Source: Clostridia bacterium (GTDB lineage Bacteria > Bacillota > Clostridia > TANB77 > CAG-465). From it: a stretch of DNA of 64,000 nucleotides. The stretch's first letter is position 1; the number at the start of each line of letters is the position of its first letter. This document shows, piece after piece, positions 1 through 64,000 of the stretch. The notes beneath the pieces are model-generated. The model was given only the letters and a program-made list of their open reading frames with translations. It ran no database searches and was not told where the DNA came from. Location of the stretch: positions 13,489-77,488 of the forward strand of contig JAQUGQ010000007.1 of the NCBI GenBank assembly GCA_028684095.1, given 5' to 3'. A program made the position numbers and the translations under genes.

Positions 1-450
1 TGTATCATGTCTTATTCCTTTATCATTAAATATCCTATATATACTAGTTTGCTCAGATTCACCATATCTCAAAACATAATATGGAAGTATTTTTTTATAT
101 TTATCATATACAAAATATACTTCAGATTCTTTTCCTCCTAAACTTACACTTTTTCCATCATTTAAGAAAAACATATAACTATCATCTTTTGATTTTAAGT
201 AAACACAATCATCTACTCTTGCTATTTGTGAATATTCTGGCTTTAAAACAACTGATCCATTTGTTTTAGATATACCATAACCTGTTTCTTTATTTTCAAT
301 AATAAAATACAAATTGTTTTGTTCACTTTGATTATTATTTTCCTCTTTATTTGATGGAACTTTATAAATAATAATTAATATCGCAATTAGTATAATTACT
401 ACCGATACTATTGAAATTAAAATTAAAATTGTTTTTCTATCAGTCATCAT
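1..450 (-). CDS. hypothetical membrane-anchored protein (C-terminal part lies beyond window start)
   Basis: Absent from ORF track (no in-window stop). ATG at 448-450 with SD GGAGATAGA (rc of 451-459). 150 open codons run to base 1. N-terminus MMTDRKTILILISIVSVVIILIAILIIIYK is a single TM anchor. Confidence 0.5.
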   Translation of the reverse strand, partial: MMTDRKTILILISIVSVVIILIAILIIIYKVPSNKEENNNQSEQNNLYFIIENKETGYGISKTNGSVVLKPEYSQIARVDDCVYLKSKDDSYMFFLNDGKSVSLGGKESEVYFVYDKYKKILPYYVLRYGESEQTSIYRIFNDKGIRHDT

Positions 451-521
451 TCTATCTCCTTTAATTATTATATATTATCATAAAATAAAATTAAATTCAA
501 TAGCATATACTAAAAATTATT

Positions 522-568
522 AAAAAACACAAAATTCAAACTTTATTACTCAAATTTTGTGTTTTTTA
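522..568. terminator. bidirectional rho-independent terminator hairpin downstream of scpA
   Basis: AAAACACAAAATT (524-536) pairs with AATTTTGTGTTTT (553-565). A-run before, T-run after. Confidence 0.7.
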
Positions 569-570
569 AT

Positions 571-1362
571 TTATTCTGCTATTTTTGATAGGTCATATTC
601 AATTGTTGTATTGATATTTTTTGTAATATAAATATCTGAAAATAGTTCTTTTTGATTTACATATATTTGTTTTAGTTTTGTAAGCTCCAAAGTTCCCAAA
701 AAAGCTGTAACGACTTCTAAACTATTAGTTGCTTTAATATTAAATAATTTATTAAATATGAGACAATCATTTTTTTCTAAATATGATATTATTTGATTTG
801 CTTTATCTTTAACAGTTATTTTTTCATATAAAGCCAATTTCTCAATCTCTTTAGCATTTACATTTATTTTATTAATATTTCTATTTAAAACTTCACTATA
901 AACTTTATATATTTCATTTATTTCAAAATTTTCACCTGTATACTGAATTAATTTTATAAATTTGATTTTTTCCATAGGCTTGTCAAACGTCCCAAAATTA
1001 GATTGGTACATTTGATTAATAGTTCCACTAATTTCTTTATACTTTTTATACTCAATAATTCTTGATATAATATCCTCTTCAGTTAATTCATCATTAGTTT
1101 TTTCTTCCAATTCTGGGAGTAGTTTTTTAGACTTAATATCAAGTAATGTTGAAGCCATAACTACAAAACTACTTGTAATATCAAGATTTAAATCTGATAT
1201 TTCATTTAGATACTCAATATACTTATCAGTTAAATCACTAAGTGAAATATCAAATATATTCATCTTATTCTTAGAAATAAGAAATAAAAGCAAGTCTAAC
1301 GGACCCTCAAAATTATCTATAACTATATTATAATCATTATTATTATTTAAAAAATCTTTCAT
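571..1362 (-). CDS. scpA: segregation and condensation protein A (kleisin)
   Basis: 263 aa. N-terminal FEGPLDLLLFLISKNKMNIFDISLSDLTDKYIEYL is the typical ScpA signature. Confidence 0.85.
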   Translation of the reverse strand: MKDFLNNNNDYNIVIDNFEGPLDLLLFLISKNKMNIFDISLSDLTDKYIEYLNEISDLNLDITSSFVVMASTLLDIKSKKLLPELEEKTNDELTEEDIISRIIEYKKYKEISGTINQMYQSNFGTFDKPMEKIKFIKLIQYTGENFEINEIYKVYSEVLNRNINKINVNAKEIEKLALYEKITVKDKANQIISYLEKNDCLIFNKLFNIKATNSLEVVTAFLGTLELTKLKQIYVNQKELFSDIYITKNINTTIEYDLSKIAE

Positions 1363-1377
1363 ATTATTTCCTTATAA

Positions 1378-2103
1378 TCACTCTATTACCGACTCTAGAG
1401 CTATCTCTATCATATTTTTAAATGAATTCTCTCTATCTTTAGAAGAAACTAATGTCTTTTTTGCATGTGAATCTGATACTGACAAAAGACATGCAGCTTC
1501 TTTATTTAATATATTTGCTACATGAAATAGTCCAAAACACTCCATATCTGCACACATACAATTTATATCTTTTGGAATTCTATTTAGTAATGATTTCACA
1601 TCAATATAATAGTCAAAGCCATCACTTGTAAGAATAGTTCCCCTTTTCACTTTAATATTTAATCTATTAGAAACATTGTCAAGTAAATTTGTAAGTTTAC
1701 TTGATGGTGTCATTACTTTATCCGTGCAGCCGCTAAAAGTTAATGCAAAAGCACTCTCACTATATGCATTGTTTACAAGAACTGTATCTAACAGATCTAA
1801 ATCTTTAGAGTAAGCACCGCAAGACCCAATTCTTATAATTTTTTCAACTCCATAAAATTTAAATAATTCATATGAATATATACCCATACTAGGCATACCC
1901 ATACCGCTGCCCATAACAGATACTTTCTTTCCTTTATACATTCCTGTAAACCCTAGCATTCCTCTCAATTCGTTAAAACAAACCACATTATCTAAATATT
2001 TATCTGCAATAAATTTAGCACGTAGTGGATCCCCAGGCATAAGAACAATTTTTGCTATATCCCCATAATTTGCACTGTTGTGAATAGTTGGTGTATCTGA
2101 CAT
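1378..2103 (-). CDS. deoD: purine nucleoside phosphorylase, DeoD type
   Basis: 241 aa. Motifs GDIAKIVLMPGDPLRAKFIA, VSVMGSGMGMPSMGIYSYEL and RIGSCGAY indicate the PNP/UDP phosphorylase family. Confidence 0.85.
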   Translation of the reverse strand: MSDTPTIHNSANYGDIAKIVLMPGDPLRAKFIADKYLDNVVCFNELRGMLGFTGMYKGKKVSVMGSGMGMPSMGIYSYELFKFYGVEKIIRIGSCGAYSKDLDLLDTVLVNNAYSESAFALTFSGCTDKVMTPSSKLTNLLDNVSNRLNIKVKRGTILTSDGFDYYIDVKSLLNRIPKDINCMCADMECFGLFHVANILNKEAACLLSVSDSHAKKTLVSSKDRENSFKNMIEIALESVIE

Positions 2104-2120
2104 ATTAAATTCTCCTTGTA

Positions 2121-2534
2121 TTAATTTTTTTTAAAACCTCTTCTATATAGATATTGTTTTATTTTATTTTCATCTAATGATTTAGATTTTGTATTAAATA
2201 TTTTTTCAATTATTTTATCTTCATATTTACTTGAAACCAAAAAATTCAACTTATTTTCTAAAATATCTTTTTTAATTCCCTTTAATTTTAACTTTTCTTT
2301 AATCTCATAAATTGAATATTTAAGAATTCTTTCATTTTGTTTTATGTAAGAATTTACATAATCAATATCGTTAATATAACCAAACTCAGACAAGTATCTG
2401 ATTACTTTATCAATTATATTTTCATCTACTTCTAATCTCTTAAGTTTTATTATAACTTCATATTCTGTTTTTTTAGATATTCCAAGATATTTTATAGCCT
2501 TAAACTTTGCTTCTTCAAAGTCCATACTATCCAC
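2121..2534 (-). CDS. recX: RecX-like recombination regulator (short form)
   Basis: 137 aa helical-repeat protein. Overlaps the recA stop by 8 nt (2527-2534) in the conserved recA-recX order. Shorter than typical RecX. Confidence 0.65.
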
Positions 2535-3597
2535 TTACTTCTTCGGTTAACGTTTCTTGTTCATCTAATATACCAGCTTCAGGTATTTCTCCCATACTTT
2601 TTTCAAATGCTTTTGCAAAATTCTCTCTAACTTTTTTTTCAATTTCTTTCATTATCAAAGGATTATCTTTAAAGTACAACTTTGCATTTTCTCTTCCTTG
2701 ACCAATTTTTTGACCATTATATGCAAACCAAGAACCACTCTTATTAACAATATCTAAAGTTGCAGCTAAATCTAAAACACATCCCTCATTTGATATACCT
2801 TCACCATAAACGATATCAAACTCTGCTTCTCTAAATGGTGGTGCAACCTTATTTTTAACAACTTTAACTTTAGTTCTTGTTCCCATAACTTCACCATTGA
2901 TTTTTATTGCTTCTTGTTTTCTTATGTCTAATCTAACAGATGAATAAAATTTAAGTGCTCTACCTCCTGGTGTAGTCTCAGGATTACCAAACATAATTCC
3001 AACTTTTTCACGTAGTTGATTTATAAATATAACTACTGTTTTAGACTTGCTAATTACTCCAGTTAATTTCCTTAATGCTTGTGACATAAGTCTTGCTTGC
3101 AAACCGATATGACTGTCTCCCATTTCACCATCAATTTCAGCCTTTGGTACAAGTGCTGCAACTGAGTCTATTGTTATAATGTCAACTGCTCCGCTACGTA
3201 TCAATTGTTCTGTAATTTCTAAAGCTTGTTCACCAGTATCTGGTTGTGATACTACTAAATTATCAACATCGACACCTAATTTCTTTGCATATATAGGATC
3301 TAGTGCATGTTCTGCATCAATAAATGCAGCTATGCCCCCTAATTTTTGTGCTTCAGCAATTGCATGTAGTGCAACTGTTGTCTTACCAGATGATTCTGGT
3401 CCAAATATTTCTATAACCCTGCCTCTTGGATAACCACCAATGCCAAGTGCTATATCTAAACTAAGAGCCCCACTTGGAATAGAATCAATATTTACATTTG
3501 AAACTTCACCAAGTTTCATAACAGAACCTTTACCAAAATTTTTTTCTATTTGTGCCATTGCTATATCAAGTGCTTTCTTTTTTTCTTCTGAAATCAT
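2527..3597 (-). CDS. recA: recombinase RecA
   Basis: 356 aa. Motifs [12 protein letters not shown] (Walker A), [12 protein letters not shown] and [13 protein letters not shown] are unmistakable RecA. Confidence 0.98.
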
Positions 3598-3875
3598 ATT
3601 ATCCTCCTTAAGATACTCAAACGTTTGTTTGACATTATTATACTATTTAAAAAATACTTTGTCAATACTTTTATTCAAAAAACTAAAAAAAACATTAACA
3701 TTTTTAAAACTAACGTTTGTTTTTATCTTTTTCAACATTATAAAACAATATTATATAACATCATGTATGAATAAAAAATATATATAATACAATGATTAAA
3801 GAGATTATATACCATTCAAATTTATTTTTCAAGTGTTTCAAATTAATTTGACAATATATTATATAAGTTATCACT

Positions 3876-3912
3876 AAAAATAAAACATTATAGATATACC
3901 TATAATGTTTTA
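3876..3912 (-). terminator. rho-independent terminator after acyl-CoA ligase gene
   Basis: AAAACATTATAG (3882-3893) pairs with CTATAATGTTTT (3900-3911). T-run follows on the minus strand. Confidence 0.75.
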
Positions 3913-3927
3913 TTAAATTTTATGATT

Positions 3928-5640
3928 TTAGTTGTTTTTATTCATTTCAGCAAATCTTTTTATTTTCAAAGTAGTTGTTTTTTCAAACTGATCGTTCTTT
4001 ATTTCTAATTTTTTAACTGCTTTATATGGTACTAATTTTCTGTTAATCTTTTTTATTTCTTCCCATATTATTTTATGTAACTGTTCGTCAGAAGGTCTGT
4101 TTGAAGTATACATCTCTTCTATATATTCTTCATCTAATGTAACTTTGACAGCTACTTCTATATCATTTTGAGCATCGTCATATCCATATACCATAGATTC
4201 TGAAACAAAAGGTATCTTATTTATGAAATTTTCTAGTTCTTCTGGATATATGTTTTTTCCATTTTGTGTTACTATTACATTTTTTGTTCTCCCTGATATC
4301 ACTAAATTCCCTTGATTATCAAAATAACCAATGTCACCAGTATAAAACCAACCTTTTTTAAGAACTTTCTTAGTTTCTTCTTCATCTTCATAATATCCAA
4401 GCATAACATTAGGTCCTTTAACCATGATTTCACCAGAATTTTCTATTTCATCTTCTTTTAAATCAATTCGTATTTCAACATTTTTTATAGCTGTCCCAAC
4501 AGTACCAGCTTTTCTATTTTTAACTAATGTACCTGATACAAGAGGCGAAGTTTCTGTAAGTCCATATCCTTGAAGTATAATGAATCCCAAACCTTCCATT
4601 ACATCAATAGTTTCCTTGTCAGCTGGAGCTGCTCCTACTAATATACATTTTAAGTTACCACCTAAGTTATCATGTATTTTTTTAAATATTTTTCTTCTTA
4701 TTTCAGTTTTTGCACTACCTAGAAATGAACTCATTTTGACAACTGTATCAACTAGTCCTTGTTTGTTTTCTTTTTTTATTGTTTTTAGTATTTTTTTCTT
4801 TATATTATCTACAAGTAGTGGAACACATGTTATACAATCAGGCTTCATATCTGTTAAATTTTGAATTATATATCTCAATCCTTCGCATATTCCAACACTA
4901 CCACCTTCACTTAGGACAGATAAATAAGTTATTGTAAATTCATATGTATGATGAATTGGTAAAAAAGATAAAAATCTAAGTCTAGTTTGTTCTCCATATG
5001 AATAAGCAATTGAATATATATTACTAGTTATATTGTTATGTGATAACATAACACCTTTTGAATTTGAAGTTGTTCCAGATGTAAACAATAGTATCTTAAA
5101 TTCATTTGGATCTATTTTTTTATCAATATATTCATGGTTTCCAGTATCAATTAACTCTTTGCCTTCTAGTAACAACTCGTCAAATGAGAAGGATTCATCA
5201 TCTGATTTATCTTTATCCATTTCAATATATATCATATCTTCAGGTAATTCTTTTCTTAATTCATCGATTATTTCTTTTTTCTTACTAGAATATACAATAC
5301 ATTTTGATTTAGATCTATTTATTAAATTCAATATCTCATTTGTGGGTAATTCTTTATCTAACGGAACAATAATTCCTATTCCACAAACAGTAGCCATATA
5401 AGTTACAAACCACTTATAACTATTTTCTCCTATAACAGCCACTTTTTCATCTTGTAGTTTGAATTTTTTAAACATTGCTGTTCCTAAATTAAGAACATCT
5501 TCTTTAATTTGTTTGTATTTTATTTCATCAAATTTATTTGTTTTTTTATTTCTTTCTATTATTGCTGTCTTATCCTTAAATATTTCACATCTTTTTAATA
5601 TGAGATCTTTTAAAGTATCCATTTTTTCTATTTTTTGCAT
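3928..5640 (-). CDS. long-chain acyl-CoA synthetase (AMP-binding enzyme)
   Basis: 570 aa. Motifs LLFTSGTTSNSKGVMLSHNN, QGYGLTETSP and YTGDIGYFDNQGNLVISGRTKNVI indicate the adenylate-forming family. Confidence 0.85.
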   Translation of the reverse strand: MQKIEKMDTLKDLILKRCEIFKDKTAIIERNKKTNKFDEIKYKQIKEDVLNLGTAMFKKFKLQDEKVAVIGENSYKWFVTYMATVCGIGIIVPLDKELPTNEILNLINRSKSKCIVYSSKKKEIIDELRKELPEDMIYIEMDKDKSDDESFSFDELLLEGKELIDTGNHEYIDKKIDPNEFKILLFTSGTTSNSKGVMLSHNNITSNIYSIAYSYGEQTRLRFLSFLPIHHTYEFTITYLSVLSEGGSVGICEGLRYIIQNLTDMKPDCITCVPLLVDNIKKKILKTIKKENKQGLVDTVVKMSSFLGSAKTEIRRKIFKKIHDNLGGNLKCILVGAAPADKETIDVMEGLGFIILQGYGLTETSPLVSGTLVKNRKAGTVGTAIKNVEIRIDLKEDEIENSGEIMVKGPNVMLGYYEDEEETKKVLKKGWFYTGDIGYFDNQGNLVISGRTKNVIVTQNGKNIYPEELENFINKIPFVSESMVYGYDDAQNDIEVAVKVTLDEEYIEEMYTSNRPSDEQLHKIIWEEIKKINRKLVPYKAVKKLEIKNDQFEKTTTLKIKRFAEMNKNN

Positions 5641-5654
5641 AATGACCCTCCTAA

Positions 5655-6497
5655 TTAATCTATAATAAATTTAACATTTTTAATAAAGTAGTTTGTTCCT
5701 CTATCATCTAACTTTTCTAATTCATATTCTATTAAAGGTAATTCATTTTTATACTCGTTTGCAATAGATGTAGCATCTAATTGTAGCCCATTCAATACAT
5801 ATTCTTTCATACTTTGTCTTATAATATCTTGGTTTGTTTCTTTGTCTGCATATAATTTAAATGTATTTTTAGTTGATATATATACGTGATTTAAATCATT
5901 AATGTCATATTCAACATTCAATGCATAAATAGTAAGTTTATAAGTCTTATCATTTTCTTTTAACTCTTTTACCACTTGAAATTCTTCGGCCGAACCAAAT
6001 CCCATCGGATATTTACAAAAGACATCAAATTCGCTACTATATCCTATAGGAAGACTAAATTTATCTTTTTTTACTATTTTAATACTAGTTCCAAATATTT
6101 CTTCTGCCGCCTTTTGAACTACATCTGATTTATAACCAAGAAATTCACCCCCACCAATTGTATAGTTAATAGAAGTACCTTGTTCTTTCTCTAAATTACA
6201 AATTGCTGCATATATAATATATTCGTCTGACATTTTATCTACACTATTTTGAAGATACTTAGGTACGAAATCAAATATTTCTTTCGCAAGCTGACTATTA
6301 ATATCTATATTTGAATATTCAGTTTTATATACATCAATATTTTTATTTTCTACAAAATTGTTTAATAAATCACTTTGAACAATATCTTTATTCTCATCTC
6401 CTAAACCACTATTTTTTGTGATTATATATGAAACTAATATCACAATAACTAATATAACAATTGTTACCATTGAAATAATCATGACTCTTTTATTCAT
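5655..6497 (-). CDS. hypothetical membrane-anchored protein
   Basis: Start moved to ATG 6497 (SD GGGTGA upstream). One N-terminal TM (IISMVTIVILVIVILVSYII) then a soluble domain. No motif recognised. Confidence 0.6.
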   Translation of the reverse strand: MNKRVMIISMVTIVILVIVILVSYIITKNSGLGDENKDIVQSDLLNNFVENKNIDVYKTEYSNIDINSQLAKEIFDFVPKYLQNSVDKMSDEYIIYAAICNLEKEQGTSINYTIGGGEFLGYKSDVVQKAAEEIFGTSIKIVKKDKFSLPIGYSSEFDVFCKYPMGFGSAEEFQVVKELKENDKTYKLTIYALNVEYDINDLNHVYISTKNTFKLYADKETNQDIIRQSMKEYVLNGLQLDATSIANEYKNELPLIEYELEKLDDRGTNYFIKNVKFIID

Positions 6498-6535
6498 TAA
6501 TATCACCCACAAACCTTATTATATACTATTTGACA

Positions 6536-6576
6536 TCTAAAAACAATGTTTTCTACAAAAAAACATTGTTTTTAGA
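6536..6576 (-). terminator. hairpin downstream of second acyl-CoA ligase gene
   Basis: TCTAAAAACAATGTT (6536-6550) pairs perfectly with AACATTGTTTTTAGA (6562-6576). There is no clean distal T-run on the minus strand. Confidence 0.5.
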
Positions 6577-6607
6577 TATTTTAATATAATATTTTCCGAT
6601 AATTATA

Positions 6608-8467
6608 TTACTTTTTTTCTAACTTTTTCTTTTCTTCATCTTTTTTTAATTCTGCAAATCTTTTTATTTTAAGTGTAGTAGTTTTTTCAAATTCATCATC
6701 TTTTATTTCTAAATGTGTTATTGCCTTGTACGAAGTAAGTGTTCTGTTCAGCATTTTTATAGCATTCCATATTATATCATGTACTTCTTTTTTTGATAAA
6801 GGTATACTGTGATGTTCAGCGATATATTCATCATTTACTATGACTTTTACAGCTATTTTTAAATTATCTTTATCTCCATCTTCCATTCCATAAACCATAC
6901 ATTCTTTTATGTATGGTATTTTAGCTAATATTATTTCTAATTCTTCTGGATATATATTTTTACCATTACTCGTTACTATTACATTTTTACATCTACCTGT
7001 TATATATAAATATCCTTCTTCATCCATATAACCAATATCTCCAGAATAAAACCACCCATCTACTATAACCTCTTTAGTAGCTTCTTCATTTTCATAATAT
7101 CCAAGCATTAAAGTAGTACTTTTAATTAATATTTCACCTTCGCCATTTTCATTTGGATTCATTATATTAATTTCAGAACAAGGTACCGCAATACCTGCAG
7201 ATCCAACTTTAGGCTTAATTTCTGGAGTAAGAGCAGCTATTGGAGCAGTTTCAGTTAGTCCATAACCTTGCAAAAATGTTATACCTATATCCTCTACCCA
7301 TTTTCCTATTTTAGCATCAATAGGAGCAGCAGCACTTACTATTATTCTAATATTTCCACCCAAATTATCATATATTTCACTAAATACTTTTCTTTTTATA
7401 TCTATATTTACAGCCTTTAAAGCATTAGTTACATGTATCATCGAATTTACAATACCTTCTTTTTTGCTCTTCTTAATACTTGCTGTTATTTTCTTATACA
7501 AATTTTCAACAAGTAAAGGTACTGCAAGCATCACTGTAGGTTTTGTTTCTTTAAGATTTTGTACAATATATTTTAATCCTTCACATACTGCTATAGAAGC
7601 ACCTATAGATATAGGCACTAAAAATCCAATTGTAGATTCATATGTATGATGTAACGGCAATATAGAAAATAATCTATCTTTGCTGTAAATTGTAACATAT
7701 GAAAGTGAACCATATATATTATCTGCTAAATTTCTATTACATAACATAACACCCTTAGAACTTGAAGTTGTACCTGAAGTAAATAATAACACTTTAAATT
7801 CATCTGGTTCTATTTTAGTAGAAAGTAACGTATTATTACCACTTTTGTATAACTGTTTACCAATATTAGCAACATAATTAAATCCAACATCATTATTTAC
7901 TATTTCTTTATTAGAATACATTTCCACAAAGTAAGATACATTCTGTAAATTATTTTTTATTTTATCAATAACTTCTTTTTTACGTGGTGAATAAATTATA
8001 GCTGAAGCATTACTCCTTTTAATAATATTTTCAATTTCATTAGCTGGTAATTCCTTATCGACAGGTACTGCAATAATGCCACCGCATAAAAGAGCCATAT
8101 ATGAAACATACCAATTATATGTGTTTTCACCTATTATTACAACCCTTTTATCTTTAATTTCAAATAGATTAATAAGTCCTGTGCCAAATCCTATTACATC
8201 TTCTCTAAATTTCGAATAAGAAATCTCAGTATATTCTTCTTTGTGATCAAATTTTTCAACTATACAAATATTATCCTTAAACTTTTCTGTTACTTCATCA
8301 AACATCTCCTGAATAGTACTATATCTTTTAACATTATAATTTATTAAATCTTTTTTTTCTTTTAGTTTCTCATATTCTATTTTTAACTCTTCGATATTTA
8401 ATATCCCGGGCATTTTAAACTTTGGAATCTTGAAATCAGGTATCTTAAAATCTTTTAATATTCTCAT
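6608..8467 (-). CDS. long-chain acyl-CoA synthetase paralogue
   Basis: Start moved to ATG 8467 (SD AGGGGAG). Motifs LLFTSGTTSSSKGVMLCNRN, QGYGLTETAP and YSGDIGYMDEEGYLYITGRCKNVI. Clear paralogue of 3928-5640. Confidence 0.85.
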   Translation of the reverse strand: MRILKDFKIPDFKIPKFKMPGILNIEELKIEYEKLKEKKDLINYNVKRYSTIQEMFDEVTEKFKDNICIVEKFDHKEEYTEISYSKFREDVIGFGTGLINLFEIKDKRVVIIGENTYNWYVSYMALLCGGIIAVPVDKELPANEIENIIKRSNASAIIYSPRKKEVIDKIKNNLQNVSYFVEMYSNKEIVNNDVGFNYVANIGKQLYKSGNNTLLSTKIEPDEFKVLLFTSGTTSSSKGVMLCNRNLADNIYGSLSYVTIYSKDRLFSILPLHHTYESTIGFLVPISIGASIAVCEGLKYIVQNLKETKPTVMLAVPLLVENLYKKITASIKKSKKEGIVNSMIHVTNALKAVNIDIKRKVFSEIYDNLGGNIRIIVSAAAPIDAKIGKWVEDIGITFLQGYGLTETAPIAALTPEIKPKVGSAGIAVPCSEINIMNPNENGEGEILIKSTTLMLGYYENEEATKEVIVDGWFYSGDIGYMDEEGYLYITGRCKNVIVTSNGKNIYPEELEIILAKIPYIKECMVYGMEDGDKDNLKIAVKVIVNDEYIAEHHSIPLSKKEVHDIIWNAIKMLNRTLTSYKAITHLEIKDDEFEKTTTLKIKRFAELKKDEEKKKLEKK

Positions 8468-8777
8468 AAATACACTCCCCTTTATATCATCCATTTTATC
8501 ATATATATTAATTAAAATCAACTATATTTATATAAATATATGTTAAGTCAAATAAATAAAAAACAAGATATTTTTTATTTAATAATTATCATTACACTAA
8601 AACCTAACATAATCACTAATTGTATATATCATATTTTATAATTTAATCATCCCCTTTACTAGTATATTGCATATTGATTATTTTATAATATATCTTTAAA
8701 TAATTCAAGTTTAATATTGAAGTAACCTACAATTCGTGATATAATTTAGAAAATACAAATTTAGAATGGAGAAATAA

Positions 8778-9530
8778 ATGTTACATAGATTCTCAAGAAC
8801 AGAGTTGTTATTAGGAAAAGTAAGTATGAAAAAATTGCAAAATAGTAAAGTAGCTATATTTGGTATTGGAGGCGTTGGTTCATATGCTGTTGAAGGATTA
8901 GCAAGAGCAGGTATAGGAAAATTTATTCTTATAGATGATGATAAAATATGCATTACTAACATTAATAGACAAATACATGCTACAAGTAAAACTGTAGGTG
9001 TAGAAAAAGTAGAAGCCATGAAAAATAGAATACTTGAAATAAATCCAAAAGCTGAAGTTATAACTCATAATACTTTTTTTAATATTGATAAAGCAGAAGA
9101 ACTTATTTCAATAGAATATGATTATATAATAGATGCAATTGATACAATTACTTCAAAATTAGATTTAATTGTTAAAGCAAAAGAAAAAAACATTCCCATA
9201 ATATCTAGTATGGGAGCCGGAAACAAATTAGATCCAACTAGATTTGAAATTGCTGATATAAACAAAACATCTATGTGCCCACTTGCAAAAGTTATCAGAC
9301 GTGAATTAAGAAAAAGAAATATATATTCACTTAAAACTGTTTATTCTAGAGAAGAACCTTTAACACCTATAAGTGAAGATGATAATTCATTTAAAAATAA
9401 TTGTATTTGTCCGAAAGAAACTGTTAAAAAATGTACTGTTAAAAGACAAATTCCTGGAAGTATATCTTTTGTACCTTCTGTTGTTGGATTAATAATTGCT
9501 TCAGAAGTAGTTAAAGATTTAACTACTTAA
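8778..9530 (+). CDS. tcdA: tRNA threonylcarbamoyladenosine dehydratase (ThiF/MoeB-like E1 fold)
   Basis: 250 aa. RFSRTELLLG start, Rossmann motif VAIFGIGGVGSYAVEGLARAGIG, and NINRQIHA. Confidence 0.75.
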   Translation: MLHRFSRTELLLGKVSMKKLQNSKVAIFGIGGVGSYAVEGLARAGIGKFILIDDDKICITNINRQIHATSKTVGVEKVEAMKNRILEINPKAEVITHNTFFNIDKAEELISIEYDYIIDAIDTITSKLDLIVKAKEKNIPIISSMGAGNKLDPTRFEIADINKTSMCPLAKVIRRELRKRNIYSLKTVYSREEPLTPISEDDNSFKNNCICPKETVKKCTVKRQIPGSISFVPSVVGLIIASEVVKDLTT

Positions 9531-9539
9531 TTTTAAAAT

Positions 9540-9576
9540 AAAGTCCTAGTGTTTAAATTAACATTAGGACTTTATT
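9540..9576 (+). terminator. rho-independent terminator after tcdA
   Basis: AAAGTCCTAGTGTT (9540-9553) pairs with AACATTAGGACTTT (9560-9573), then a T-rich tail. Confidence 0.7.
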
Positions 9577-9679
9577 TATATTTATTCTACTATTTATTCT
9601 ACTATTTATATTTATTTAATTGATTAATGTAACAAATACAAATAAATATAAATATTATATAACTAGGAGGTACCTAAAA

Positions 9680-10489
9680 ATGGAAAAAACAAATAATAAC
9701 GGAGATTTACATAGAGATGTTATGGTGATGCCTGATTCTTATATGCCTATTAGACCACTTACAATTGGAATGAAAGCTCCTGACTTTATTGCAGACACTA
9801 CTTTTGGCACTGCTAAAATGTCAGATTACACTGGAAAATGGCTTGTATTCTTTTCACATCCAGGTGACTTTACACCTGTATGTACAACAGAATTTATTTC
9901 GTTTGCTAAGTATTACCCAGAGTTTGCAAGAAGAAACACTAGCTTACTTGGATTATCAATAGATAGCAATGCATCGCATTTAGCATGGGTATACAACATA
10001 TACAAGATGACTGGTATACAAATACCTTTTCCAGTAGTTGCTGATAGAAATATGGCAATAGCTAAGATGTATGGAATGATGCCAACTGATCAAAACATTA
10101 CTCAAACAGTAAGAAGTGTTTTCATAATAGACCCAGATCAGAAAATTAGAGCTATATTACAATATCCTTTGACAAACGGTAGAAATATTCCAGAAATATT
10201 AAGACTATTAGATGCACTACAAATCACTGATAGTGAGAATGTTGTAACACCTGCAAATTGGATGCCAGGTCAACCAGTAATAGTTCCATATCCTAAAACA
10301 TATGATGAGCTATTAGAAAGAGTTCAAAATCCAATGGGATATAACTGTATGGATTGGTATTTATGTTATAAAAAAGGTTTTGAATCTATGCAGCCAATGA
10401 TGGACTCACAACCTATGTTTACTAATACAATAGGCAATATGATGCCACAATCAAACATGAATATGTGTCAAAATTGCAATATGAATTAA
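9680..10489 (+). CDS. peroxiredoxin (Prx6/1-Cys-like AhpC/TSA family) with Met/Asn/Gln-rich C-terminal tail
   Basis: Start moved to ATG 9680 behind AGGAGG (9665-9670). FFSHPGDFTPVCTTEF is the peroxidatic-Cys motif. YNCMDWYLC lies near the usual C-terminus, followed by about 37 extra residues. Confidence 0.85.
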   Translation: MEKTNNNGDLHRDVMVMPDSYMPIRPLTIGMKAPDFIADTTFGTAKMSDYTGKWLVFFSHPGDFTPVCTTEFISFAKYYPEFARRNTSLLGLSIDSNASHLAWVYNIYKMTGIQIPFPVVADRNMAIAKMYGMMPTDQNITQTVRSVFIIDPDQKIRAILQYPLTNGRNIPEILRLLDALQITDSENVVTPANWMPGQPVIVPYPKTYDELLERVQNPMGYNCMDWYLCYKKGFESMQPMMDSQPMFTNTIGNMMPQSNMNMCQNCNMN

Positions 10490-10503
10490 ATAGGAGGTAA
10501 GCT

Positions 10504-10656
10504 ATGGATCAAGATCGCTGTTGTCCAAAAGGATCATTATTTGGTTCTAACTGTAGTTGGATAATTATACTAATTATTATATTTATAATATTTACATGCT
10601 TTTGTAATAACAAAAAAGATGAAAATAACTTCTGTTACCCTGATGTTATATTTTAA
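10504..10656 (+). CDS. unlisted 50-aa cysteine-rich single-TM micro-protein
   Basis: Below ORF-track cutoff. ATG 10504 sits behind TAGGAGGTAAGCT. Translation is MDQDRCCPKGSLFGSNCSWIIILIIIFIIFTCFCNNKKDENNFCYPDVIF, with 7 Cys and one hydrophobic helix. A terminator follows directly. Confidence 0.55.
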   Translation: MDQDRCCPKGSLFGSNCSWIIILIIIFIIFTCFCNNKKDENNFCYPDVIF

Positions 10657-10670
10657 TAGTTAAACATAAT

Positions 10671-10699
10671 AAAAAACTACCTTAATAGGTAGTTTTTTA
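10671..10699. terminator. bidirectional terminator
   Basis: AAAAACTACC (10672-10681) pairs with GGTAGTTTTT (10688-10697). Sits between convergent genes. Confidence 0.8.
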
Positions 10700-10729
10700 T
10701 TATGTTTTTTCTATTTTTCTAACAATATA

Positions 10730-11314
10730 TTATGCTTTTGGTGATTCAGTTTTAATTTTAGTTTTGCTTTTATTTATATTTTTATTTCTCAAGAAAAATA
10801 TAAATAAAGGTTGTAATATTGGCAATATTATACTAAATATTATTAATAAAGCTGCACTATCTTTGCTTTGCTTCTCAAATAATCTATACAATAATCCATA
10901 ATATGCAAGTACAAATATTATTAATGAAAACCCCATACTTATAGGCACTGCAATCATACATAATATTATTACCGGTAGTACCCATTCTGTCTTAGATATT
11001 TTTATTTTATATATACTAGTATCTCCAACTATTCTACCCATTGTAAATAAGCAAGCAAAAGGAATAAATGATGTCCATGCTAATTCATCTTTGTTATTTC
11101 TAGCCATTACATATAGCCCTACTGCACGTAATAACCACATTACAAAACATGTCAAAACAATTAAAGTTAAAGCCAAACCTATTTTAGCTAAAGCACCAGT
11201 TACATCAAGCCAATCTATATTAAATAATTGTTCTTTTGAAGGTAAATTTAAATAATGTTTCATATTATTTAAGTTTTGTTGCATCATTGTCGTAGTTGCA
11301 TAAATTATATTCAT
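10730..11314 (-). CDS. hypothetical polytopic membrane protein
   Basis: 194 aa with 4-5 hydrophobic helices. No catalytic motif recognised. Confidence 0.6.
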   Translation of the reverse strand: MNIIYATTTMMQQNLNNMKHYLNLPSKEQLFNIDWLDVTGALAKIGLALTLIVLTCFVMWLLRAVGLYVMARNNKDELAWTSFIPFACLFTMGRIVGDTSIYKIKISKTEWVLPVIILCMIAVPISMGFSLIIFVLAYYGLLYRLFEKQSKDSAALLIIFSIILPILQPLFIFFLRNKNINKSKTKIKTESPKA

Positions 11315-11452
11315 ATTTTATCACTCCATAGTCATAGTATTCTCTTTTTATAATAAAATATTCTTAAAACTATAAAGTGATATTTAATTCAAAAGGTTTA
11401 TACCATATTATTCAATATATTATTTATTATTTTTCTTTTTATATTTTATATT

Positions 11453-11680
11453 CTAAGATTCAAAAATATTTTTATCATCACGTGCTTGCAAACAATTTTG
11501 ATTTTTGCTAGTTTGGGCAGCTATAATTAATAAATTTTGACCTATACCACACAAAACATTTCCTATTACATTTTGATCATCTAAGTTTAAGTATTCTGCT
11601 AATAATGCCGATATAGAAGCAGATAATGCAACTAATTTAATTCCATCACAGTTATCTAATGAATTATTTACAGATCCCAT
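11453..11680 (-). CDS. small hypothetical protein
   Basis: 75 aa. SD GGGGTGA lies 6 nt upstream of the ATG. The SALLAEYLNLDDQNVIGNVLCGIGQNLLIIAAQ core resembles small clostridial proteins of unknown function (from memory, unverified). Confidence 0.5.
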   Translation of the reverse strand: MGSVNNSLDNCDGIKLVALSASISALLAEYLNLDDQNVIGNVLCGIGQNLLIIAAQTSKNQNCLQARDDKNIFES

Positions 11681-11705
11681 CTTATTTCACCCCATATATA
11701 ACTAT

Positions 11706-11745
11706 ATGAGTTAATTAAATATTTTGTGATATTTAATTAACTCAT
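11706..11745. repeat. perfect 16-bp inverted repeat (possible terminator of cls)
   Basis: ATGAGTTAATTAAATA (11706-11721) pairs with TATTTAATTAACTCAT (11730-11745) around an 8-nt loop. No strong T-run. Confidence 0.4.
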
Positions 11746-11760
11746 GCAAGTATTTTAATT

Positions 11761-13314
11761 CTATATTAATGGAGAAATCATTATAAGAATTTTTTCTAAT
11801 AACTTTTTTAATAATCCACGTTTTTTCCATTCATCCAAATTTATTTGTATTGATTTTTCTTGTGTTTGTAAAAAATTATATTTTATTAATTTTTCTATCC
11901 CGGTTTTGTAAATCCAATTTCCACATTCATAGTGAAAATACAATCCTCTAAAATCAAGATTTATACTTCCTACTGTTGCTAATTCATCATCTGAAACAAA
12001 TACTTTAGAATGAATAAATCCTGGTTTATATTCATAAATTTTCACCCCTGATTCTAGTAATACTTGATAAAAAGATCTTGTTGTTAAATGTACAAATTTC
12101 TTATCTGGAATATATGGTGTAATTATTCTTATATCTACACCAGATTTAGCAGTATTTTTAAAAGCTGTTACAACATCATTATCTAATATTAAATATGGTG
12201 TTGTTATATACAAATAATTCTTTGCTGTATTTATTATCTGAATATATAAATTTTGTGCAGGATTACTACCATTGTCAGGTCCATCACAATATGGCATTAT
12301 ATATCCTTTATTAATATTTGTGTTTATTTTATTATTACTTATAAAATTTTTATACTCTAATTTTTTATCATCTCCAGACAAATTCCACATTCTTATAAAT
12401 ATTAATATATAACTTAATGATGCTTCACCTAAAATTTTAATGCCTACATCTTTTAAATGTCCAAATTTTTTATATAGATTGATATATTCATCCCCTATAT
12501 TTATTCCACCTGTGTATGTAATTTCACCATCGATGACAACTATTTTTCTATGATCCCTATAATTCAAATATTTATTGATTTTAATAACAGAAGAATTAAA
12601 TATTCTATATTTTATTCCAACTTCATCTAAACTTTTTTTGAAATCTTTAGGATATTTTTCAAAATTATTAATACCATCTACTATTAGATATACCTTTATT
12701 CCTTTAGAAACTTTCTGTTTTAACATATCAAACAGTCTATTCCACATAACCCCCTCTGTTATGCTAAAAGATTCTATAAATATATATTTTTTTGCTTTTG
12801 AGACATCATTAACCATTGATTCAAAGTATTTTTCTCCTATATCAAAATATTCAACATATGAGTTTCTATATATTGGTAAGCCATTTGTATTATATAAATA
12901 ATTTACTTGATTGTATTTCAATTTATCTATCTCTTCTATTTCTTTACAAATTTCATTATCATATTTTATATATTTTTGTGAATTTATATACTCATTATCT
13001 AATTTTTTTTGAAAATGTTTTGATATTTTTGTATTACCAAAAACTATATATAAAATAATTCCTGGTATTGGAAAACATATAATAAATATTATCAATAAAG
13101 CTTTATATGATGGATTTTCAAATTTATATATTATATATAATACAAAACCTAATTTTATTATAACAATTATAAAATTAAAGTATTTTAAAAAATCACTACT
13201 TCCAGCCATCTGAATTATTACAAATTTAAATTGAATATATATTAAAAACAATATACTTAAAATTTTAATTATAATTGGTATTATTTTAATCTTTGATTTA
13301 TTAATGTTTTCCAT
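11761..13314 (-). CDS. cls: cardiolipin synthase (PLD family)
   Basis: 517 aa. Two HKD motifs, HRKIVVIDGEITYTGGINIGDEY and HSKVFVSDDELATVGSINLDFRG. N-terminal TM helices. Confidence 0.9.
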   Translation of the reverse strand: MENINKSKIKIIPIIIKILSILFLIYIQFKFVIIQMAGSSDFLKYFNFIIVIIKLGFVLYIIYKFENPSYKALLIIFIICFPIPGIILYIVFGNTKISKHFQKKLDNEYINSQKYIKYDNEICKEIEEIDKLKYNQVNYLYNTNGLPIYRNSYVEYFDIGEKYFESMVNDVSKAKKYIFIESFSITEGVMWNRLFDMLKQKVSKGIKVYLIVDGINNFEKYPKDFKKSLDEVGIKYRIFNSSVIKINKYLNYRDHRKIVVIDGEITYTGGINIGDEYINLYKKFGHLKDVGIKILGEASLSYILIFIRMWNLSGDDKKLEYKNFISNNKINTNINKGYIMPYCDGPDNGSNPAQNLYIQIINTAKNYLYITTPYLILDNDVVTAFKNTAKSGVDIRIITPYIPDKKFVHLTTRSFYQVLLESGVKIYEYKPGFIHSKVFVSDDELATVGSINLDFRGLYFHYECGNWIYKTGIEKLIKYNFLQTQEKSIQINLDEWKKRGLLKKLLEKILIMISPLI

Positions 13315-13370
13315 AATTTCACCTATTATATATTATGAGAATTTTCTTGTGTAATATTCTTTTAAACTAA

Positions 13371-13407
13371 AAAAAGGATTATTTGATAAAATCAAATAAT
13401 CCTTTTT
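13371..13407 (-). terminator. terminator overlapping the 3' end of the phosphatase gene
   Basis: AAAAAGGATTATTTGA (13371-13386) pairs with TCAAATAATCCTTTTT (13392-13407). T-run follows on the minus strand. Confidence 0.75.
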
Positions 13408-14149
13408 TCATTTCTATTGGTGAGGTTATAATTATTTTTTCATTATTTATTACACTCATAGGATTATGAGTCATTAAAATATCAGTATTTTCTTTACCTA
13501 TTAATTTTAAAACTACTTTATATACTTCTGATGTTTGATCATAACTAAAACTTTTACCACTATGTGTATCTGTAGCAATAAAATGTATCATATTATATTT
13601 TAATAAAATTTTAGCTGTTTTTTTGGCTGTTTTACCATAACATCCAAGTATACTACCAGAATTTAATTGAAATAGCACCCCTTGTTCAATATAATCAATT
13701 AATTTGTTTTTATTTTTTTGTACAAATGAATATCTTTCTGGATGTGCAATTATAGGGATATATCCTAAAGAAAATATCTTAAATATACAACTTTGTAATC
13801 CATAAGATCCACCTGTTCTAGGCAATTCAACAAGGATATATCTTGAATTATTTATAGAAGATATTTTTCCACCACTCAAAAGGTTTTCAATATTTTCTGT
13901 TATAAATACTTCATTTCCACAAAATATTTCTATAGAAATATTTTGAATTTTTGCTTCTTTTTTTATAACATCAATTAATTTTTTTTTATCATTATTATTT
14001 GCTATATATGATCCTTCAATATAGTGTGGAGTAGCCACTATTGCTGTATATCCTGCTTTTTCAGCATTTTTCAAAATATTTATAGAATCTCCAATATCAC
14101 TAGAACCATCATCAACTCCTGGAATTATATGTGTGTGTATATCTACCAT
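13379..14149 (-). CDS. PHP-family protein-tyrosine phosphatase (CpsB/YwqE type)
   Basis: 256 aa. MVDIHTHIIPGVDDGS start, plus ATPHY, IAHPERY and ATDTH metal-site motifs. Confidence 0.85.
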   Translation of the reverse strand: MVDIHTHIIPGVDDGSSDIGDSINILKNAEKAGYTAIVATPHYIEGSYIANNNDKKKLIDVIKKEAKIQNISIEIFCGNEVFITENIENLLSGGKISSINNSRYILVELPRTGGSYGLQSCIFKIFSLGYIPIIAHPERYSFVQKNKNKLIDYIEQGVLFQLNSGSILGCYGKTAKKTAKILLKYNMIHFIATDTHSGKSFSYDQTSEVYKVVLKLIGKENTDILMTHNPMSVINNEKIIITSPIEMKKGLFDFIK

Positions 14150-14157
14150 AATGCACC

Positions 14158-14979
14158 CTATCCTATTTCTTGTTTTTTTATAACATCTTCTTTTCTTTGA
14201 TAATATTCATAATATTCTGTATATTGTTTTCCATTAGTTACTGGTATTTTATTTACTACAACCCCTGCTAGTTTTCCACCAACATTTTCGATAGTTTTTT
14301 TAGCAGTAATTAAATGTTTAATTTGTGTATTTTTAACTGATGCTACAAGTACTGTAGTATCAACTAGTCTTGCCAATATAAGCGAATCTGTTACTACATT
14401 TACAGGTGGTCCATCAAATATTATAATACTATATTTTTTTCTTATACTTTCAAAAAATTTTATCATCTTCTTTGAACCTAATAATTCTGACGGATTTGGT
14501 GGAACACTACCTGCAGTCATTACTGTTAAATTTGGAACAGATGTTTCATGAAATTTTGTAACTATAGGTCTATCTGTTTTTATTTCATCTTCAGTATCAT
14601 TTTCCAATTCATAATTTTCAATTTTATATTCATTTATAATTCTTTTTTTGCCATATTCAAGCAAATAATTTGAGAAACCAAATTCATTACTAAGTCCGAA
14701 AATTTTATGTTGTCTGCCTTTTCTTAAATCTCCGTCTATTAACAATACCTTGCTACCTGTTTGTGCAAAAGCAATTGCTAAATTAGCAGAAATCCAACTT
14801 TTACCATCTCCGGGTGTTGGGCTTGTTATAAGTATTGTTTTTATTTCTTCATCTACTGAAGAGAATAATATATTTGTTCTTAGTGTTCTTAATTTCTCAG
14901 ATATTGGAGATTTAGGGTCCTCTTTTACTATTAATTCATTTATAATTTTATATTTTTTTGTTCTTTGTTGTTTATTCAT
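14158..14979 (-). CDS. bacterial tyrosine kinase (BY-kinase, CpsD/YwqD type)
   Basis: 273 aa. Walker A SPTPGDGKS, Walker A' LLIDGDLRKG, Walker B IIIFDGPPV. C-terminal tyrosine cluster QYTEYYEYYQ. Confidence 0.85.
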   Translation of the reverse strand: MNKQQRTKKYKIINELIVKEDPKSPISEKLRTLRTNILFSSVDEEIKTILITSPTPGDGKSWISANLAIAFAQTGSKVLLIDGDLRKGRQHKIFGLSNEFGFSNYLLEYGKKRIINEYKIENYELENDTEDEIKTDRPIVTKFHETSVPNLTVMTAGSVPPNPSELLGSKKMIKFFESIRKKYSIIIFDGPPVNVVTDSLILARLVDTTVLVASVKNTQIKHLITAKKTIENVGGKLAGVVVNKIPVTNGKQYTEYYEYYQRKEDVIKKQEIG

Positions 14980-14988
14980 ATATACACC

Positions 14989-15684
14989 TCACTTACTTTT
15001 ATATATTGGTATAGCCGAAAGTACAGACATACCTATTTTTTTTTCTATTTCTTCAGGATCTTTTACTGATGTATCAAAGTAGTAAGAAATAAATACTAAA
15101 AACAATGATGTTAATACACCCGAACAAAAAAATAATATAATTTGTTTTGTTATACTTATATTATACGGTGAATCTGTCGGTTCGGCCTTATCAATAATAG
15201 ATACATTCTTTATATTATATATATCTATTATTTCCTTACTAAAAACTTCAGATACATTATTAGCGATATCTGCTGCAGTTTGTGAATTCTCATTTAGTAC
15301 TGTTATTTGTAGCATTTCTGTTGACTTTTTTGAGTTAACCAAAATCATATTGTTTAATTCAGTTGGTTGATAGCTAAGTCCTAAATTTTTAATTACTTGA
15401 GTAGCTATTTTTCTTGATTTAACAATTTCACTATATGTAGAAACTAACTTTTGATTAAGTAGCACATCATTTTGTGTGATTGTATCATTAGAAACAACGT
15501 CATCATTCATATTAGTAGGAGCTGTCAACACCATAGTTACATCAGATTTGTATATAGGTTTTTGTATAAATAATGTATACATAATCCCAGATGTTGTTAT
15601 GATTGCTGTTATAATAATTATAAACACTATTTTTTGTTGAAAAATAGCTAAAATATCCTTAAGTTCTAATTCTTCCACTTTCAT
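14989..15684 (-). CDS. Wzz/CpsC/YwqC-type transmembrane kinase modulator
   Basis: 231 aa. TM helices at both ends flank an extracytoplasmic domain. Sits directly upstream of the BY-kinase. Confidence 0.75.
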   Translation of the reverse strand: MKVEELELKDILAIFQQKIVFIIIITAIITTSGIMYTLFIQKPIYKSDVTMVLTAPTNMNDDVVSNDTITQNDVLLNQKLVSTYSEIVKSRKIATQVIKNLGLSYQPTELNNMILVNSKKSTEMLQITVLNENSQTAADIANNVSEVFSKEIIDIYNIKNVSIIDKAEPTDSPYNISITKQIILFFCSGVLTSLFLVFISYYFDTSVKDPEEIEKKIGMSVLSAIPIYKSK

Positions 15685-15729
15685 TTCCCCCTCTTATTTA
15701 TAACATTAATTCATATAATACATTTTTAT

Positions 15730-15736
15730 TGTCGAA
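15730..15736 (+). promoter_or_regulatory. candidate Spo0A box (TGTCGAA)
   Basis: Exact 7-mer TGTCGAA, 46 nt upstream of the Wzz-like start codon in the divergent intergenic region. Confidence 0.3.
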
Positions 15737-15818
15737 ATATGTCACAACGTTCATTTATTATAACACATTTTACAGTATTATGTCAACAGTTTTCGGTAAT
15801 TACATCAACTTTTTATGT

Positions 15819-15856
15819 AAATTAATTTATACAAATTAATTTATACAAATTAATTC
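15819..15856. repeat. tandem 14-mer repeat, 2.7 copies
   Basis: AAATTAATTTATAC at 15819-15832 and again at 15833-15846, then AAATTAATTC at 15847-15856. Confidence 0.9.
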
Positions 15857-15949
15857 TTTACTAATCAAGCTAAAATTTGACATATAATTTTAAATATAAC
15901 TGTTGTATATATTAATATAGATGATATAATAGTCACAGGTAAAAATATT

Positions 15950-16513
15950 ATGAAAAATTTTAAAGAAATAGCTATAATTACGATGTTATTAATGGTTTTA
16001 ATATACTTTACTATAATAAATAGTAATAATACACCATCTGAACAAATTTCAAGTGTTTCTAGTGGTGATAAAAAAACTAATATTACTGAACAATTTACAA
16101 AAGCTTATGTGTCTAGAATAATTGATGGGGATACAATTGAAGTTACTATAGATTCAAAAAAGTATAAGGTTAGGTTTATTGGTATTGATTGTCCTGAATA
16201 TACGTCAAAAATAGAATATTACGGTAAAGAGTCTACAAAATATACTAGTTCTATTCTCATTAATACATATATTTTTTTAGAAAAAGATGTTAGCGAAGCT
16301 GATCAATATGGACGTTTGCTTCGCTATGTATGGTTAGAAGTTCCAATATCAAACTCTATTAATGAAATAAAAACAAAAATGTTTAATGGAATATTAGTGG
16401 TTAATGGATATGCAAGTGCAGTTACATATCCACCAGATATTAAATATTTCGAAGAATTTAAAGAGCTAGCAGCTGATGCTAGAAATACTAATATGGGATT
16501 GTGGAACAAATAA
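15950..16513 (+). CDS. membrane-anchored/secreted thermonuclease (SNase family)
   Basis: 187 aa. N-terminal TM. Motifs DGDTIEV, VRFIGIDCPE and YGRLLRYVW. Confidence 0.8.
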   Translation: MKNFKEIAIITMLLMVLIYFTIINSNNTPSEQISSVSSGDKKTNITEQFTKAYVSRIIDGDTIEVTIDSKKYKVRFIGIDCPEYTSKIEYYGKESTKYTSSILINTYIFLEKDVSEADQYGRLLRYVWLEVPISNSINEIKTKMFNGILVVNGYASAVTYPPDIKYFEEFKELAADARNTNMGLWNK

Positions 16514-16547
16514 TAGTATATGATATAATATATTGCTAGTTAGCTAT

Positions 16548-16584
16548 AAAAGCAAATTAATTTAACTACAAATTTGCTTTTTTC
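16548..16584 (+). terminator. rho-independent terminator after nuclease gene
   Basis: AAAAGCAAATT (16548-16558) pairs with AATTTGCTTTT (16571-16581), then a T-run. Confidence 0.75.
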
Positions 16585-16602
16585 TTAATTTTATGGTATA
16601 AT
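16574..16602 (+). promoter_or_regulatory. sigma-A-type promoter for the large ncRNA
   Basis: -35 TTGCTT (16574-16579), 17-nt spacer, extended -10 TGGTATAAT (16594-16602). Confidence 0.5.
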
Positions 16603-16609
16603 ATATAAT

Positions 16610-17180
16610 TGATGGTGCATTATTCTAGTTGTACTGTCTATTATGAGGGTGGGGCTAAAAATCCACTAAAAGGCACATCGTTGAAGTTTCTTGTTTATGC
16701 GCAATACGCCCAGTTTTGTGTGTTTTCAGGGAGTAAAGGAACTAGGGTACGTTATAACGGCATATAGCTTATTCCCTAGTTTCGTGGAGACTTAATGTTT
16801 AATTAATTGAGTGTAACCTATACAAAGTGCCAAGACACAATGTATAGTGTAGCCTGTCTTGAGTGATAATATTGGGATTTATATTAAAAGTTTTAAAATT
16901 GTTGGCCATGATTTTTAGACTTATGATAATGAAACTATTGTTGCGAAAAAGACTAATAATAGATAACAGTATATTTATAGGAAAACTTCTAGGATGTTTG
17001 TTTTATTTAAAAGCAAGGTCTTTTAGGAATTAAGGTACGGAATTAAGTGGTGATCTAGTTTTCTTTTGGGTAACCGGAGAATTTTCTCTTTAAATGGAAA
17101 CGGCTAAACAGTAATGTTTAGTAGAGATTAGAGAAATTCTACTAGACCTAAACCGTAAAATTTACCTAATTTTCTACCAT
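16610..17180 (+). ncRNA. ole: large structured RNA, probable OLE (ornate large extremophilic) RNA
   Basis: About 570 nt with no credible ORF and visibly higher GC than its flanks. Many local helices: GGAACTAGGG/CCCTAGTTTC, CAAGACA/TGTCTTG, CTAAACA-GTAA-TGTTTAG (GNRA loop) and AGTAGA/TCTACT. A 4-TM protein gene follows immediately on the same strand. Ends are approximate. Confidence 0.55.
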
Positions 17181-17217
17181 CTAAATATTTTTTAATAGGG
17201 GTTGTAAATAATTTATA

Positions 17218-17790
17218 ATGGAAATAGCAGAAATAAAAGAAATTAAAAAGAAAAGAATTAAAAAAGAAAAAGTTGAAGATTCCACTCTTAAGTGGTTTAT
17301 ATCTATATTTGTTTTAACATTTATTTTATCTTTATTTTTTTCATATGTGTCAGCAGAATCAATAAAGGGCTTACCACTTATTCCAGCAATATTAATATTA
17401 ATTGTTGTTATATCAATAGGTGTATTATTCGATATTATTGGCGTAGCTGTAACGGTTGCAAAAGAAGATGAATTTCATGCTAAAGCAAGCAAAAAACTTA
17501 AAGGTTCTAAAACAGCTATCAAACTTATACGTAATGCACATAAAGTTTCTAATTTTTGTGCAGATGTGATAGGTGATATAGCAGGTGTTCTAAGTGGTGC
17601 CATAAGCGCTTTAATAGCACTTAAAATTACTGATGTATATGGTTTGAGTTTTAATATACAATTTTTAATTAGTGCTTTGGTTGCTTCACTAACGGTTGGT
17701 GGTAAAGCAATTGGTAAGATAATTGCAAGAAACAATACAACAAAAATAATTGCCGTAGTAAGCAAAATTTTACATTTTTTTAAGAAGTAA
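17218..17790 (+). CDS. oapA: four-TM membrane protein, probable OLE-associated protein A
   Basis: 190 aa (about 21 kDa). Basic N-terminus then four hydrophobic helices. Its position directly 3' of the OLE-like RNA matches the ole-oapA arrangement. Confidence 0.5.
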   Translation: MEIAEIKEIKKKRIKKEKVEDSTLKWFISIFVLTFILSLFFSYVSAESIKGLPLIPAILILIVVISIGVLFDIIGVAVTVAKEDEFHAKASKKLKGSKTAIKLIRNAHKVSNFCADVIGDIAGVLSGAISALIALKITDVYGLSFNIQFLISALVASLTVGGKAIGKIIARNNTTKIIAVVSKILHFFKK

Positions 17791-17794
17791 TATT

Positions 17795-17821
17795 ATAGTA
17801 GATTAATCTACTATTTTTTTA
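17795..17821 (+). terminator. rho-independent terminator after oapA-like gene
   Basis: ATAGTAGA (17795-17802) pairs with TCTACTAT (17807-17814), then T7. Confidence 0.8.
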
Positions 17822-17896
17822 TGCCAAATTTAATTTAAATACCATTTTGGAATAAAAAATACCTTATGTTAAAATAACACAAAGCATTCTTTAAAT

Positions 17897-18709
17897 TTAC
17901 ATATTTGCTGCAGATTTTTCTTCTAATCTTAATTTATCTGCTATCATAGCTATAAACTCGGAATTTGTTGGTTTTCCTTTATTTGAATTAACTGTATAAC
18001 CAAATATTTTATCATGTACTTCTATTTGTCCTCTATTCCATGCTACTTCAATAGCATGTCTTATAGCTCTTTCTACCCTAGAAGGTGTTGTATCAAACAT
18101 ATGTGATAAATTTGGATATAAAACTTTTGTAACAGCATTAATAACATCCTCATTTTTAACAGTCATCATTATTGCTTCTCTTACATATTGGTATCCTTTT
18201 ATATGAGCAGGTACACCAACATCATGTATTGCATTTGTAACTCTTACTTCTAAACTTGTATTTAATCTTCTTGTATCTAATACATTATCTCTAGAACTAT
18301 ATCTGCTACTCACAACAGTTGTTGCATTATCAGGTGACATTAAATCTCTAACTCTTTCAGTTAAGCTCTTCATATCAAATGGTTTTACAACATAATATGT
18401 TGCTCCCAATGATATCGCTTTTTGAGTTATTCTTTCTTGACCTATTGAAGACATTACAATTACTAAAGGCATTTTAAATTCACACTCTTTAGACATTTCT
18501 TCTAAAACAGTTAACCCATCCTTTTCTGGCATTATTATATCTAATAATAATACATCCGGATTCATTTCTTTCATAAGCTTCATAGCATTTGTTCCATCAT
18601 ATGCATATGTAACAATTTCCATGTCTTCTTGAATATTAATATAGTCTTTAAGAAGCATTACAAACTCCTTATTATCATCCAGCACCATAACTTTTTTCTT
18701 TTGAACCAT
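17897..18709 (-). CDS. spo0A: sporulation master regulator Spo0A
   Basis: Start moved to ATG 18709 (SD GGGAGG). Receiver domain has [14 protein letters not shown] and KPF. C-terminal Spo0A-specific DNA-binding domain has [18 protein letters not shown] and [18 protein letters not shown]. Confidence 0.95.
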
Positions 18710-18804
18710 TTTATACCTCCCTACCTTATCTCTTAGTACATTATAATTATACACATTTTAATGTACTAAATCAAGGTTTTTCCTAAAAATTTACAATCGA
18801 GTTA

Positions 18805-18811
18805 TGTCGAA
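18805..18811 (+). promoter_or_regulatory. candidate Spo0A box upstream of spo0A
   Basis: Exact TGTCGAA about 96 nt upstream of the spo0A start codon. Confidence 0.35.
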
Positions 18812-18968
18812 ATACCTCATAACATCATATTTGCACCATACTTCTCGATTTTTTATACATTTTTGTTGTCGTTATCATTTATCTTGTCCTAAAATCATAT
18901 ACTTTCATATATAATAAACCATAAAACAAAAAAATTATATTATTTTGTACAAATATTACATCAATAAC

Positions 18969-19424
18969 TTATTTTATATTAATATTTTCAAATTCAATAC
19001 TTTTTTTAGAACTAAATTTAGTATTTAGAGCTATTATGGAATTATAAGGTATCATTAAATCTCTTACTCTGTCAATAAATTTTTTTATATTAAATGGTTT
19101 TATAAAATAATACATTGCTCCTAATGATATTGCATTTTGAATTATTTTAACGTGTGATATTGAAGACATTATAAACACCAACGGCATCTTAAATTCAAGC
19201 TCTTTAGATATTTCCTTTAATATCGTTAGCCCACTTTTTTCGGGCATTACTACATCTAATAATAATACATCTGGATTAGTTTTTTTTATCAGATTTATTG
19301 CATTTGTACCATCATATGCATAAGTAACAACCTCCATATCTTTTTGAGTATTTATATAATTTTTAAGAAGTATTACAAACTCCCTATTATCATCTAATAT
19401 CATGATCTTTTTCTTTTGATTCAT
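18969..19424 (-). CDS. receiver-domain-only paralogue of Spo0A (no DNA-binding domain)
   Basis: Start moved to ATG 19424 (SD GGAGG). 151 aa, with 88/128 identical residues to the Spo0A receiver in a hand-made gap-free alignment. DD, LLLDVVMPEKSG, MSS and KPF are retained. Confidence 0.85.
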   Translation of the reverse strand: MNQKKKIMILDDNREFVILLKNYINTQKDMEVVTYAYDGTNAINLIKKTNPDVLLLDVVMPEKSGLTILKEISKELEFKMPLVFIMSSISHVKIIQNAISLGAMYYFIKPFNIKKFIDRVRDLMIPYNSIIALNTKFSSKKSIEFENINIK

Positions 19425-19532
19425 ACTTACCTCCACACCTTATCTCTTAAATATTGCAACTCCTTATAATAAAATTGAAAAATTGCTTCTTTGCAAAGTT
19501 CATAAAATAGTTTTTTTAAATAAGTAATAACT

Positions 19533-20390
19533 CTACATTCCAGGCATACCTTCTCTATATTGTCCTCTTGTTTGCACTCCACCTATACCATCAATGCCTT
19601 CCCTTGTATTGGAAATTATGCTTGCAAGAGGAATAAATTTATCTACTGGTGTATATGCAATTGATTCAGCAACTATAAGCGGATCAAGCATATCTATAAG
19701 AACTCTTTTTGGAGCTGAAGCAAAATTTGCACCTGCAGATATTATTGCTTCATAATAGCTTTGACATGCACCTGCAAATATTACTAAATTATCTAAATTG
19801 TGCTCATATCTTCTGGCTTCTAGAACACCTTGTATAAAATATTTAGAATTTTTATAATTATTAATATTATACATATCATTTCTTTTTCTTAAGAAGGAAT
19901 CATGACCGGTAAGAATTAAAATATTGGGTCTTATTTTTTGAAGTAATGAATATACTTGTTTATATTGTTCTTCTTCACTAATATTGTATACATATGCAGT
20001 AAGACCCATCCTTTTATAATTTTCTCTACACTTTTCTGTATATTCAGCATCTCCATCTATATGTAATATTACACCTGGTTTTTTAAATATTTTTTCTTTT
20101 ACATATATATTTGGATTATCAACTATTGTATCCCTTATATTAAATTTTTTATTAATATTATAATAACATCTATCCATTCTTTTTCTTCTTGAGTCATCTA
20201 TTTTCTTCATTCTGTCTTTAGCTTCTGTTTCTGTTATATGTACCAAATCTGACATAGGTGAATCTGCAACAATTCTAACTGTAAGACCAGCTAAATCAAC
20301 AATATTTTTGTTTATACCTATTATTTTAAATAATATATCTAAATTATATGATTTTCTTGCAACTACATCACCTATTTTAAATGTATCCAT
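19533..20390 (-). CDS. yabG: sporulation-specific protease YabG
   Basis: 285 aa. Motifs FKIGDVVARKSYNLDILFKIIGI, HIDGDAEY, LILTGHD, VIFAGACQS and GANFASAP are collinear with B. subtilis YabG. Confidence 0.85.
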   Translation of the reverse strand: MDTFKIGDVVARKSYNLDILFKIIGINKNIVDLAGLTVRIVADSPMSDLVHITETEAKDRMKKIDDSRRKRMDRCYYNINKKFNIRDTIVDNPNIYVKEKIFKKPGVILHIDGDAEYTEKCRENYKRMGLTAYVYNISEEEQYKQVYSLLQKIRPNILILTGHDSFLRKRNDMYNINNYKNSKYFIQGVLEARRYEHNLDNLVIFAGACQSYYEAIISAGANFASAPKRVLIDMLDPLIVAESIAYTPVDKFIPLASIISNTREGIDGIGGVQTRGQYREGMPGM

Positions 20391-20446
20391 AAAGTAATCA
20401 CCTCCTAGGATATCTTATGATAAATTAAACTAGAAAGTGATTTTAT

Positions 20447-21157
20447 TTATAAACTTTTACATACATCAAGTTGTGTTAGTGATAATTTGTCTTTTTTATT
20501 ATTTACGAACTCTGTCATGTTGAGAATTATCTTTGATGCTTTCATTATATCACTATTCACTATACTTGTTTTTTGTTTTGATGATATTTCTTTGGCTATA
20601 TTATTTAATGTTGGTAAATCCATTTTATCATATGCTTTATACCATTCAGAACATAGTATTTTGAATTTTTCTTGTTTTAGGTCAACTTTTCTTATATCAT
20701 CATCAATCTTCAAAGAAAAACGTTTACTATTTATAAAATCTTTTGTTTCATTTGTAAATTTTGCTATAACATCTCCTAATATATTTCCCTTTAAATATTT
20801 ATTAGTAAATATATCTATACTAGCTACTAAAGCCTGTCTTAGTCCACCTTTAAAAGCTACTTCTTTAATTTTGTTTATATCCTTTATAACGTTAATAGGT
20901 GTACCAAGTATTTCTAATCCTTCTCTTATACTACTTGTTACTGCAGTTTGAACTATCTTTGTAAAATCCTTCGTTTTAAATGATTTCTTTATATCCAACA
21001 ATATATCTTTAACATTTTCTTGTATAGGCATTGCTTTCAAAATATAATCTGTACCCTTATCTATTACATTTACTACTATTTTATCAAATGCTTGTTTTTC
21101 TTTTGATAAATCTATATCTAAATTTTTGTTTGTTTTTCTTACTATTTCTAATTCCAT
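20447..21157 (-). CDS. hypothetical soluble protein, last gene of the secretion-ATPase operon
   Basis: 236 aa with no TM and no recognised motif. 2-nt gap to the upstream gene. The antisense ORF 20487-20951 has typical antisense composition. Confidence 0.6.
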   Translation of the reverse strand: MELEIVRKTNKNLDIDLSKEKQAFDKIVVNVIDKGTDYILKAMPIQENVKDILLDIKKSFKTKDFTKIVQTAVTSSIREGLEILGTPINVIKDINKIKEVAFKGGLRQALVASIDIFTNKYLKGNILGDVIAKFTNETKDFINSKRFSLKIDDDIRKVDLKQEKFKILCSEWYKAYDKMDLPTLNNIAKEISSKQKTSIVNSDIMKASKIILNMTEFVNNKKDKLSLTQLDVCKSL

Positions 21158-21159
21158 TT

Positions 21160-22068
21160 TTATTCCTCCATTTTATTTAATTTTATATACATATAGAATA
21201 TAAATATATACGATAATATATTTATATTTAAAACCAAGTTTCCTATAAATGTTTTTATCAATATAGTATAATATTCGTTATTCGTTAGAATAAAACCAAA
21301 TAATATATACATATTTAGTAGTATCAATACTATTAATACTAATTTAGAGGAAAATATATTTTGTTTTTCTTTTTCTTTTTGAAAATTAGTTTTCATTTGT
21401 ATTTTAGAAAATTTATCCAATAAGTTTCCAAAATCCCCACCATATATATAACAAAATTGAAGTAATGTTATAAATTGATTTATTTTTTTAATATTTACAC
21501 TTTTCTTTAAAGTTTCAAATGCATCATATATTTTGATCCCCTTCTGCACTGAAATATTAAACTTATTTATATATGTCTTTATCGGTTCTTCAACATTTGC
21601 TCTTCGAAATGCTTCTATTATATCATTATTCACATCTGTGTAATTTTTGAGACTTATAATATAATTTGGAAACATTCTTAATATTTTATTTTTTCTATAA
21701 TATGAAAAATACCTAATAATAAAATATGGGAGAAATAACATAAATGTAGAAAAAATTAGTGATGATGAAAATAAATGTAAGAAATTAAATGTAATTATAA
21801 ATGTTATTATAAAAATAACTATAGATAAAATTAAAATTGTTAATATAGAAATAATTTTGATATTACTGATTTTAAAAGATAAATTTGTTTCATCTATTAT
21901 ATATGATATTTTTTTTATAAATGATAGTTCTCTTATTTTATATATCATTTCACTCTTTAAATCAAGCATTATGTTTTTATATTTTTTTTGATTATAGAAA
22001 CTATCACAGATATATTGAATTATATAGTATATCGTAATTATCCCAATAATAGTAATAAGCATTTTCAT
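21160..22068 (-). CDS. polytopic membrane protein, TadB/TadC/GspF-like platform protein
   Basis: 302 aa. One N-terminal TM, TM pair, a ~110-aa cytoplasmic helical domain (FPNYIISLKNY...GGDFGNLLDKFSKIQ), then C-terminal TMs. This is T2SS-F-like topology directly after the CpaF-like ATPase. Confidence 0.55.
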   Translation of the reverse strand: MKMLITIIGIITIYYIIQYICDSFYNQKKYKNIMLDLKSEMIYKIRELSFIKKISYIIDETNLSFKISNIKIISILTILILSIVIFIITFIITFNFLHLFSSSLIFSTFMLFLPYFIIRYFSYYRKNKILRMFPNYIISLKNYTDVNNDIIEAFRRANVEEPIKTYINKFNISVQKGIKIYDAFETLKKSVNIKKINQFITLLQFCYIYGGDFGNLLDKFSKIQMKTNFQKEKEKQNIFSSKLVLIVLILLNMYILFGFILTNNEYYTILIKTFIGNLVLNINILSYIFIFYMYIKLNKMEE

Positions 22069-22073
22069 TGTTG

Positions 22074-23303
22074 TTATACACCTCCTTTACTTTTATAATA
22101 GTATAAATTTTCAAAATATTTACTTTCAATTTTTGTGTATGTTAATATAATTTTAATTATTGTTTTTTGTTTTTGTCTATCATAATAAACTTCTGCTATT
22201 TCATTTACTTTATAATCTTTCATAAATATTATATAATTAATACTACTCGAAAGCATCTGATTTACAAATTCTTCTTTATATGATTGTGCTTTTATATCTC
22301 TTTTTATTAGTGTTGTAAGTCTATCTAATGTATTATACACACCATCAGAATGTACTGTGGTAAGACCCATATGTCCTGTTGCTATACTGTCAAAGAATAC
22401 TAAAGCTTCAGCCCCTTTTAACTCACCTATAATTATTACATCATTAGACATAACTAAGCTATGCTTCATTAACTTATCTAAAGTAATTTTCTTGGATTCC
22501 TCTCTGTTTTCTAAAATTTCTCTTTGAATTACATTTTTACCTTCTATAAATAGTTCCATAGTTTCCTCGTTTGTTGTTATAGCAATATTATCTGAAATTT
22601 TATTTATCAAAGCCCTAAGTAAAGTTGTTTTTCCACTTCCGCCTTTACCACAAATCACAATATTTTTTTGTTTAATTATAAAATTATTTAGTAAAATATA
22701 TATATCAAAATTTATCATTTCATCTATTAAAAATAATCTTTCTAAATTAACATTTGTATCATTTCTATGTATACGAATAACTAAACTAGGTGAAAATACA
22801 TTAACGGGAGGTAATCCAGCTTCAATTCTTAAATTATATTTTTTATCACTTACAATTATCATTGGAACATCAAAGTTAATATTTTTATTATTTTTTAGTA
22901 TACAATATCTAACATAATCGTAAAATTCTGTTTCTGATTCAAATGTAGAGTTTGTTTTTTTCCATTTACCTCTAGATTTAATATATATATCATTATATTT
23001 TACAACTCTAATATCACTTATATCCTTATTATCTATATACATTTGTAATATGTCATAACCAAACATTTTATTAAATATATTATTGATAACTTTTTGTATA
23101 TTTTCTGTATCATTCAAACTATACTTGTTATATAAATATTTTTCTATTACATTTATCAAAACTTCTTTATCCTCATTTTTTAAATTTTCTAAGTAATTAT
23201 CAATTAAATATTTCTGTAAATCTTTAATATTTATATTTTCAAGGTTTTTATTTGTAATATTTTCTTCTTGAGATTTAGTGGTTTTAAATGGATTTATTAT
23301 CAT
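22074..23303 (-). CDS. TadA/CpaF/VirB11-family secretion ATPase
   Basis: 409 aa. Walker A ICGKGGSGKTTLL, Asp box/Walker B VIIIGELKGAEA, His box ATGHMGLTTVHS. Confidence 0.85.
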   Translation of the reverse strand: MIINPFKTTKSQEENITNKNLENINIKDLQKYLIDNYLENLKNEDKEVLINVIEKYLYNKYSLNDTENIQKVINNIFNKMFGYDILQMYIDNKDISDIRVVKYNDIYIKSRGKWKKTNSTFESETEFYDYVRYCILKNNKNINFDVPMIIVSDKKYNLRIEAGLPPVNVFSPSLVIRIHRNDTNVNLERLFLIDEMINFDIYILLNNFIIKQKNIVICGKGGSGKTTLLRALINKISDNIAITTNEETMELFIEGKNVIQREILENREESKKITLDKLMKHSLVMSNDVIIIGELKGAEALVFFDSIATGHMGLTTVHSDGVYNTLDRLTTLIKRDIKAQSYKEEFVNQMLSSSINYIIFMKDYKVNEIAEVYYDRQKQKTIIKIILTYTKIESKYFENLYYYKSKGGV

Positions 23304-24546
23304 ATCTCATTTTCACTTCCTTTGTAATAAACATAGATATAATCTTCTTTTTAATGTTGTTTTTATCACGATTATTTAAATAATTTACACCCAAGCTTTT
23401 AATTATTTCTTTTTCATTTAATTTAGAATTTATATTACTTACTGCTCCATTTATATATCCTTCTATATTAAATTCAAAATCTACTATCGATACAATTTTA
23501 TAACCTTCCAACAAATTTGTAATTTGAGAAATATCTAATGAATTCTTTTGTTTTTTATTTATTATTATGAATATATTATTTCTGGAAATTCCCCAAAGCT
23601 TTGTCATAAGTTCTAAATATTTAATACCTTGTCTTAAACTTATGTAATTAGGATTGATAACAAAAAATATGGTTGAAGAAATGTTTAAAGTATATCTCAC
23701 AACATCTATAAATGGAGATGATGGCAAATCAACTATAACATAATCATATTTGTTAATTGTACTGAAATATATTTTTTTATAATAATCAGTATTCAACTTA
23801 TTTTGACATTCAAAAATACTAGAATTATTAGTCATATACCATAATTTTTTGTTATTTTTATCCTTATACATATATTTATTTACAATATCATTTATATCTC
23901 TTTTATTGTCTATATCTTCTATCATCTGTGATAATATATTTCCTGATCCATTTAGATTATTATATATATCTATGCAAGGATTTTGTATATCCATATCAAG
24001 CATAGCAACTTTTATTTTTAATTTATTACATAGCGATTTTGATAATAATCCTGAAATATATGATTTTCCTGAACCACTTGTCCCATATATAGATATAAAT
24101 TGCTTTGGTACAACCGTGGCCTCAATTTTTTTATCTTCAGTTTTAGCGTTTGGTAAATTATTAATATTATTTTTATATATAACTTTATCATTACTATTAA
24201 TACTTTCTACTATATCAGTTATTTCTATTTCTTTTCCTTCTATAACATTAAATATTTGATTAGCAAATAAAAACTCTTTATATTGTTCGTCCAAATATTC
24301 TGTCAAAAGTATAATTTTAACATTATCATTGGCCAATCGTATCTGCTTTATGTATAATTCTTTTGCTAAATTTCCATTTAAACTATCTTTTGTAATCAAT
24401 ATTATACTCATATTGGTTTCTCTTTGTTTACTTAAATATTCAATAACACCTTCCATATATGATATATCATGTGGATATACTTCATTAATATATATTTCAT
24501 CTATTTTTTGTTTAATATATTCATTATCTATTGCTAAAACTATCAA
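23284..24546 (-). CDS. TadZ/CpaE-like ATPase (receiver-like N-domain + MinD/ParA-type domain)
   Basis: 420 aa. TTG start behind AGGGGGAA. N-terminal ~120 aa is receiver-like. Deviant Walker A SIYGTSGSGKSYISG, plus YDYVIVDLP. Confidence 0.7.
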   Translation of the reverse strand: MIVLAIDNEYIKQKIDEIYINEVYPHDISYMEGVIEYLSKQRETNMSIILITKDSLNGNLAKELYIKQIRLANDNVKIILLTEYLDEQYKEFLFANQIFNVIEGKEIEITDIVESINSNDKVIYKNNINNLPNAKTEDKKIEATVVPKQFISIYGTSGSGKSYISGLLSKSLCNKLKIKVAMLDMDIQNPCIDIYNNLNGSGNILSQMIEDIDNKRDINDIVNKYMYKDKNNKKLWYMTNNSSIFECQNKLNTDYYKKIYFSTINKYDYVIVDLPSSPFIDVVRYTLNISSTIFFVINPNYISLRQGIKYLELMTKLWGISRNNIFIIINKKQKNSLDISQITNLLEGYKIVSIVDFEFNIEGYINGAVSNINSKLNEKEIIKSLGVNYLNNRDKNNIKKKIISMFITKEVKMRYDNKSI

Positions 24547-26291
24547 TTTTCATTCCCCCTTATTAATTTATCTTCATAATCATTTGACTTTACATTTAAA
24601 TTTATTACATTACTTTGAAATAACATAAGCATGCTCCCTTTATTTAATCTTGTAATTTCACTTAACTCATATGTATTTAATATACCAGTTTTAGCTAATA
24701 TTTCCGAATCTGTATATTCCATTTTAAAAAACATTTTAATAAAAGAATTATTAATTATACTTTTACCATAAGTCCCCAAATCTTTACTAAAAAAATCACA
24801 TACATCTTGGGTTATAGTTACTATGCCTGCGTTTAATTTACGTATCGTTTTAAATAGCATAAATATTTGCTGAGCAGAGAATGAATTATCATAAATAAAT
24901 TTCCATACTTCATCAATATATATTATTGCTTTTTCATTTGAATTTGTCATTCTTTTAATAATTTCATCAAGAATAATTTTAAATAATATATTAGTCATCT
25001 TTACATTTAATTTATTTAAGTTAAACACTATTAATTTATTACTTAAATCTATAGTTGTTCTTCTATTTAAAAACATATAGTCTATTAACATCTGTTCAAA
25101 ATTCATAATCAGCTTTTTAAAACCTTTATTATTTATAGTTGTGTTAGATTTTAAATTTTTGTATACATCTTCTAATATTGGCATATATGTTGAATCTTTA
25201 ATAACTTTATTTAGATATATTTTGTTGCTACTTGATACTGTATACATATTAATTACATCATCATTGATTCCCTTATCTAAATATGATTTTTTAATTGCCA
25301 TAATTATATCTGTTTTATAATTCACTTCAATATTTAATATTTTATCCAAAAATTCATATACTATATTTATTTTCTTGTAAAGAAAATTTTTTTCTGTTAT
25401 ATCTATTTCATCTATATCTAATATATTTAAAAATGTATTACATTCATTATTAAAATTAATATATTCTCCACCAACCTCAGAAGCAATATTTATATATTCT
25501 CCTTCTGGATCAAATATATATTGTTTTATATTTATAATATATTGCCTTAATATAAGTAATTTAACAAAATATGATTTACCAGAACCACTACTTCCAAATA
25601 TACAAATATTTGAATTAGTATATTTATTACTAAAAATATCTATATTACATATTTTTTTATTATAACTTGTATATCCAAATATAACACCATTTTTATCAAA
25701 AACTGTATCAGTGTAAAACGGGAAAATATTTACAACATTACTTGTAGTCATATTTGAATAACATGATTTAGTAATACTTTCATCTAAAAAATTTAATGGT
25801 AGAGTTGATAAATATCCTTGCATATGTCTAAAATTAAGTGCAATTGATATTAGCATTTTTGAATATAATATACTCCTAAACTTTTTTGTAGTATATAAAA
25901 TGTCATTTTTATTATTACTTTTAATAGATATATATGTATATGTATTATAAACTTGTTCATTATTAATTTGAATTTCATATCTTAACTTTTTAGCATCTGA
26001 TGTTAACTTATCTAAAATATCTACATCAATTTGATTATTGTTAATTGTATTTCTTTCTGACTTAGAATTCGATATATTATATGTAAGTTCTTTTAAAACT
26101 TTAATAGTGTCTAGTTTTTGTATAAATATACTCATATCAAAATGAATATCTTTAGGTAAACTATTCATTAATTCTAAAAATTTCATTCTTTTTGGATAGT
26201 TTATAATACATATTGTAGCAATATATTTTCCATCAATGTTTATATATTTAAAATTTGTGTTATCTATAAATCCAGGATAAAAATTCAACAT
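24543..26291 (-). CDS. VirB4/TrsE/TraE-type conjugation ATPase, C-terminal (ATPase) part
   Basis: 582 aa. Motifs CIFGSSGSGKSYFVKLL, IFDPEGEY, AIIYIDEVWKF and GIVTITQDV. Confidence 0.8.
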   Translation of the reverse strand: MLNFYPGFIDNTNFKYINIDGKYIATICIINYPKRMKFLELMNSLPKDIHFDMSIFIQKLDTIKVLKELTYNISNSKSERNTINNNQIDVDILDKLTSDAKKLRYEIQINNEQVYNTYTYISIKSNNKNDILYTTKKFRSILYSKMLISIALNFRHMQGYLSTLPLNFLDESITKSCYSNMTTSNVVNIFPFYTDTVFDKNGVIFGYTSYNKKICNIDIFSNKYTNSNICIFGSSGSGKSYFVKLLILRQYIINIKQYIFDPEGEYINIASEVGGEYINFNNECNTFLNILDIDEIDITEKNFLYKKINIVYEFLDKILNIEVNYKTDIIMAIKKSYLDKGINDDVINMYTVSSSNKIYLNKVIKDSTYMPILEDVYKNLKSNTTINNKGFKKLIMNFEQMLIDYMFLNRRTTIDLSNKLIVFNLNKLNVKMTNILFKIILDEIIKRMTNSNEKAIIYIDEVWKFIYDNSFSAQQIFMLFKTIRKLNAGIVTITQDVCDFFSKDLGTYGKSIINNSFIKMFFKMEYTDSEILAKTGILNTYELSEITRLNKGSMLMLFQSNVINLNVKSNDYEDKLIRGNEN

Positions 26292-26839
26292 ATATTGTCA
26301 ACCTTATTTGATTTTGAATATAAGAAATTATCCAATTTTACTTTACCTTCTATTTTTTCTATAAACACACCTATTTTACACAAATTATATATATTTTTAG
26401 ATATTTCTTCTATGCTATTCCCATCAATTACTGTTAAGACAATATAATAATTATTTATGTATATATTATTTTCATTTAAAGATTTTTCAAGTTCACTTTT
26501 ATATTTTTGGACTAACTTGTTTTTATTAATATTTTTATCATCTAAAGTAATATTATCAAAATAACTATTAATATTAACTTCTGTATTTTCAATATATATT
26601 TGAAAATCACAATTCATACTTCTTAAAAATTCAGTATACAAAGTTATTATATTTTTACTTATTGATTCAGTTATATTAAGTATTGTAATAGGTTCAACTT
26701 TATATATATGTATTTGCTTCAAAATACTAAGTCTTCTAATCAATATACAATTATCATTTATGTCTATAACATCATATACTTTAGATATATCATCATATAT
26801 ACTGTTTTTCATAAATTTGTTTTTTATTAAATTAAGCAT
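26285..26839 (-). CDS. protein resembling the N-terminal domain of VirB4-type ATPases (split gene)
   Basis: 184 aa. Its stop overlaps the next start as ATGTTGA (26285-26291). The pattern ILIRRLSILKQIHIYKVEPITILN...EFLRSMNCDFQIYIEN resembles Gram-positive VirB4 N-termini. 184 + 582 = 766 aa, close to full VirB4 length. Confidence 0.55.
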   Translation of the reverse strand: MLNLIKNKFMKNSIYDDISKVYDVIDINDNCILIRRLSILKQIHIYKVEPITILNITESISKNIITLYTEFLRSMNCDFQIYIENTEVNINSYFDNITLDDKNINKNKLVQKYKSELEKSLNENNIYINNYYIVLTVIDGNSIEEISKNIYNLCKIGVFIEKIEGKVKLDNFLYSKSNKVDNIC

Positions 26840-26920
26840 TTTTCACCTCTCATTTTTATCACACTTTTTATTAAAGTGCATATAATTACAATATATAAAC
26901 TTTTAAGGGGGTTGATGTAT

Positions 26921-27097
26921 ATGAGTAACATGAATAACATGTTAAATTCTAAGTTATTAGAACTACTGTCTGGGGTTGATAGAAGTAAAATTGAACAAGT
27001 AGGAAAAATGGTAAGTGGCATGTCAAAAGAAGACTTAAATAATTTAGTTGGAATGCTGAACAAAAATATGAATAATAACTCACAAGATAGAAAATAA
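26921..27097 (+). CDS. small hydrophilic protein (58 aa)
   Basis: Start moved to ATG 26921, 9 nt after GGGGG (26907-26911). MSNMNNMLNSKLLELLSGVDRSKIEQVGKMVSGMSKEDLNNLVGML. Divergent from the ATPase operon. Confidence 0.5.
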   Translation: MSNMNNMLNSKLLELLSGVDRSKIEQVGKMVSGMSKEDLNNLVGMLNKNMNNNSQDRK

Positions 27098-27107
27098 GTG
27101 ATTTGAA

Positions 27108-27548
27108 ATGGAAAACAATGATAATAATTATTTATTTGAATTAATACAAAGCATTCAATCTAAATTAAGTGAAGAAAAACCGTCAAATTCAAAAGAAGAG
27201 AAAATTAACACAGATTACATACAAGAAACTATGTTCAAAAATGAACAAAAAAAAGAAAGTAAAAAAGATAGCAGTAATTTTAATTTGTCTGATGTGCTGA
27301 ATAATTTTAATTTATCTGGTTTACTTGGAAACAATGATTCTGGATTTGATATAAACAATATAATGAAAATTCAGAAGATTTTATCAGCAATGGGAAGAGA
27401 TGATCCTAGAAAAAATTTACTTATTTCTTTAAAACCTTTTCTTAGAAAATCAAGACAAGAAAAAATAAATGAGTATTTAACATACTTAACTATTGGAAAT
27501 GCATTAGGTATATTTGATGATAAAGGGAGTGATACTGATGTTACATAA
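27108..27548 (+). CDS. hypothetical protein (146 aa)
   Basis: Low-complexity N-half. Conserved-looking C-half DDPRKNLLISLKPFLRKSRQEKINEYLTYL. 11-nt overlap with the next ORF. Confidence 0.55.
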   Translation: MENNDNNYLFELIQSIQSKLSEEKPSNSKEEKINTDYIQETMFKNEQKKESKKDSSNFNLSDVLNNFNLSGLLGNNDSGFDINNIMKIQKILSAMGRDDPRKNLLISLKPFLRKSRQEKINEYLTYLTIGNALGIFDDKGSDTDVT

Positions 27549-27906
27549 TAATTATTTTAATAATTATATACCAAATAATATGTACTATCGACCATCTCCC
27601 ATTTATCCTCCTATAGAAAAAAAACCAATAAACGACAAAACAGTTAATATCCAAGATACAATCATCAACGATAAATCCAAAGAATGTGCAAGTGAATCTA
27701 ACACATTAAACAAAGACAGATTGTCTTTGTTTGGATTATCCCTTAATATTGATGACATAATAATTATAGGTCTTATAATTTTTCTGTTCATGGAAAACAG
27801 AAGAGATTACTTATTACTTATAATCCTCGGTTTAATGTTTTTCGATATTTCGATAGATACATTTAAAAGTATGAATATTGTAAAGAAGCTATTTAACCCC
27901 GGTTAA
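27538..27906 (+). CDS. hypothetical membrane protein (122 aa)
   Basis: Start moved to ATG 27538 (SD AAAGGGAG). N/Y/P-rich N-terminus, two C-terminal TM helices (IIIIGLIIFLF and LLLIILGLMFF). Confidence 0.55.
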   Translation: MLHNNYFNNYIPNNMYYRPSPIYPPIEKKPINDKTVNIQDTIINDKSKECASESNTLNKDRLSLFGLSLNIDDIIIIGLIIFLFMENRRDYLLLIILGLMFFDISIDTFKSMNIVKKLFNPG

Positions 27907-28041
27907 TCCATATTGATTATAATATTCAATTATCAATTTATCTATCGCTGTACTAGTCTTATATATTTTTTCATATTCTTCATTATTAATTATCTGATTG
28001 TCTAATCTATTTTTTAATTCAACAATCTTTTCTTCAACCAT
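27889..28041 (-). CDS. unlisted Spo0E-like small protein (aspartyl-phosphate phosphatase family candidate)
   Basis: Below ORF-track cutoff. ATG 28041 sits behind GGAAGGGTGATTAG. Translation is MVEEKIVELKNRLDNQIINNEEYEKIYKTSTAIDKLIIEYYNQYGLTGVK. It has the helix-loop-helix layout and a TSTAIDKLIIEY segment like the Spo0E SQELDxLI motif. Confidence 0.5.
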   Translation of the reverse strand: MVEEKIVELKNRLDNQIINNEEYEKIYKTSTAIDKLIIEYYNQYGLTGVK

Positions 28042-28120
28042 CTAATCACCCTTCCTGTAAATATAATACCATTTTATGACATGTATGTCAATATATGTTG
28101 TCATTTTTTCGGTCGCAAGT

Positions 28121-28127
28121 TTCGACA
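28121..28127 (-). promoter_or_regulatory. candidate Spo0A box upstream of Spo0E-like gene
   Basis: TTCGACA on the plus strand (TGTCGAA on the gene strand), 80 nt upstream of the ATG at 28041. Confidence 0.35.
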
Positions 28128-28249
28128 AAAAATGCAAATTTATACCTTTTTACATTAGAATTATATGCAAATAATTAGCTTTATATACTCAAATTAGATA
28201 CAAATTTATAAATAATTATATCTACGGTGTATGAGTTTGAAAAGTTATT

Positions 28250-28603
28250 TTATTGGCTTTTTAAATTGCAAATTATTAATGCTATAAGCACTAAAAAAAT
28301 TGCTATAATTTGATTTAATTTAGGTAATTCCTTAAAGAAAAAATAATCTATTATTACATACGAAAAAACTCCTACAGATAAATATATTATTGTTATTGGT
28401 AGCATTTCTCCAAGCACTTTATATCCTTTATTAAAAGTAAAAGTAACTAATAAATTTAGCAAAAATGTTAGTGGTATAATATATAAATTATATAATACCA
28501 AATTTCTAACTGTTGGTTCAATGTTTTTAGATTGGTAAAAATTTATTGCTCCAAACGCACAATAAGCAAGTATAAAACAAATAGTTATTATTATATATCT
28601 CAT
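28250..28603 (-). CDS. small four-TM membrane protein
   Basis: 117 aa, four hydrophobic helices. No motif recognised. Confidence 0.55.
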   Translation of the reverse strand: MRYIIITICFILAYCAFGAINFYQSKNIEPTVRNLVLYNLYIIPLTFLLNLLVTFTFNKGYKVLGEMLPITIIYLSVGVFSYVIIDYFFFKELPKLNQIIAIFLVLIALIICNLKSQ

Positions 28604-28788
28604 ATTAATTACACCTTTCTTGTTAAAATTTAATATATTAAATTTATATATTATAATAATTTAATTATATACTTTTAAAACTTTTTTGTCAATATACTGT
28701 TGTATATTTTGAAAATTTTAATTATTATCTATAAAGTATAAAAAAAGATGCCCTAAAATAATTTCTAGGACATTTTTTAAAAAATTAA

Positions 28789-30282
28789 TTATTTCGTATT
28801 TAGAACCCTTTGTTCTTGTGTCATTACAGCTAGTGCTCTGACATTATCTATATTTAAACATAATTTATCTGATATTCTAGTTCCTAAATTTACATCAGTC
28901 TTATAGAATAATGCAGTCATTCTATATTGCAATTTTAAATCAGCTAACTTTAAACTGCCACATATATTATTAATAAGTATTTCTTTCTGTTTATCATTCA
29001 TTACTCTTCTATATAATTCACCTGGTTGTTCGAAATCTATATCTGATGATGGATATGTATGTCTCTGTATGAAGCCAGAAACATCAAAATCTGGTGTTCT
29101 ATATTTTTCATCAGTATAAACATCCTCGTAACTATTTGGAAAATAGTTAAGTTTAGTATTACCTTGTGAAGTGTCTGCCATATCACCATCTTTTTGATAT
29201 GTTGTCATAGGACTTTTAGGTTTATTTACAGCAAGTTCGTTTACATTTGCCCCAATTCTATGTCTATGTGCATCTGGATATGCCATAATTCTACCTTGTA
29301 GCAATTTATCAGGTGATGGCCCTATTCCATTTACAAAATGTGATGGAGAGAATGCTACTTGTTCTATATCAGTATAGAAATTCTGTGGATTTCTATTAAG
29401 TACCATTCTTCCAAGTGGAATAAGTGGATAGTCTTTATGATACCATACTTTAGTAGGATCAAAAGGATCAAATCTATATTTTTTTGCTTCTTCAATACTC
29501 ATTATTTGTACATATACTTTCCATGATGGATAGTTACCACATTTTATGTTGTCATATAAGTCACTCATTGAACTATCTGGATTTGTGCCTGATAATTTAG
29601 TAGCTTCTTCATCAGTCCAATTTTCAATACCTTGTTCAGTCTTGAAATGATATTTTACCCAACAATATTTGTTTTTTTCATTATACCACATAAATGTATT
29701 TGTTCCAAATCCGTGCATATGTCTAAATCCTTTAGGTGTTCCTCTATCTGAAAATAGTATTATAACTTGATGCATAGATTCTGGTGTAAGTGAAAAAAAA
29801 TCCCACACCATATTAGGGTTTTTAAGATTGTTTTTTGGATCTCTTTTTTGTGTATGTATAAAATCAGGAAATTTCATAGCATCACGTATAAAGAAAACTG
29901 GTGTATTATTGCCTACTAAATCATAGTTACCATCTTCTGTATAGAATTTAAGTGCAAAACCCCTTGGATCTCTAGCGCTATCTGATGAACCTTTTTCGCC
30001 ACCAACTGTTGAAAATCTAGCTATCATTTCAGTTTTTTTGCCTACATTTGATAAAAATTTTGCACACGTGTATTTACTTAAATCATTTGTAACTTCAAAA
30101 TATCCAAATGCCCCTGATCCTTTTGCATGTACTACTCTTTCTGGTATTCTCTCCCTATTAAAATGTGCTAGTTTATTCATCATATAAGTATCTTCTATTA
30201 CTGTTATACCAGGTATACCTGTAGATAAAGAAAAATTATCGTTTGATATTGCATTTCCTAACTCATCTGTTAATTTTCTCAT
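28789..30282 (-). CDS. katA: monofunctional heme catalase
   Basis: 497 aa. Motifs FNRERIPERVVHAKGSGAFGYFEVT, RFSTVGGEKGS and DPRGFALKF, with a tyrosine-ligand region. Confidence 0.95.
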   Translation of the reverse strand: MRKLTDELGNAISNDNFSLSTGIPGITVIEDTYMMNKLAHFNRERIPERVVHAKGSGAFGYFEVTNDLSKYTCAKFLSNVGKKTEMIARFSTVGGEKGSSDSARDPRGFALKFYTEDGNYDLVGNNTPVFFIRDAMKFPDFIHTQKRDPKNNLKNPNMVWDFFSLTPESMHQVIILFSDRGTPKGFRHMHGFGTNTFMWYNEKNKYCWVKYHFKTEQGIENWTDEEATKLSGTNPDSSMSDLYDNIKCGNYPSWKVYVQIMSIEEAKKYRFDPFDPTKVWYHKDYPLIPLGRMVLNRNPQNFYTDIEQVAFSPSHFVNGIGPSPDKLLQGRIMAYPDAHRHRIGANVNELAVNKPKSPMTTYQKDGDMADTSQGNTKLNYFPNSYEDVYTDEKYRTPDFDVSGFIQRHTYPSSDIDFEQPGELYRRVMNDKQKEILINNICGSLKLADLKLQYRMTALFYKTDVNLGTRISDKLCLNIDNVRALAVMTQEQRVLNTK

Positions 30283-30360
30283 AAAATAAAATCACCCATT
30301 ACATTTTATTATGAAATAGGTGATTTTATTACTTATATGTTTTCTAAATTTAAATTTAGA

Positions 30361-31656
30361 TTATTTCACTATTGATATAACTGCTTTTGTGTAATCTAAT
30401 ATATTTAAAAAATCTTTTATATCTTTTATGGCTATATTGTTTAATATTTCTATATCATAATACAATTGACTTTCGTGTAATATACTGTCTATAATTCTTC
30501 TGTAAGAATTATTTAGATTTTCAGACTCTACAATGTTTTCACCAATTTTTCTTCTTTTAGTGTTTTTAAATAAATTTGCATCTATTTCTTTATTTTTAAT
30601 CTCATCTATATAGTTAAATATATCATTTTGTATCATATCTGGCTTTGGTGATGTTGTAGAAATTATGATATGTGAAAAATCATTAGTTCCTTCGTATATA
30701 AAATCAATATCATCACTAACTGCACCTTTATTATATTCTATCTCATAAAATTTTGAACTCTTTGAAAAATACATTTCTGAAATTATGTCTGATATAACTT
30801 CTCTTTTGATTATTTCATCTTTTTCAATAGGTAATAGTTTATATCCGATAGAAATCTGTGGCATATATAAGCCCATATCTTTTTCTATTTTTTTCTGTAA
30901 TATATTATTTGGTTCATTTACCCTAAATTTAATTACTTTATCACTCTTTATATTTTTTTTATATAATTTAAATTTATCTTCTATTATGCTTATTGTATCA
31001 CTTACATCTACATCACCTATAACAACAATAAACATGTTATTAGAATTATAAAAGGTATTGTAACAAGTATATAAAATATCCTTATCTATTTTTGAAATAC
31101 TATCTATTGTGCCAGCTATATCAATTCTAATTGGATGATTAATATACATAGCTCTAAGTGTATTAAAATATACATTGAAATTAGGATCATTCTCGTACAT
31201 TGATATTTCTTGACCTATAATACCTTGTTCCTTTTTTACATTTTCAACTGTAAAATATGGGGTTTTTACTAATTCTATTAGCATTTCCAAACCTTTTCTA
31301 AATTTATTAATTGTCTCAAAAAAATATACAGTATGATCAAAAGAAGTATATGCATTCGCAGATATTCCTTCTTTAGAAAATAAATCTAATGAATTGTCTC
31401 CTTCTTTTTCAAACAATTTATGCTCTAAAAAATGTGATATTCCATCTGGCATATCAACTCTTTTTCCACTTGATATATCAATAAAATCATTGTTGATTGA
31501 TCCATATTTAGTACCAAACATTCCTATTTTTTTAGTGAATCCAGCTTTAATACAAATATATACTTCTAATCCATTTGAAAGTACTGTTTTATAGATAGTT
31601 TCACTTAATGTTTCATTTTTTATAACTTCTATTTTATTTTTCACTATCTTCACCAC
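30361..31656 (-). CDS. M16-family zinc peptidase (active subunit)
   Basis: 431 aa. Inverted zinc motif GISHFLEHKLFE (HxxEH). Confidence 0.8.
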   Translation of the reverse strand: MVKIVKNKIEVIKNETLSETIYKTVLSNGLEVYICIKAGFTKKIGMFGTKYGSINNDFIDISSGKRVDMPDGISHFLEHKLFEKEGDNSLDLFSKEGISANAYTSFDHTVYFFETINKFRKGLEMLIELVKTPYFTVENVKKEQGIIGQEISMYENDPNFNVYFNTLRAMYINHPIRIDIAGTIDSISKIDKDILYTCYNTFYNSNNMFIVVIGDVDVSDTISIIEDKFKLYKKNIKSDKVIKFRVNEPNNILQKKIEKDMGLYMPQISIGYKLLPIEKDEIIKREVISDIISEMYFSKSSKFYEIEYNKGAVSDDIDFIYEGTNDFSHIIISTTSPKPDMIQNDIFNYIDEIKNKEIDANLFKNTKRRKIGENIVESENLNNSYRRIIDSILHESQLYYDIEILNNIAIKDIKDFLNILDYTKAVISIVK

Positions 31657-32896
31657 CTAGCAAATATATTAACTCAATTCTAATTTTTTTTGCTACTTTA
31701 GCAACATCTTCTAATTGAACTTTTTTCATATTATCAATTAGCTCTTCTATTGTTAAACTCTTACCACTTATTGCATTTGTATATGCAAGTTTAGCAAGAG
31801 AAATTTTTGAATCATTCCATTCTAATAAATCACTTATTAATGACTCTTTTGAAGAATTCAGTTCTGATTCAGATATATTACCATTTTTCATTTCATCTAT
31901 CTGTTTTAGTATTACTATTTTAGCTTTTTCGTAGTTAATTTCTTCTATTCCTGCATATATGATAAAAACCCCTTTAAATCTATAGTATCTTGACCTTGCC
32001 GTGTAAGCTAGAGATTCTTTTTCTCTGACATTTTGAAATAATTTTGAACTAGGTGTTCCGCCTAAAATACTATTGTACACATTAAGTGCATAAAAATCGT
32101 TATCCTCTAAATTTTCTACTCTCATACCTATTGTTATTACGGCTTGGTTAGTTTGTATTTTTTCTTTTACTTCTTTTATTTTTGTTGTAAAATCTATATT
32201 TTTATGAGAAATATTGATTAATTCTTCATTAAATATTGCTTTATCTAACTCATTTTTAAAAACATTATCTATATATTGCTCTATATCATCATATCCATTT
32301 AAATTTCCAGATATTACAATTGAGACAAAACTTTTTTCTAATAGATTTGCATACTGTATATATATATCTTCTAATTTAACATTTTCAGCATCATTTACTT
32401 CTCCATATATATATGTTCCAAAGGGCTCTTGATTACATAGCAACTCTTCTGTTTTAAGTACTGCATATTTTAATTTTTCATCTTTTCTCTTATTTATTTT
32501 ATCTAAAACTAATTTTTTCTCTCTTTCAAATATCACACTATCAAATTCATTATTTTCTATTTTAGGATTATATATTATTTCATATAAAAAATCTATTGCT
32601 GGTTTAAGTACATCCTCTTTGTTTGGCAAAAATTCTTTATTAACACATTCTAATCTAAATTCTATATTATATAAGTCTCCTATTTTCTCCATATTAATAT
32701 CAAAATTTATTCCATATAAACTAGATAAATATTCTTCGATTTCTTTACTTGTCTTGTATTTATTACAACCTTTAGAAAGTACCAAACTTGTTATTACATT
32801 TTTAGGTACTTCTTCTTTTTTAGTTTCAAAAGTAAAATTATATGATATATATATACTTTTAAATTTATTGTCGTTTACCTTATATATATTTTTCAT
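31634..32896 (-). CDS. M16-family peptidase-like protein (no HxxEH, probably non-catalytic partner)
   Basis: 420 aa with an M16-like length and layout. 23-nt overlap with the downstream M16 gene. No HxxEH motif is present in the translation. Confidence 0.65.
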   Translation of the reverse strand: MKNIYKVNDNKFKSIYISYNFTFETKKEEVPKNVITSLVLSKGCNKYKTSKEIEEYLSSLYGINFDINMEKIGDLYNIEFRLECVNKEFLPNKEDVLKPAIDFLYEIIYNPKIENNEFDSVIFEREKKLVLDKINKRKDEKLKYAVLKTEELLCNQEPFGTYIYGEVNDAENVKLEDIYIQYANLLEKSFVSIVISGNLNGYDDIEQYIDNVFKNELDKAIFNEELINISHKNIDFTTKIKEVKEKIQTNQAVITIGMRVENLEDNDFYALNVYNSILGGTPSSKLFQNVREKESLAYTARSRYYRFKGVFIIYAGIEEINYEKAKIVILKQIDEMKNGNISESELNSSKESLISDLLEWNDSKISLAKLAYTNAISGKSLTIEELIDNMKKVQLEDVAKVAKKIRIELIYLLGGEDSEK

Positions 32897-32907
32897 TAAA
32901 ATCTCCT

Positions 32908-33345
32908 TTACATTAATAATTTTTTAACTAACTCACTAACTAATTTTCCATCTGCTTTTCCACTTGTTTTAACTCTTAAATCCTGCATTACTTTACCCAT
33001 ATCTTTAGATGATACTGCACCTGTTAATTTAATTGATTCTTTTACCATTTCTCTTACTTGTTCTTCATTTAACTGTTCAGGTAAATATTTAGCTAAAACT
33101 TCAATCTCTTTATTTAAAGATTCTACTAAATCTAATCTATCTGCTTTCTCAAATTCAATTATAGCTTCTTTTCTTTTTTTTACTTCTTTTGATGCAACAA
33201 CTTTCATTTCTGCATCAGTTAATACTTTTTTATCATCTTTTTCTATTTGTAATATTGCAGCTCTAAGTAATGTAATAGTATTTTTTCTAAGTTCTTCTTT
33301 ATTTCTCATAGCTTCTTTTAGTTCATTCATCAACATTTTTTTCAT
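32908..33345 (-). CDS. yqeY: GatB/YqeY-domain protein
   Basis: 145 aa. LKEAMRNKEELRKNTITLLRAAI start and C-terminal DMGKVMQDLRVKTSGKADGKLVSELVKKLL. Confidence 0.8.
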   Translation of the reverse strand: MKKMLMNELKEAMRNKEELRKNTITLLRAAILQIEKDDKKVLTDAEMKVVASKEVKKRKEAIIEFEKADRLDLVESLNKEIEVLAKYLPEQLNEEQVREMVKESIKLTGAVSSKDMGKVMQDLRVKTSGKADGKLVSELVKKLLM

Positions 33346-33386
33346 TTAAATACATCCTTCCTTTTTATATTATATCTTTTTTTTAA

Positions 33387-34476
33387 CTATTTATCCTTTT
33401 TATTATCTATATTATTGTCTAATTGTTTAACATTATTATGTTTCATTGTTGTTACAAACCCTAGTATAACAAATGTTATAGTTGCACATATAAGTAAAAT
33501 AAGTTTGTACATATCAGCTGAGATTATAGTAACGGCAGCAATACATAGTATGCTAGTTATTATATATAATGTAAGTACAGCTTGTCTTTGATTAAATCCT
33601 CTTTTAAGTAGTCTATGATGTACATGACCACCGATCTGGACTAAGCATTGGTTTACCAGCTAAAAATCTTCTTGTCATAGCAAACAGTGTATCAAATATT
33701 GGTACACCAAGTGTAAGTATTGGAGCTATTATAGCTATTAATGTATATCCTTTTGCAAATCCTAATATTGATACAGTAGCTAATGTAAAACCTAAAAAAT
33801 TAGATCCAACATCACCCATAAATGTTTTTGCCGGATTAAAATTATATGGCAAGAAACCTAAAGTAGCTCCAACTAATACAGCAGTTATAACAATTGCTTC
33901 TAAACTAGCTGAAGTTGTTATAAATATAGTAAGTAATGCAGTTGCAGAAATTGCAGATATACCAGCTGCTAGACCATCTAATCCATCTATTAAATTAACT
34001 GCATTAGTTATTCCAATAACCCAAATTAGTGTTATTGGAAATGATAAAAATCCAAAATCTATTAAATCAGTATATATAAAAGGTATCTTAATTCCTTCTA
34101 TAGATATCCCAAAAAAATATATTATTGATGCTGCTAATACTTGAAATATGAATTTATGCCTTGCTCTTAAGTTATATATATCATCAATTAAACCCATTGA
34201 TGATATAAGTATTGCGCCTATTATATATCCCACAAACTTATTGTCTAGCATAATGGATGGTATACTCATAGTTATTAAATAATATATCGCCAAACCTATA
34301 AACATTGATATAACTATAGCTAGTCCACCAATTCTAGGCATTGGCTTCACATGTACTCTTCTATTATCCTTTGGAATATCAACAAATCCAAATTTATTAG
34401 CAAATTTTATAGTTAAAGGTGTAATTATTATGGACAATAGAAATGTTATTACTATTATAAAATATACTATTCCCAT
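33387..34476 (-). pseudogene. tagO: TagO/WecA-type undecaprenyl-phosphate GlcNAc-1-P transferase (MraY family) interrupted by a 1-nt frameshift
   Basis: The ORF-track product ends ...PIFDTLFAMTRRFLAGKPMLSPDRWSCTS*. Shifting one base at about 33630 gives GHVHHRLLKRGFNQRQAVLTLYII...NNIDNKKDK* ending at 33387. This restores the conserved PD(R/K)xH(L/V)HHRL motif and the C-terminal TMs. Confidence 0.85.
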
Positions 34477-34937
34477 AATTTTTTACCAAAGACATCTTCC
34501 ATATCTCTAATTTTATTTACTCTTCTTAAATGTCTTTCACCTTCAAATGGTGTATTTATATACACATTAATAATATTTAAAACATCTTCTTTATTTTTAG
34601 AATATTCTAATCTTCCACCAAGACATAAAACATTAGAATTATTATCTCTTTTTACCATTCTAGCTGTATACTCATCAAAACATGGTGTTGCAATTATTCT
34701 TTTTATCTTGTTACAAGCTACAGAGATACCTATACCAGTACCACATATAGCAATACCCAAATTACCTTCGTTTTTTAAAACATTTTTACATACTTCTATC
34801 GCCACGTCTGTATAATCATCATTTAAATTTTTATCATAATCTGTAACATCACTGTATTTAATGTTCTTTTCTTTAAAGTACTCTATTATTATATTTTTTA
34901 ACTCAAATCCCGCATGATCTGCACCAATTATAATCAT
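34467..34937 (-). CDS. rpiB: ribose-5-phosphate isomerase B
   Basis: 156 aa. MIIIGADHAGFELK and GIAICGTGIGISVACNK. Confidence 0.9.
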   Translation of the reverse strand: MIIIGADHAGFELKNIIIEYFKEKNIKYSDVTDYDKNLNDDYTDVAIEVCKNVLKNEGNLGIAICGTGIGISVACNKIKRIIATPCFDEYTARMVKRDNNSNVLCLGGRLEYSKNKEDVLNIINVYINTPFEGERHLRRVNKIRDMEDVFGKKLWE

Positions 34938-34941
34938 ATCT

Positions 34942-35406
34942 TCACTTCCTTAATAACATTTCTAATAATTTATTGATATTTTCTACTATATTTTTTGCTG
35001 TTGCTTTATATACATTAATATCTAATCCCCAAGGATCATCTATATCTTTATATTTTTCTTTATTATTTACATACTCTTTTAAAGTAAATATATTGTCATT
35101 AAGAGAAGGATAAACTTGAAGAATTTGCCTCTTGTGATTGTCTGTTAATACAAGTATTAAATCATAATCTAGTATATTAGAATATTCTAGACTTGTTGCT
35201 CTATGTCTTGTTAAATCTATATCATATTTTTTCATAACTTCTATTGCATTATCTGTAGCACATTGACCTTGAATAGCATTTGTGCCACAAGATGATATCA
35301 TATATTCATTCTCTTTTTTTAAATCGTATAACTTCTTTTGCATATATGCATGTGCCATTGGACTTCTACATATATTCCCTGTACATATAAACATAATGCT
35401 TTTCAA
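34942..35406 (-). CDS. ywlE: low-molecular-weight protein phosphatase (YwlE-like)
   Basis: FICTGNICRSPMA is the CX5R P-loop, plus DDPWG. Start is probably TTG 35406, 5 nt after GAGGAGTG. ATG 35424 is an alternative. ywlE-rpiB synteny as in Bacillus. Confidence 0.8.
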   Translation of the reverse strand: MKSIMFICTGNICRSPMAHAYMQKKLYDLKKENEYMISSCGTNAIQGQCATDNAIEVMKKYDIDLTRHRATSLEYSNILDYDLILVLTDNHKRQILQVYPSLNDNIFTLKEYVNNKEKYKDIDDPWGLDINVYKATAKNIVENINKLLEMLLRK

Positions 35407-35552
35407 AATATCACTCCTCATCATTTTATATATTATACCAATATAACTATTAATTATCAATAGTTATATTGAAAATATAAGACCTTTTAAAGAATTACTT
35501 AAGTAATATAAAAAATAGTGTCGCAATTTGCAACACTATTTTCATAATTTAG

Positions 35553-35780
35553 TTATTTTTCAAGTTCTTGTTGAAATAATTTATCAAAAACTCCCCCATC
35601 ATATTTGTTTTCTTTCTTTTTATTTTTATTGACTGATGTTGTTGTTTTACAATTATTATTGATAAAATCAATTTTATGTACAATAATTTTGCCATAATTT
35701 AAATCTATCATTAGATACTCCTCCTTATAAAATGTGTTTATAAATATTATACCACATATGTCAATATATACGAAAATCAT
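35553..35780 (-). CDS. small hypothetical protein, TAATG-coupled to the ZIP transporter gene
   Basis: 75 aa. Its ATG shares a base with the transporter TAA at 35780. No motif recognised. Confidence 0.4.
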   Translation of the reverse strand: MIFVYIDICGIIFINTFYKEEYLMIDLNYGKIIVHKIDFINNNCKTTTSVNKNKKKENKYDGGVFDKLFQQELEK

Positions 35781-36511
35781 TATATATTTATTATAAATAA
35801 ACCTAATAATAGCCCGATAATATATATTAAAGATACTATTTTTTTCTTAGATATTTCTTTAGAACTTGGTATCAAATCACATGCAACTATATACAACATA
35901 CAACCTCCAGATAATGATAAACTTAGTGCTATATATGTATCAGAAATGGTTCCTAATATAATTCCAAAAATTGCCCCAATTGCAGTAGGCATACCTAATA
36001 ATACAGCTTTAATTAATTTTTTCAACATATTAGTATTTTCTTTATTTAATCCGATACCTACAACTATTGTCTCTGGTAGATCATGCACTAAATTTAAAAT
36101 TAGAATTGATATTCCTAGTGAAAGTGAAAAAACAAAAGAAGATCCTATTGCTATTCCTTCAACTATATTATGAATAGACATTGATATTATTATAATTAAA
36201 GCTGATGTATTAATCGAATTATATTTTATTTTCTTACACCTATTCACAAATATATCTAATATAAGTGTAAGTATTACTCCTGATATACATCCAAACAATG
36301 TTAAATATATATTGGATATTTCTATACTTTCTGGTAACATTTCAAAACACACTATTCCAGTCATCATTCCAGCTGATATTTCATATAAACCTGCTACAAT
36401 ATTACTTCTTTTAGAATTTATACCATTACCTATTAATACTCCAACTATACTAGTTATTATACCCATTACAAAAACTATAAAAAAAACGTTAAGCCACATA
36501 AAAAAAGCCAC
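35780..36511 (-). CDS. ZIP-family divalent metal (zinc) transporter
   Basis: 243 aa, about 8 TM. Motifs HNIVEGIAIGSSF and HDLPETIVVG. Confidence 0.8.
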   Translation of the reverse strand: MAFFMWLNVFFIVFVMGIITSIVGVLIGNGINSKRSNIVAGLYEISAGMMTGIVCFEMLPESIEISNIYLTLFGCISGVILTLILDIFVNRCKKIKYNSINTSALIIIISMSIHNIVEGIAIGSSFVFSLSLGISILILNLVHDLPETIVVGIGLNKENTNMLKKLIKAVLLGMPTAIGAIFGIILGTISDTYIALSLSLSGGCMLYIVACDLIPSSKEISKKKIVSLIYIIGLLLGLFIINI

Positions 36512-36551
36512 CTCATAAATAATATATTCATGAGATGAGTTTTTATTTATA

Positions 36552-37622
36552 CTAATTTTTTATATCACTATCTACATTTTCTATTAATTCAAAATTTACT
36601 TTATAATTGCTAGGTGCAAGTTGAACATATGTAATTCCATCATTTAACACTATTTCTTTGTTATCTATATCTAGCCATAATGTCTTTGATTTAGCAGATT
36701 CTTTTTTCCATGTTATATCAATATATTTACCATTTGTAATATAATATCCTTTACCAGTACCTATATTTTCAAGCTCTTGTCTACCTTTAGTCTCAACATC
36801 TGGCAGATTATAATTTTTCACATACATTATAATTATATTTTTAGCATAATATTGTTTGCCTGTCTCTCTATCTTTATCTAAAATTTCTCTCATACTTCTA
36901 TAAAATACTTTTTCAGTTTCATCATATTTATATGATACATTATGTAAGTCTGAATATTTTATTTTAAGACCACTTATTGTAATTCCTTTTTCAAGGGTAA
37001 ATTCATCTATGCTATAATTATATATAGGAGTATCATTCTCATAATCTATATAATTTTTACTAATTGCTGTTTTTTTTATATTTTCTATACTTGAAAATGC
37101 ATTATGATATCCGCCACCAACGCGCCAGAAATAATTATCATATATTCCATTTATATTATTTACATTATATGAACTAATTGTTGTTTGTGCTTTAGGACTC
37201 CATCCAAAATGAGTAAATATAGCATTATGTTCCATAGCATAATGTATAAAATAATGTCTTGCGCTTCTTATAGGACCAATCTTAGCAGTACTCTTATTTT
37301 TAAACAAAGCTACCATTCTTGTCTCTCCACCTTCGATTATCATTTCATATATCATATATGCATCTTGTAACCCAGAATGTGGCCAAGCAGGTTTCTCATT
37401 ATCGATCATAACTGCTATAGGTCTATCGTATCCCGTATATACCTGTAATTTTTTTATTTCTTTTACTTCTTTAACTACTTCCTCAATTTTATTTATTTCT
37501 TGATATTTTAGATCACTATTAGCTTTATTCGTCTTAACATATCTATTATAATAAATATATACAAGTACTGATGATAATACTATTAATAATATTAATATAT
37601 ATGTAATTTTTCTTTTTTTCAT
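36552..37622 (-). CDS. DUF3048/YerB-like exported protein
   Basis: 356 aa. N-terminal TM/signal. PIAVMIDNEKPAWPHSGLQDAYMIYEMIIEGGETRMVALF matches my memory of the DUF3048 core. Confidence 0.6.
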   Translation of the reverse strand: MKKRKITYILILLIVLSSVLVYIYYNRYVKTNKANSDLKYQEINKIEEVVKEVKEIKKLQVYTGYDRPIAVMIDNEKPAWPHSGLQDAYMIYEMIIEGGETRMVALFKNKSTAKIGPIRSARHYFIHYAMEHNAIFTHFGWSPKAQTTISSYNVNNINGIYDNYFWRVGGGYHNAFSSIENIKKTAISKNYIDYENDTPIYNYSIDEFTLEKGITISGLKIKYSDLHNVSYKYDETEKVFYRSMREILDKDRETGKQYYAKNIIIMYVKNYNLPDVETKGRQELENIGTGKGYYITNGKYIDITWKKESAKSKTLWLDIDNKEIVLNDGITYVQLAPSNYKVNFELIENVDSDIKN

Positions 37623-38023
37623 AGAATTAACCCTCTTTTCAATAAAATCCTATTTACTTTTATTCCAACTATCTTTTTTAATCTAATCATAATATAGCAT
37701 TTTTTAGCTCCATAAGAGTTTCTAAATTTATTTTAGTAGCCATATTTTCCTCCTTAGTAATTTATATATATATAAATTAGGATAATTATACAATATAATA
37801 AAATTTTATACAATAATAATAATGATAATAATTTTTAATTAATTTTTATATAACTGTTTAAATTTTATATTTTAGTTATGTAAATAAATATTTATTTCTA
37901 TTATATAGTTGTTTTTATTACCTCATTAAATAACCTATATTATAATATATATTAGCATAAAAATAACCTACAAACAAACTGAAGTAAGTTTTACCTTTCT
38001 TCAAAAACATTTGTAGATTCATA

Positions 38024-38113
38024 TGGCGGAGAATGAGGGGTTCGAACCCTCGCATACCTTACGGCATCTAACAGTTTAGCAAACTGCCCCCTTAACCACT
38101 TGGGTAACTCTCC
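38024..38113 (-). tRNA. tRNA-Ser (anticodon GCU)
   Basis: The rc reads GGAGAGTTACCCAAGTGG...CAGTTTGCTAAACTG...long variable arm...GGGTTCGAACCCCTCATTCTCCGCCA. 90 nt with encoded CCA. Confidence 0.95.
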
Positions 38114-38170
38114 TTGTAAAAATGTTATATATATTAATAAGCGAAAATAATAATATTTCCGCTTAAAATT

Positions 38171-38259
38171 TGGCGGAGGAGGTAGGATTTGAACCCACGG
38201 TACCTTACGATATCACTAGTTTTCAAGACTAGCTCCATAAACCACTCGGACACTCCTCC
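38171..38259 (-). tRNA. tRNA-Ser (anticodon UGA)
   Basis: The rc reads GGAGGAGTGTCCGAGTGG...CTAGTCTTGAAAACTAG...variable arm...GGGTTCAAATCCTACCTCCTCCGCCA. 89 nt with encoded CCA. Confidence 0.95.
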
Positions 38260-38277
38260 ATACATGGTACGTTTATA

Positions 38278-38305
38278 ATTATATCATTTTTTTGCAATTT
38301 GTCAA
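38278..38305 (-). promoter_or_regulatory. near-consensus sigma-A promoter for the tRNA-Ser pair
   Basis: On the minus strand: TTGACA (38305-38300), 16-nt spacer, TATAAT (38283-38278). About 20 nt upstream of the tRNA 5' end. Confidence 0.6.
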
Positions 38306-38374
38306 GTATTTTTTAATATTTATATAAAATTATTAAAAAAATTACATAGTATAAATTTACCATTTAATTTTTAT

Positions 38375-39259
38375 TTACATCCTTATTTTTAATTTAGAAA
38401 GTAAACTCTCTAATCCTTCTTCATCATTATATTCAATAACAAGTTTTTGATGAGATTTAGTTGTCTCTAATTTTACTTTGTAACCAAAGTAATCTTTTAA
38501 CTTATTTTCAATTTTTTGATAATATATATTCTTAGGTTGTTTTTTTTCTTTATTTCTAGTATAATCTTCAGATCCATAAATTAATTTTTCTACATCTCTT
38601 ACTGTTAACTTTCTTTCTACTATTTTTTCTACTATTTCTAATTGTTTATTATAATCTTCTATTACAAGTAATGCTCTAGCATGTCCTTCTACAATCTTTC
38701 CGTCCATTAAATAATCCAATATTTTATCTTGTAATTTAAGAAGTCTCATTATATTTGAAACAGTAGACACATTCTTACCAGTTATTTTAGCAACTTCAGA
38801 TTGTGAATATCCATCAATATCCATTAATTCTTTGATTGCTTTTGCTATTTCAACTATATTTAAATCTTCTCTTTGTATATTTTCAATTAATGCTACTTGC
38901 TTTTTCTTAGTATCTGTATAATCTTTTATTATTGCTGGAATTGCTTTAAGTCCTGCCATCTTAGCAGCTCTCCATCTTCTTTCACCAGCAACTATAGTAA
39001 ATCCTGTATCATCTTTTACAACTAATATAGGTTGTAATACACCATTTTCTTTTATCGAATCAGCGAGTTCTTCTAATTTTTCTTTATCAAAAACTTTTCT
39101 TGGTTGATTGAGCATAGGTTCAACTTCTGTAATATTAAGTTCAACTACTTTATCTAACTCTTTATGCACTTTTTCCTTAGATGCATGTGTTACCTTTTCT
39201 AATTCTAAGCCATCTTCTCCAAAGAAAACATTTAAACCTCTTCCTAAACCTTTTGACAT
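38375..39259 (-). CDS. parB: chromosome partitioning protein ParB/Spo0J
   Basis: 294 aa. Motifs GLGRGLNVFF, NQPRKVFDKEKLEELADSIKENGVLQPILV and AGERRWRAAKMAG. Confidence 0.93.
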   Translation of the reverse strand: MSKGLGRGLNVFFGEDGLELEKVTHASKEKVHKELDKVVELNITEVEPMLNQPRKVFDKEKLEELADSIKENGVLQPILVVKDDTGFTIVAGERRWRAAKMAGLKAIPAIIKDYTDTKKKQVALIENIQREDLNIVEIAKAIKELMDIDGYSQSEVAKITGKNVSTVSNIMRLLKLQDKILDYLMDGKIVEGHARALLVIEDYNKQLEIVEKIVERKLTVRDVEKLIYGSEDYTRNKEKKQPKNIYYQKIENKLKDYFGYKVKLETTKSHQKLVIEYNDEEGLESLLSKLKIRM

Positions 39260-39260
39260 A

Positions 39261-40034
39261 TTATTTTACCCCCTTTTCATTAAGAGCGAGTAACTCTTTA
39301 GCTAATTTTTTATATGTTTCTGCACCTTTACAATCTTTGTCATACAATGTAATTGGAAGTCCATGACTCGGAGCTTCACTTAATCTTATATTTCTAGGTA
39401 TAATTGTTTGAAAAACTTTATTACCGAAATATTTTTCAACTTCTATAGCAACTTCACTAGATAAATTAGTTCTTGCATCAAACATTGTAAGTATAACACC
39501 TTCTACAATTAATTCTTGGTTTAAATGCATTTGTACTAGTTTGATTGTATTAATAAGTTGTCCTAATCCTTCTAATGCATAGTATTCACATTGAATTGGT
39601 ACAAGAACACTATCTGAAGCAGTAAAAGCATTTAAAGTTATAAGTCCAAGTGATGGGGGACAGTCTATTATAACATAATCATACTTGTCCTTAACACTAT
39701 CTATCGCTTTTTTTAATCTATTTTCTCTAGAAACCATAGAAACTAGTTCTATTTCTGCTCCTGCTAAATTAATATTAGCTGGGCATACATCTAATTTTTT
39801 TATCATAGTTCCTTGTATAGTTTCATCCATTGGTATACTATCTACAAGTACATTGTACACTGATTTATCTTGATGTGCTTCAACACCAATTCCACTAGTT
39901 GCATTACCTTGTGGATCTATATCTACAAGTAACACACGTTTTCCTTTTTCAGCTATACAGGCACTTAGATTTACGGCTGTTGTTGTCTTTCCAACTCCGC
40001 CTTTCTGATTAGCTATCGATATAACTTTTGCCAT
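39261..40034 (-). CDS. parA: chromosome partitioning ATPase ParA/Soj
   Basis: Start moved to ATG 40034 (SD GAGGTG). MAKVISIANQKGGVGKTTTAVNL is the deviant Walker A. Confidence 0.93.
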   Translation of the reverse strand: MAKVISIANQKGGVGKTTTAVNLSACIAEKGKRVLLVDIDPQGNATSGIGVEAHQDKSVYNVLVDSIPMDETIQGTMIKKLDVCPANINLAGAEIELVSMVSRENRLKKAIDSVKDKYDYVIIDCPPSLGLITLNAFTASDSVLVPIQCEYYALEGLGQLINTIKLVQMHLNQELIVEGVILTMFDARTNLSSEVAIEVEKYFGNKVFQTIIPRNIRLSEAPSHGLPITLYDKDCKGAETYKKLAKELLALNEKGVK

Positions 40035-40177
40035 TAGGGTCACCTCTCGTATATTATAATACATTTAGAAACAAAAAAAAAGAGTAATGACAAAATTTGT
40101 TGCTTTTTAAGTCATTTTCTCTTTAATTTATTTATAATTATCTTAAAACATCACCTTAAAATCAAAACATATGTTCT

Positions 40178-40924
40178 TTATAATGGTAACTTTTTAATTT
40201 TATCATAGCTTCTTGGATAAATTTTTGGAGTTCTATCAACTTTTTGTACTTCAAGAATACATCTTTTAAATATTTCTACATTATCTTTTTCATTAACTTC
40301 TAAATCATATTCATATTTATTTAATATTTTAATATTAAGCTTATTAAATGCAGTTCTAGATAAACTAATTTCTTGTTGAATATTATCACCTTTCATATAT
40401 AGACATTTTCCTTTTATTGTAACATATGGAGATGTACATTCACAAAGCACACTTAAAGATGCAACTGCTCTAGCAACTACTATATCATACTTTTCTCTAT
40501 ATATAATGTCGTTTGCCTTATCTTCTGCTCTACCATGTACTATAGTAATATTTTTTAAGTTTAATTCTTTTATCACTTCTTTTAAGAAAAGTAATCTTTT
40601 ATTTAATGAATCTAATAATGTTATATTTACTTTACCATCAAAAAATATTCCTATAACGACTCCAGGAAAACCTGCACCAGTTCCAACATCAATTATATTT
40701 TCATATTCTTTTATATATTTTGTACATTCTAAACTATCTATAAAATGTTTTACTATTATTTGATATTCATTTGTAATCGATGTTAAATTTATCTTTTCAT
40801 TCCATTCTATAAGCATATTCTTATATATTTGTAATTTTTCTAGTTTGTCATCATTAAGCTCAAAACCGTACTTTTTTGCTTCTAAATACAAATTTTCCTT
40901 AAATGCAATCTTCTCTTCTTTCAT
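40178..40924 (-). CDS. rsmG: 16S rRNA m7G527 methyltransferase RsmG (GidB)
   Basis: 248 aa. DVGTGAGFPGVV is the SAM motif. Conserved position after mnmG. Confidence 0.9.
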   Translation of the reverse strand: MKEEKIAFKENLYLEAKKYGFELNDDKLEKLQIYKNMLIEWNEKINLTSITNEYQIIVKHFIDSLECTKYIKEYENIIDVGTGAGFPGVVIGIFFDGKVNITLLDSLNKRLLFLKEVIKELNLKNITIVHGRAEDKANDIIYREKYDIVVARAVASLSVLCECTSPYVTIKGKCLYMKGDNIQQEISLSRTAFNKLNIKILNKYEYDLEVNEKDNVEIFKRCILEVQKVDRTPKIYPRSYDKIKKLPL

Positions 40925-40936
40925 ATGAAAACTCTC

Positions 40937-42829
40937 CTATCTTCTTTTTATTTGACTTAAATAAATTAAAAGTACTGATATATCAGCTGGGGATACCCCA
41001 GATATTCTAGATGCTTGCCCAACTGACAGTGGTTTCTGTTTATCAAGTTTTTGCCTTGCTTCTAAACATAATCCTTTGATTTTAGAATAATTAATATCTT
41101 GTGACAACTTTTTATTTTCAAGTTTCTTAAATTCTTCTATTTGAGAAAATTGTAATTTAATATATCCTTCATATTTTAAGTGTATTTCTACCTGTTCTGT
41201 AACATCTTTACTTAAATTTGGTTTTTCTTTGTCCAAAGCCATCAAATTATCGTATGATATTTCACTTCTTTTAATCAAATCACTTGCTCTATGACACACA
41301 TCTATCTCACTACTACCAAGTTTTCTAAATAATTCATTAGTTTCTTCGTTCGGATATATGTTTAATTTTTTAAGTCTTTCAATTTCACATTCTATCATTT
41401 CTCTTTTGATTTTAAATTTATTATATATTTTCTGTGAAATAAGACCTATATTATATCCTTTTTCTCTCAAACGTAAATCTGCATTATCTTGCCTTAAAGT
41501 AAGCCTATACTCAGCTCTAGACGTCATCATTCTATATGGTTCATTAGTCCCTTTTGTTACTAAATCATCTATTAATACTCCTATATATCCCTCAGATCTG
41601 TCTATTACAAAACTACCTTTATTATCTATCTTAAGACTAGCATTAATACCTGCCATAAGGCCTTGTACTGCAGCTTCTTCATAACCAGAACTTCCATTTA
41701 CTTGTCCTGCAAAAAACAAACCTTCTATACTTTTATACTCAAGATTTAAATTTAAGTTTATTGAATCAATTGCATCATATTCAATAGCATATGCCGGTCT
41801 CATTAGTGTTGCATTTTCTAGCCCTTGGACACTTCTATACATAGCTATTTGTATTTCTTCTGGCATAGATGAAGACATACCTTGTATGTACATTTCCGAT
41901 GTATCTTCCCCTAATGGTTCAATAAATATTTGATGTCTGTCTCTATCTCTAAATCTAACCACTTTGTCTTCTATAGATGGACAGTATCTAGGTCCTATAC
42001 CTTCTATTTGACCGCTATATAGTGGTGATCTATGAATATTGTCTAATATTATTTTATGTGTATTTTCATTGGTATATGTAAGATAACAGTTGACTTGATT
42101 TTTATTAATCATGTCAATATTATTAACATTTTCATATGAAAATAGACTAATCTCATTATCACCTTTTTGTATTTCCATTTTAGATAAATCCATTCTATTT
42201 ATATTTATTCTTGAAGGTGTACCAGTTTTAAATCTTCTAAGCTCAACACCAATATCTATTAAATTTTGTGATAAATCATTAGCAGGAAAAACCCCATCTG
42301 GACCACTTTCATAGGATATTTCTCCTATTATTATCTTACCTTTTAAATACGTTCCTGTCGCAACAATTATAGTCTTTGTATTGTATATTGCACCTATCAT
42401 TGTTTTTACTCCAATAGCTTTATCTTTTTTATCATTTGTTATTATTTCTACTATTTCAGCTTGATAAATATCTAAATTAGCTTGATTTTCTAATGTTTTT
42501 TTCATTTCAATATGATATTTTTTTCTATCTGACTGCATTCTAAGAGAATGAACTGCTGGACCTTTAGATTTATTTAACATTTTTGATTGTATAAATGTTT
42601 TATCAGCATTTTTTCCCATTTCTCCACCCAATGCATCTAATTCTTTCACTAAATGACCTTTGGATGTTCCACCAATACTCGGATTACATGGCATATTAGC
42701 TAATGTATCCATATTTATAATAAACATAGCGGTTTTTTTACCTAATCTACTTGTTGCCAATGCTGCTTCGCATCCTGCATGTCCACCACCTATTACAACT
42801 ACATCATATTCTCCTGCATTATAACTCAT
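40937..42829 (-). CDS. mnmG: tRNA uridine-5-carboxymethylaminomethyl modification enzyme MnmG (GidA)
   Basis: 630 aa. [16 protein letters not shown] is the FAD motif, plus [16 protein letters not shown]. Confidence 0.97.
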
Positions 42830-42837
42830 ATTTTTCC

Positions 42838-44208
42838 CTACTTTCCTAAACAGAACTTTGTAAATATTTTATCTACTATATCTTGTGATACATCGTTTCC
42901 TATTATTTCTCCTAATTTTTTTGCACTTTCTTTAATTTGAATAGATATTATGTCTACTGGCATATCATTTATCACATCTTTTTTAGCATTCTTTAAATAT
43001 TCAATAGATTTTTCTAATAGTTTCTTATGTCTTTCATTAACTATCATAACTTCATTTACACTATTTAAATTATCATCAAAGAACATTGATATAATTTTTC
43101 TTTTTAATTCATCTATGCCTTTATTTTCATAAACAGAAATGTTAATAGTATCATTTATATTATTTTCACTTAATTTAAGCGTAAAGGTATCAAAAATCGA
43201 TTTTATATACTTGTCCATCTTATTTATCACAACTATATATTTTATTCCTTTATTTTTGATTTTAGAGATCATATCTATATCTTCTTTTGAAAGATTATCA
43301 TCTGCATTTAAAATATATATAACCAAATCTACCTCGTCTATTTTTTTTATACTTTTTGAAACACCTATTTTTTCTATTATGTCCTCTGTGTCTCTAATAC
43401 CTGCAGTATCTGAAATATTTAAAATAATATCACCTATGTTTACTGTTTCTTCTACTATATCTCTAGTTGTACCCGCAATATCAGTTACAATTACTCTTTC
43501 ATACTTAGCTAAATTATTTAAAAGTGATGATTTGCCTACATTAGGTCTACCTAATATAGCAACATTTATTCCATTTTTTATATATTTTCCCTCTTCATAT
43601 GAATCTAATAGCTTAGTTATCTCAAATATTTCTAATTCAAGTAAATTTAAAACATGAATATTATCAACTTCAACATTATCGTATTCTGGGTAATCAATAC
43701 TAACTTCTACTTGAGCAAGTATTTCAATTAACTTTTCTCTTAAACTTACAATCTTTTTGAATAACTGACCATCTAATTGTTCAATTGCTATTCTTGCTTC
43801 AGTTTTTGTCTTAGCATTTATTAAATCTATAATGCCCTCCGCTTCAGATAAATCCATTTTTCCATTTAAAAATGCTCTTTTAGAAAATTCTCCAGGAGTT
43901 GCTATTTCTGCTCCATTTCTAACAACTAAATTTAATATTTCCTTTGTTATATATGATCCTCCATGACAATTTATTTCACAAATATCTTCACCTGTAAAAG
44001 AATTTGGAGCTTTAAAATATGATATCAAAACATTATCAACAAATGATCCATTATCAATTAATTTTCCATATATAATACTATTTGGTGATAATTTCGAATA
44101 ATTATTAAATAAATTTTTGATAATATTTAGACTATTTTCACCACTAAGTCTAATTATGTTTATTCCACTTGTTCCAAGTGATGTTCCTATTGCTGTTATT
44201 GTTGACAT
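42838..44208 (-). CDS. mnmE: tRNA modification GTPase MnmE (TrmE)
   Basis: 456 aa. G1 [12 protein letters not shown] and G3 DTAGIR. C-terminal FCLGK. Confidence 0.97.
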
Positions 44209-44278
44209 AATATCTTTCCTTTCCTATTAAAAAACCAGCTTTCATGCTGATTTTTATTAATTCATCTTTAATTTTATG

Positions 44279-44938
44279 TTAATTATTAAGTTTTTTCTTT
44301 ATAACAAGTAATCTTCTTGGCTCTTCTCCATAACTTTCTGTTATAACATCATTTCTAGAAGATAATTCTTGATGAACAATCATTCTTTCATATGCAGACA
44401 TCGGCTCTAATTTAATTGATTTGCTAAATTTATTAACATTATCTGCCATCTTATTAGCATAAATTTTTAATTTATCTTCTTTTTCTTTTTTATAATCATT
44501 TATTTCAACAAAAACTTTAGAATATTCTTCTTCTCCTTTTTGTAACATTGCATTAAGTATTGATTGTATAGCTTCTATAGTTTTACCTCTATATCCAATT
44601 AAATGTTTTGGATCATCAAGTTCCAATTTAACAATAACTTTTTTACTATCTCCTGTACAAGTATGTTTTATATTACTTTCTCCAGTTATTTTAAATATAT
44701 CACTTAATACATTGTCTATTTTCTCTTGAGTTGCTATTAAAACATCTTCTGTTACTTTTTTATCAACAATTAATTTTACTTTTGCTAACTTTTGTGAAAG
44801 CATACCAAGTATCCCACCTGATTTAGGTTCTTCTAATATCTCAATAATAACATCATCTCTTGCAACTTTAAGTTCTTCTAAACCTTTTCTAACCGCTTCT
44901 TCTATTGTTTTACCTACTTGTTCAGTTGTTCTTTTCAT
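44279..44938 (-). CDS. jag: RNA-binding protein Jag/KhpB (Jag-N, KH, R3H)
   Basis: 219 aa. KH-like GYRGKTIEAIQ. R3H-like C-terminus MSAYERMIVHQEL...ESYGEEPRR. Confidence 0.88.
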   Translation of the reverse strand: MKRTTEQVGKTIEEAVRKGLEELKVARDDVIIEILEEPKSGGILGMLSQKLAKVKLIVDKKVTEDVLIATQEKIDNVLSDIFKITGESNIKHTCTGDSKKVIVKLELDDPKHLIGYRGKTIEAIQSILNAMLQKGEEEYSKVFVEINDYKKEKEDKLKIYANKMADNVNKFSKSIKLEPMSAYERMIVHQELSSRNDVITESYGEEPRRLLVIKKKLNN

Positions 44939-45786
44939 TACTTTTTTCCTCCCTTATCTGAATCTAATAAAAAATTAACATCATCTTTTTTGTGTTCTTC
45001 TATTAATTTAGATATAACAGACTGCTGAGCTATTTGATACATACTACTTATCAACCAATATATTCCTAATGCTAAAGGCATTGTGTAAGCTATAAATCCA
45101 GAAAGAATAGGCATCATAAGGCTCATAGATTTTTGCATTTGCTTTTGTTCATCTGTCATTTCAGTACTATTTTGCATTTGTTTTATTTGATAAATTGAAA
45201 ATAATACACTAAGAATAGGTATTATAAGTGATAATGGATTTGTATTGTTTTCATCCTTTGAAGAAAACACATCTGAAGGTTTATGCCCTAAATTAAGTCC
45301 AATAAAATTCATATCTATTAGTTTATTATTATTAGCAATTACTATTTCAGAAGTATTCATTTCTGTTTTTGAAACCTCTTCTTTATTTAATAATTGTTTA
45401 GTATATATTTCAATTTCATCTTTTGGAAGTTGTATTACGTATGTTAAGGGTTGATTAACTATATAAAACATTCCAAGTATAAGTGGTAATTGTATTAAAA
45501 TCGGTAAGCAACCACCTAATGGATTAATTTTATGTTCACTGTATAATTTAGTTATTTCTTCACCTTGTTTTGTTTTATCATTTTTGTATTTTTTTATTAT
45601 TTCATCATATTTTGGCTTTACCTTCTGCATTTCTTTACTAGATTTCATCTGCTTTAAAGAAAGAGGAAATAATAAAGTTTTTGCTAGTATTGTGAAAAGT
45701 ATTATAGATAGTGCATAATTATCTTGTGTTAAATTATATATAACTCTAATAATAGCACCAAATATGTTGGCTATCATTTCTATCAT
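44938..45786 (-). CDS. yidC: membrane protein insertase YidC/SpoIIIJ
   Basis: 282 aa. Motifs SIILFTILAKTLLFPLSLKQMKS, NPLGGCLPILIQLP and ALGIYW. Confidence 0.93.
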   Translation of the reverse strand: MIEMIANIFGAIIRVIYNLTQDNYALSIILFTILAKTLLFPLSLKQMKSSKEMQKVKPKYDEIIKKYKNDKTKQGEEITKLYSEHKINPLGGCLPILIQLPLILGMFYIVNQPLTYVIQLPKDEIEIYTKQLLNKEEVSKTEMNTSEIVIANNNKLIDMNFIGLNLGHKPSDVFSSKDENNTNPLSLIIPILSVLFSIYQIKQMQNSTEMTDEQKQMQKSMSLMMPILSGFIAYTMPLALGIYWLISSMYQIAQQSVISKLIEEHKKDDVNFLLDSDKGGKK

Positions 45787-45810
45787 AAATTTTCTCCTAT
45801 ATTTTAAAGG

Positions 45811-46053
45811 TTATTTCAAGTAATCTATTCCACCTTTTGAAAATGGATTACATCTTAATATTCTCATAAATCCTATTATACTACCTATTATAAGGCCATA
45901 TTTTAAGATCGCTTTTTTTGTATATTCAGAACAAGTTGGATAAAAAACACATCTTTTCCCAAAAGAATTAGAAATGTACTTTTGATAAAAATTAATTAAC
46001 AAAATTCCTAAATTTCTAGGTAAATGTAATATTTTTGTAATTATTTTAATCAT
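45811..46053 (-). CDS. yidD: membrane protein insertion efficiency factor YidD
   Basis: 80 aa. YQKYIS...CVFYPTCSEY and RCNPFSKGGIDY. Confidence 0.9.
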   Translation of the reverse strand: MIKIITKILHLPRNLGILLINFYQKYISNSFGKRCVFYPTCSEYTKKAILKYGLIIGSIIGFMRILRCNPFSKGGIDYLK

Positions 46054-46055
46054 AA

Positions 46056-46400
46056 TTATACCTCATAGATATTTAATTTTTCGAATGCTTTTACTATATT
46101 ATCTTTAAGTTTATAATAATCTACATCTTCAATTTTAGTTTCTTTTCTATACATAACCACTAAAGTTAAACCTTTTTTAAGCTTACACTCTTCTGTTTTA
46201 TATATCTCTCTAATCCATCTTTTCATTTTATTTCTATGTACACTTATTCCATTTTTTTTTGAAACACATATACCTAGTACATTAGTAGATTTGCTATTTT
46301 TAATAAAATATACAACTAAATATTTTTCTCTTGAAAATTTCCCTTTTTTTATAAGATACCTGAAGGTACCCTTTTTTTTTATACTACTTGTATATTTCAC
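46056..46400 (-). CDS. rnpA: RNase P protein component
   Basis: 114 aa, basic. GISVHRNKMKRWIRE is the RNR-like motif. Conserved rpmH-rnpA order. GTG start. Confidence 0.9.
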   Translation of the reverse strand: MKYTSSIKKKGTFRYLIKKGKFSREKYLVVYFIKNSKSTNVLGICVSKKNGISVHRNKMKRWIREIYKTEECKLKKGLTLVVMYRKETKIEDVDYYKLKDNIVKAFEKLNIYEV

Positions 46401-46456
46401 TTATTCACCTCACCTAATGCAAATAAGTGGATATGAAAACATACCCACTTACATTT

Positions 46457-46591
46457 TTAAGCACATAGTACTTTTCTTCCTTTTGCTCTTCTTCTTTTTA
46501 ATATTGCTCTTCCAGCAGCTGTCTTCATTCTTTTTCTAAAGCCATGAACTTTTGCTCTTTGTATTGTTTTTGGATTAAATGTTGTATTCAC
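46457..46591 (-). CDS. rpmH: 50S ribosomal protein L34
   Basis: Below ORF-track cutoff. GTG start behind GGAGGTGCC. Translation is [44 protein letters not shown]. Confidence 0.93.
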
Positions 46592-46898
46592 TATTGGCAC
46601 CTCCCTATGCGATAATATATTTTATACATTTTTAAATAAACTTTAATATAAATATTTTTTATTAAAGCTAACACAAAATATGTTATTTTAATATTAATAC
46701 AAACATTATACACTATTTTGTTTATTTTGTCAAACATTTTTATAACTTTAAAGTAAAAAATAAAAGAAATTATATAAATTGATTTAATTTGTTTAATTTA
46801 CACTAAATTTTTAATATAAAATCTCACCTTTTTTCTTTATTCATGTACCTACTATTTTTTATCATTTTAAAAAATGAAAAGCACATAATTTTTATATA

Positions 46899-46905
46899 TT
46901 TCGAC
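46899..46905 (-). promoter_or_regulatory. candidate Spo0A box in the rpmH-dnaA intergenic region
   Basis: TTCGACA (rc TGTCGAA) at 46899-46905. Confidence 0.3.
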
Positions 46906-47021
46906 ATTTCAAAAATTATAAAAGATATTTTAATCAATTTAATGAAAATGCTTGAATTTTCATTAAATTAGTGGTATATTATATTTATAAATTTTAAATT
47001 GATTTTTCACATATTTCACAG

Positions 47022-47109
47022 TAATCCACAGAAATTATGTAAAATGATTACTCGTATAGTCTTAATTTGTCGAAAAGTTATCCACAGGTGTGGATAACTT
47101 TGTGGATAA
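47022..47109. promoter_or_regulatory. DnaA-box cluster upstream of dnaA (oriC left part / dnaA autoregulation)
   Basis: TAATCCACA 47022-47030 (1 mismatch). Perfect TTATCCACA at 47078-47086. Perfect TGTGGATAA at 47089-47097 and 47101-47109. TGTCGAA (0A box) at 47068-47074 abuts the first perfect box. Confidence 0.9.
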
Positions 47110-47144
47110 CTTTATGAAAACATTAGTTTTAGAAAGGTGGTTTT

Positions 47145-48551
47145 ATGCAAGATAATTTTATTAGTATATGGTCTGAAGCCTTGGAAATACTTAAAGAAGA
47201 AATATCACCTGTAGGTTACAAAACATATGTTGATGTAATGATTCCAAGAATAGCTGATGAACATACAATATGTTTATTAGCTCCATCAAATTATCATATT
47301 GATATTTGTAAAAAAAGATATTTAGACTTGATTCAAAATACATTACAAATTTTAACTAAGCGTGATTATATAATTACATTTGAATCAAAAGAGATGATAC
47401 CTGAAGATAATAAGTATGATAGTGATTTAAAAATGGATACAAATGAACCATTAAATTTTGAACTAACAAAAGATAAAAAAAAGGATTCTACAAGTCTAGA
47501 AAATAGTATCGATAGTATGCAAACAAATTCTAATTTAAATCCTAAATATATTTTTGATAATTATATTATAGGATCTAATAATAGATTTGCTCATGCTGCT
47601 GCAATTGCAGTATCAGAAAATTCTGGTCAGAAATATAATCCTTTATATATATATGGGGGAGTAGGATTAGGTAAAACTCATCTTATGCAAGCTATAGGAA
47701 ATGAAATAATGAAGACAAGCCCTGATAAAAAAATTGTATATGCTACTGGTGAGTTGTTTACTAATGAACTTGTTACTGCACTAATGACTAATAAAAACGA
47801 AGACTTTAGAAAAAAATATAGAAACGTAGATTTACTTTTAATTGATGATGTACAATTTTTAGCAGGAAAAGATAAGTGTCAAGAAGAGTTTTTTCATACT
47901 TTTAATACTTTATTTCAAAGTGGTAAACAAATAGTACTCACATCTGAAAAGCCACCTAAAGAAATTATGATGCTAGAAGATAGATTAAAAACTAGATTTG
48001 AAATGGGTCTTTCTGTTGATATACAAACACCAGATTATGAAACAAGACTTGCAATTCTCAGAAAAAAGACTCAAAATGAAAGATATATTATAAATGATGA
48101 TGTATTAATTAAAATAGCTAGTAAAGTAAAGTCAAATATAAGAGAACTTGAAGGTGTCTTTAATAAATTAGTTGCATATTCATCATTTACTAATAGTGAT
48201 TTAACAGATTCAATTGTTGATAATACTATAGAATCAATACTTGTTAAAAACACTAAAATTATTACAAGTAAACTTATTATGCAAATTGTAGCTAAGTTCT
48301 TTAATGTAAAAGTTAGTGATTTAACTAGTGATAAGAGATCAAATAGTGTTACTTATCCTAGACAAATAGCTATGTATTTATGTAGAGACATTGCTAATCT
48401 CTCATTTCCTGCAATAGGTAGAGACTTTGGTGGAAGAGATCACTCAACTGTTTTACATTCATACGGAAAAATAAAAGAAGAATATGAAAAAAAAGAAGAA
48501 ACAAAAAATGTAATAGAAGAGTTGAAAAAATCCCTATCTATAGATGAATAA
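47145..48551 (+). CDS. dnaA: chromosomal replication initiator DnaA
   Basis: 468 aa. Motifs GGVGLGKTHLMQAIG, LLLIDDVQFL and RELEG. C-terminal DNA-binding helix is PRQIAMYLCRDI...IGRDFGGRDHSTVLHSY. Confidence 0.98.
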   Translation: MQDNFISIWSEALEILKEEISPVGYKTYVDVMIPRIADEHTICLLAPSNYHIDICKKRYLDLIQNTLQILTKRDYIITFESKEMIPEDNKYDSDLKMDTNEPLNFELTKDKKKDSTSLENSIDSMQTNSNLNPKYIFDNYIIGSNNRFAHAAAIAVSENSGQKYNPLYIYGGVGLGKTHLMQAIGNEIMKTSPDKKIVYATGELFTNELVTALMTNKNEDFRKKYRNVDLLLIDDVQFLAGKDKCQEEFFHTFNTLFQSGKQIVLTSEKPPKEIMMLEDRLKTRFEMGLSVDIQTPDYETRLAILRKKTQNERYIINDDVLIKIASKVKSNIRELEGVFNKLVAYSSFTNSDLTDSIVDNTIESILVKNTKIITSKLIMQIVAKFFNVKVSDLTSDKRSNSVTYPRQIAMYLCRDIANLSFPAIGRDFGGRDHSTVLHSYGKIKEEYEKKEETKNVIEELKKSLSIDE

Positions 48552-48606
48552 CATACATTATTTCAAATATTACATTTTTATTACAATAATATTACAAAAC
48601 AAAAAG

Positions 48607-48785
48607 TTATCCACACTTTGCTGTGGATAGAGGTGTGTAAAAACTGTGGATAATTTACTTATATGTTAGTTTTCCACAATAAAACAGTTGTTCTGTGTAT
48701 AAAATTACATAATATCCACAGTTTTATCCACATATATAAAATCATTGGTATCAGTATTTAAAAGTAGTTTTCCACTGTTTCCACA
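48607..48785. promoter_or_regulatory. oriC DnaA-box array (dnaA-dnaN spacer)
   Basis: Perfect boxes at 48607-48615, 48645-48653 (rc) and 48724-48732. One- or two-mismatch boxes at 48622-48630, 48670-48678, 48712-48720, 48768-48776 and 48777-48785. A further perfect rc box lies at 48872-48880, beyond the AT-rich region. Confidence 0.9.
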
Positions 48786-48789
48786 ACAC

Positions 48790-48807
48790 CTACTACTACT
48801 ACTACTA
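48790..48807. promoter_or_regulatory. DnaA-trio element: six tandem CTA (bottom strand 3'-GAT-5')
   Basis: CTACTACTACTACTACTA sits directly after two tandem degenerate DnaA boxes and a short C-rich spacer (ACACC). Confidence 0.7.
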
Positions 48808-48835
48808 TAACTATATATTAATATATATATATTAT
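48808..48835. other. AT-rich DNA unwinding element candidate
   Basis: TAACTATATATTAATATATATATATTAT is almost pure A/T, immediately distal to the trio repeat. Confidence 0.6.
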
Positions 48836-48940
48836 GCGGCTCAAAATTATACACTTTCGATATGTTTAATATGTGGATAAATTAATATAATTTAATATTT
48901 AAAATATGATAAATATATTTTAATAAATGGAGGAATAGAA

Positions 48941-50059
48941 ATGAAAATTAATTGTGAAACAAATCAACTTATAAATGGACTTAATGTAGTATTTAAAACT
49001 GCATCATCTAAAACAACAATGCCTATACTTGACGGTGTTTTAATAGAAGCATATAATAATGTAATTAAATTAACAACTAGTGATTTAGAAATGAGCTGTA
49101 CACATACTATGAAATGTAATGTACAAGAAGAAGGAAGTACAGTTGTAGATATTAGAATGCTAAATGAAATAATGAGAAAATTAGAAGCAGAACAAATAAC
49201 ATTAGAATCAAATGATAGTTTATTCATTATAAAATCTGTAAATGGTATATTTAAACTTGCTGTTATGAATCCATTAGAATATCCTAAATTACCTATATTT
49301 ACTATAAGCAGTAGTATAGAAATAAAACAAAAATTTTTTAAAGATATGATTAGAAAAATATTATTTGCAGTTAGTACAGATGAAAATAGGCCTATATATA
49401 CTGGAGCATTATTAAAGGTTGAAGATAATATTTTAACATTAGTAGCTTTAGATGGATTTAGATTAGCATTAAAAAAATATTTAAATGATAAAGAAATAAA
49501 TAATTTTAAAGCTATAATACCAGGAAGAGTATTAAGTGAAATATTAAAAATACTTATTGATAATGAAGAAGAAGTTATAAAAATAGGTACAAATAAAAAT
49601 CAAGCTTTATTTGAAGTAGGAAATAGTATTATAATTAGCAGAATAATAGATGGAGAATTTTTAAATTATAATAGTATAATACCATCAAATAGAGAATCAA
49701 GAATAAGGGTAAAAACAAAAAAACTATTAGATACATTTGAAAGGGTTGCTCTATTTGCAAAAGAAAGTTCAGATAAAGATAAAAAATCTCCTGTTAAAAT
49801 GAATATTTCATTAGATGGTCTAACATTAAGTTGTATAAGTCAAACTGGTGATGCAAAAGAAAGTATAGCAGCTGTACTTGAAGGAAAAGATTTAGAAATA
49901 GGATTTAATCCTAGATATTTTATAGAAACATTAAAAGTAATAGAAGATCCAGAAATATATATTGATTTTACATCTAGTATTGCTCCAGCAGTTATTTATC
50001 CTATACAAGGAAATGACTACTTATATATAGTTTTACCTGTTAAATTAAGACAAGAATAA
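48941..50059 (+). CDS. dnaN: DNA polymerase III beta sliding clamp
   Basis: 372 aa with three-domain clamp length. LPILDGVLIEA and DGFRLA. Conserved dnaA-dnaN order. Confidence 0.95.
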   Translation: MKINCETNQLINGLNVVFKTASSKTTMPILDGVLIEAYNNVIKLTTSDLEMSCTHTMKCNVQEEGSTVVDIRMLNEIMRKLEAEQITLESNDSLFIIKSVNGIFKLAVMNPLEYPKLPIFTISSSIEIKQKFFKDMIRKILFAVSTDENRPIYTGALLKVEDNILTLVALDGFRLALKKYLNDKEINNFKAIIPGRVLSEILKILIDNEEEVIKIGTNKNQALFEVGNSIIISRIIDGEFLNYNSIIPSNRESRIRVKTKKLLDTFERVALFAKESSDKDKKSPVKMNISLDGLTLSCISQTGDAKESIAAVLEGKDLEIGFNPRYFIETLKVIEDPEIYIDFTSSIAPAVIYPIQGNDYLYIVLPVKLRQE

Positions 50060-50074
50060 TAAAGGATATATAAT

Positions 50075-51157
50075 ATGTTTATTAAAGAAATAAATTTGAA
50101 TGGATTTAGAAATTATAATAATCAAAACATATCATTTATAAATGGTATTAATTTATTTATAGGTGATAATGCACAGGGTAAAACAAATATAATAGAAGCT
50201 ATATATTTATCAGCATTTGCTAAATCATACAGAACCATAAAAGATTTAGAATTAATAAACTTTGATAAAGAATACACACGTATAAATTTAGAATATAGTA
50301 AAAAAAATATAGAAAAAAGTGTAGAATTATTTATAGATAAATTAGGTAATAAATTAATAAAATATGATGATATAAAAATAAATAAAATATCTTCAATAAT
50401 AGGAGAAATTATTCTTGTTGTCTTTTCGCCAGATGATTTAAATATAGTAAAAGGAGCACCTAGCAGTAGAAGAAAATTTATAGATATGATATGTTGTCAA
50501 ATTTCGAAATCATATATTATAAATTTACAAGAATATAATAAATGTTTAAAAATTAAAAATAATTTACTTAAGAAAAATATTACAATAGAAGATAAAGAAT
50601 ATATTTATGTATTAAATGAAAAGATGAGTTTTTATATAGAAAAAATAACTGAGTTTAGAAAAGAAATATTAAAAAAAATATTATATCAGTCAAAAAACAT
50701 TCATCTTAGTATAACAGAAAATAAAGAAGAAATAAAATTTGAGTATATTTCTGAATTTATAGATTTAGATAAAGAAAAAATAAGACACATATTGAATAAT
50801 AATATTAATATAGATATATATAGAAAAACAAGTACAAAAGGATTACAAAAAGATGATATAATAATATATATTAATGATTTTGAAGTAAATAAATTTGGTT
50901 CACAAGGACAAAATAGAACTGCATTACTTACTTTAAAATTAGCAAATTTTGAAGTTTTAAAAGAATTAAAAGAAGAAACACCAATACTGTTATTAGATGA
51001 TATAATGTCTGAACTTGATAATAAGAGAATAAATTTTTTACTTAAATATATAGAAAATTATCAATCTATTATAACTACTACAGAATATGGATTTATTGAT
51101 AATTTTAAGAATATTAAAATTTCTAAAATTTTAAATGGACACTTGCAAAATCAATAG
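50075..51157 (+). CDS. recF: DNA replication and repair protein RecF
   Basis: 360 aa. Walker A GDNAQGKTNIIEAIY. Signature FGSQGQNRTALLTLKLA. Walker B LLLDDIMSELD. Confidence 0.95.
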   Translation: MFIKEINLNGFRNYNNQNISFINGINLFIGDNAQGKTNIIEAIYLSAFAKSYRTIKDLELINFDKEYTRINLEYSKKNIEKSVELFIDKLGNKLIKYDDIKINKISSIIGEIILVVFSPDDLNIVKGAPSSRRKFIDMICCQISKSYIINLQEYNKCLKIKNNLLKKNITIEDKEYIYVLNEKMSFYIEKITEFRKEILKKILYQSKNIHLSITENKEEIKFEYISEFIDLDKEKIRHILNNNINIDIYRKTSTKGLQKDDIIIYINDFEVNKFGSQGQNRTALLTLKLANFEVLKELKEETPILLLDDIMSELDNKRINFLLKYIENYQSIITTTEYGFIDNFKNIKISKILNGHLQNQ

Positions 51158-51201
51158 CTTTTGTGATATAATGTAAAAAGAAAATGAAAAGGAGTGTTTA
51201 A

Positions 51202-53130
<1,929 letters not shown>

Positions 53131-53167
53131 TTTATTATTTTTAGCAAATATAATTATAAATAAGTTG

Positions 53168-53198
53168 AAGTATACCAAATAATTTGGTATGCTTTTTT
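53168..53198 (+). terminator. rho-independent terminator after gyrB
   Basis: ATACCAAAT (53172-53180) pairs with ATTTGGTAT (53182-53190), then GC and T6. Confidence 0.75.
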
Positions 53199-53463
53199 GT
53201 GTGTTATGAATATCACACGTATAACGTGTGGTTTCAAAAAGCTTCTAGCCATAAACAAAATAATAAAAAATAACACTTCCTTTAGGGTATTAATATGAGA
53301 GGTCGGACAACCAAATATATTAGGAAAATAATTTAAAGAAGATAAGGTAATATAGCCTTATAGGCATTTATTTGTATTTTGTTAGTTGTATTATATTATA
53401 GAATATGATATAATACTATTAATTAAATAAATGACCAAATTAATAATTTAAGGAGGAGTATTT

Positions 53464-54045
53464 ATGATTAATGTGACAGCCTTAATAGGGAGTTTAATTG
53501 GTGTAATATTTATATTTATTTTTGTAGCATTATTTTATGAATTGGTAAAGAAAAAATTACAAATTGAAAGTTTAGAGATTTGGAAAAGAAAAAATATATC
53601 AGAAATTTTTCAAGTGGAAGGAGTTTTAAATGCACCTGGATGTTGGATCTTTTCTATAATATTTATAATAATATATTTTTTATTTTCTAATCAAGAAAAT
53701 CTAATAAAATATATTATATTATCGATTATTCTTAACCTTGCTTTTCAATCTTTACTAGGTTTCATTAATAGTGAACTTGATTTTGTAATTAAAGATAGTG
53801 AAATTATATTATTATCAGTATCAGTTACATTAATAGCTATAGTGTTTTTTACGTTTCCTAGTATATATATTAAATTAGTAGTACTTGGAATAATATTATT
53901 AACTGAATTTAATATAATTTATCGTGAGTTTACAGGTATATGGGATAGTTTGTTTGATTTAAATTTTTACACATTAGAAGATATTTTTCTACTGTACACA
54001 CCACCAATGGCATTATTCATAGCAATTTTTATAACGTTATTTTAA
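53464..54045 (+). CDS. hypothetical polytopic membrane protein
   Basis: 193 aa. SD AAGGAGGAG upstream. About 6 hydrophobic helices. No motif recognised. Confidence 0.6.
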   Translation: MINVTALIGSLIGVIFIFIFVALFYELVKKKLQIESLEIWKRKNISEIFQVEGVLNAPGCWIFSIIFIIIYFLFSNQENLIKYIILSIILNLAFQSLLGFINSELDFVIKDSEIILLSVSVTLIAIVFFTFPSIYIKLVVLGIILLTEFNIIYREFTGIWDSLFDLNFYTLEDIFLLYTPPMALFIAIFITLF

Positions 54046-54060
54046 ATACAGGATTTAGTA

Positions 54061-54114
54061 GAACTTAAGAATAGGAGCACAAATGAGTGTGCTATTCTTA
54101 GGTTCTGTTTTTTT
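54061..54114 (+). terminator. long-stem rho-independent terminator
   Basis: GAACTTAAGAATAG... (54061-54080) pairs with ...CTATTCTTAGGTTC (54087-54106), then a T-run. Confidence 0.8.
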
Positions 54115-54234
54115 ATAAATTTATGCATTTTAAGTATTTAAATTACTATAACAATTTATTTTCCAAAAAATATTATAATATAAATACAAAAATATAACAA
54201 ACTATTGACAAATATAAATTCATAGTGTATAATC

Positions 54235-54375
54235 TATATAACAAAAGTAGAGGATTTCTTCTCACCATACCAATTTATTGTGTTATGGTAACATACAAAT
54301 TAGTAAAAAATTATTAGTTTATATAGTTTTGAGAAGATTGCCTTTTACTAGAGCAGTCTTTTTTATATATTTTTT
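54235..54375 (+). promoter_or_regulatory. probable L20-leader attenuator upstream of infC
   Basis: Untranslated leader before infC-rpmI-rplT. It ends in the hairpin AAGATTGC (54334-54341) / GCAGTCTT (54353-54360) followed by a T-run. The position matches the Firmicute L20 leader. Not verified by covariance model. Confidence 0.4.
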
Positions 54376-54383
54376 GGGGGTGT

Positions 54384-54896
54384 ATTAATATAAAAGATTT
54401 TCTAATTAATGAGCAAATTAAAGTAGCTCAAGTTCAAGTAATTGATGATAATGGCGAAAAATTAGGTAAAATATCAACTAAAGAAGCTATCGAAATGGCA
54501 TATTCAAAAAATTTAGATTTAGTTTTAGTTTCTCCAAGTGCTGAAAACCCAGTATGTAAAATGTTTGACTATAGTAAATATAAATTTGAAATGAATAAAA
54601 AAGCAAAAGAAGCAAAGAAGAAACAAAAAATAGTTGAAATTAAAGAAGTAAGATTATCACCAAACATTGACAAACATGATGTGGAAATAAAAGCTAAAAT
54701 GGCTGATAAATTTATTACATCAGGTGACAAAGTAAAAGTTACAATGAGATTTAGAGGAAGACAACTTAACTTTATAAATCAAGGTAGAGAAATTATGAAT
54801 AATTTTAAAGAAATGATTTCAAATGGTCAAGTTGAAAAAGAAGCTAAAATGGAAGGTAAAAACCTTGTAATGTTTTTATCACCAAAACAAAAATAA
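54384..54896 (+). CDS. infC: translation initiation factor IF-3 (non-canonical ATT start)
   Basis: The track ORF (54495) lacks the N-domain. The frame is open from 54333. ATT at 54384 behind GGGGG gives INIKDFLINEQIKVAQVQVIDDNGEKLGKISTKEAIEMAYSKNLDLVLVSP, the conserved IF-3 N-terminus. AUU starts are the rule for infC. Confidence 0.9.
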   Translation: MNIKDFLINEQIKVAQVQVIDDNGEKLGKISTKEAIEMAYSKNLDLVLVSPSAENPVCKMFDYSKYKFEMNKKAKEAKKKQKIVEIKEVRLSPNIDKHDVEIKAKMADKFITSGDKVKVTMRFRGRQLNFINQGREIMNNFKEMISNGQVEKEAKMEGKNLVMFLSPKQK

Positions 54897-54921
54897 TAAA
54901 ATTTGAAAGGGGAAAATTATT

Positions 54922-55119
54922 ATGCCTAAAATGAAATCACACAGTGCATCTAAAAAAAGATTTTCAGTAACAAAATCTGGATTAGTTAAAAAAACAGTAG
55001 CAAATAGAGCACATAAATTAACATGTAAATCAGCTAAGAGAAAATTATCTCTAAAAAAAGATGCATTTGTTAAGAGTGCAAATATGAGTGCAATGAAAAA
55101 ATTATTACCATACGGTTAA
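54922..55119 (+). CDS. rpmI: 50S ribosomal protein L35
   Basis: 65 aa. [14 protein letters not shown] start. Confidence 0.95.
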
Positions 55120-55136
55120 GAAGGAGGAATAGAAAA

Positions 55137-55481
55137 ATGGCAAGAGTAAAAGGAGCAGTTACAACAAGAGCAAGACATAAAAAAGTTTTAAAGAGAGCAA
55201 AAGGATATTTTGGAGCAAAATCAGTAAGATTTAAAATGGCTAAACAAGCTGTTATGAAATCTTTAAATTATGCATTTATAGGTAGAAAACAAAAGAAAAG
55301 AAATTTTAGACAACTATGGATTGCAAGAATAAATGCAGCAACTAGATTAAATGGAATGCCTTATAGCAAATTTATGTCAGGTCTAAAAAAGGCAAACATA
55401 AACATAAATAGAAAAATGCTTGCAGAAATGGCAATTAGTGATGCAAGTTCATTTGCATCATTAGTAGAAAAAGTAAAATAG
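55137..55481 (+). CDS. rplT: 50S ribosomal protein L20
   Basis: 114 aa. [26 protein letters not shown] start. Confidence 0.97.
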
Positions 55482-55502
55482 AATAGAAAGAGAGGTGTTT
55501 TT

Positions 55503-56060
55503 ATGATCTTTGCAGGAGAGTTTAGAAATGGTGTAACATTTGAAATGGATTCATCTGTTTATAGAGTTACTGATTTTCAACACGTTAAGCCAGGCAAAGG
55601 AGCAGCCTTCGTAAGAACAAAACTTAAAAACATTATGACAGGAAATACCTTAGAAAAAACATTTAATCCAACAGAAAAAGTAGAAGAAGCACAAATATCA
55701 ATAACAGAAATGCAATATTTATATAGCGATGGAGACATATATACTTTTATGGATACAACTACATTTGAACAAGCGGAACTATCAAAAAAACAAATAGAAG
55801 AAACTTTGCCATTTCTAAAGGATAATATGAATTTTAAAGTGTTATCATATAAAGATAAAGTATTTGGTGTTGAACCTCCTATATTTGTAGAACTTGAAGT
55901 AACATATACAGAACCTGGAATAAAAGGAAGTACATCAAATGGTACCACAAAACCGGCAACTGTAGAAACAGGAGCAATTTTTAATGTTCCAATATTTGTA
56001 GAAATAGGAAATGTAATAAGAATTGATACTAGAACATCTGAATATATGGCAAGAGTATAA
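55503..56060 (+). CDS. efp: elongation factor P
   Basis: 185 aa. [23 protein letters not shown]. Confidence 0.97.
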
Positions 56061-56084
56061 TCAAGATAGTCTAATATATATGTG

Positions 56085-56120
56085 ATATACTCTGATTTAA
56101 ATAGCAGGGTATATTTTTTT
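56085..56120 (+). terminator. rho-independent terminator after efp
   Basis: ATATACTCTG (56085-56094) pairs with CAGGGTATAT (56105-56114), then T-run. It overlaps the ORF-track GTG start at 56082, which argues for a later miaB start. Confidence 0.8.
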
Positions 56121-56135
56121 AAGTGGGTGAATTTA

Positions 56136-57507
56136 TTGAGATTTAAAAATAATTATATAGATAAAATAAAAAATTATACAAAAGATAATAACTTAACATA
56201 CTTTATTGATACTATGGGTTGTGCAATGAACGAAAATGATTCAAATAAATATGCGGGTATTTTAGAATCAATGGGTTTCGTTAAAGGTATAAGTGAATTA
56301 GAATCAAACTTTATATTATTTAATACATGTACAATAAGGGAAAATGCAGAAAATACTCTTTTTGGTAGACTTGGAGCATTAAAAAACAAGAGAAAAACAC
56401 AGAATAATACGTATATTGCTGTTGCAGGTTGTATGACTCAACAAGAACATATAGTAAAAAAAATAAAAGAGTCGTATCCATATACTGATATAGTTTTCGG
56501 AACTAATGGTGTGCAAAGTTTTCCTGAAAAAATATATAATACTATAATAAAAAAAGAAAAAAAATATGAATATATTGAAACAGAGAGTGAAATTATAGAA
56601 GATGTACCGATAGTTTTTAATGATCAATATAAGGCAACAGTTAGTATAATATATGGTTGTAATAATTTTTGCACATATTGTATTGTTCCTTATGTACGTG
56701 GTAGAGAAAGAAGTAGAATAAAAGAAGATATATTAACAGATATAAATAACTTTGCAGATAGAGGTTATAAAGAAATTACTTTGTTGGGTCAAAATGTTAA
56801 TTCATATGGTAAAGATTTAAATTATGAATATACATTTTCTAAACTTCTTCAAGATATCGAGAAAATAGACCGGAATAGAAATAATACGTTTTATGTCTCC
56901 TCATCCTAAAGATTTTACAGATGATTTAATAGATGTAATATCAAAATCTAAAAAGATATCAAAACAAATACATTTACCACTTCAATCTGGTAGTAATAGA
57001 ATACTACAATTAATGAATAGAAAATATACCAGAGAATACTATATTAATTTAGTAAATAAAATAAAAGAAAAATGTACTAATGTAAATTTTTCAACCGATA
57101 TAATTGTAGGATTTCCTGGAGAAACAGAAGAAGATTTTATTGATACTTTGAATTTAGTAAATGAAGTCAAGTTTGATCAGATATTTATGTATATTTACTC
57201 TAAAAGAAGTGGAACAAAAGCAGCCATTATGGAAGATTTTACTGAATATGAAGAAAAGGTTTCAAGATTGATTAGAATAAAAAAAGATTTTGAAAGGTTA
57301 ACTAGCGAAGTTAATGATAAAATGATTGATAAAGAGTATTCTATATTAGTAGAAGGAAAAAGTAAAACAAGTGATGAATATTACACAGGAAGAACAAATA
57401 CTAATAAAATTGTAATATTCAAATCAAATGATAGAGATATTGGAAAAATAAAAAAAGTTAAAATAACAAATAATAATTTGTGGTATGTAACAGGAGAAAT
57501 AGTATAA
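56136..57507 (+). pseudogene. miaB: tRNA-i6A37 methylthiotransferase MiaB, interrupted by a 1-nt frameshift near 56871
   Basis: ORFs 56082-56909 and 56893-57507 are the two halves of one MiaB. They carry TMGCAMNENDS, the radical-SAM motif GCNNFCTYCIVPYVRGRERSR, and a TRAM C-terminus. Reading ...LLQDIEKID then skipping C56871 gives GIEIIRFMSPHPKDF, the conserved junction. Probable start is TTG 56136. Confidence 0.85.
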
Positions 57508-57515
57508 TTTTAAAA

Positions 57516-57550
57516 ATATAACAATCTATAATGAATTGTTATATTTTTTT
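57516..57550 (+). terminator. rho-independent terminator after miaB
   Basis: ATATAACAAT (57516-57525) pairs with ATTGTTATAT (57535-57544), then T6. Confidence 0.8.
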
Positions 57551-57629
57551 ATTCATAATTTTATAAAAAAAATATATATTATAGTATGTAAAGATAAAAT
57601 AGTATAATATACAAATTAGGAGGAAAATT

Positions 57630-58706
57630 ATGGAAAACGTTATTTCTGCAAGAAGATTAAGAAAAAGTGTGCTAAATAGTGTGGGTGAGGTAGATTTAGA
57701 ATTATACAATTTAAATAGAACAAATCCATACAGAACAAATTCATACAAGAATAAAACATTTAAATCATTAACAAGTAAAGAGGATATTAAATTAGTAAAC
57801 TTTAAAACAAAGTTAATAGTAAAACTATTTATTTGTTCTGTTATTTTGTTTTCAATAATACTATCAAAAATGTTCTTTTTACAAAATATCAAAAACAACA
57901 GTGAAATAGTAATGCTATATAATCATTATATAACAGATTTTTCTAAAGTTACTGTGCTTGAAAAATTAGAATTTAGAATAAACAAATTTAATTTAGTAAT
58001 AGATAATATTATTCCTAATAAAATAAAAGAATATATAAATGAAAAATATTTTAATTCAATAAAGCCATATATATTAACTTTTGATTTAAAAACAAATTTT
58101 AAAGAACTAATTAATTTAGATAATAATAAAATAGAAACTATATCCGAAAATAAAATTATAGAAACAGTTACTCCTGAAAGTAGTAATGTTAGTGTTAAGG
58201 AAAATGATGAAGTTTTAAATGGAATAGGTGGTGCAGAACCATTAGAAAATAAAACAGTGGAAGTAATTAGCTCAATAAGTATAATGGATATAGATATACA
58301 ATTAATAAAATCAAAAAATGTAAGTATAATAAGTCCTGTTAATGGTGTTGTAACTTCAAGATATGGTGTAAGACAGGAAGTGTTTCCTGGGGTGGATCCA
58401 TACCATACAGGTATAGATATAGCAAATAAAAAGAAAACAGAAATTTTAAGTGCTACAAATGGAATTGTAACAAAGGTTGAATACGATAATAAATATTATG
58501 GTAATTTTATAGAGATAACAGAAAACGAAATTATATTTAAATATGGACATTTGGATAGTATTAATGTAAAACAAGGTAATATTGTAAAACAAAAAGATAA
58601 CATAGGATTGATGGGAAATACAGGAATGTCTACTGGTACACATCTTCATTTTGAAATAAGAATTAATGATAGAACAGTTAATCCAGAAGAATTATTAAAA
58701 TTTTAA
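57630..58706 (+). CDS. membrane-anchored M23 (LytM) peptidase, SpoIVFA-position homologue
   Basis: 358 aa. One TM (LFICSVILFSIILS). C-terminal LytM domain has intact HTGIDI (HxxxD) and THLHFE (HxH). Confidence 0.8.
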   Translation: MENVISARRLRKSVLNSVGEVDLELYNLNRTNPYRTNSYKNKTFKSLTSKEDIKLVNFKTKLIVKLFICSVILFSIILSKMFFLQNIKNNSEIVMLYNHYITDFSKVTVLEKLEFRINKFNLVIDNIIPNKIKEYINEKYFNSIKPYILTFDLKTNFKELINLDNNKIETISENKIIETVTPESSNVSVKENDEVLNGIGGAEPLENKTVEVISSISIMDIDIQLIKSKNVSIISPVNGVVTSRYGVRQEVFPGVDPYHTGIDIANKKKTEILSATNGIVTKVEYDNKYYGNFIEITENEIIFKYGHLDSINVKQGNIVKQKDNIGLMGNTGMSTGTHLHFEIRINDRTVNPEELLKF

Positions 58707-58709
58707 AAT

Positions 58710-59309
58710 ATGAGATTTAGAACTAAATTTTGTCGTATTGAAATAGAAACAATGTTAATATTTATAATACTTACTTCAATCATGTCTAATACACTATTTA
58801 AGTTTTTATATTATTTTTTTGCTTGTTATTTATTTATATTATTTCATGAGTTGATGCATATTTTAGTTGGCAGTATTTTGAATAAAAAATTAGTAAGAAT
58901 TAAATTTTCTATATCAGGAATATTTGCAAGCTTTGAAAAAGAAAAATACATAATTGATAAAGGTGTTTATGTAAAAAATATATTAATTTATATATCCGGT
59001 CCAATTTCAAACTTAATATTAGCCTATATATTTAGTGATAATACAATGATAAGTGAAATAAATATTTTTTTAGCAATACTAAATTTTTTACCTTTATTTC
59101 CTCTCGATGGATATAATATATTATTTAATGTGTTAAAATTGTTCTGTACACAAAAGTATATTAACAAAATTATAAATAATATTGAATATATATTTATAAT
59201 TTTAGTTTTATTTGTATCTATATATCAAATCAAAGAATATTACAATTTTTCATTAATTATATTTTGTATATATCTTTTGGTGTTAAAAATAAATAAAAAT
59301 AAGAGTTAA
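58710..59309 (+). CDS. spoIVFB: M50 site-2 protease, SpoIVFB-like, short form
   Basis: 199 aa. HELMHILVG (HExxH) in a TM helix and NFLPLFPLDG (NxxPxxxLDG). Directly follows the M23 gene. No CBS domain. Confidence 0.7.
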   Translation: MRFRTKFCRIEIETMLIFIILTSIMSNTLFKFLYYFFACYLFILFHELMHILVGSILNKKLVRIKFSISGIFASFEKEKYIIDKGVYVKNILIYISGPISNLILAYIFSDNTMISEINIFLAILNFLPLFPLDGYNILFNVLKLFCTQKYINKIINNIEYIFIILVLFVSIYQIKEYYNFSLIIFCIYLLVLKINKNKS

Positions 59310-59494
59310 AAATGTTTACTTAAAATAATATATTATCATGAACATTGATTTTTGTTTTATATTTTATTAAAATATAGTATATTACTATCTATTTCAATAA
59401 AATTACATATATATTACATAATTTTTACAAAAAGACTTGATTTTTAATTAAAAAAATAGTATCATATATATAGTTAAAATCTGGGGGTGTAAAA

Positions 59495-60778
59495 GTGGCT
59501 ATTGGAGATATTATTGTTGGACTTGATATTGGTGCTTCAAAAACATGCTCACTAGTAGGTCAGGTAAACAAATTCAGCGAAATTGAAGTAATCGGATATG
59601 GAATGTCAAATAATCAAAGTGTTAAAAAAGGAAAAATAATAGACACTCATGAAGCAGCCAGATCAATAAAAGAAGCCATTAATTCTGCAGAAGAAATATC
59701 AGGGCTTTCTATAAATTCAGCATATGTTAATGCTAAGGGAATGAATATAAGAATACAAAGAATGTTGATAGAATCTGAAACAGAGAAACCCGATGATGGA
59801 TTAAGTGTATCTGATATAAGTAACTTGTTTTTTAAGATGCAAGCTTCAACTAAATTAGAAAAAGATGAACAAATAATAGACATTTTACCTTGTGAATATA
59901 AGGTTAATGATAAAACATATAAACAGGATCCTTTAGGTGCTTTTTGTAAAAAATTTCAAGTTAAAGCAGATGTGGTAATAGCTAAAGGTGATTATTTAGA
60001 TGGAATGATAAAATCTCTTAAACTTGCAGATATAAAACTAGATGGAATAATATTAGAAACATTAGCAACATCAAATATAGTATTAATGCCAGAAGAGAAA
60101 GAAATGGGAGTATTGTTATTAGATGTTGGTGCTGGTCATACAGATATATCGGTATACAAAGATTCAGAATTACAGTTTTATGATACTTTACCGATTGGTG
60201 GAAATCATATAACTAATGATATAGCAATAACATTTGATATTTCTTTTGAAGAAGCGGATAAATTAAAAAGACAGTACAATTTGGCAATACAGGCCATGAT
60301 TAAAAATAATCATGAAGTTAAATTAAATTCAGTTTCTTCAAGTGATGGACAAAATATAGTTAAATGTAATGATATAGTACAAGTTATAGAAGCTAGAGTA
60401 AAAGAAATATATCAAATAGTAAAAAAGATAATAGCGGATAATAAATTGAATTCTAAAATAGAATGTATGGTTCTAACTGGACAAGGTATTAGTAACATAA
60501 TTGGTACAGAAGAACTTGCAATGTTAATAATCAAATTAAATCAAGTAAGAATATGCTCACCAAAACTTGTTAATGTAATAAAAACTCAACATACTACAGT
60601 ATTTGGGATGGTGAGATATATATCTAGCTTAGGTCTTAGTAAACATGTTAATAGTGAAGTGGAAATAATAACTGAACCTTTATTTAAAGATAAAGTTTTA
60701 GATATAATAAAAAAAACAAAAGAAAGAATTACTAACATATTAAAGCGAGCTAAAAAAACTGATAACGATAACGAATAA
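59495..60778 (+). CDS. ftsA: cell division protein FtsA
   Basis: 427 aa. GTG start behind GGGGGTG. VGLDIGASKTC and LLLDVGAGHTDISVY are actin-fold phosphate motifs. Confidence 0.93.
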   Translation: MAIGDIIVGLDIGASKTCSLVGQVNKFSEIEVIGYGMSNNQSVKKGKIIDTHEAARSIKEAINSAEEISGLSINSAYVNAKGMNIRIQRMLIESETEKPDDGLSVSDISNLFFKMQASTKLEKDEQIIDILPCEYKVNDKTYKQDPLGAFCKKFQVKADVVIAKGDYLDGMIKSLKLADIKLDGIILETLATSNIVLMPEEKEMGVLLLDVGAGHTDISVYKDSELQFYDTLPIGGNHITNDIAITFDISFEEADKLKRQYNLAIQAMIKNNHEVKLNSVSSSDGQNIVKCNDIVQVIEARVKEIYQIVKKIIADNKLNSKIECMVLTGQGISNIIGTEELAMLIIKLNQVRICSPKLVNVIKTQHTTVFGMVRYISSLGLSKHVNSEVEIITEPLFKDKVLDIIKKTKERITNILKRAKKTDNDNE

Positions 60779-60798
60779 TTATTAAGGAGGAATTTTAA

Positions 60799-61893
60799 AT
60801 GGAAACACAAGTACAAGCAGGAATGGCCAATATCAAAGTAGTTGGAGTAGGTGGAGCTGGGAATAACGGTGTAAATAGAATGGTTGATGCAGGTGTTAGA
60901 GGTGTAGAATTTATTTCCATAAACACTGATAAACAAGCGTTAGAACTTTCTAAAGCATCAATAAAGATACAAATAGGTGAAAAATTAACTAGAGGATTAG
61001 GAGCAGGTGCAAATCCTGAAATAGGTAAATGTAGTGCAGAAGAATCAAGAGCTGAAATAGCTGAAGCTTTAAAAGGAGCAGATATGGTATTTGTTACATC
61101 TGGAATGGGTGGTGGGACAGGTACAGGAGCTGCACCAATAGTTGCTGAAGTTTCTAAACAAATGGGAATATTAACGGTAGCTGTAGTTACAAAACCATTT
61201 CCTTTTGAAGGAAAAAGAAGAATGAATCAAGCAGATATTGGAATAAAAGAGTTAAGAGAAACGGTAGATACATTAATAACAATACCTAATGAAAAATTAT
61301 TGCAAGTTGTTGAAAAAAATACTTCTGTAACATCTGCATTTAAAATGGCAGATGATGTATTAAAACAAGGTGTACAAGGTATATGTGACTTAATAACAGT
61401 ACCAGGTCTTGTAAATCTAGATTTTGCAGATGTTAAAACAATAATGTTAGATGCAGGAATTGCACATATGGGTATAGGAAGAGCTTCTGGAGAACATAGA
61501 GCACAAGAAGCTGCAAGACAAGCTATACATAGTCCTTTACTTGAAACATCAATTGAAGGAGCAGGTGGTGTTTTAATAAATGTAACTGGTGGAAAAGATT
61601 TAGGCTTATTAGAAATAAATGAAGCTGCAGAACTTGTACAAAAATCAGTTGATCCTGAGGCTAATATTATATTTGGTGCAGTAATTGATGAATCAATGAC
61701 AGATGAAATAGTAATAACAGTAATTGCAACTGGATTTGAAAAAACAATAAATTCTGATATGAAATTAGATAATATAGTAGGGGATGCTATAAAAGCAGCA
61801 GTAAATAATAATTCAAAAATGTCAGCATCGTCAAGTGAATATAAAGTAGATTGGGATGTCCCACCTTTTTTAAGAAGAAGCAAAGGCGAATAA
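60799..61893 (+). CDS. ftsZ: cell division protein FtsZ
   Basis: 364 aa. [17 protein letters not shown] and the tubulin signature [12 protein letters not shown]. Confidence 0.98.
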
Positions 61894-61922
61894 CATAAAC
61901 ACAAAATAAGTAATTATATAAA

Positions 61923-61955
61923 AACTAAGAATATTAAGTATTCTTGGTTTTTTTT
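61923..61955 (+). terminator. rho-independent terminator after ftsZ
   Basis: AACTAAGAATA (61923-61933) pairs with TATTCTTGGTT (61939-61949), then a T-run. Confidence 0.8.
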
Positions 61956-62048
61956 ATGCTTTATTGTAAATCGAAATATTATATATTTTTTATTTTTCAA
62001 CATTTTTCTTCTATATTGGAGTGTATAATATGTTTAAGGTGATTCTAT

Positions 62049-62870
62049 TTGAAGATATATTTAGATTATGTATTTATAGAAAATTTTATTGTTAATATAT
62101 CAATTTTATATCAAACAAGTATTTTCACAAAAACAAAAGTGAATAAAATAAGATTGATAGTATTATCGGTTTTTCTATCAATAATATCCATAATGAAAAC
62201 ACTAGAAATTTCTACTAATATTATAATTCAAATATTAACCATAAATATAGTAATATACCTATTATATCTTCCTAAAAGTGTAATAAAATATATAAAACAA
62301 CAAATGTATTATTATTTAATATATATAATGTATATAGGTATAATAATATCTACGTCTATATTTTTTAGCATAAATTTAAATAATATTTATACAAGAATTT
62401 TATTATACATAGTAACGGCATGTGTGACATATATAATTAATAAATATATGTGGAAAATTTGGATAAATAAAATCAAATATAATAATTTAACATATAAAAT
62501 AGTTATAAATAGTTTAAATAATCTTACGTTCAAAGTTTTTGTAGATACAGGTAATAATATAAGAGATTCTTTTAGTAATCTTGATGTAATTATTTTAAAT
62601 AGCAAGGTGTATAACTTAAAACTAAAAAGTAAATTGATTGATGATAAACAAAGAGAAATAGTATCTTTAGAAGTTTTAACAGCCATAGGTAAAAGTGAAA
62701 TAAAAGGATATATATTTAATGATATAAGTATAAAAAAAGGGGGAATAGAAAAAATAATTTTAAAGAAAGCAATTATTCTATTCATAGATGAGAAAATCAA
62801 CAACTATGAATATGATGGAATAATTAGTTATAATACATATTTAGAGAAACTAGAGGGGGTAACGATATGA
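62049..62870 (+). CDS. spoIIGA: sigma-E processing aspartic protease SpoIIGA
   Basis: 273 aa. TTG start 6 nt after [23 protein letters not shown] start, five N-terminal TMs, and [10 protein letters not shown] catalytic motif. 4-nt overlap with sigE. Confidence 0.9.
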
Positions 62871-63577
62871 ATTATTTAATTAAAATAAAAGAAATTTACC
62901 GCAATTTATTGAAAATGTTAGGTATTGATGAAAATTCGATTTTATATATATCTGGTAGTGATCGATTACCTTCAATATTAACACCTGAAGAAGAAGCGAT
63001 ATTATTAGAAAAATTAATGAATAAAGATAATGATGCAAAGAACACTTTAGTAGAAAAAAACTTAAGACTAGTTGTATATATAGCTAAAAAATTTGAGAAT
63101 TCAGGAATAAATATTGAAGATTTAATATCAATAGGTACTATAGGACTTATGAAAGGTGTTAATAGTTATAAGTTAGACAAGAATATAAAGCTTGCAACAT
63201 ATGCATCTAGATGTATTGAAAATGAAATTTTAATGTTTCTTAGAAAAAACAATAAAATACGTAGTGAAATATCAATTGATGAACCAATAAATATTGATAG
63301 TGAAGGGAATGATTTATCACTTTCGGATATTTTAGGAACAGATATAGATGTAATTTTTAAGTCTGTTGAAGATAGTGATAATAAGAAAGTATTAAATATA
63401 GCTATAAGAAAGTTAAATGATAGAGAAAAAATAATAATGCAAATGAGATATGGTTTTGATGGAATTGATGAATTGACACAAAAAGAGGTTGCCGATAAAT
63501 TAGGAATATCTCAATCATATATTTCAAGAATTGAAAAAAAAGTCATAAATCATCTAAAAAAGAGTTTTACAAAGTAA
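62867..63577 (+). CDS. sigE: sporulation sigma factor E (pro-sigma-E)
   Basis: 236 aa. Pro-sequence followed by [17 protein letters not shown]. Region 2 [17 protein letters not shown]. Region 4 [21 protein letters not shown]. Confidence 0.93.
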
Positions 63578-63640
63578 TTGGGATAATTTTCCACAAATGG
63601 ACTCAAAATAGTAACATAAGATAAATATATGGAGGTACAT

Positions 63641-64000
63641 ATGAATATAAAAGTGGAAATAAAATGTGTGGATACATCAAAATTACCAAAACTTACTAAC
63701 AAAGAACAAATAGATATGTTAAGAAGATACAAAAATGGCGAATTAGAATTAAAAGATGAACTTGTTAATTCTAATTTGAGATTAGTACTTAGTTTAGTTA
63801 AAAAATTTAATAATAGGGGTGAATGTGTAGATGATATATTTCAAATTGGTGTAATAGGTCTAATTAAGGCAATTGATAATTTTGATATATCACAAAATGT
63901 TCAATTTTCTACTTATGCAGTACCAATGATAATAGGAGAGATAAAGCGATATCTTAGAGACAATAGTGCATTTAGAGTTACAAGGTCAATAAGAGATTTG
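63641..64000 (+). CDS. sigG: sporulation sigma factor G (N-terminal 120 codons, runs off window end)
   Basis: Not in ORF track (no stop in-window). ATG 63641 sits behind GGAGG (63631-63635). Motifs KLPKLTNKEQIDMLRRYKNGE, NLRLVLSLVKKF and FSTYAVPMIIGEIKRYLRDN. Conserved spoIIGA-sigE-sigG order. Confidence 0.88.
   Translation, partial: MNIKVEIKCVDTSKLPKLTNKEQIDMLRRYKNGELELKDELVNSNLRLVLSLVKKFNNRGECVDDIFQIGVIGLIKAIDNFDISQNVQFSTYAVPMIIGEIKRYLRDNSAFRVTRSIRDL

Follow-up and report, generated by a model that had tools for sequence, protein, structure and literature searches.

A probable ole-oapA locus beside spo0A in a Clostridia bacterium

We analysed a 64-kb window (the whole stretch of DNA under study) from an uncultured Clostridia bacterium and found that it almost certainly carries an ole-oapA locus, in which the gene for the OLE (ornate, large, extremophilic) RNA precedes the one for OapA, the protein that partners this RNA at the membrane. 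The first-pass annotation of this DNA had called the region a probable OLE RNA and proposed a covariance-model search as the check. That search, in which the window was scanned in full with the 4,227 families of Rfam, returned a strong full-length match to RF01071 (OLE) on the positive strand, at 16596-17196, covering model positions 1-616 with 346.5 bits (E 3.7e-98; the gathering score of this family is 50 bits). OLE was the sole non-tRNA family above its gathering score in the window, the other matches being two tRNA-Ser genes. ROOL, GOLLD, raiA, tmRNA, RNase P and 6S, named in the annotation as negative controls, did not reach gathering score in the window; we count them as negative because a permissive Rfam scan of 16400-17900 gave no other RNA family with E below 0.27. 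The element in the window is already known and of no new kind, an ordinary copy of a well-described RNA: one more OLE/OapA locus in a family with thousands of representatives, many of them from uncultured gut Clostridia.

The RNA lies in a 704-nt gap between an SNase-type nuclease gene upstream of ole (15950-16513; Pfam PF00565) and the next CDS, which starts at 17218; these coordinates agree with those first given for the gap. It had also been described as less AT-rich than its surroundings, and this was borne out by a GC content of 0.32-0.34 over 16550-17000 versus 0.18-0.29 in the flanks, an increase that is genuine but modest. The positive strand of the gap holds two ORFs only, of 52 aa (16609-16767) and 56 aa (16863-17033), and 70 related sequences included no intact copy of either. 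The claim that the gap has no credible ORF therefore stood, and small-protein coding by the two short ORFs was ruled out, as they are not conserved; detection of a translated ORF in the RNA region had been named as evidence against the OLE reading, and no conserved one lies there. The 571-nt core of the region (for its ends, see below) folds to an MFE of -146.7 kcal/mol, below shuffled sequences (z = -3.5), and contains covarying consensus helices, in keeping with its earlier description as highly structured. The fallback offered with that description was a large ncRNA of no known class. To this, and likewise to a small-protein locus with no tie to OLE, we give no weight at all, as such readings are refuted by the covariance-model match, and the covariation, the lack of a conserved ORF and the lack of a match to any other family also stand against them.

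A search for OapA homologues, with one genome per GTDB species, yielded 80 loci (57-77% identity), all of them in uncultured Clostridia-type MAGs, mostly from gut and rumen samples. With the window RNA as query, nhmmer placed an OLE-like sequence directly upstream of the homologue, and in the same orientation, in 75 of the 80 species loci; in the remaining five, the sequence available on that side is no longer than 662 nt. All 13 loci tested with Rfam were OLE, scoring 268-367 bits. The window encodes Spo0A, YabG, SpoIIGA and a sigma factor, and its relatives are Clostridia MAGs, which is what was expected of an OLE host, i.e., a typically anaerobic and spore-forming member of the Bacillota.

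Helix support was evaluated in an alignment of 71 full-length OLE copies of related loci, counting the Rfam structure plus the terminal helix P1. In the window copy, 129 of the 146 Rfam consensus pairs (88%) are canonical, and the 17 non-canonical ones are mainly U-U within AT-rich stems. Over the 71 sequences, standard pairs make up 88.3% of pair cells as compared with 39-48% in slid controls, in which partner strands were shifted by 1-3 columns. Compensatory double changes occurred in 88 of 151 pairs, and not one of 500 shuffles reached any of the covariation measures. The terminal helix P1 joins GAUGG (16611-16615) to CCAUC (17177-17181), and its second pair covaries (A-U in 57 sequences, G-C in 8, U-A in 2). 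From this pairing it follows that the OLE RNA ends at 16611 and 17181 on the positive strand and is 571 nt long, close to the length of about 570 nt originally estimated and in line with the roughly 600 nt of the family. Six helices had been named at the outset, and they fared unequally: GGAACTAGGG/CCCTAGTTTC (P6), CTATACA/TGTATAG (P8) and CTAAACA-GTAA-TGTTTAG (P14.1) match consensus helices backed by covariation, whereas CGTTA/TAACG, CAAGACA/TGTCTTG and AGTAGA/TCTACT are without compensatory change, do not pair above shuffles, and have strands that belong to other consensus helices.

Helices were numbered with the help of nucleotides given in Lyon et al. 2022 (PMC9723947), namely the 83-147 binding fragment, U84/C85, C85-G144 and 187-190 of P6, which were mapped to the Rfam model; there, P5, P6, P7, P8 and P9-9.3 correspond to positions 93-139, 144-190, 198-241, 249-278 and 287-383, respectively. 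All the following elements are on the positive strand. The P4a hairpin (16648-16667; GGUGGG/UCCACU, loop GCUAAAAA), placed by the RF01071 alignment and near-invariant in the 71 sequences, would by analogy be part of the OapA docking region (PMC9723947, PMC12265935). The k-turn elements flanking P5 extend over 16678-16738 (U16678-C16679, bulge GUU, G16683-A16684), with P5 itself at 16687-16733 and J5/6 at 16734-16737; mapping of Rfam positions 84/85/144 makes C16679 the equivalent of C85 and G16738 that of G144. A C85-G144 pair and a role of OapC at the k-turn have been reported (PMC9723947), and the sequence features of the OapC k-turn (C16679/G16738 and G16683-A16684) are present in the window. 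P6 with its inner hairpin (GGAACTAGGG...CCCTAGTTTC) occupies 16738-16783, and 92-100% of its cells are paired, with compensatory changes in 7 pairs (helices 4-5). P8 (16818-16847) has an outer stem, CUAUACA/UGUAUAG, whose pairs covary, and an inner part that pairs poorly (helix 7), and the P9 to P9.3 arm (16856-16953), with UUGGCC at its tip, has the full consensus length (helices 8-13). The P13 hairpin (17061-17081) carries a GUAA tetraloop (17070-17073) and a single bulged U (17066). A GNRA loop plus a single bulge in P13 is the recognition site of OapB (PMC7936274), and this predicted site is intact in the window copy, which is among the few retainers of the P13 GNRA loop in the clade (9 of 71 sequences). 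P14.1 (17103-17122) also has a GUAA tetraloop, and its GNRA loop occurs in 71 of 71 sequences. The window copy has near-invariant blocks of the OLE RNA such as CUAAAAAUCC, GUAGCCUG, UUGGCC, GGAAAAC, AGUGGU and GACCUAA.

The only large departure of the window RNA from the OLE model is P7 (16791-16811), a 5-bp stem with an 11-nt loop that takes up 21 nt instead of 44 model positions, owing to a deletion of model positions 204-236. This short P7, together with the poorly paired inner part of P8 and several U-U mismatches, might be read as the marks of a decaying, non-functional OLE relic. We regard such a relic as extremely improbable: the window RNA scores within the range of its relatives, 88% of its consensus pairs are canonical, its invariant blocks, its promoter and the GNRA loops of P13 and P14.1 are kept, and oapA is intact, while P7 length varies naturally in the clade (12-78 nt, median 27).

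The locus has the features of a transcription unit of its own. An AT-rich hairpin with a U-rich tail on the positive strand at 16548-16581 (fold -7.9 kcal/mol, z = -3.1) likely terminates transcription of the nuclease gene upstream, so that ole would not simply be read through from that gene. A putative promoter of ole-oapA follows on the same strand at 16574-16602, with a weak -35-like TTGCTT (16574-16579), a 17-nt spacer and the extended -10 TGGTATAAT (16594-16602), which had been noticed at first reading and was found again here. A TATAAT-like box lies at equal distance from the RNA 5' end (P1) in 69 of 71 related loci, and thus OLE appears to be self-promoted across the clade. From this sigma-A-type promoter, transcription would start a few bases before G16611, and the 571-nt RNA closed by P1 would take on the OLE architecture (P4a, P5, P6, a short P7, P8, P9-9.3 and P12-P14.1). 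At the other end of the unit, an 8-bp hairpin (17795-17814) followed by seven Ts (17815-17821) on the positive strand folds at -7.0 kcal/mol (z = -5.0), and we infer that it ends ole-oapA; the transcript would run on to this point. Both AT-rich terminators were missed by a simple terminator scan, since it requires three G-C pairs, and were found by folding instead. OLE and oapA are separated by a 36-nt spacer, which when folded gave no convincing hairpin (z = +0.5), and co-transcription of the two genes is likely because there is no terminator between them. The start codon of oapA is preceded, at the long spacing of 16 nt, by a Shine-Dalgarno-like AGGGG.

An RNA that apparently shares its promoter with the downstream gene, with no terminator in between, could also be a mere long 5' leader that acts in cis on oapA and does not accumulate separately as a trans-acting RNA. 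In H. halodurans, however, the RNA of this family is stable, builds up to high abundance and binds OapA (PMC12265935), and in the window the RNA closed by the covarying P1 stops 36 nt short of the oapA start codon. Moreover, the spacing between OLE and oapA among the relatives ranges from about 20 to over 400 nt, a poor fit with a leader that controls a ribosome-binding site. Taken together, these observations make the leader very improbable and favor a separate OLE RNA with its partner gene behind it.

The oapA gene (17218-17790, positive strand) encodes a protein of 190 aa (20.6 kDa, pI 9.9) with four predicted TM helices and a DxxxD motif at D116-D120. Its proposed identity with OapA was checked by BLASTP against the published OapA sequence of Kretsch et al. 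2025 (Supplementary Table 4, PMC12286853), a reference that was machine-read from PDF and may hold small reading errors, given that its DxxxD is 2 residues off D100/D104; homology was found, with 40% identity over 172 aa (E 3e-34) and DVIGD (D116-V-I-G-D120) aligned with the DVIGD of the published protein. The two results whose joint absence had been named as grounds for dropping the OLE reading, an OLE model match and relatedness to OapA, were thus both obtained. The DxxxD motif, which the PM1 mutations D100A/D104A alter in published OapA, is invariant across 35 homologues. Hydrophobic peaks at 27-45, 58-76, 117-135 and about 142-160 match the four TM helices claimed for this same-strand ORF, and the AlphaFold2 model (mean pLDDT 78.5) has long helices at 20-49, 54-80, 107-141 and 147-172. 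The claim of a basic N-terminus did not hold as worded: the first 22 residues, with 8 K/R and 6 D/E, are lysine-rich but of mixed charge.

Domain searches with the 190-aa protein gave a sub-threshold hit to Pfam PF01595 (CNNM/DUF21; 18.9 bits, below the 28.4 cut-off) and no CBS, CorC_HlyC or other Pfam domain; no NCBIfam model matched, and a sequence search against PDB chains returned nothing at E <= 10. Foldseek against the PDB gave as best matches MtCorB, a CNNM transporter of archaeal origin (7M1T/7M1U), and the TM domain of CorC (7CFF/7CFG), with TM-scores of 0.43-0.57. The OapA of H. halodurans has been described in the same terms (PMC11332333): its homology to CNNM is weak, 7M1U heads the list of its structural matches, it has four helices where three would be usual, and DxxxD sets it apart. 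We count this agreement as support for the identity of the window protein. Judged by its sequence, the 190-aa ORF is OapA. Membership in the MpfA/CorB/CNNM Mg2+ transporters was considered for this protein and rejected: PF01595 is sub-threshold, CBS and CorC domains are absent, and the protein is only 190 aa long.

The gene beyond oapA is spo0A (17897-18754), about 100 nt off and convergent with oapA, not co-oriented. The order nuclease-ole-oapA-spo0A-yabG recurs only in the three closest relatives (L003, L004 and L007), spo0A adjacency being found in 3 of the 80 related species loci. In other species the neighbors of ole-oapA are unrelated genes, coding for an SDR dehydrogenase (28 loci), an HD-domain protein (17 loci), a thymidylate kinase (16 loci), a DinB-type polymerase (13 loci) or SpoVT (6 loci). 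In the clade alignment, ole-oapA behaves as an autonomous promoter-to-terminator module whose neighbors change freely. The first-pass annotation had argued for OLE from an ispA-dxs-recN-spoIVB-spo0A neighborhood; this argument was only weakly borne out, for spo0A does adjoin the locus, in convergent orientation, but Pfam found none of ispA, dxs, recN and spoIVB among the ~65 ORFs of at least 70 aa in the window. Since two sporulation genes rank in the literature among the 16 genes commonest near ole, the spo0A adjacency is compatible with known trends of the ole neighborhood, though not diagnostic, and adds slightly to what has been reported on an association of OLE with sporulation genes. The tail-to-tail arrangement of ole-oapA with spo0A in the window and its three closest relatives could reflect a functional coupling of an OLE stress-sensing particle to the sporulation decision, which might work through co-regulation, convergent-transcription interference or a phosphate sink; we consider this coupling improbable, the alternative being that the adjacency is chance synteny. 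Counted with this arrangement is a receiver-only Spo0A paralogue of 155 aa that the species of the window has also gained.

What the locus may do can be outlined by transfer from studies of H. halodurans and Clostridium acetobutylicum. By analogy, the OLE RNA would dimerise, and dimers of the four-helix, CNNM-like OapA would bind near P2 and P4a and so dock the RNA to the membrane. OapB at P13/P12.2 and OapC at the k-turn beside P5 would join the OLE RNA in a ribonucleoprotein. Putative sequence determinants for each of these OLE-protein contacts are present in the window RNA; genes for OapB (YbzG/KOW) and OapC (YbxF/L7Ae) were not found by Pfam among the ~65 ORFs of at least 70 aa in the 64-kb window. 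In the organisms studied, cells that lose the particle become sensitive to ethanol and cold, to Mg2+ concentrations over 2 mM and to poor carbon sources, and the OLE particle would accordingly be expected, on this analogy, to help the cell tolerate short-chain alcohols and cold as well as an excess of Mg2+ and poor carbon sources. The locus itself does not bear on the biochemical role of the particle.

Comparison with known systems places both the protein and the RNA. The predicted fold of OapA best matches the TM domain of CNNM transporters (7M1T, 7M1U and 7CFF) such as MpfA, CorB and CorC, with which it shares the weak PF01595 signal; unlike them, it stays below the Pfam cut-off, lacks CBS/CorC_HlyC, has four helices instead of three and carries DxxxD. 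The OLE RNA of C. acetobutylicum, 577 nt long and seen as a dimer by cryo-EM (PMC12286853), is similar in length, comes likewise from a low-GC Clostridia host and shares the domain-1 helices P3-P9.3. The OLE/OapA system of Halalkalibacterium (Bacillus) halodurans (Puerta-Fernandez 2006; Block 2011; both as cited in PMC12265935) is alike in belonging to the same RNA family over the full model, in its helices, with the k-turn bases C85/G144, the P13 GNRA loop with its bulge and the P14.1 GNRA loop, and in having oapA immediately downstream, with DxxxD (equivalents of D100/D104) and four TM helices. It differs in that its genes lie inside a long ispA...dxs...recN operon, whereas ole and oapA form a unit of two genes here that has a promoter and a terminator to itself; in addition, the window RNA has P7 cut to 21 nt and a GC content of 32%, and the window OapA has a lysine-rich N-terminal extension of roughly 20 residues. 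Being compact and AT-rich, with a P7 that is very short but a k-turn, P13 and P14.1 that are intact, the window OLE may help to define the minimal functional core of the RNA. Uncultured gut Clostridia of the TANB77 clade have 'variant 1' OLE RNAs, in which P7-P9 are shortened and the P13 site is frequently missing (Fernando & Breaker 2024, PMC11332333). The window RNA resembles 'variant 1' in its short P7 and in its nearest relatives, which are uncultured gut/rumen Clostridia MAGs, most members of the clade lacking the P13 GNRA loop; unlike that form, it has a P9-9.3 arm of consensus length and a P13 GNRA loop with bulge. Because its P7 is short while its P9 arm is normal and its P13 intact, the OLE of the window is intermediate between the 'full-length' and 'variant 1' forms.

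The hairpin P13, whose GNRA loop and bulge form the published OapB site, lacked a GNRA loop in 62 of the 71 OLE RNAs of the Clostridia clade (alignment A2, columns 598-633; loci L003-L082), the exceptions being the OLE RNA of the window and those of its closest relatives. The GNRA loop of P14.1 was found in every one of the 71 aligned copies. Since the P13 GNRA loop is missing from most of the clade and kept in the window and its closest relatives, the alignment suggests that dependence on OapB varies within this uncultured group. Four copies in related species were divergent: in L038:5218-5810, L043:5258-5846 and L064:5032-5619, unrelated sequence stands where the k-turn strand of J4a/5 and the region from P7 to P8 would be, and in L079:5423-6003 (score 268 bits) most of P8 is missing. 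These RNAs may be natural forms without the OapC site, published as the k-turn beside P5.

In the window, the full spo0A gene is directly preceded, in tandem, by a receiver-only paralogue of 155 aa (18969-19436, negative strand), which shares 63% identity with the receiver domain of Spo0A. This paralogue retained the acidic pocket, the phospho-acceptor Asp and the conserved Lys, and had no DNA-binding domain. A role as decoy or phosphate sink is possible for it. In L003, L004 and L007, the nearest relatives, spo0A occurs as a single gene and the receiver-only copy is absent. Downstream of yabG, genes for T2SSF-like, T2SSE-like and CbiA/ParA-like proteins and TraG/HerA-type P-loop ATPases (21160-26291, negative strand) form what looks like a secretion locus of the Tad/Flp-pilus or conjugation type, the first genes of which (unk236 and T2SSF) are common to the window and L007. 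A full-length haem catalase (28789-30282, negative strand; PF00199, 615 bits) and a peroxiredoxin (9620-10489) coexist in this MAG, which appears to come from an anaerobic spore-forming member of the Clostridia.

Gene content marked 38375-50059 as a chromosomal origin neighbourhood, with parB, parA, rsmG, mnmG, mnmE, jag, yidC and rnpA in the negative strand and dnaA and dnaN in the positive strand; two tRNA-Ser genes were located at 38024-38259. The ole-oapA pair is in the positive strand, with dnaA about 30 kb to its right, and its transcription would run head-on to replication if the origin adjoins dnaA.

A MiaB/RimO-type radical-SAM methylthiotransferase (56082-57507, positive strand) occupied two overlapping ORFs, the first (56082-56909) with UPF0004 and the beginning of Radical_SAM and the second (56893-57507) with the remainder of Radical_SAM and TRAM. 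This split is a frameshift, reflecting either a pseudogene or a MAG assembly error. The infC (IF3) ORF, read from its first ATG (54495-54896, positive strand), has nothing to match positions 1-30 of the IF3_N profile; its true start is probably a non-canonical codon upstream of that ATG, a start of the kind that is classic for infC.

Follow-up and report, generated by a model that had tools for sequence, protein, structure and literature searches.

A receiver-only paralogue of Spo0A beside spo0A in an uncultured clostridial clade, a candidate competitor in Spo0A activation

The yabG–spo0A locus and the encoded receiver

The DNA analysed was a 64-kb window, a term used here for the whole stretch, and the list of open reading frames (ORFs) and the sequence gave the minus-strand gene order yabG, RR, and spo0A. 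RR denotes a 151-aa receiver-only paralogue of Spo0A that adjoins spo0A (Table 1). The start codon of RR was assigned to the ATG at 19424-19422, with a ribosome-binding site, GGAGG, at 19430-19434. The true start of spo0A was the ATG at 18709, and the distance from the RR stop codon to that ATG was 259 nt. An initial annotation of this DNA had given the gap as 214 nt by taking the upstream GTG of the mechanically called ORF; the length was corrected, whereas the remark that the gap is too short for an effector domain still held. Neither blastn nor tblastn detected a vestige of the Spo0A_C domain in this spacer. The position of yabG upstream of the RR/spo0A slot was constant across every related locus.

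Table 1 Features of the RR locus, with positions in the window.
Feature	Position	Strand	Basis or remark
spo0A, 270 aa, parent gene of RR	17897..18709	-	PF00072 and PF08769; TIGR02875, 358 bits
RR–spo0A spacer, 259 nt	18710..18968	-	proximal ~140 nt correspond to the ancestral spo0A control region
Predicted spo0A sigma-A-type promoter (TTGATT, 17 nt, TATAAT, preceded by TGTG)	18746..18774	-	promoter scan
0A box TGTCGAA upstream of the spo0A promoter	18805..18811	+	pattern search
RR CDS, 151 aa	18969..19424	-	ORF list and sequence; Pfam PF00072 alone
RR disordered linker-derived tail, residues 127-151, with stop codon	18969..19046	-	collinearity with the Spo0A linker; pLDDT <50
RR receiver domain, residues 1-126	19047..19424	-	AlphaFold2, canonical (βα)5 fold
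yabG–RR spacer, 108 nt, decayed copy of the spo0A promoter/leader	19425..19532	-	alignment to the spo0A promoter/leader
yabG, sporulation peptidase U57, directly upstream of RR	19533..20390	-	PF05582, E = 2.8e-104
Putative sigma-K-like yabG promoter (AC, 17 nt, CATAAGATA)	20411..20438	-	kept in six aligned genomes

The initial annotation had described the 151-aa ORF as collinear with the Spo0A receiver, and BLASTP against the adjacent Spo0A gave 90 identities over 143 gap-free positions (E = 2e-70). Its manual count of 88 identical residues out of 128 was exact on recount; over residues 1-126, RR and the Spo0A receiver shared 87 of 126 residues (69%). At the DNA level, the identity between RR and spo0A extended over the leader, the receiver, and the first ~17 codons of the linker, and no further. 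A leader duplication had also been pointed out, and the 13-mer ACCTTATCTCTTA was indeed found twice in the window, at 18723-18735 and 19437-19449, with a chance expectation of 0.01. The view of RR as a truncated tandem duplicate of spo0A that includes part of the leader was thus borne out by the BLASTP match and by the DNA identity from leader to linker.

Pfam analysis of RR detected PF00072 (Response_reg) only, with 78.6 bits over residues 7-120 (cut-off, 30.2), and gave no match to the DNA-binding domain PF08769 (Spo0A_C), the protein ending within the linker; the absence of a DNA-binding domain had been correctly anticipated. The best NCBIfam match was TIGR02875 (spore_0_A) with 128.6 bits over model positions 2-141 of 262, which is below the curated equivalog cut-off of 200 bits, whereas Spo0A lies above it. 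Hence, RR was rejected as a Spo0A proper, since Spo0A_C is absent and the TIGR02875 score is under the cut-off. In the AlphaFold2 model, residues 1-126 formed a canonical (βα)5 receiver with pLDDT >90, and the best match among solved structures was the phosphorylated N-domain of Spo0A (1QMP; TM 0.92, rmsd 1.1 Å). RR has PF00072 above the gathering score, the (βα)5 fold, and no output domain, as in single-domain response regulators. Taken together, these predictions indicate that RR is a folded receiver of the Spo0A type without an output domain.

Among solved structures, the Spo0A receiver scored 97.6 bits (E = 5.5e-27) against RR, and Spo0F chains scored 53-55 bits (E ~1e-13). Orthology with Spo0F was rejected on these scores and because RR grouped with the local Spo0A clade. 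The C-terminal tail had been taken for an unrelated extension of 20 aa. This applies only to the last ~8 residues, which are new; residues 127-143 were collinear with the Spo0A linker in both protein and DNA.

Relatives, origin, and selection

A protein identical to RR, annotated as 'response regulator', was found in the NCBI metagenome-assembled genome GCA_028704735.1 ("Clostridia bacterium"). Examination of its distribution, which the initial annotation had proposed, yielded orthologues of 126-140 aa in the same slot between yabG and spo0A in three other metagenomic lineages: L001 (JGI contig, 140 aa, 76% identical to the window RR), L002 (sediment contig, 126 aa, 67% identical to the window RR), and L065 (1-kb ENA contig, 126 aa counted from the aligned start). 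The four RR lineages differed by 24-39% in protein sequence. The tail was poorly kept, with 14 aa in L001 and none in L002 and L065.

RR was missing from four close relatives with the same synteny (L003, L059-L061, L062, and L064), the Spo0As of which were 80-91% identical. These RR-less relatives shared the flanks, namely tad-like genes, a hypothetical gene, yabG, spo0A, a membrane protein, and SNase. A full-length second spo0A at this slot, which would have made RR look like a recent truncation, was carried by no relative. When 1.84 billion cluster representatives were searched with a profile, one RR cluster was recovered (P0004, 242 bits), and the next match scored 159 bits; the single cluster followed by this drop indicates that the RR family is rare. 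A scan of genome contigs gave no further RR and returned only a syntenic RR-less relative and unrelated Spo0As. When metagenome contigs were scanned with the RR alignment, only distant receivers were found among the matches listed.

A further lineage (P0015; L072-L078), with a Spo0A 96% identical, lacked RR, and its yabG–spo0A interval contained two small membrane-anchored ORFs. The interval also contained, directly upstream of the real promoter, a degenerate second copy of the spo0A promoter/leader, comprising a 0A box TTTCAACA, a -35 hexamer TTGCTT, an identical TGTGTATAAT, and the leader without a ribosome-binding site. This lineage was placed as sister to the RR-bearing group by yabG+spo0A nucleotide distances only, not by tree bootstrap values: the distance was 0.084-0.103, compared with 0.057-0.074 within the RR-bearing group and 0.14-0.155 to the next relatives. 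The second promoter/leader copy is probably a relic of RR loss. RR thus appears restricted to a small clade without cultured members, and the sister lineage has apparently lost it; with its narrow distribution and its absence from the four syntenic relatives, RR apparently behaves like an accessory modulator.

In a phylogeny with Spo0A receivers, an analysis also suggested by the initial annotation, the four RRs formed one clade with 100% bootstrap that stood next to the local Spo0A clade. The RR linker resembled the linkers of the nearest Spo0As. These comparisons indicate a recent origin of RR, in which the promoter, receiver, and linker of spo0A were duplicated in tandem. In the simplest history consistent with the sequences, this promoter–receiver–linker unit would have been duplicated once in tandem; the P0015 lineage would have lost the coding sequence, and in the lineages with RR the upstream promoter copy would have become shorter. 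In the protein neighbor-joining tree, the RR clade was basal to the local Spo0As, a placement that we ascribe to the length of its branch; a later origin than this position would imply is favoured by linker similarity, dS, and the pattern of presence and absence. Alternatively, an older duplication may have been followed by several losses. Recent gene conversion between RR and spo0A was rejected, since no RR showed a genome-specific excess of similarity to its resident Spo0A.

All four RR ORFs were intact and open at mutual dS values of 0.54-0.88. Pairwise Nei-Gojobori dN/dS was 0.17-0.36 among the RRs, compared with 0.03-0.07 for the Spo0A receivers and 0.02-0.05 for yabG of the same genomes, and the amino acid sequence of RR changed 4-10 times faster than that of the Spo0A receiver. 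Branch counts, obtained by parsimony on an assumed tree, gave 29 non-synonymous and 8 synonymous changes on the RR stem (omega ~0.86), 5 and 8 on the sister Spo0A stem (Fisher p = 0.014 vs the RR stem), and 83 and 66 on the terminal RR branches (omega ~0.30; p = 3e-12 vs neutrality). The difference between the stem and the terminal branches suggests a burst followed by constraint rather than steady decay. RR is, on these estimates, a real gene under purifying selection in four lineages, with an omega of ~0.3.

The notion that RR is a non-functional leftover of a partial duplication in slow decay can be weighed against these values. Decay would agree with the faster amino acid change, the trimming of the tail, the loss of the gene in the sister lineage, and the two kinds of erosion described below, of the catalytic aspartates and of the promoter copy. 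It would also agree with the GC content of RR (23.5%), which has drifted from that of the spo0A receiver region (29.6%) to the genomic background (25.1% in the window). However, this low GC content also fits a weaker codon constraint, which probably explains the higher dS of RR. Furthermore, a decaying copy would hardly have kept open ORFs and an invariant ribosome-binding site in four lineages at such dS, an omega so far from neutrality, 42 of 126 positions unchanged in every RR and Spo0A (D57, S87, and K109 among them), and a shift in charge that is consistent rather than random. We therefore consider the leftover reading highly improbable.

Phospho-pocket, receiver surface, and expression signals

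The phospho-acceptor quintet was complete in the window RR (D11, D12, D57, S87, and K109), with D57 located within LLLDVVMPEK. The initial annotation had stated that every pocket residue is kept; this was correct for the window RR (D11-D12, D57, S87-S88, and K109-P-F) but did not extend to the orthologues. The acceptor Asp57, Ser87, and Lys109 were invariant in all four RRs, whereas the Mg2+-binding pair was DD in the window RR only and was ND in L001, DN in L065, and NN in L002. In addition, Pro61 was replaced by Tyr or His in two RR copies. RR numbering is +1 relative to that of Spo0A from B. subtilis and C. difficile. In a mutagenesis study of C. difficile Spo0A, D10A, D11A, and H61A each reduced sporulation, a single D10A or D11A already crippling the protein, and P60A destabilised it. 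The erosion of the DD pair, together with Y or H at position 61 in two orthologues, suggests that phosphochemistry is dispensable in the RR family.

The earlier proposal that RR is a phosphate sink has to be restricted in the same way: because the Mg2+-binding aspartates were lost in three of the four RRs, a sink does not hold as a family-wide function and may apply to the window RR only. For the same reason, the RR proteins most likely have binding as their common activity.

The pocket also bears on a positive or buffering relay resembling that of Spo0F, in which RR would take phosphate from a kinase and pass it on to Spo0A or store it for Spo0A, the route being reversible transfer on the kinase or an unrecognised Spo0B-like protein. 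The initial annotation had started from the premise that clostridia lack Spo0F and Spo0B, which was over-general, since many Clostridia are now predicted to carry both according to a review. A relay would be in line with the full D-D-D-S-K quintet of the window RR and with the occurrence, in other Clostridia, of intact-pocket, Spo0A-like receiver-only proteins beside PAS histidine kinases. Against it, the Mg2+ ligands were lost in three of four orthologues; RR was much closer to the Spo0A receiver (97.6 bits) than to Spo0F (~55 bits); RR arose very recently, and close relatives do without it; and no phosphotransferase gene was found nearby, no Spo0B candidate having appeared among the annotated neighbors in the window. 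Spo0F resembles RR in being a stand-alone receiver in a Spo0A pathway context, but the two are not orthologous. Such a relay is very unlikely.

Alignment revealed eleven positions at which every RR departs from an invariant Spo0A residue: D22N, D64N/S, I84F, G90S, Q91H/D/N, T95I, V107F, V108I, D112N, S115K/N, and L116F/I. Residues 84-116, which span β4, the β4-α4 loop, α4, β5, the β5-α5 loop, and the start of α5, held 14 of the 26 RR stem substitutions (binomial p = 0.003). Helix α1 (EFV.LLK.YIN), the main kinase-docking element, had a single fixed change, D22N. D22 and Q91 equate to E21 and Q90 of the B. subtilis and C. difficile proteins. According to the mutagenesis study, E21A lowered sporulation in C. 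difficile, whereas sporulation was raised by Q90A in C. difficile and by Q90R in B. subtilis, the latter via altered kinase use.

The charge of the receiver was also reversed. The receiver of the window RR had a pI of 9.25, compared with 4.79 for that of the adjacent Spo0A; RR receivers as a group had a pI of 8.9-9.3 and a net charge of +3 to +6, and all seven Spo0A receivers examined had a pI of 4.8-5.0 and a net charge of -3 to -6. The burst on one face and the charge reversal suggest that RR is not a passive copy, and a new binding specificity would fit them as well as a simple decoy.

The α4-β5-α5 face is a common receiver dimer interface. A basic RR could act in a dominant-negative manner by binding the acidic Spo0A receiver, either giving heterodimers with one DNA-binding domain or blocking homodimerisation of Spo0A~P; this would be something like a bacterial equivalent of the Id-type or 'microProtein' inhibitors. 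The fixed changes are found mainly on the α4-β5-α5 side, and the charges of the two receivers (pI 8.9-9.3 and 4.8-5.0) are complementary, though only suggestively so. Loss of the DD pair would be accommodated as well, because phosphorylation of RR would not be required. However, dimerisation of Spo0A is reported to need phospho-pocket residues, and these are the residues degenerating in the RR orthologues. We regard dominant-negative pairing as unlikely.

The same substitutions could instead mark a neofunctionalised single-domain response regulator that is insulated from the partners of Spo0A and signals to, or binds, a different target, in the manner of CheY, DivK, or CpdR; braking Spo0A would then not be its main role. 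The accelerated stem (omega ~0.86, 29:8 vs 5:8 on the Spo0A sister, p = 0.014) followed by constraint, the directional charge reversal, and the fixed substitutions at the partner-specificity positions D22, Q91, and the β5-α5 loop would be expected of such a protein. Insulation of new paralogues by changes at specificity sites is an established theme. By contrast, helix α1 was almost unchanged, no candidate partner gene travelled with RR (the flanks were the same with or without it), and loss of RR in the sister lineage suggests that it is not wired into an independent pathway. Neofunctionalisation of this kind seems unlikely.

The spo0A promoter was the best promoter-like site on the minus strand (10/12) and was common to all relatives. 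The 0A box lies 30 nt upstream of it and was present as TTTCGACA in all spo0A upstream regions. The proximal part of the RR–spo0A spacer was conserved in all relatives, with or without RR. The yabG–RR spacer, 92-108 nt across the RR lineages, still aligned to the spo0A promoter, with degraded hexamers and without the 0A box, and the RR ribosome-binding site GGAGGTAA was invariant in the four lineages. Since the promoter copy of RR has decayed and has no 0A box, RR and spo0A are probably not co-regulated.

A consensus scan, which is weak evidence in DNA of 25% GC, found no sigma-70-like promoter upstream of RR; the same type of scan, with the same weakness, detected no intrinsic terminator or hairpin between yabG and RR. 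In the outgroup L003, a clear hairpin and U-tract followed yabG. The conserved AC-17-CATAAGATA element before yabG matched the sigma-K consensus by eye. Because of this match, read-through into RR from a mother-cell yabG promoter is possible, and RR may be transcribed in this way. With read-through of the sigma-K type, RR could be a direct inhibitor of Spo0A signalling that binds the Spo0A receiver or the kinases and serves as a late mother-cell switch-off rather than as a threshold for entry; the receiver of a master regulator would here be turning into an anti-regulator, a reading that we consider distinctly unlikely.

Competition with Spo0A and relation to known systems

The reading that we prefer, with a probability of about 0.42, is that RR is a newly born competitor in Spo0A activation that acts mainly by binding, as a decoy for kinases or phosphatases. 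RR keeps the α1 docking helix and the switch residues Asp57, Ser87, and Lys109 and has no DNA-binding domain. It would compete with Spo0A for upstream partners, namely the activating histidine kinases and/or phosphatases, and this competition would lower or delay the accumulation of Spo0A~P. RR would thereby be a threshold-setting modulator of sporulation, probably a dampening one, and the window RR, with its full pocket, could also drain phosphate. The partners of RR, the negative sign of its effect, and the timing of its expression are stated here as we infer them.

Several observations sit less easily with competition. The fixed changes cluster at the β4-α4 loop, α4, β5, and α5, including the partner-use site Q91, and this clustering, together with the shift from acidic to basic, could mean that RR has left the partners of Spo0A. 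The promoter copy belonging to RR has decayed, so that expression of RR need not coincide with Spo0A activation, and the kinases of the organism lie outside the 64-kb window.

Among known systems, Osp of Rhodobacter sphaeroides and FixT are receiver-like proteins that keep the acceptor Asp but lack the acidic pair for Mg2+ binding; neither protein is phosphorylated, and each inhibits its kinase by direct binding to the transmitter domain (PMC9430884). Both acidic residues are likewise missing in L002 (NN) and one of them in L001 (ND) and L065 (DN), whereas the window RR keeps the pair (DD). Osp also lacks the conserved Lys, whereas K109 was invariant in RR, and Osp is not derived from an output regulator under its control, whereas RR is derived from Spo0A. 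The RR family would most likely act through binding, with pseudo-receiver decoys comparable to Osp and FixT, and not through phosphate turnover.

Plant receiver-only ARRs compete with DNA-binding B-type ARRs, and phosphate-sink receivers have been described (PMC4214558; PMC6370222). The logic would be as for RR, in that a receiver without output is set against a paralogue with receiver and DNA-binding domain for the same phosphodonor, resulting in a threshold. A phosphodonor common to RR and Spo0A is suggested only indirectly, by the single fixed change (D22N) in helix α1. However, a phosphate sink needs efficient phosphorylation and dephosphorylation, and most RR orthologues are losing their metal ligands.

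Compared with Spo0A (TIGR02875), RR has in common the collinear receiver, the 1QMP fold, and a similar leader and ribosome-binding site, but it lacks Spo0A_C, the 0A box, and an intact promoter, is basic rather than acidic, and evolves with an omega of ~0.3 instead of 0.03-0.07. Full-length spo0A paralogues have been reported in some Clostridiales genomes (10.1101/2022.02.25.481979). They likewise represent an extra spo0A-derived gene; they were counted as spo0A, i.e. as full-length genes, and a receiver-only form is not mentioned in the text searched.

Other Clostridia carry a family (P0191/P0287) of Spo0A-like receiver-only proteins of ~130 aa, with spore_0_A as the best NCBIfam match (121.7 bits). 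Stand-alone Spo0A-like receivers are therefore not unique to the RR clade. These proteins share the YYFIKP(F/C)N motif with RR but are only ~40% identical to it; most are acidic (pI 4.6-5.4), although one has a pI of 9.2, and the acidic pair is intact, as DD or, in two members, ED. Furthermore, their genes do not adjoin spo0A but lie tail-to-tail with a gene for a PAS-HisKA-HATPase kinase, and the family is older and more diverse. The tandem, charge-reversed, pocket-eroding form beside spo0A is, as judged from the sequences compared, unique to the RR clade.

The initial annotation had known of no description of such a gene, and this agreed with its absence from the reviews and surveys searched; in the reviews of clostridial sporulation initiation searched, a receiver-only Spo0A copy, decoy, or sink was unmentioned. 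A literature search for inhibition by the isolated Spo0A N-domain, or for PDB entry 9PHZ, gave nothing usable.

Spo0A is the universal switch for endospore formation, and how the threshold is set in clostridia with direct phosphorylation of Spo0A is still poorly understood. The RR clade is narrow and uncultured and is known here from sequence alone, which limits the weight of the finding. At this locus, the evolution of a new gene can be followed up to its present constraint: the promoter was copied in tandem along with the receiver, the copy was truncated, substitutions accumulated rapidly on one face, the charge was reversed, and catalytic residues eroded. Dated outgroups and a relic of loss accompany this evolutionary path. 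RR is best described as a putative single-domain or pseudo-receiver modulator derived from a master regulator. If it competes with Spo0A, it would represent a new type of Spo0A input, a competitor made from the regulator itself, and would be a ready-made tool to damp Spo0A signalling.

The gene slot between yabG and spo0A

In the sister lineage, which lacks the receiver-only Spo0A paralogue (RR), the slot between yabG and spo0A is occupied by two small genes. Their products of 150 and 149 aa look paralogous and each has a hydrophobic helix at the N-terminus, and neither gave a match in Pfam or NCBIfam. In addition, the slot carries a second, degenerate copy of the spo0A promoter and leader, which no gene follows. 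This interval seems to be a hot spot of gene gain and loss beside spo0A.

An AC-17-CATAAGATA element was found 20 nt 5' of the yabG start codon, and this candidate promoter resembles the sigma-K type in sequence. In L064, a syntenic relative without RR, yabG is broken up, its pieces coding for 100 and 52 aa and lying beside three serine-recombinase genes (Resolvase/Recombinase/Zn_ribbon_recom). This arrangement looks like an intervening element within yabG, a mother-cell sporulation gene.

Coordinates of features in the window and in related loci
Feature	Location	Strand	Remark
Slot between yabG and spo0A in the sister lineage (two small genes, promoter and leader copy)	L074 1295-2375; also L072, L073, L076
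Receiver-only gene and kinase	L067/L068 5001-7485; L069 5001-7772; L070 2518-5289
AC-17-CATAAGATA element	window 20411-20438	(-)	conserved in six genomes
Split yabG and recombinase genes	L064 1-2753
T2SSF-like, T2SSE-like (CpaF/TadA-type), ParA/CbiA-like and TraG/HerA-like P-loop ATPase genes	window 21160-26839	(-)
Peroxiredoxin (AhpC/1-Cys Prx); full-length haem catalase	window 9620-10489; 28789-30282		catalase, 615 bits
Replication-origin neighbourhood (parB, parA, gidB, gidA, trmE on the minus strand)	window 38375-53130
Two perfect 0A boxes	window 46900-46906; 47068-47074		gap just upstream of 47145

Replication-origin neighbourhood and other genes of the window

Because of the parB/parA/gidB/gidA/trmE gene order, we assume that dnaA starts at window 47145, among the plus-strand ORFs running from there. 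The gap bearing the 0A boxes is only about 28 kb away from spo0A and RR. The T2SSF/T2SSE-like cluster upstream of yabG resembles a tad-like pilus or secretion locus, and relatives share at least its proximal T2SSE and T2SSF genes. Peroxiredoxin and haem catalase genes are present in this genome, which appears to be that of an anaerobic member of the Clostridia.

Kinase-linked receiver-only proteins

A family of receiver-only proteins distinct from RR (P0191, P0011, and P0284-P0296; about 130 aa) was also observed. Its top NCBIfam match is likewise Spo0A (121.7 bits for P0287), and one member carries the JGI label 'stage 0 sporulation protein A'. The DD/D/S/K residues are intact and the pI is mostly acidic. 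Each gene lies tail-to-tail with a PAS-HisKA-HATPase kinase gene (700-800 aa), overlapping it by a few bases. In the RR receiver (window 19047-19424), an RR-specific change turns YYVVKPFD into YYFIKPFN, which is the motif of this unrelated family (YYFIKPFN/CN). This likeness may reflect convergence among receivers that lack an effector domain with which to make contact, and the P0191 family may represent clostridial Spo0F-like relay proteins.

Follow-up and report, generated by a model that had tools for sequence, protein, structure and literature searches.

A chromosomal VirB4 and Tad-type operon in gut Clostridia: a probably domesticated apparatus with a predicted link to Spo0A

What is a VirB4-type ATPase doing in one operon with Tad-type components among the sporulation genes of a clostridial chromosome? 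In the window (the whole 64-kb stretch of DNA analysed here), six tightly coupled minus-strand genes span positions 26839-20447. A sequence-only reading had described them as a single coupled unit; all ORFs, overlaps and gaps were verified at the positions it gave, and every peptide motif that it quoted is present in the translations. The genes, in order of transcription, are:

26285..26839, minus strand: VirB4 N-terminal-domain protein, 184 aa, encoded apart from the motor (TIGR00929 match)
24543..26291, minus strand: VirB4-type motor ATPase, 582 aa, with Pfam, NCBIfam and PDB matches and intact active-site motifs
23284..24546, minus strand: TadZ-like protein, 420 aa, TTG start, receiver-like N-domain plus MinD/ParA-fold NTPase
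22074..23303, minus strand: CpaF/TadA-type secretion ATPase, 409 aa (T2SSE)
21160..22068, minus strand: TadB/TadC-like polytopic platform protein, 302 aa, with a single T2SSF domain
20447..21157, minus strand: protein X, 236 aa, a soluble all-helical orphan and part of the invariant core

The stop codon of the 184-aa gene overlaps the start of the 582-aa gene (ATGTTGA, 26285-26291), a TTGA overlap (24543-24546) couples the motor VirB4 and TadZ-like genes translationally, and the 420-aa and 409-aa ORFs share 20 nt (23284-23303); the remaining gaps are 5 and 2 nt. As previously proposed, 56 nt separate the operon from yabG, and a scan of 19400-28300 found no terminator-like site; the gap holds a sigma-K-like -10 element of yabG's own, read by eye. 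Base composition had been thought to resemble that of the neighbouring core genes, but operon G+C is 0.20-0.22 against 0.24-0.28 in the flanks, that is, 3-6 points lower.

Profile-HMM searches bore out the proposed assignments to the VirB4, TadZ-like, CpaF/TadA and T2SSF families, and left the 236-aa protein without a family. The 184-aa protein matches TIGR00929 (VirB4_CagE) at positions 19-133 (E 8e-4), and PF26593 (TraC-like) is found on its orthologues. The 582-aa protein matches P-loop_TraG/DUF87/AAA_10 in Pfam and the VirB4-like CD1110 family NF045971 (model positions 195-734, E 7e-56), 4AG5, a VirB4 C-terminal domain, is the nearest to it among solved structures (E 1e-39), and its Walker A (GSSGSGKS), Walker B (DE) and TQD motifs are invariant (alignment A1). 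The motor has more than 2,400 homologues, the best 120 of which are 354-612 aa long, nearly all of about 580 aa, and a separate gene of 140-230 aa precedes it in all tiers of related loci. The split VirB4 is a conserved native state, not a frameshift.

The 420-aa protein matches CbiA (E 1e-6) and, by profile, MinD 4V03 (E 4e-15) and the ParA-family protein 3EA0 (E 7e-15). Its residues G155, G160, K161, D184, D273 and N330 are invariant across tiers, and the receiver-like N-domain is atypical, with no conserved phospho-acceptor Asp. MinD/ParA proteins carry a deviant Walker A, KGGxxGK[ST]. The fold and architecture earlier ascribed to the 420-aa protein, a receiver-like N-domain with a MinD/ParA-type domain, thus stand, but its P-loop, GTSGSGKS, is a classical Walker A and not the deviant form. 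The 409-aa protein matches T2SSE (E 2e-27); CpaF 8RKD is the best of its solved relatives (E 7e-22), followed by archaeal GspE, VirB11 and FlaI, and its NCBIfam VirB11/TadA/TrbB matches all fall under the curated cutoffs. The 302-aa protein scores 30.7 bits against T2SSF (cutoff 25.2) and matches an annotated T2SSF protein of the Vallitalea plasmid pVpro (phmmer E 3e-18). Protein X has no match in Pfam, NCBIfam or PADLOC; its AF2 model (pLDDT 84.7) comprises 11 helices, with no fold match among PDB or viral structures. It occurs in only 152 clusters among 1.84 billion representatives and is clade-specific.

Among uncultured gut Clostridia, no fewer than 511 GTDB species genomes encode a relative of this naturally split VirB4. 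The related loci show three architectures. The first has the full six genes, as in the window, and tier-1 loci keep the canonical TadZ-TadA-TadB block; the second has four genes, CpaF/TadB having been lost at least twice; in the third, four genes are inserted between gyrB and gyrA, beside oriC (30 loci show both gyrase genes, and 49 of 59 show one or more). The TadZ-like gene is found in all three, and the last gene of the gyrB-gyrA modules is homologous to protein X (hhalign 95%). A CpaF-like gene is present in 14 of 85 related loci, and the TadB-like gene always co-occurs with it. Repeatedly lost and missing from the gyrB-gyrA modules, this pair is dispensable; the invariant core across the three architectures is therefore split VirB4, TadZ-like protein and X, rather than the 'hybrid' as such.

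Across 80 or more species-level loci, with identities of 36-79%, the ORFs remain intact and their catalytic residues invariant. The same operon recurs in the same core synteny (a Peptidase_M16 pair, YqeY, glycosyltransferase 4, RpiB and an LMW phosphatase) at 38-79% protein identity, and the chromosomal family is monophyletic with respect to plasmid VirB4s, whose identity to it does not exceed 27%. Across 87 fetched loci, no gene for VirD4, VirB6, PrgI or an integrase was present within 10 kb; the window has no pilin-like ORF, and neither bounding direct repeats nor a nearby tRNA were found around its operon. These searches agree with the absences reported before and with the contention that the operon is chromosomally fixed, and the combination of VirB4 with TadZ/TadA/TadB and no nearby pilin, relaxase or coupling protein is real.

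That such a combination lacks precedent, as had been implied, is contradicted by pVpro, which is a complete mobile counterpart. The plasmid encodes PrgI, a split VirB4 (253 + 599 aa), a VirB6-like protein, an M23 peptidase, TadZ-like proteins and VirD4, together with T2SSE, two T2SSF proteins, pilin-like genes and a SAF/CpaB-like protein. It shares the split VirB4 with the chromosomal operon, and its T2SSE, 33% identical, is the best plasmid match of the window protein. No counterparts of X or of the N-domain protein were detected in pVpro, whose VirB4 does not stand out as the one nearest to that of the window, so descent from a hybrid of this kind is plausible only. Chimeras of T4SS and T4P, for example PAPI-1, are covered by a review (PMC12857230); in the literature we found no published description of a chromosomal machine of VirB4, TadZ-like protein and X.

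Upstream of the operon lie the following features:

26858..26886, plus strand: likely promoter of the sm73-sm146-sm130 unit, ATCACA-17-TATAAT (from a scan), filling the 75-nt gap by the operon start
26915..27097, plus strand: sm73, a conserved small helical protein whose gene opens the divergent three-gene unit
27108..27548, plus strand: sm146, N-terminal helix, low-complexity linker and conserved C-terminal three-helix domain
27514..27906, plus strand: sm130, Tyr/Asn-rich N-terminus and C-terminal two-helix membrane hairpin, conserved
27889..28041, minus strand: Spo0E-like gene, 50 aa, read in the direction of the operon and always beside the small-gene unit
28063..28091, minus strand: predicted sigma-A-type promoter TTGACA-17-TATTAT, TG-extended, downstream of the operator
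28113..28127, minus strand: predicted operator TGTCGAAACTTGCGA, made up of one perfect 0A box for Spo0A and a further, degenerate one

Profile searches verified yabG, spo0A (TIGR02875, 358 bits), a receiver-only Spo0A paralogue and the Spo0E-like gene as neighbours, as first described, and the window encodes Spo0A, SpoIIGA, SigE and YabG. This placement had been taken to indicate a developmental role. The Spo0E-like gene and an 0A-box cassette are indeed conserved, but adjacency to yabG and spo0A is limited to the window's own subclade (window, L089, L090, L012, L014) and absent elsewhere. Spo0E-like orthologues occur in 25 loci with the motif S-x-x-[IL]-D-x-L visible, and PF09388 (SpoOE-like) matches the L090 orthologue weakly. 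At the likely promoter of the small-gene unit, ATTATATGCA-N14/15-TGTGAT is conserved across all tier-1/2 loci. Within the unit, sm73 probably starts at ATG 26915, inside ORF 26876-27097, and its orthologues (51-71 aa) keep their position in all tier-1/2 loci; sm146, with an AF2 model of low confidence (pLDDT 58.8), has orthologues in all tier-1/2 loci and 91 homologues, every one unnamed and from the same clade; sm130 has orthologues in 22 loci.

TGTCGAA is the established 0A box of Bacillus and C. difficile, where it precedes spo0A and sigH by about 75-78 nt (PMC3485338). In all three architectures such boxes stand upstream of a near-consensus sigma-A promoter, before the Spo0E-like gene and/or the operon. 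Of 43 tier-3 loci, 28 contain one or more exact TGTCGAA sites in the 340 nt ahead of the module (0.03 expected), in uniform orientation and in many cases in tandem with 10-bp phasing. Virtually every tier-1/2 locus carries the 15-mer TGTCGAAAnTTGCGA, with no more than 1-2 mismatches, ahead of its Spo0E-like gene, and about 15 loci have a further copy before the VirB4 operon. The window's TGTCGAAACTTGCGA is the sole exact match within it, 1.2 kb upstream of the operon and before the Spo0E-like gene; TTGACA-17-TATTAT has the top promoter-like score in 19400-28300 (11/12 matches) and points through the Spo0E-like gene toward the operon. This operator-promoter cassette is kept in relatives. The module appears to be wired to the Spo0A regulon by a cassette that Spo0A would bind and that is shared with the adjacent Spo0E-like phosphatase gene. 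An operon-proximal cassette is absent in the window and its closest relatives (L089, L090, L024, L012-14, L019, L010); with the sole window copy 1.2 kb away, Spo0A control of this particular operon would need read-through antisense to the three small genes, or may have been lost. Because the tier-1/2 operator has a degenerate, partly palindromic second half, it might instead serve a different regulator.

The best reading of these observations, and one we consider probable if only just, is that a conjugation/Tad apparatus was domesticated and drawn into the Spo0A regulon. An unlikely alternative is that VirB4 (of the FtsK/HerA superfamily), a ParA/MinD-type NTPase and X act on DNA at sporulation onset without secretion, possibly in origin anchoring, segregation or pumping of the chromosome into the forespore. 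The core has no membrane protein and persists without CpaF/TadB, and the module is always found beside oriC (in this genome about 20 kb from dnaA, and in at least 30 species in the gyrB-gyrA interval); in Bacillus, chromosome-remodelling genes belong to the Spo0A regulon, and ParA/MinD partners are common among DNA-handling machines. However, the motor falls in the VirB4 clade, which is not known to move DNA itself, and its top matches are conjugative VirB4s; Pfam and NCBIfam detect a DNA-binding domain in none of the six proteins, and the canonical TadZ-TadA-TadB block of tier-1 points to a membrane machine.

It is similarly improbable that the operon encodes a relaxase-less, T4SS-derived apparatus moving chromosomal DNA in or out in stationary phase, in the manner of H. 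pylori ComB, archaeal Ced/Ted or the Neisseria GGI. A chromosomal, vertically inherited VirB4 without relaxase or T4CP does resemble known exaptations (PMC12857230; PMC9905601), Patescibacteria have a chromosomal T4SS near dnaA without a relaxase (PMC12102498), and Spo0A-type control would suit stationary-phase DNA exchange. Yet a VirB6-, VirB3- or CedA-like channel or a pilin is absent in or near the operon at 87 loci, most lineages have soluble or peripheral proteins only, and competence genes are not linked to the module.

The canonical TadZ-TadA-TadB order, and Tad pilins reported elsewhere for TANB77-type gut Clostridia (PMC11680825), would fit an ordinary Tad/type IVc pilus locus with distant pilins and prepilin peptidase and an unrelated VirB4 neighbour. 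The reported pilus cluster has components of its own, however, namely CpaB, TadZ, CpaE, TadA (640 aa) and a fused TadC-TadB (693 aa) (PMC11680825). Translational coupling of the VirB4 genes to the TadZ-like gene, survival of VirB4, TadZ-like protein and X after CpaF/TadB loss, a single T2SSF paralogue and the lack of pilins in 64 kb make this explanation decidedly unlikely. Lower G+C, a split VirB4 and missing relaxase, T4CP and channel genes might suggest a decaying, functionless remnant of an integrated conjugative element or plasmid, which is contradicted, and hardly credible, given intact conserved ORFs, a fixed core-genome position, a split that is universal and shared with the functional-looking pVpro system, and the absence of integrase, att-like repeats and adjacent tRNA. 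DUF87/HerA-like ATPases are known in several anti-phage defence systems and the motor weakly matches PADLOC mad8 (E 2e-14) and HerA models, but a defence role is scarcely tenable: the locus keeps a fixed, syntenic place across hundreds of species instead of occupying variable islands, its other five proteins have no PADLOC system signature, and the closest matches are conjugative VirB4s rather than HerA.

Under the preferred reading of domestication, the operon would be vertically inherited, origin-proximal and derived from monoderm conjugation machinery of the hybrid 'VirB4 + Tad' type, housed in uncultured, very low-G+C, sporulation-competent gut Clostridia. The DNA-processing, channel, wall-hydrolase and pilin genes would all have been lost, and the two-polypeptide VirB4, the TadZ-type NTPase and X retained, in the window genome along with the CpaF/TadA ATPase and one TadB/C protein. 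No substrate, pilin or channel was identified by the pilin scan of the 64-kb window and the VirD4/VirB6/PrgI/integrase scan of 87 loci, and a core without an integral membrane protein, together with repeated CpaF/TadB loss, fits an envelope-spanning secretion machine poorly. On entry into stationary phase or sporulation, Spo0A~P would switch the genes on; the TadZ-like NTPase would position the machine at a defined membrane site; CpaF and TadB would form a membrane platform; and a VirB4 hexamer, docked through its separate N-domain protein, would drive ATP-dependent assembly or translocation of a macromolecule, with protein X as a putative adaptor or cargo.

The six-gene operon belongs to a conserved, chromosomal and origin-proximal module that occurs in three architectures, and the homologies of its proteins suggest that it is an exapted machine derived from a type IV secretion system (T4SS). 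The architectures, here called tiers, are as follows.

Tier 1: the complete set of six; seen in the window, in L089 and L090, and in 14 further loci
Tier 2: the synteny of tier 1 minus the genes for the CpaF-like and TadB-like proteins; about 10 loci
Tier 3: genes for the VirB4 N-domain, the VirB4 motor, the TadZ-like protein and the 236-aa protein (X) between gyrB and gyrA, in the order dnaN-recF-gyrB-(module)-gyrA

The invariant core is a split VirB4, the TadZ-like protein and X.

In the window, six minus-strand genes encoding proteins of 184, 582, 420, 409, 302 and 236 aa run from 26839 to 20447, exactly where the sequence-only reading had placed them, and their junctions are also as it described: ATGTTGA at 26285-26291, TTGA at 24543-24546 (within which the TTG start of the 420-aa gene overlaps the preceding stop), a 20-nt overlap at 23284-23303, and then gaps of 5 and 2 nt. 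The start of yabG does lie 56 nt past the last stop of the operon; by eye, yabG has a sigma-K-like promoter, CATAagaTA with AC 17 nt upstream. The promoter and terminator scan of 19400-28300 gave no terminator-like hairpin. The base composition, which had been said to resemble that of the neighbouring genes, is slightly lower in G+C (0.20-0.22 in the operon region vs 0.24-0.28 in the flanks). The genes dnaA-dnaN-recF-gyrB begin at 47145 and the GC skew switches at about 46-47 kb, which places the operon some 20 kb from oriC. Elsewhere in the window, miaB is present as two overlapping ORFs, 56082-56909 (+) and 56893-57507 (+), the first of 275 aa (model positions 1-227 of 437) and the second of 204 aa; this could reflect a frameshift, an assembly error or a genuine split.

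The 582-aa protein had been assigned to the VirB4 family from its motifs, and profile searches agree: it is a C-terminal P-loop motor that matches P-loop_TraG, DUF87 and AAA_10, its best model is NF045971 (VirB4-like, CD1110 family; positions 195-734 of 752, E 7e-56; 190 bits, under the 325-bit curated cutoff), TraC-F follows at E 1e-36, and its best solved relative is the C-terminal domain of Thermoanaerobacter VirB4 (PDB 4AG5, E 1e-39). The Walker A, Walker B and Q/D motifs are unchanged throughout the motor alignment A1. VirB4 is not a single polypeptide here: the N-domain sits on the separate 184-aa protein. Scores fall below whole-protein cutoffs. The 184-aa protein aligns weakly to positions 19-133 of VirB4_CagE (TIGR00929; 17.8 bits vs a cutoff of 643), and its orthologues bear the Pfam domain PF26593 ('TraC-like'); together, the 184-aa and 582-aa proteins are one VirB4. 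A protein search with the motor returned more than 2,400 homologues, the best 120 of which are almost all 566-612 aa long, which shows the split to be native to a large family.

The 420-aa protein has the TadZ/CpaE architecture proposed for it. Its N-terminal 120 aa are receiver-like and lack a conserved phospho-acceptor, and they are fused to an NTPase of MinD/ParA fold (MinD 4V03, E 4e-15; ParA-family 3EA0, E 7e-15). The motif IYGTSGSGKS had also been taken for a MinD/ParA-type P-loop, which it is not: GTSGSGKS is a classical Walker A without the signature lysine of KGGxxGK[ST]. The P-loop reads G-[TVA]-S-G-x-G-K-[ST] in every tier and resembles that of the VirB4 in the same operon (DUF87, E 5e-5); the TadZ-like protein and the VirB4 motor keep invariant Walker motifs in all tiers. 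In tier-1 sequences only, inspection by eye suggests a C-terminal amphipathic helix like that of MinD. As had been suggested, the 409-aa protein is a TadA/CpaF-type ATPase: it matches T2SSE (E 2e-27), and its top PDB match is CpaF (E 7e-22), followed by archaeal GspE, VirB11 and FlaI, with scores under the NCBIfam equivalog cutoffs for VirB11 and TadA. The 302-aa TadB-like protein has a single T2SSF domain scoring just over the Pfam cutoff, and no second T2SSF paralogue that would make a TadB and TadC pair was found. The module apparently holds three active NTPases.

Protein X was thought to have no recognisable family, and this stands. A 30-sequence alignment gave a confident all-helical AF2 model (pLDDT 84.7), for which a fold search found no structural neighbour in the PDB or among BFVD viral structures (nothing below E 0.3). 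A profile search of 1.84 billion representatives recovered just 152 clusters (50% identity), nearly all of stand-alone proteins of about 240 aa, and no Pfam domain was found in the few longer proteins matched; X is a rare, clade-restricted family. The profile also weakly matches P0381, a 2,524-aa saposin-repeat protein (E 1e-10, seven stretches), which is probably a compositional or helical-repeat artefact because X lacks the saposin cysteines.

The distribution of the module is that of a chromosomal gene set. The whole operon recurs at 42-47% identity among the same core-genome neighbours (Peptidase_M16 pair, YqeY, glycosyltransferase 4, RpiB, LMW phosphatase, ParB), and the closest long relatives reach only 79% identity. 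When one genome was scanned per GTDB species, a VirB4 relative turned up in at least 511 species, and among those listed all are uncultured gut 'Clostridia bacterium' MAGs or Clostridium sp. CAG:793, CAG:921 and CAG:1219. The view that the operon is chromosomally fixed is thereby upheld. In a rough NJ tree the chromosomal VirB4 family is monophyletic, with tier 3 sister to tiers 1 and 2; tier 2 is nested twice within tier 1, which indicates that the CpaF/TadB pair has been lost at least twice. The tier-3 gyrB-(module)-gyrA arrangement was confirmed by Pfam on one locus, L025. Both gyrB and gyrA were identified in 30 tier-3 loci and at least one of the two in 49 of 59, and the last gene of the tier-3 module is homologous to X (hhalign 95%). 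The core has no membrane protein, and its position is at oriC, which in many species means between gyrB and gyrA; on these two grounds a DNA-handling role for it is a possible alternative to one in secretion.

The nearest known concepts are the relaxase-less chromosomal T4SSs (PMC12102498) and chimeras of T4SS and type IV pili (PMC12857230). The former include the T4SS found near dnaA in Patescibacteria (PMC12102498), and the discussion of the latter includes PAPI-1, where VirB4 acts with a type IV filament machine alongside VirD4 (PMC12857230). Uptake or donation of DNA in the manner of ComB or Ced would fit an operon that, like ComB, the archaeal Ced/Ted systems and the Patescibacteria T4SS (some of them origin-proximal), is relaxase-less, chromosomal and vertically inherited. 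It is the less likely reading; these systems and PAPI-1 retain channel and pilin components (PAPI-1 also VirD4), unlike the window operon, and a TadZ-type NTPase, an X-like protein and control by Spo0A boxes have been reported for none of them.

An ordinary Tad pilus served by remote pilins is also less likely. The operon shares with the Tad/Flp (type IVc) pilus three homologous components in the canonical order TadZ/CpaE-TadA/CpaF-TadB/TadC; CpaF provides the nearest solved structure and the TadZ-like protein has the atypical receiver and MinD/ParA fold. It differs in having neither Flp pilin, prepilin peptidase, pseudopilins nor CpaB, in the single TadB/C paralogue found, its classical Walker A and its coupling to VirB4, and in that the TadA/TadB pair is dispensable in most of its family. 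None of the ORFs of 30 aa or more in the 64-kb window showed a genuine pilin-like leader in a regex scan (the sole match was a false positive inside dnaA), and peptidase_A24 is absent from the annotated neighbours of the operon, in line with the sequence-only reading, which had seen neither pilin nor prepilin peptidase nearby. A Tad pilus cluster has been described from TANB77, which are uncultured, reduced-genome gut Clostridia (Nat Commun 2024, PMC11680825); it encodes CpaB, a 231-aa TadZ, a 280-aa CpaE, a 640-aa TadA, a fused TadC-TadB of 693 aa and pilin-like genes (PMC11680825). That cluster has Tad-type genes in common with the window operon and is a separate, complete locus without VirB4 (PMC11680825).

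A decayed integrative and conjugative element (ICE) is contradicted by the surroundings of the operon and its relatives. With queries from real plasmid systems, no VirD4, VirB6/TrbL, PrgI, PcfJ, integrase, SAF or pilin was found in the window or the 87 loci; no relaxase was found among neighbouring genes with Pfam and NCBIfam, and there are no bounding repeats or adjacent tRNA at the operon, whose neighbours are housekeeping genes. The absence of coupling protein, VirB6 and integrase first noted by inspection extends to the related loci; that of flanking repeats and of relaxase holds at the operon, the relaxase search covering its neighbours. The motor domain and N-domain are homologous to the monoderm conjugative VirB4 (MPF_FA/FATA; CD1110 family, PrgJ-like). 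Plasmid VirB4s are full-length, lie in ordinary T4SS contexts and are at most 27% identical to the window motor, which differs from them in its sub-cutoff scores and its two polypeptides; unlike monoderm conjugative T4SSs, the operon lacks VirB3, VirB6, VirB8, VirB1, VirD4 and relaxase and is chromosomal and vertically inherited. A defence system is contradicted too, PADLOC giving just generic ATPase-level matches (mad8, HerA, PtuA), with four of the six proteins unmatched. A phage collection gave only matches of about 25-27% identity, on unannotated faecal contigs.

An exapted T4SS-derived machine has a mobile precedent. The best plasmid match of the CpaF-like protein (33% identity, E 1e-35) lies on Vallitalea pronyensis plasmid pVpro (NZ_CP058650.1), which carries the following.

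Small membrane protein and PrgI/VirB3
253-aa protein overlapping a 599-aa VirB4 motor (VirB4 is split here too)
VirB6-like polytopic protein and M23 hydrolase
Receiver-like and ParA-like (TadZ-like) proteins
T2SSE protein and two T2SSF proteins
Pilin-like genes and a SAF/CpaB-like protein
VirD4, PcfJ, SSB and recombinase, elsewhere on the plasmid

This complete hybrid shows that 'VirB4 + Tad' machines exist as conjugation-type systems in Clostridia, and the transfer region may be an undescribed class of monoderm conjugation apparatus; MOB-suite classes pVpro as non-mobilizable. The hybrid nature claimed for the window operon is borne out, but the combination is less unusual than supposed. In both, VirB4 is split, its N-domain and its motor of about 600 aa being encoded by overlapping genes, and the genes for a receiver-like and ParA-like TadZ-type protein, a CpaF-type ATPase and a T2SSF protein follow each other in the same relative order. 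Only pVpro has PrgI/VirB3, the VirB6-like protein, the M23 hydrolase, the second T2SSF, the pilin-like genes, the SAF/CpaB-like protein, VirD4, PcfJ, SSB, the recombinase and a plasmid location. An hhalign comparison with all pVpro ORFs gave no counterpart of X or the N-domain protein at a probability of at least 40%, and other Clostridia plasmid VirB4s are at least as near to the window VirB4 as that of pVpro. The window operon has the look of a relative that was stripped and domesticated, and we infer that it may descend from a hybrid of the pVpro kind.

Tiers 1 and 2 share a unit of three small genes divergent from the operon, beyond which a spo0E-like gene lies on the operon strand. In the window the region reads as follows.

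26915-27906, plus strand: small genes sm73, sm146 and sm130
27889-28041, minus strand: spo0E-like gene
28091-28086 (-35) and 28068-28063 (-10), minus strand: cassette promoter preceding the spo0E-like gene
28113-28127, minus strand: operator TGTCGAAACTTGCGACC, the sole cassette copy of the window, preceding the spo0E-like gene

The small genes are clade-specific and kept in all tier-1 and tier-2 loci, and were not detected beside the tier-3 gyrB-gyrA modules; they may belong to the machine. The C-terminus of sm130 is a two-helix membrane hairpin, for which a VirB3-like role is pure speculation, and the AF2 model of sm146 (pLDDT 58.8) was unfit for fold search. In one relative, L009, a 6.6-kb insertion (2782-9428) that on reading the sequence appears to hold a toxin-antitoxin-like pair and an ankyrin-repeat-like ORF separates the small genes from the VirB4 operon, so the two can be physically uncoupled. 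A 30-nt inverted repeat (26877-26906 and 28140-28169, 77% complementary) brackets the three small genes, the spo0E-like gene and the promoter cassette, and may represent two similar facing promoters or the trace of an inversion or insertion. Between the spo0E-like gene and the Peptidase_M16 pair lie genes for a catalase (497 aa) and a 117-aa membrane protein (28250-30282, minus strand); the insertion is missing in distant relatives such as L001, and the catalase is common to L089, L090 and L024.

Intergenic comparison revealed a conserved cassette made up of the 15-mer TGTCGAAAnTTGCGA and, about 22 nt downstream of it, hexamers resembling TTGACA-17-(TG)TATAAT. This operator precedes the spo0E-like gene in essentially every tier-1 and tier-2 locus, and about 15 loci have another copy in front of the gene for the VirB4 N-domain. 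At least one exact TGTCGAA is present within 340 nt upstream of the tier-3 module in 28 of 43 loci, against 0.03 expected per region; these boxes are all in one orientation and many are in tandem at 10-bp phasing (e.g. TGTCGAATTTTGTCGAA), with three in the tier-3 locus L027. TGTCGAA is the established Spo0A '0A box' of Bacillus and C. difficile, lying in the latter about 75-78 nt upstream of spo0A and sigH (PMC3485338). The three module architectures share a cis-element that matches the Spo0A box.

In the window, the sole 0A box of this region precedes the spo0E-like gene and is 1.2 kb away from where the operon starts; there is no further TGNCGAA between this operator and the operon, and the 75-nt gap beside the operon is occupied by the likely small-gene promoter. 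Transcription of the operon may begin at a weak promoter of its own or reach it by read-through from that of the spo0E-like gene. A sigma-70 scan of 19400-28300 gave 111 sites vs 100.6 expected and is thus uninformative in this AT-rich DNA; only the top site, beside the operator, was kept. Exact 0A boxes in the window number five, against 1.8 expected, and the others, all intergenic, are these.

15730-15744, plus strand: tandem box TGTCGAAATATGTCA, between a Wzz/capsule operon and a nuclease gene
18805-18811, plus strand: box preceding spo0A
46900-46906, minus strand: box just upstream of dnaA, oriC region
47068-47074, plus strand: box just upstream of dnaA, oriC region

The presence of Spo0A (358 bits), YabG and ftsA-ftsZ-spoIIGA-sigE in the window indicates that the organism has sporulation machinery. 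The last four genes stand in classical order at 59495-63577 (+), with SigE at 337 bits and SpoIIGA weak at 63 bits; mother-cell sporulation regulators are therefore retained. The spo0A gene (17897-18754, minus strand) is accompanied by a receiver-only paralogue of 155 aa (18969-19436, minus strand; Spo0A model E 3e-37) that arose by tandem duplication of its 5' half (18292-18591 and 19007-19306, 300 nt, 77% identical) and whose role in the phosphorelay could be that of a phosphate sink or decoy. Between spo0A and a staphylococcal-nuclease-like gene lies a full-length OLE (ornate large extremophilic) RNA (16596-17196, plus strand; Rfam RF01071, 346.5 bits), followed by a 190-aa ORF with no family match (17218-17790, plus strand) that may be the OLE partner OapA. 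OLE RNAs have been reported in the TANB77 and RF39 gut clades, and they correlate with sporulation genes (PMC11332333). With its low G+C, its OLE RNA and its CAG-type relatives, the organism of the window may belong to the order TANB77. The position of the operon beside yabG and spo0A had been read as pointing to a developmental role; the adjacency holds in the subclade of the window, but is restricted to it.

We found no published description of this operon in the literature on VirB4, TadZ and sporulation, on VirB4-like proteins, CpaF and Firmicutes, or on Tad pili and conjugation in monoderms. A conceptual analogue, as a developmental apparatus of secretion origin, is the SpoIIIA-SpoIIQ 'feeding tube', which is sporulation-specific and sigma-E-dependent and takes SpoIIIAA from the secretion-type ATPases and SpoIIIAB from the GspF-like proteins. 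NCBIfam gave no SpoIIIA match for the operon proteins, and SpoIIIA-SpoIIQ differs in its sigma-E control, vs the predicted control by Spo0A and sigma-A here, and in having ring-forming and channel proteins that the window operon lacks.

If the boxes are functional, phosphorylated Spo0A would control the module, which would then act as cells enter stationary phase or sporulation. The TadZ-like NTPase may position the VirB4 motor, in the window genome together with the CpaF/TadB platform, and the motor would assemble or translocate a macromolecule, with X as a putative adaptor or cargo. More speculatively, and with more doubt than confidence, we suggest that split VirB4, TadZ-like protein and X could be an unrecognised, lineage-wide part of Spo0A-controlled sporulation entry in a major clade of uncultured gut Clostridia, a conjugation motor domesticated into a developmental machine for macromolecule transfer across the septum or for handling of the origin or chromosome, akin to SpoIIIA-SpoIIQ or SpoIIIE and of independent origin.

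To our knowledge, VirB4 is the single universal marker of type IV secretion, and it is usually read as the sign of a mobile element. Here it belongs to a gene set that hundreds of uncultured gut species inherit vertically as part of their core, beside the replication origin and with predicted Spo0A sites, and CONJScan-type annotation should not score these loci as decayed ICEs. Complete 'VirB4 + Tad' hybrids are now documented on Clostridia plasmids, and the compact four-protein core (VirB4 N-domain, motor, TadZ-like NTPase and X) suits structural and biochemical study. If the link to Spo0A is true, the module would be a new case of a conjugation machine recruited into cell development, and would provide a new, testable sporulation player in a clade that still resists cultivation.
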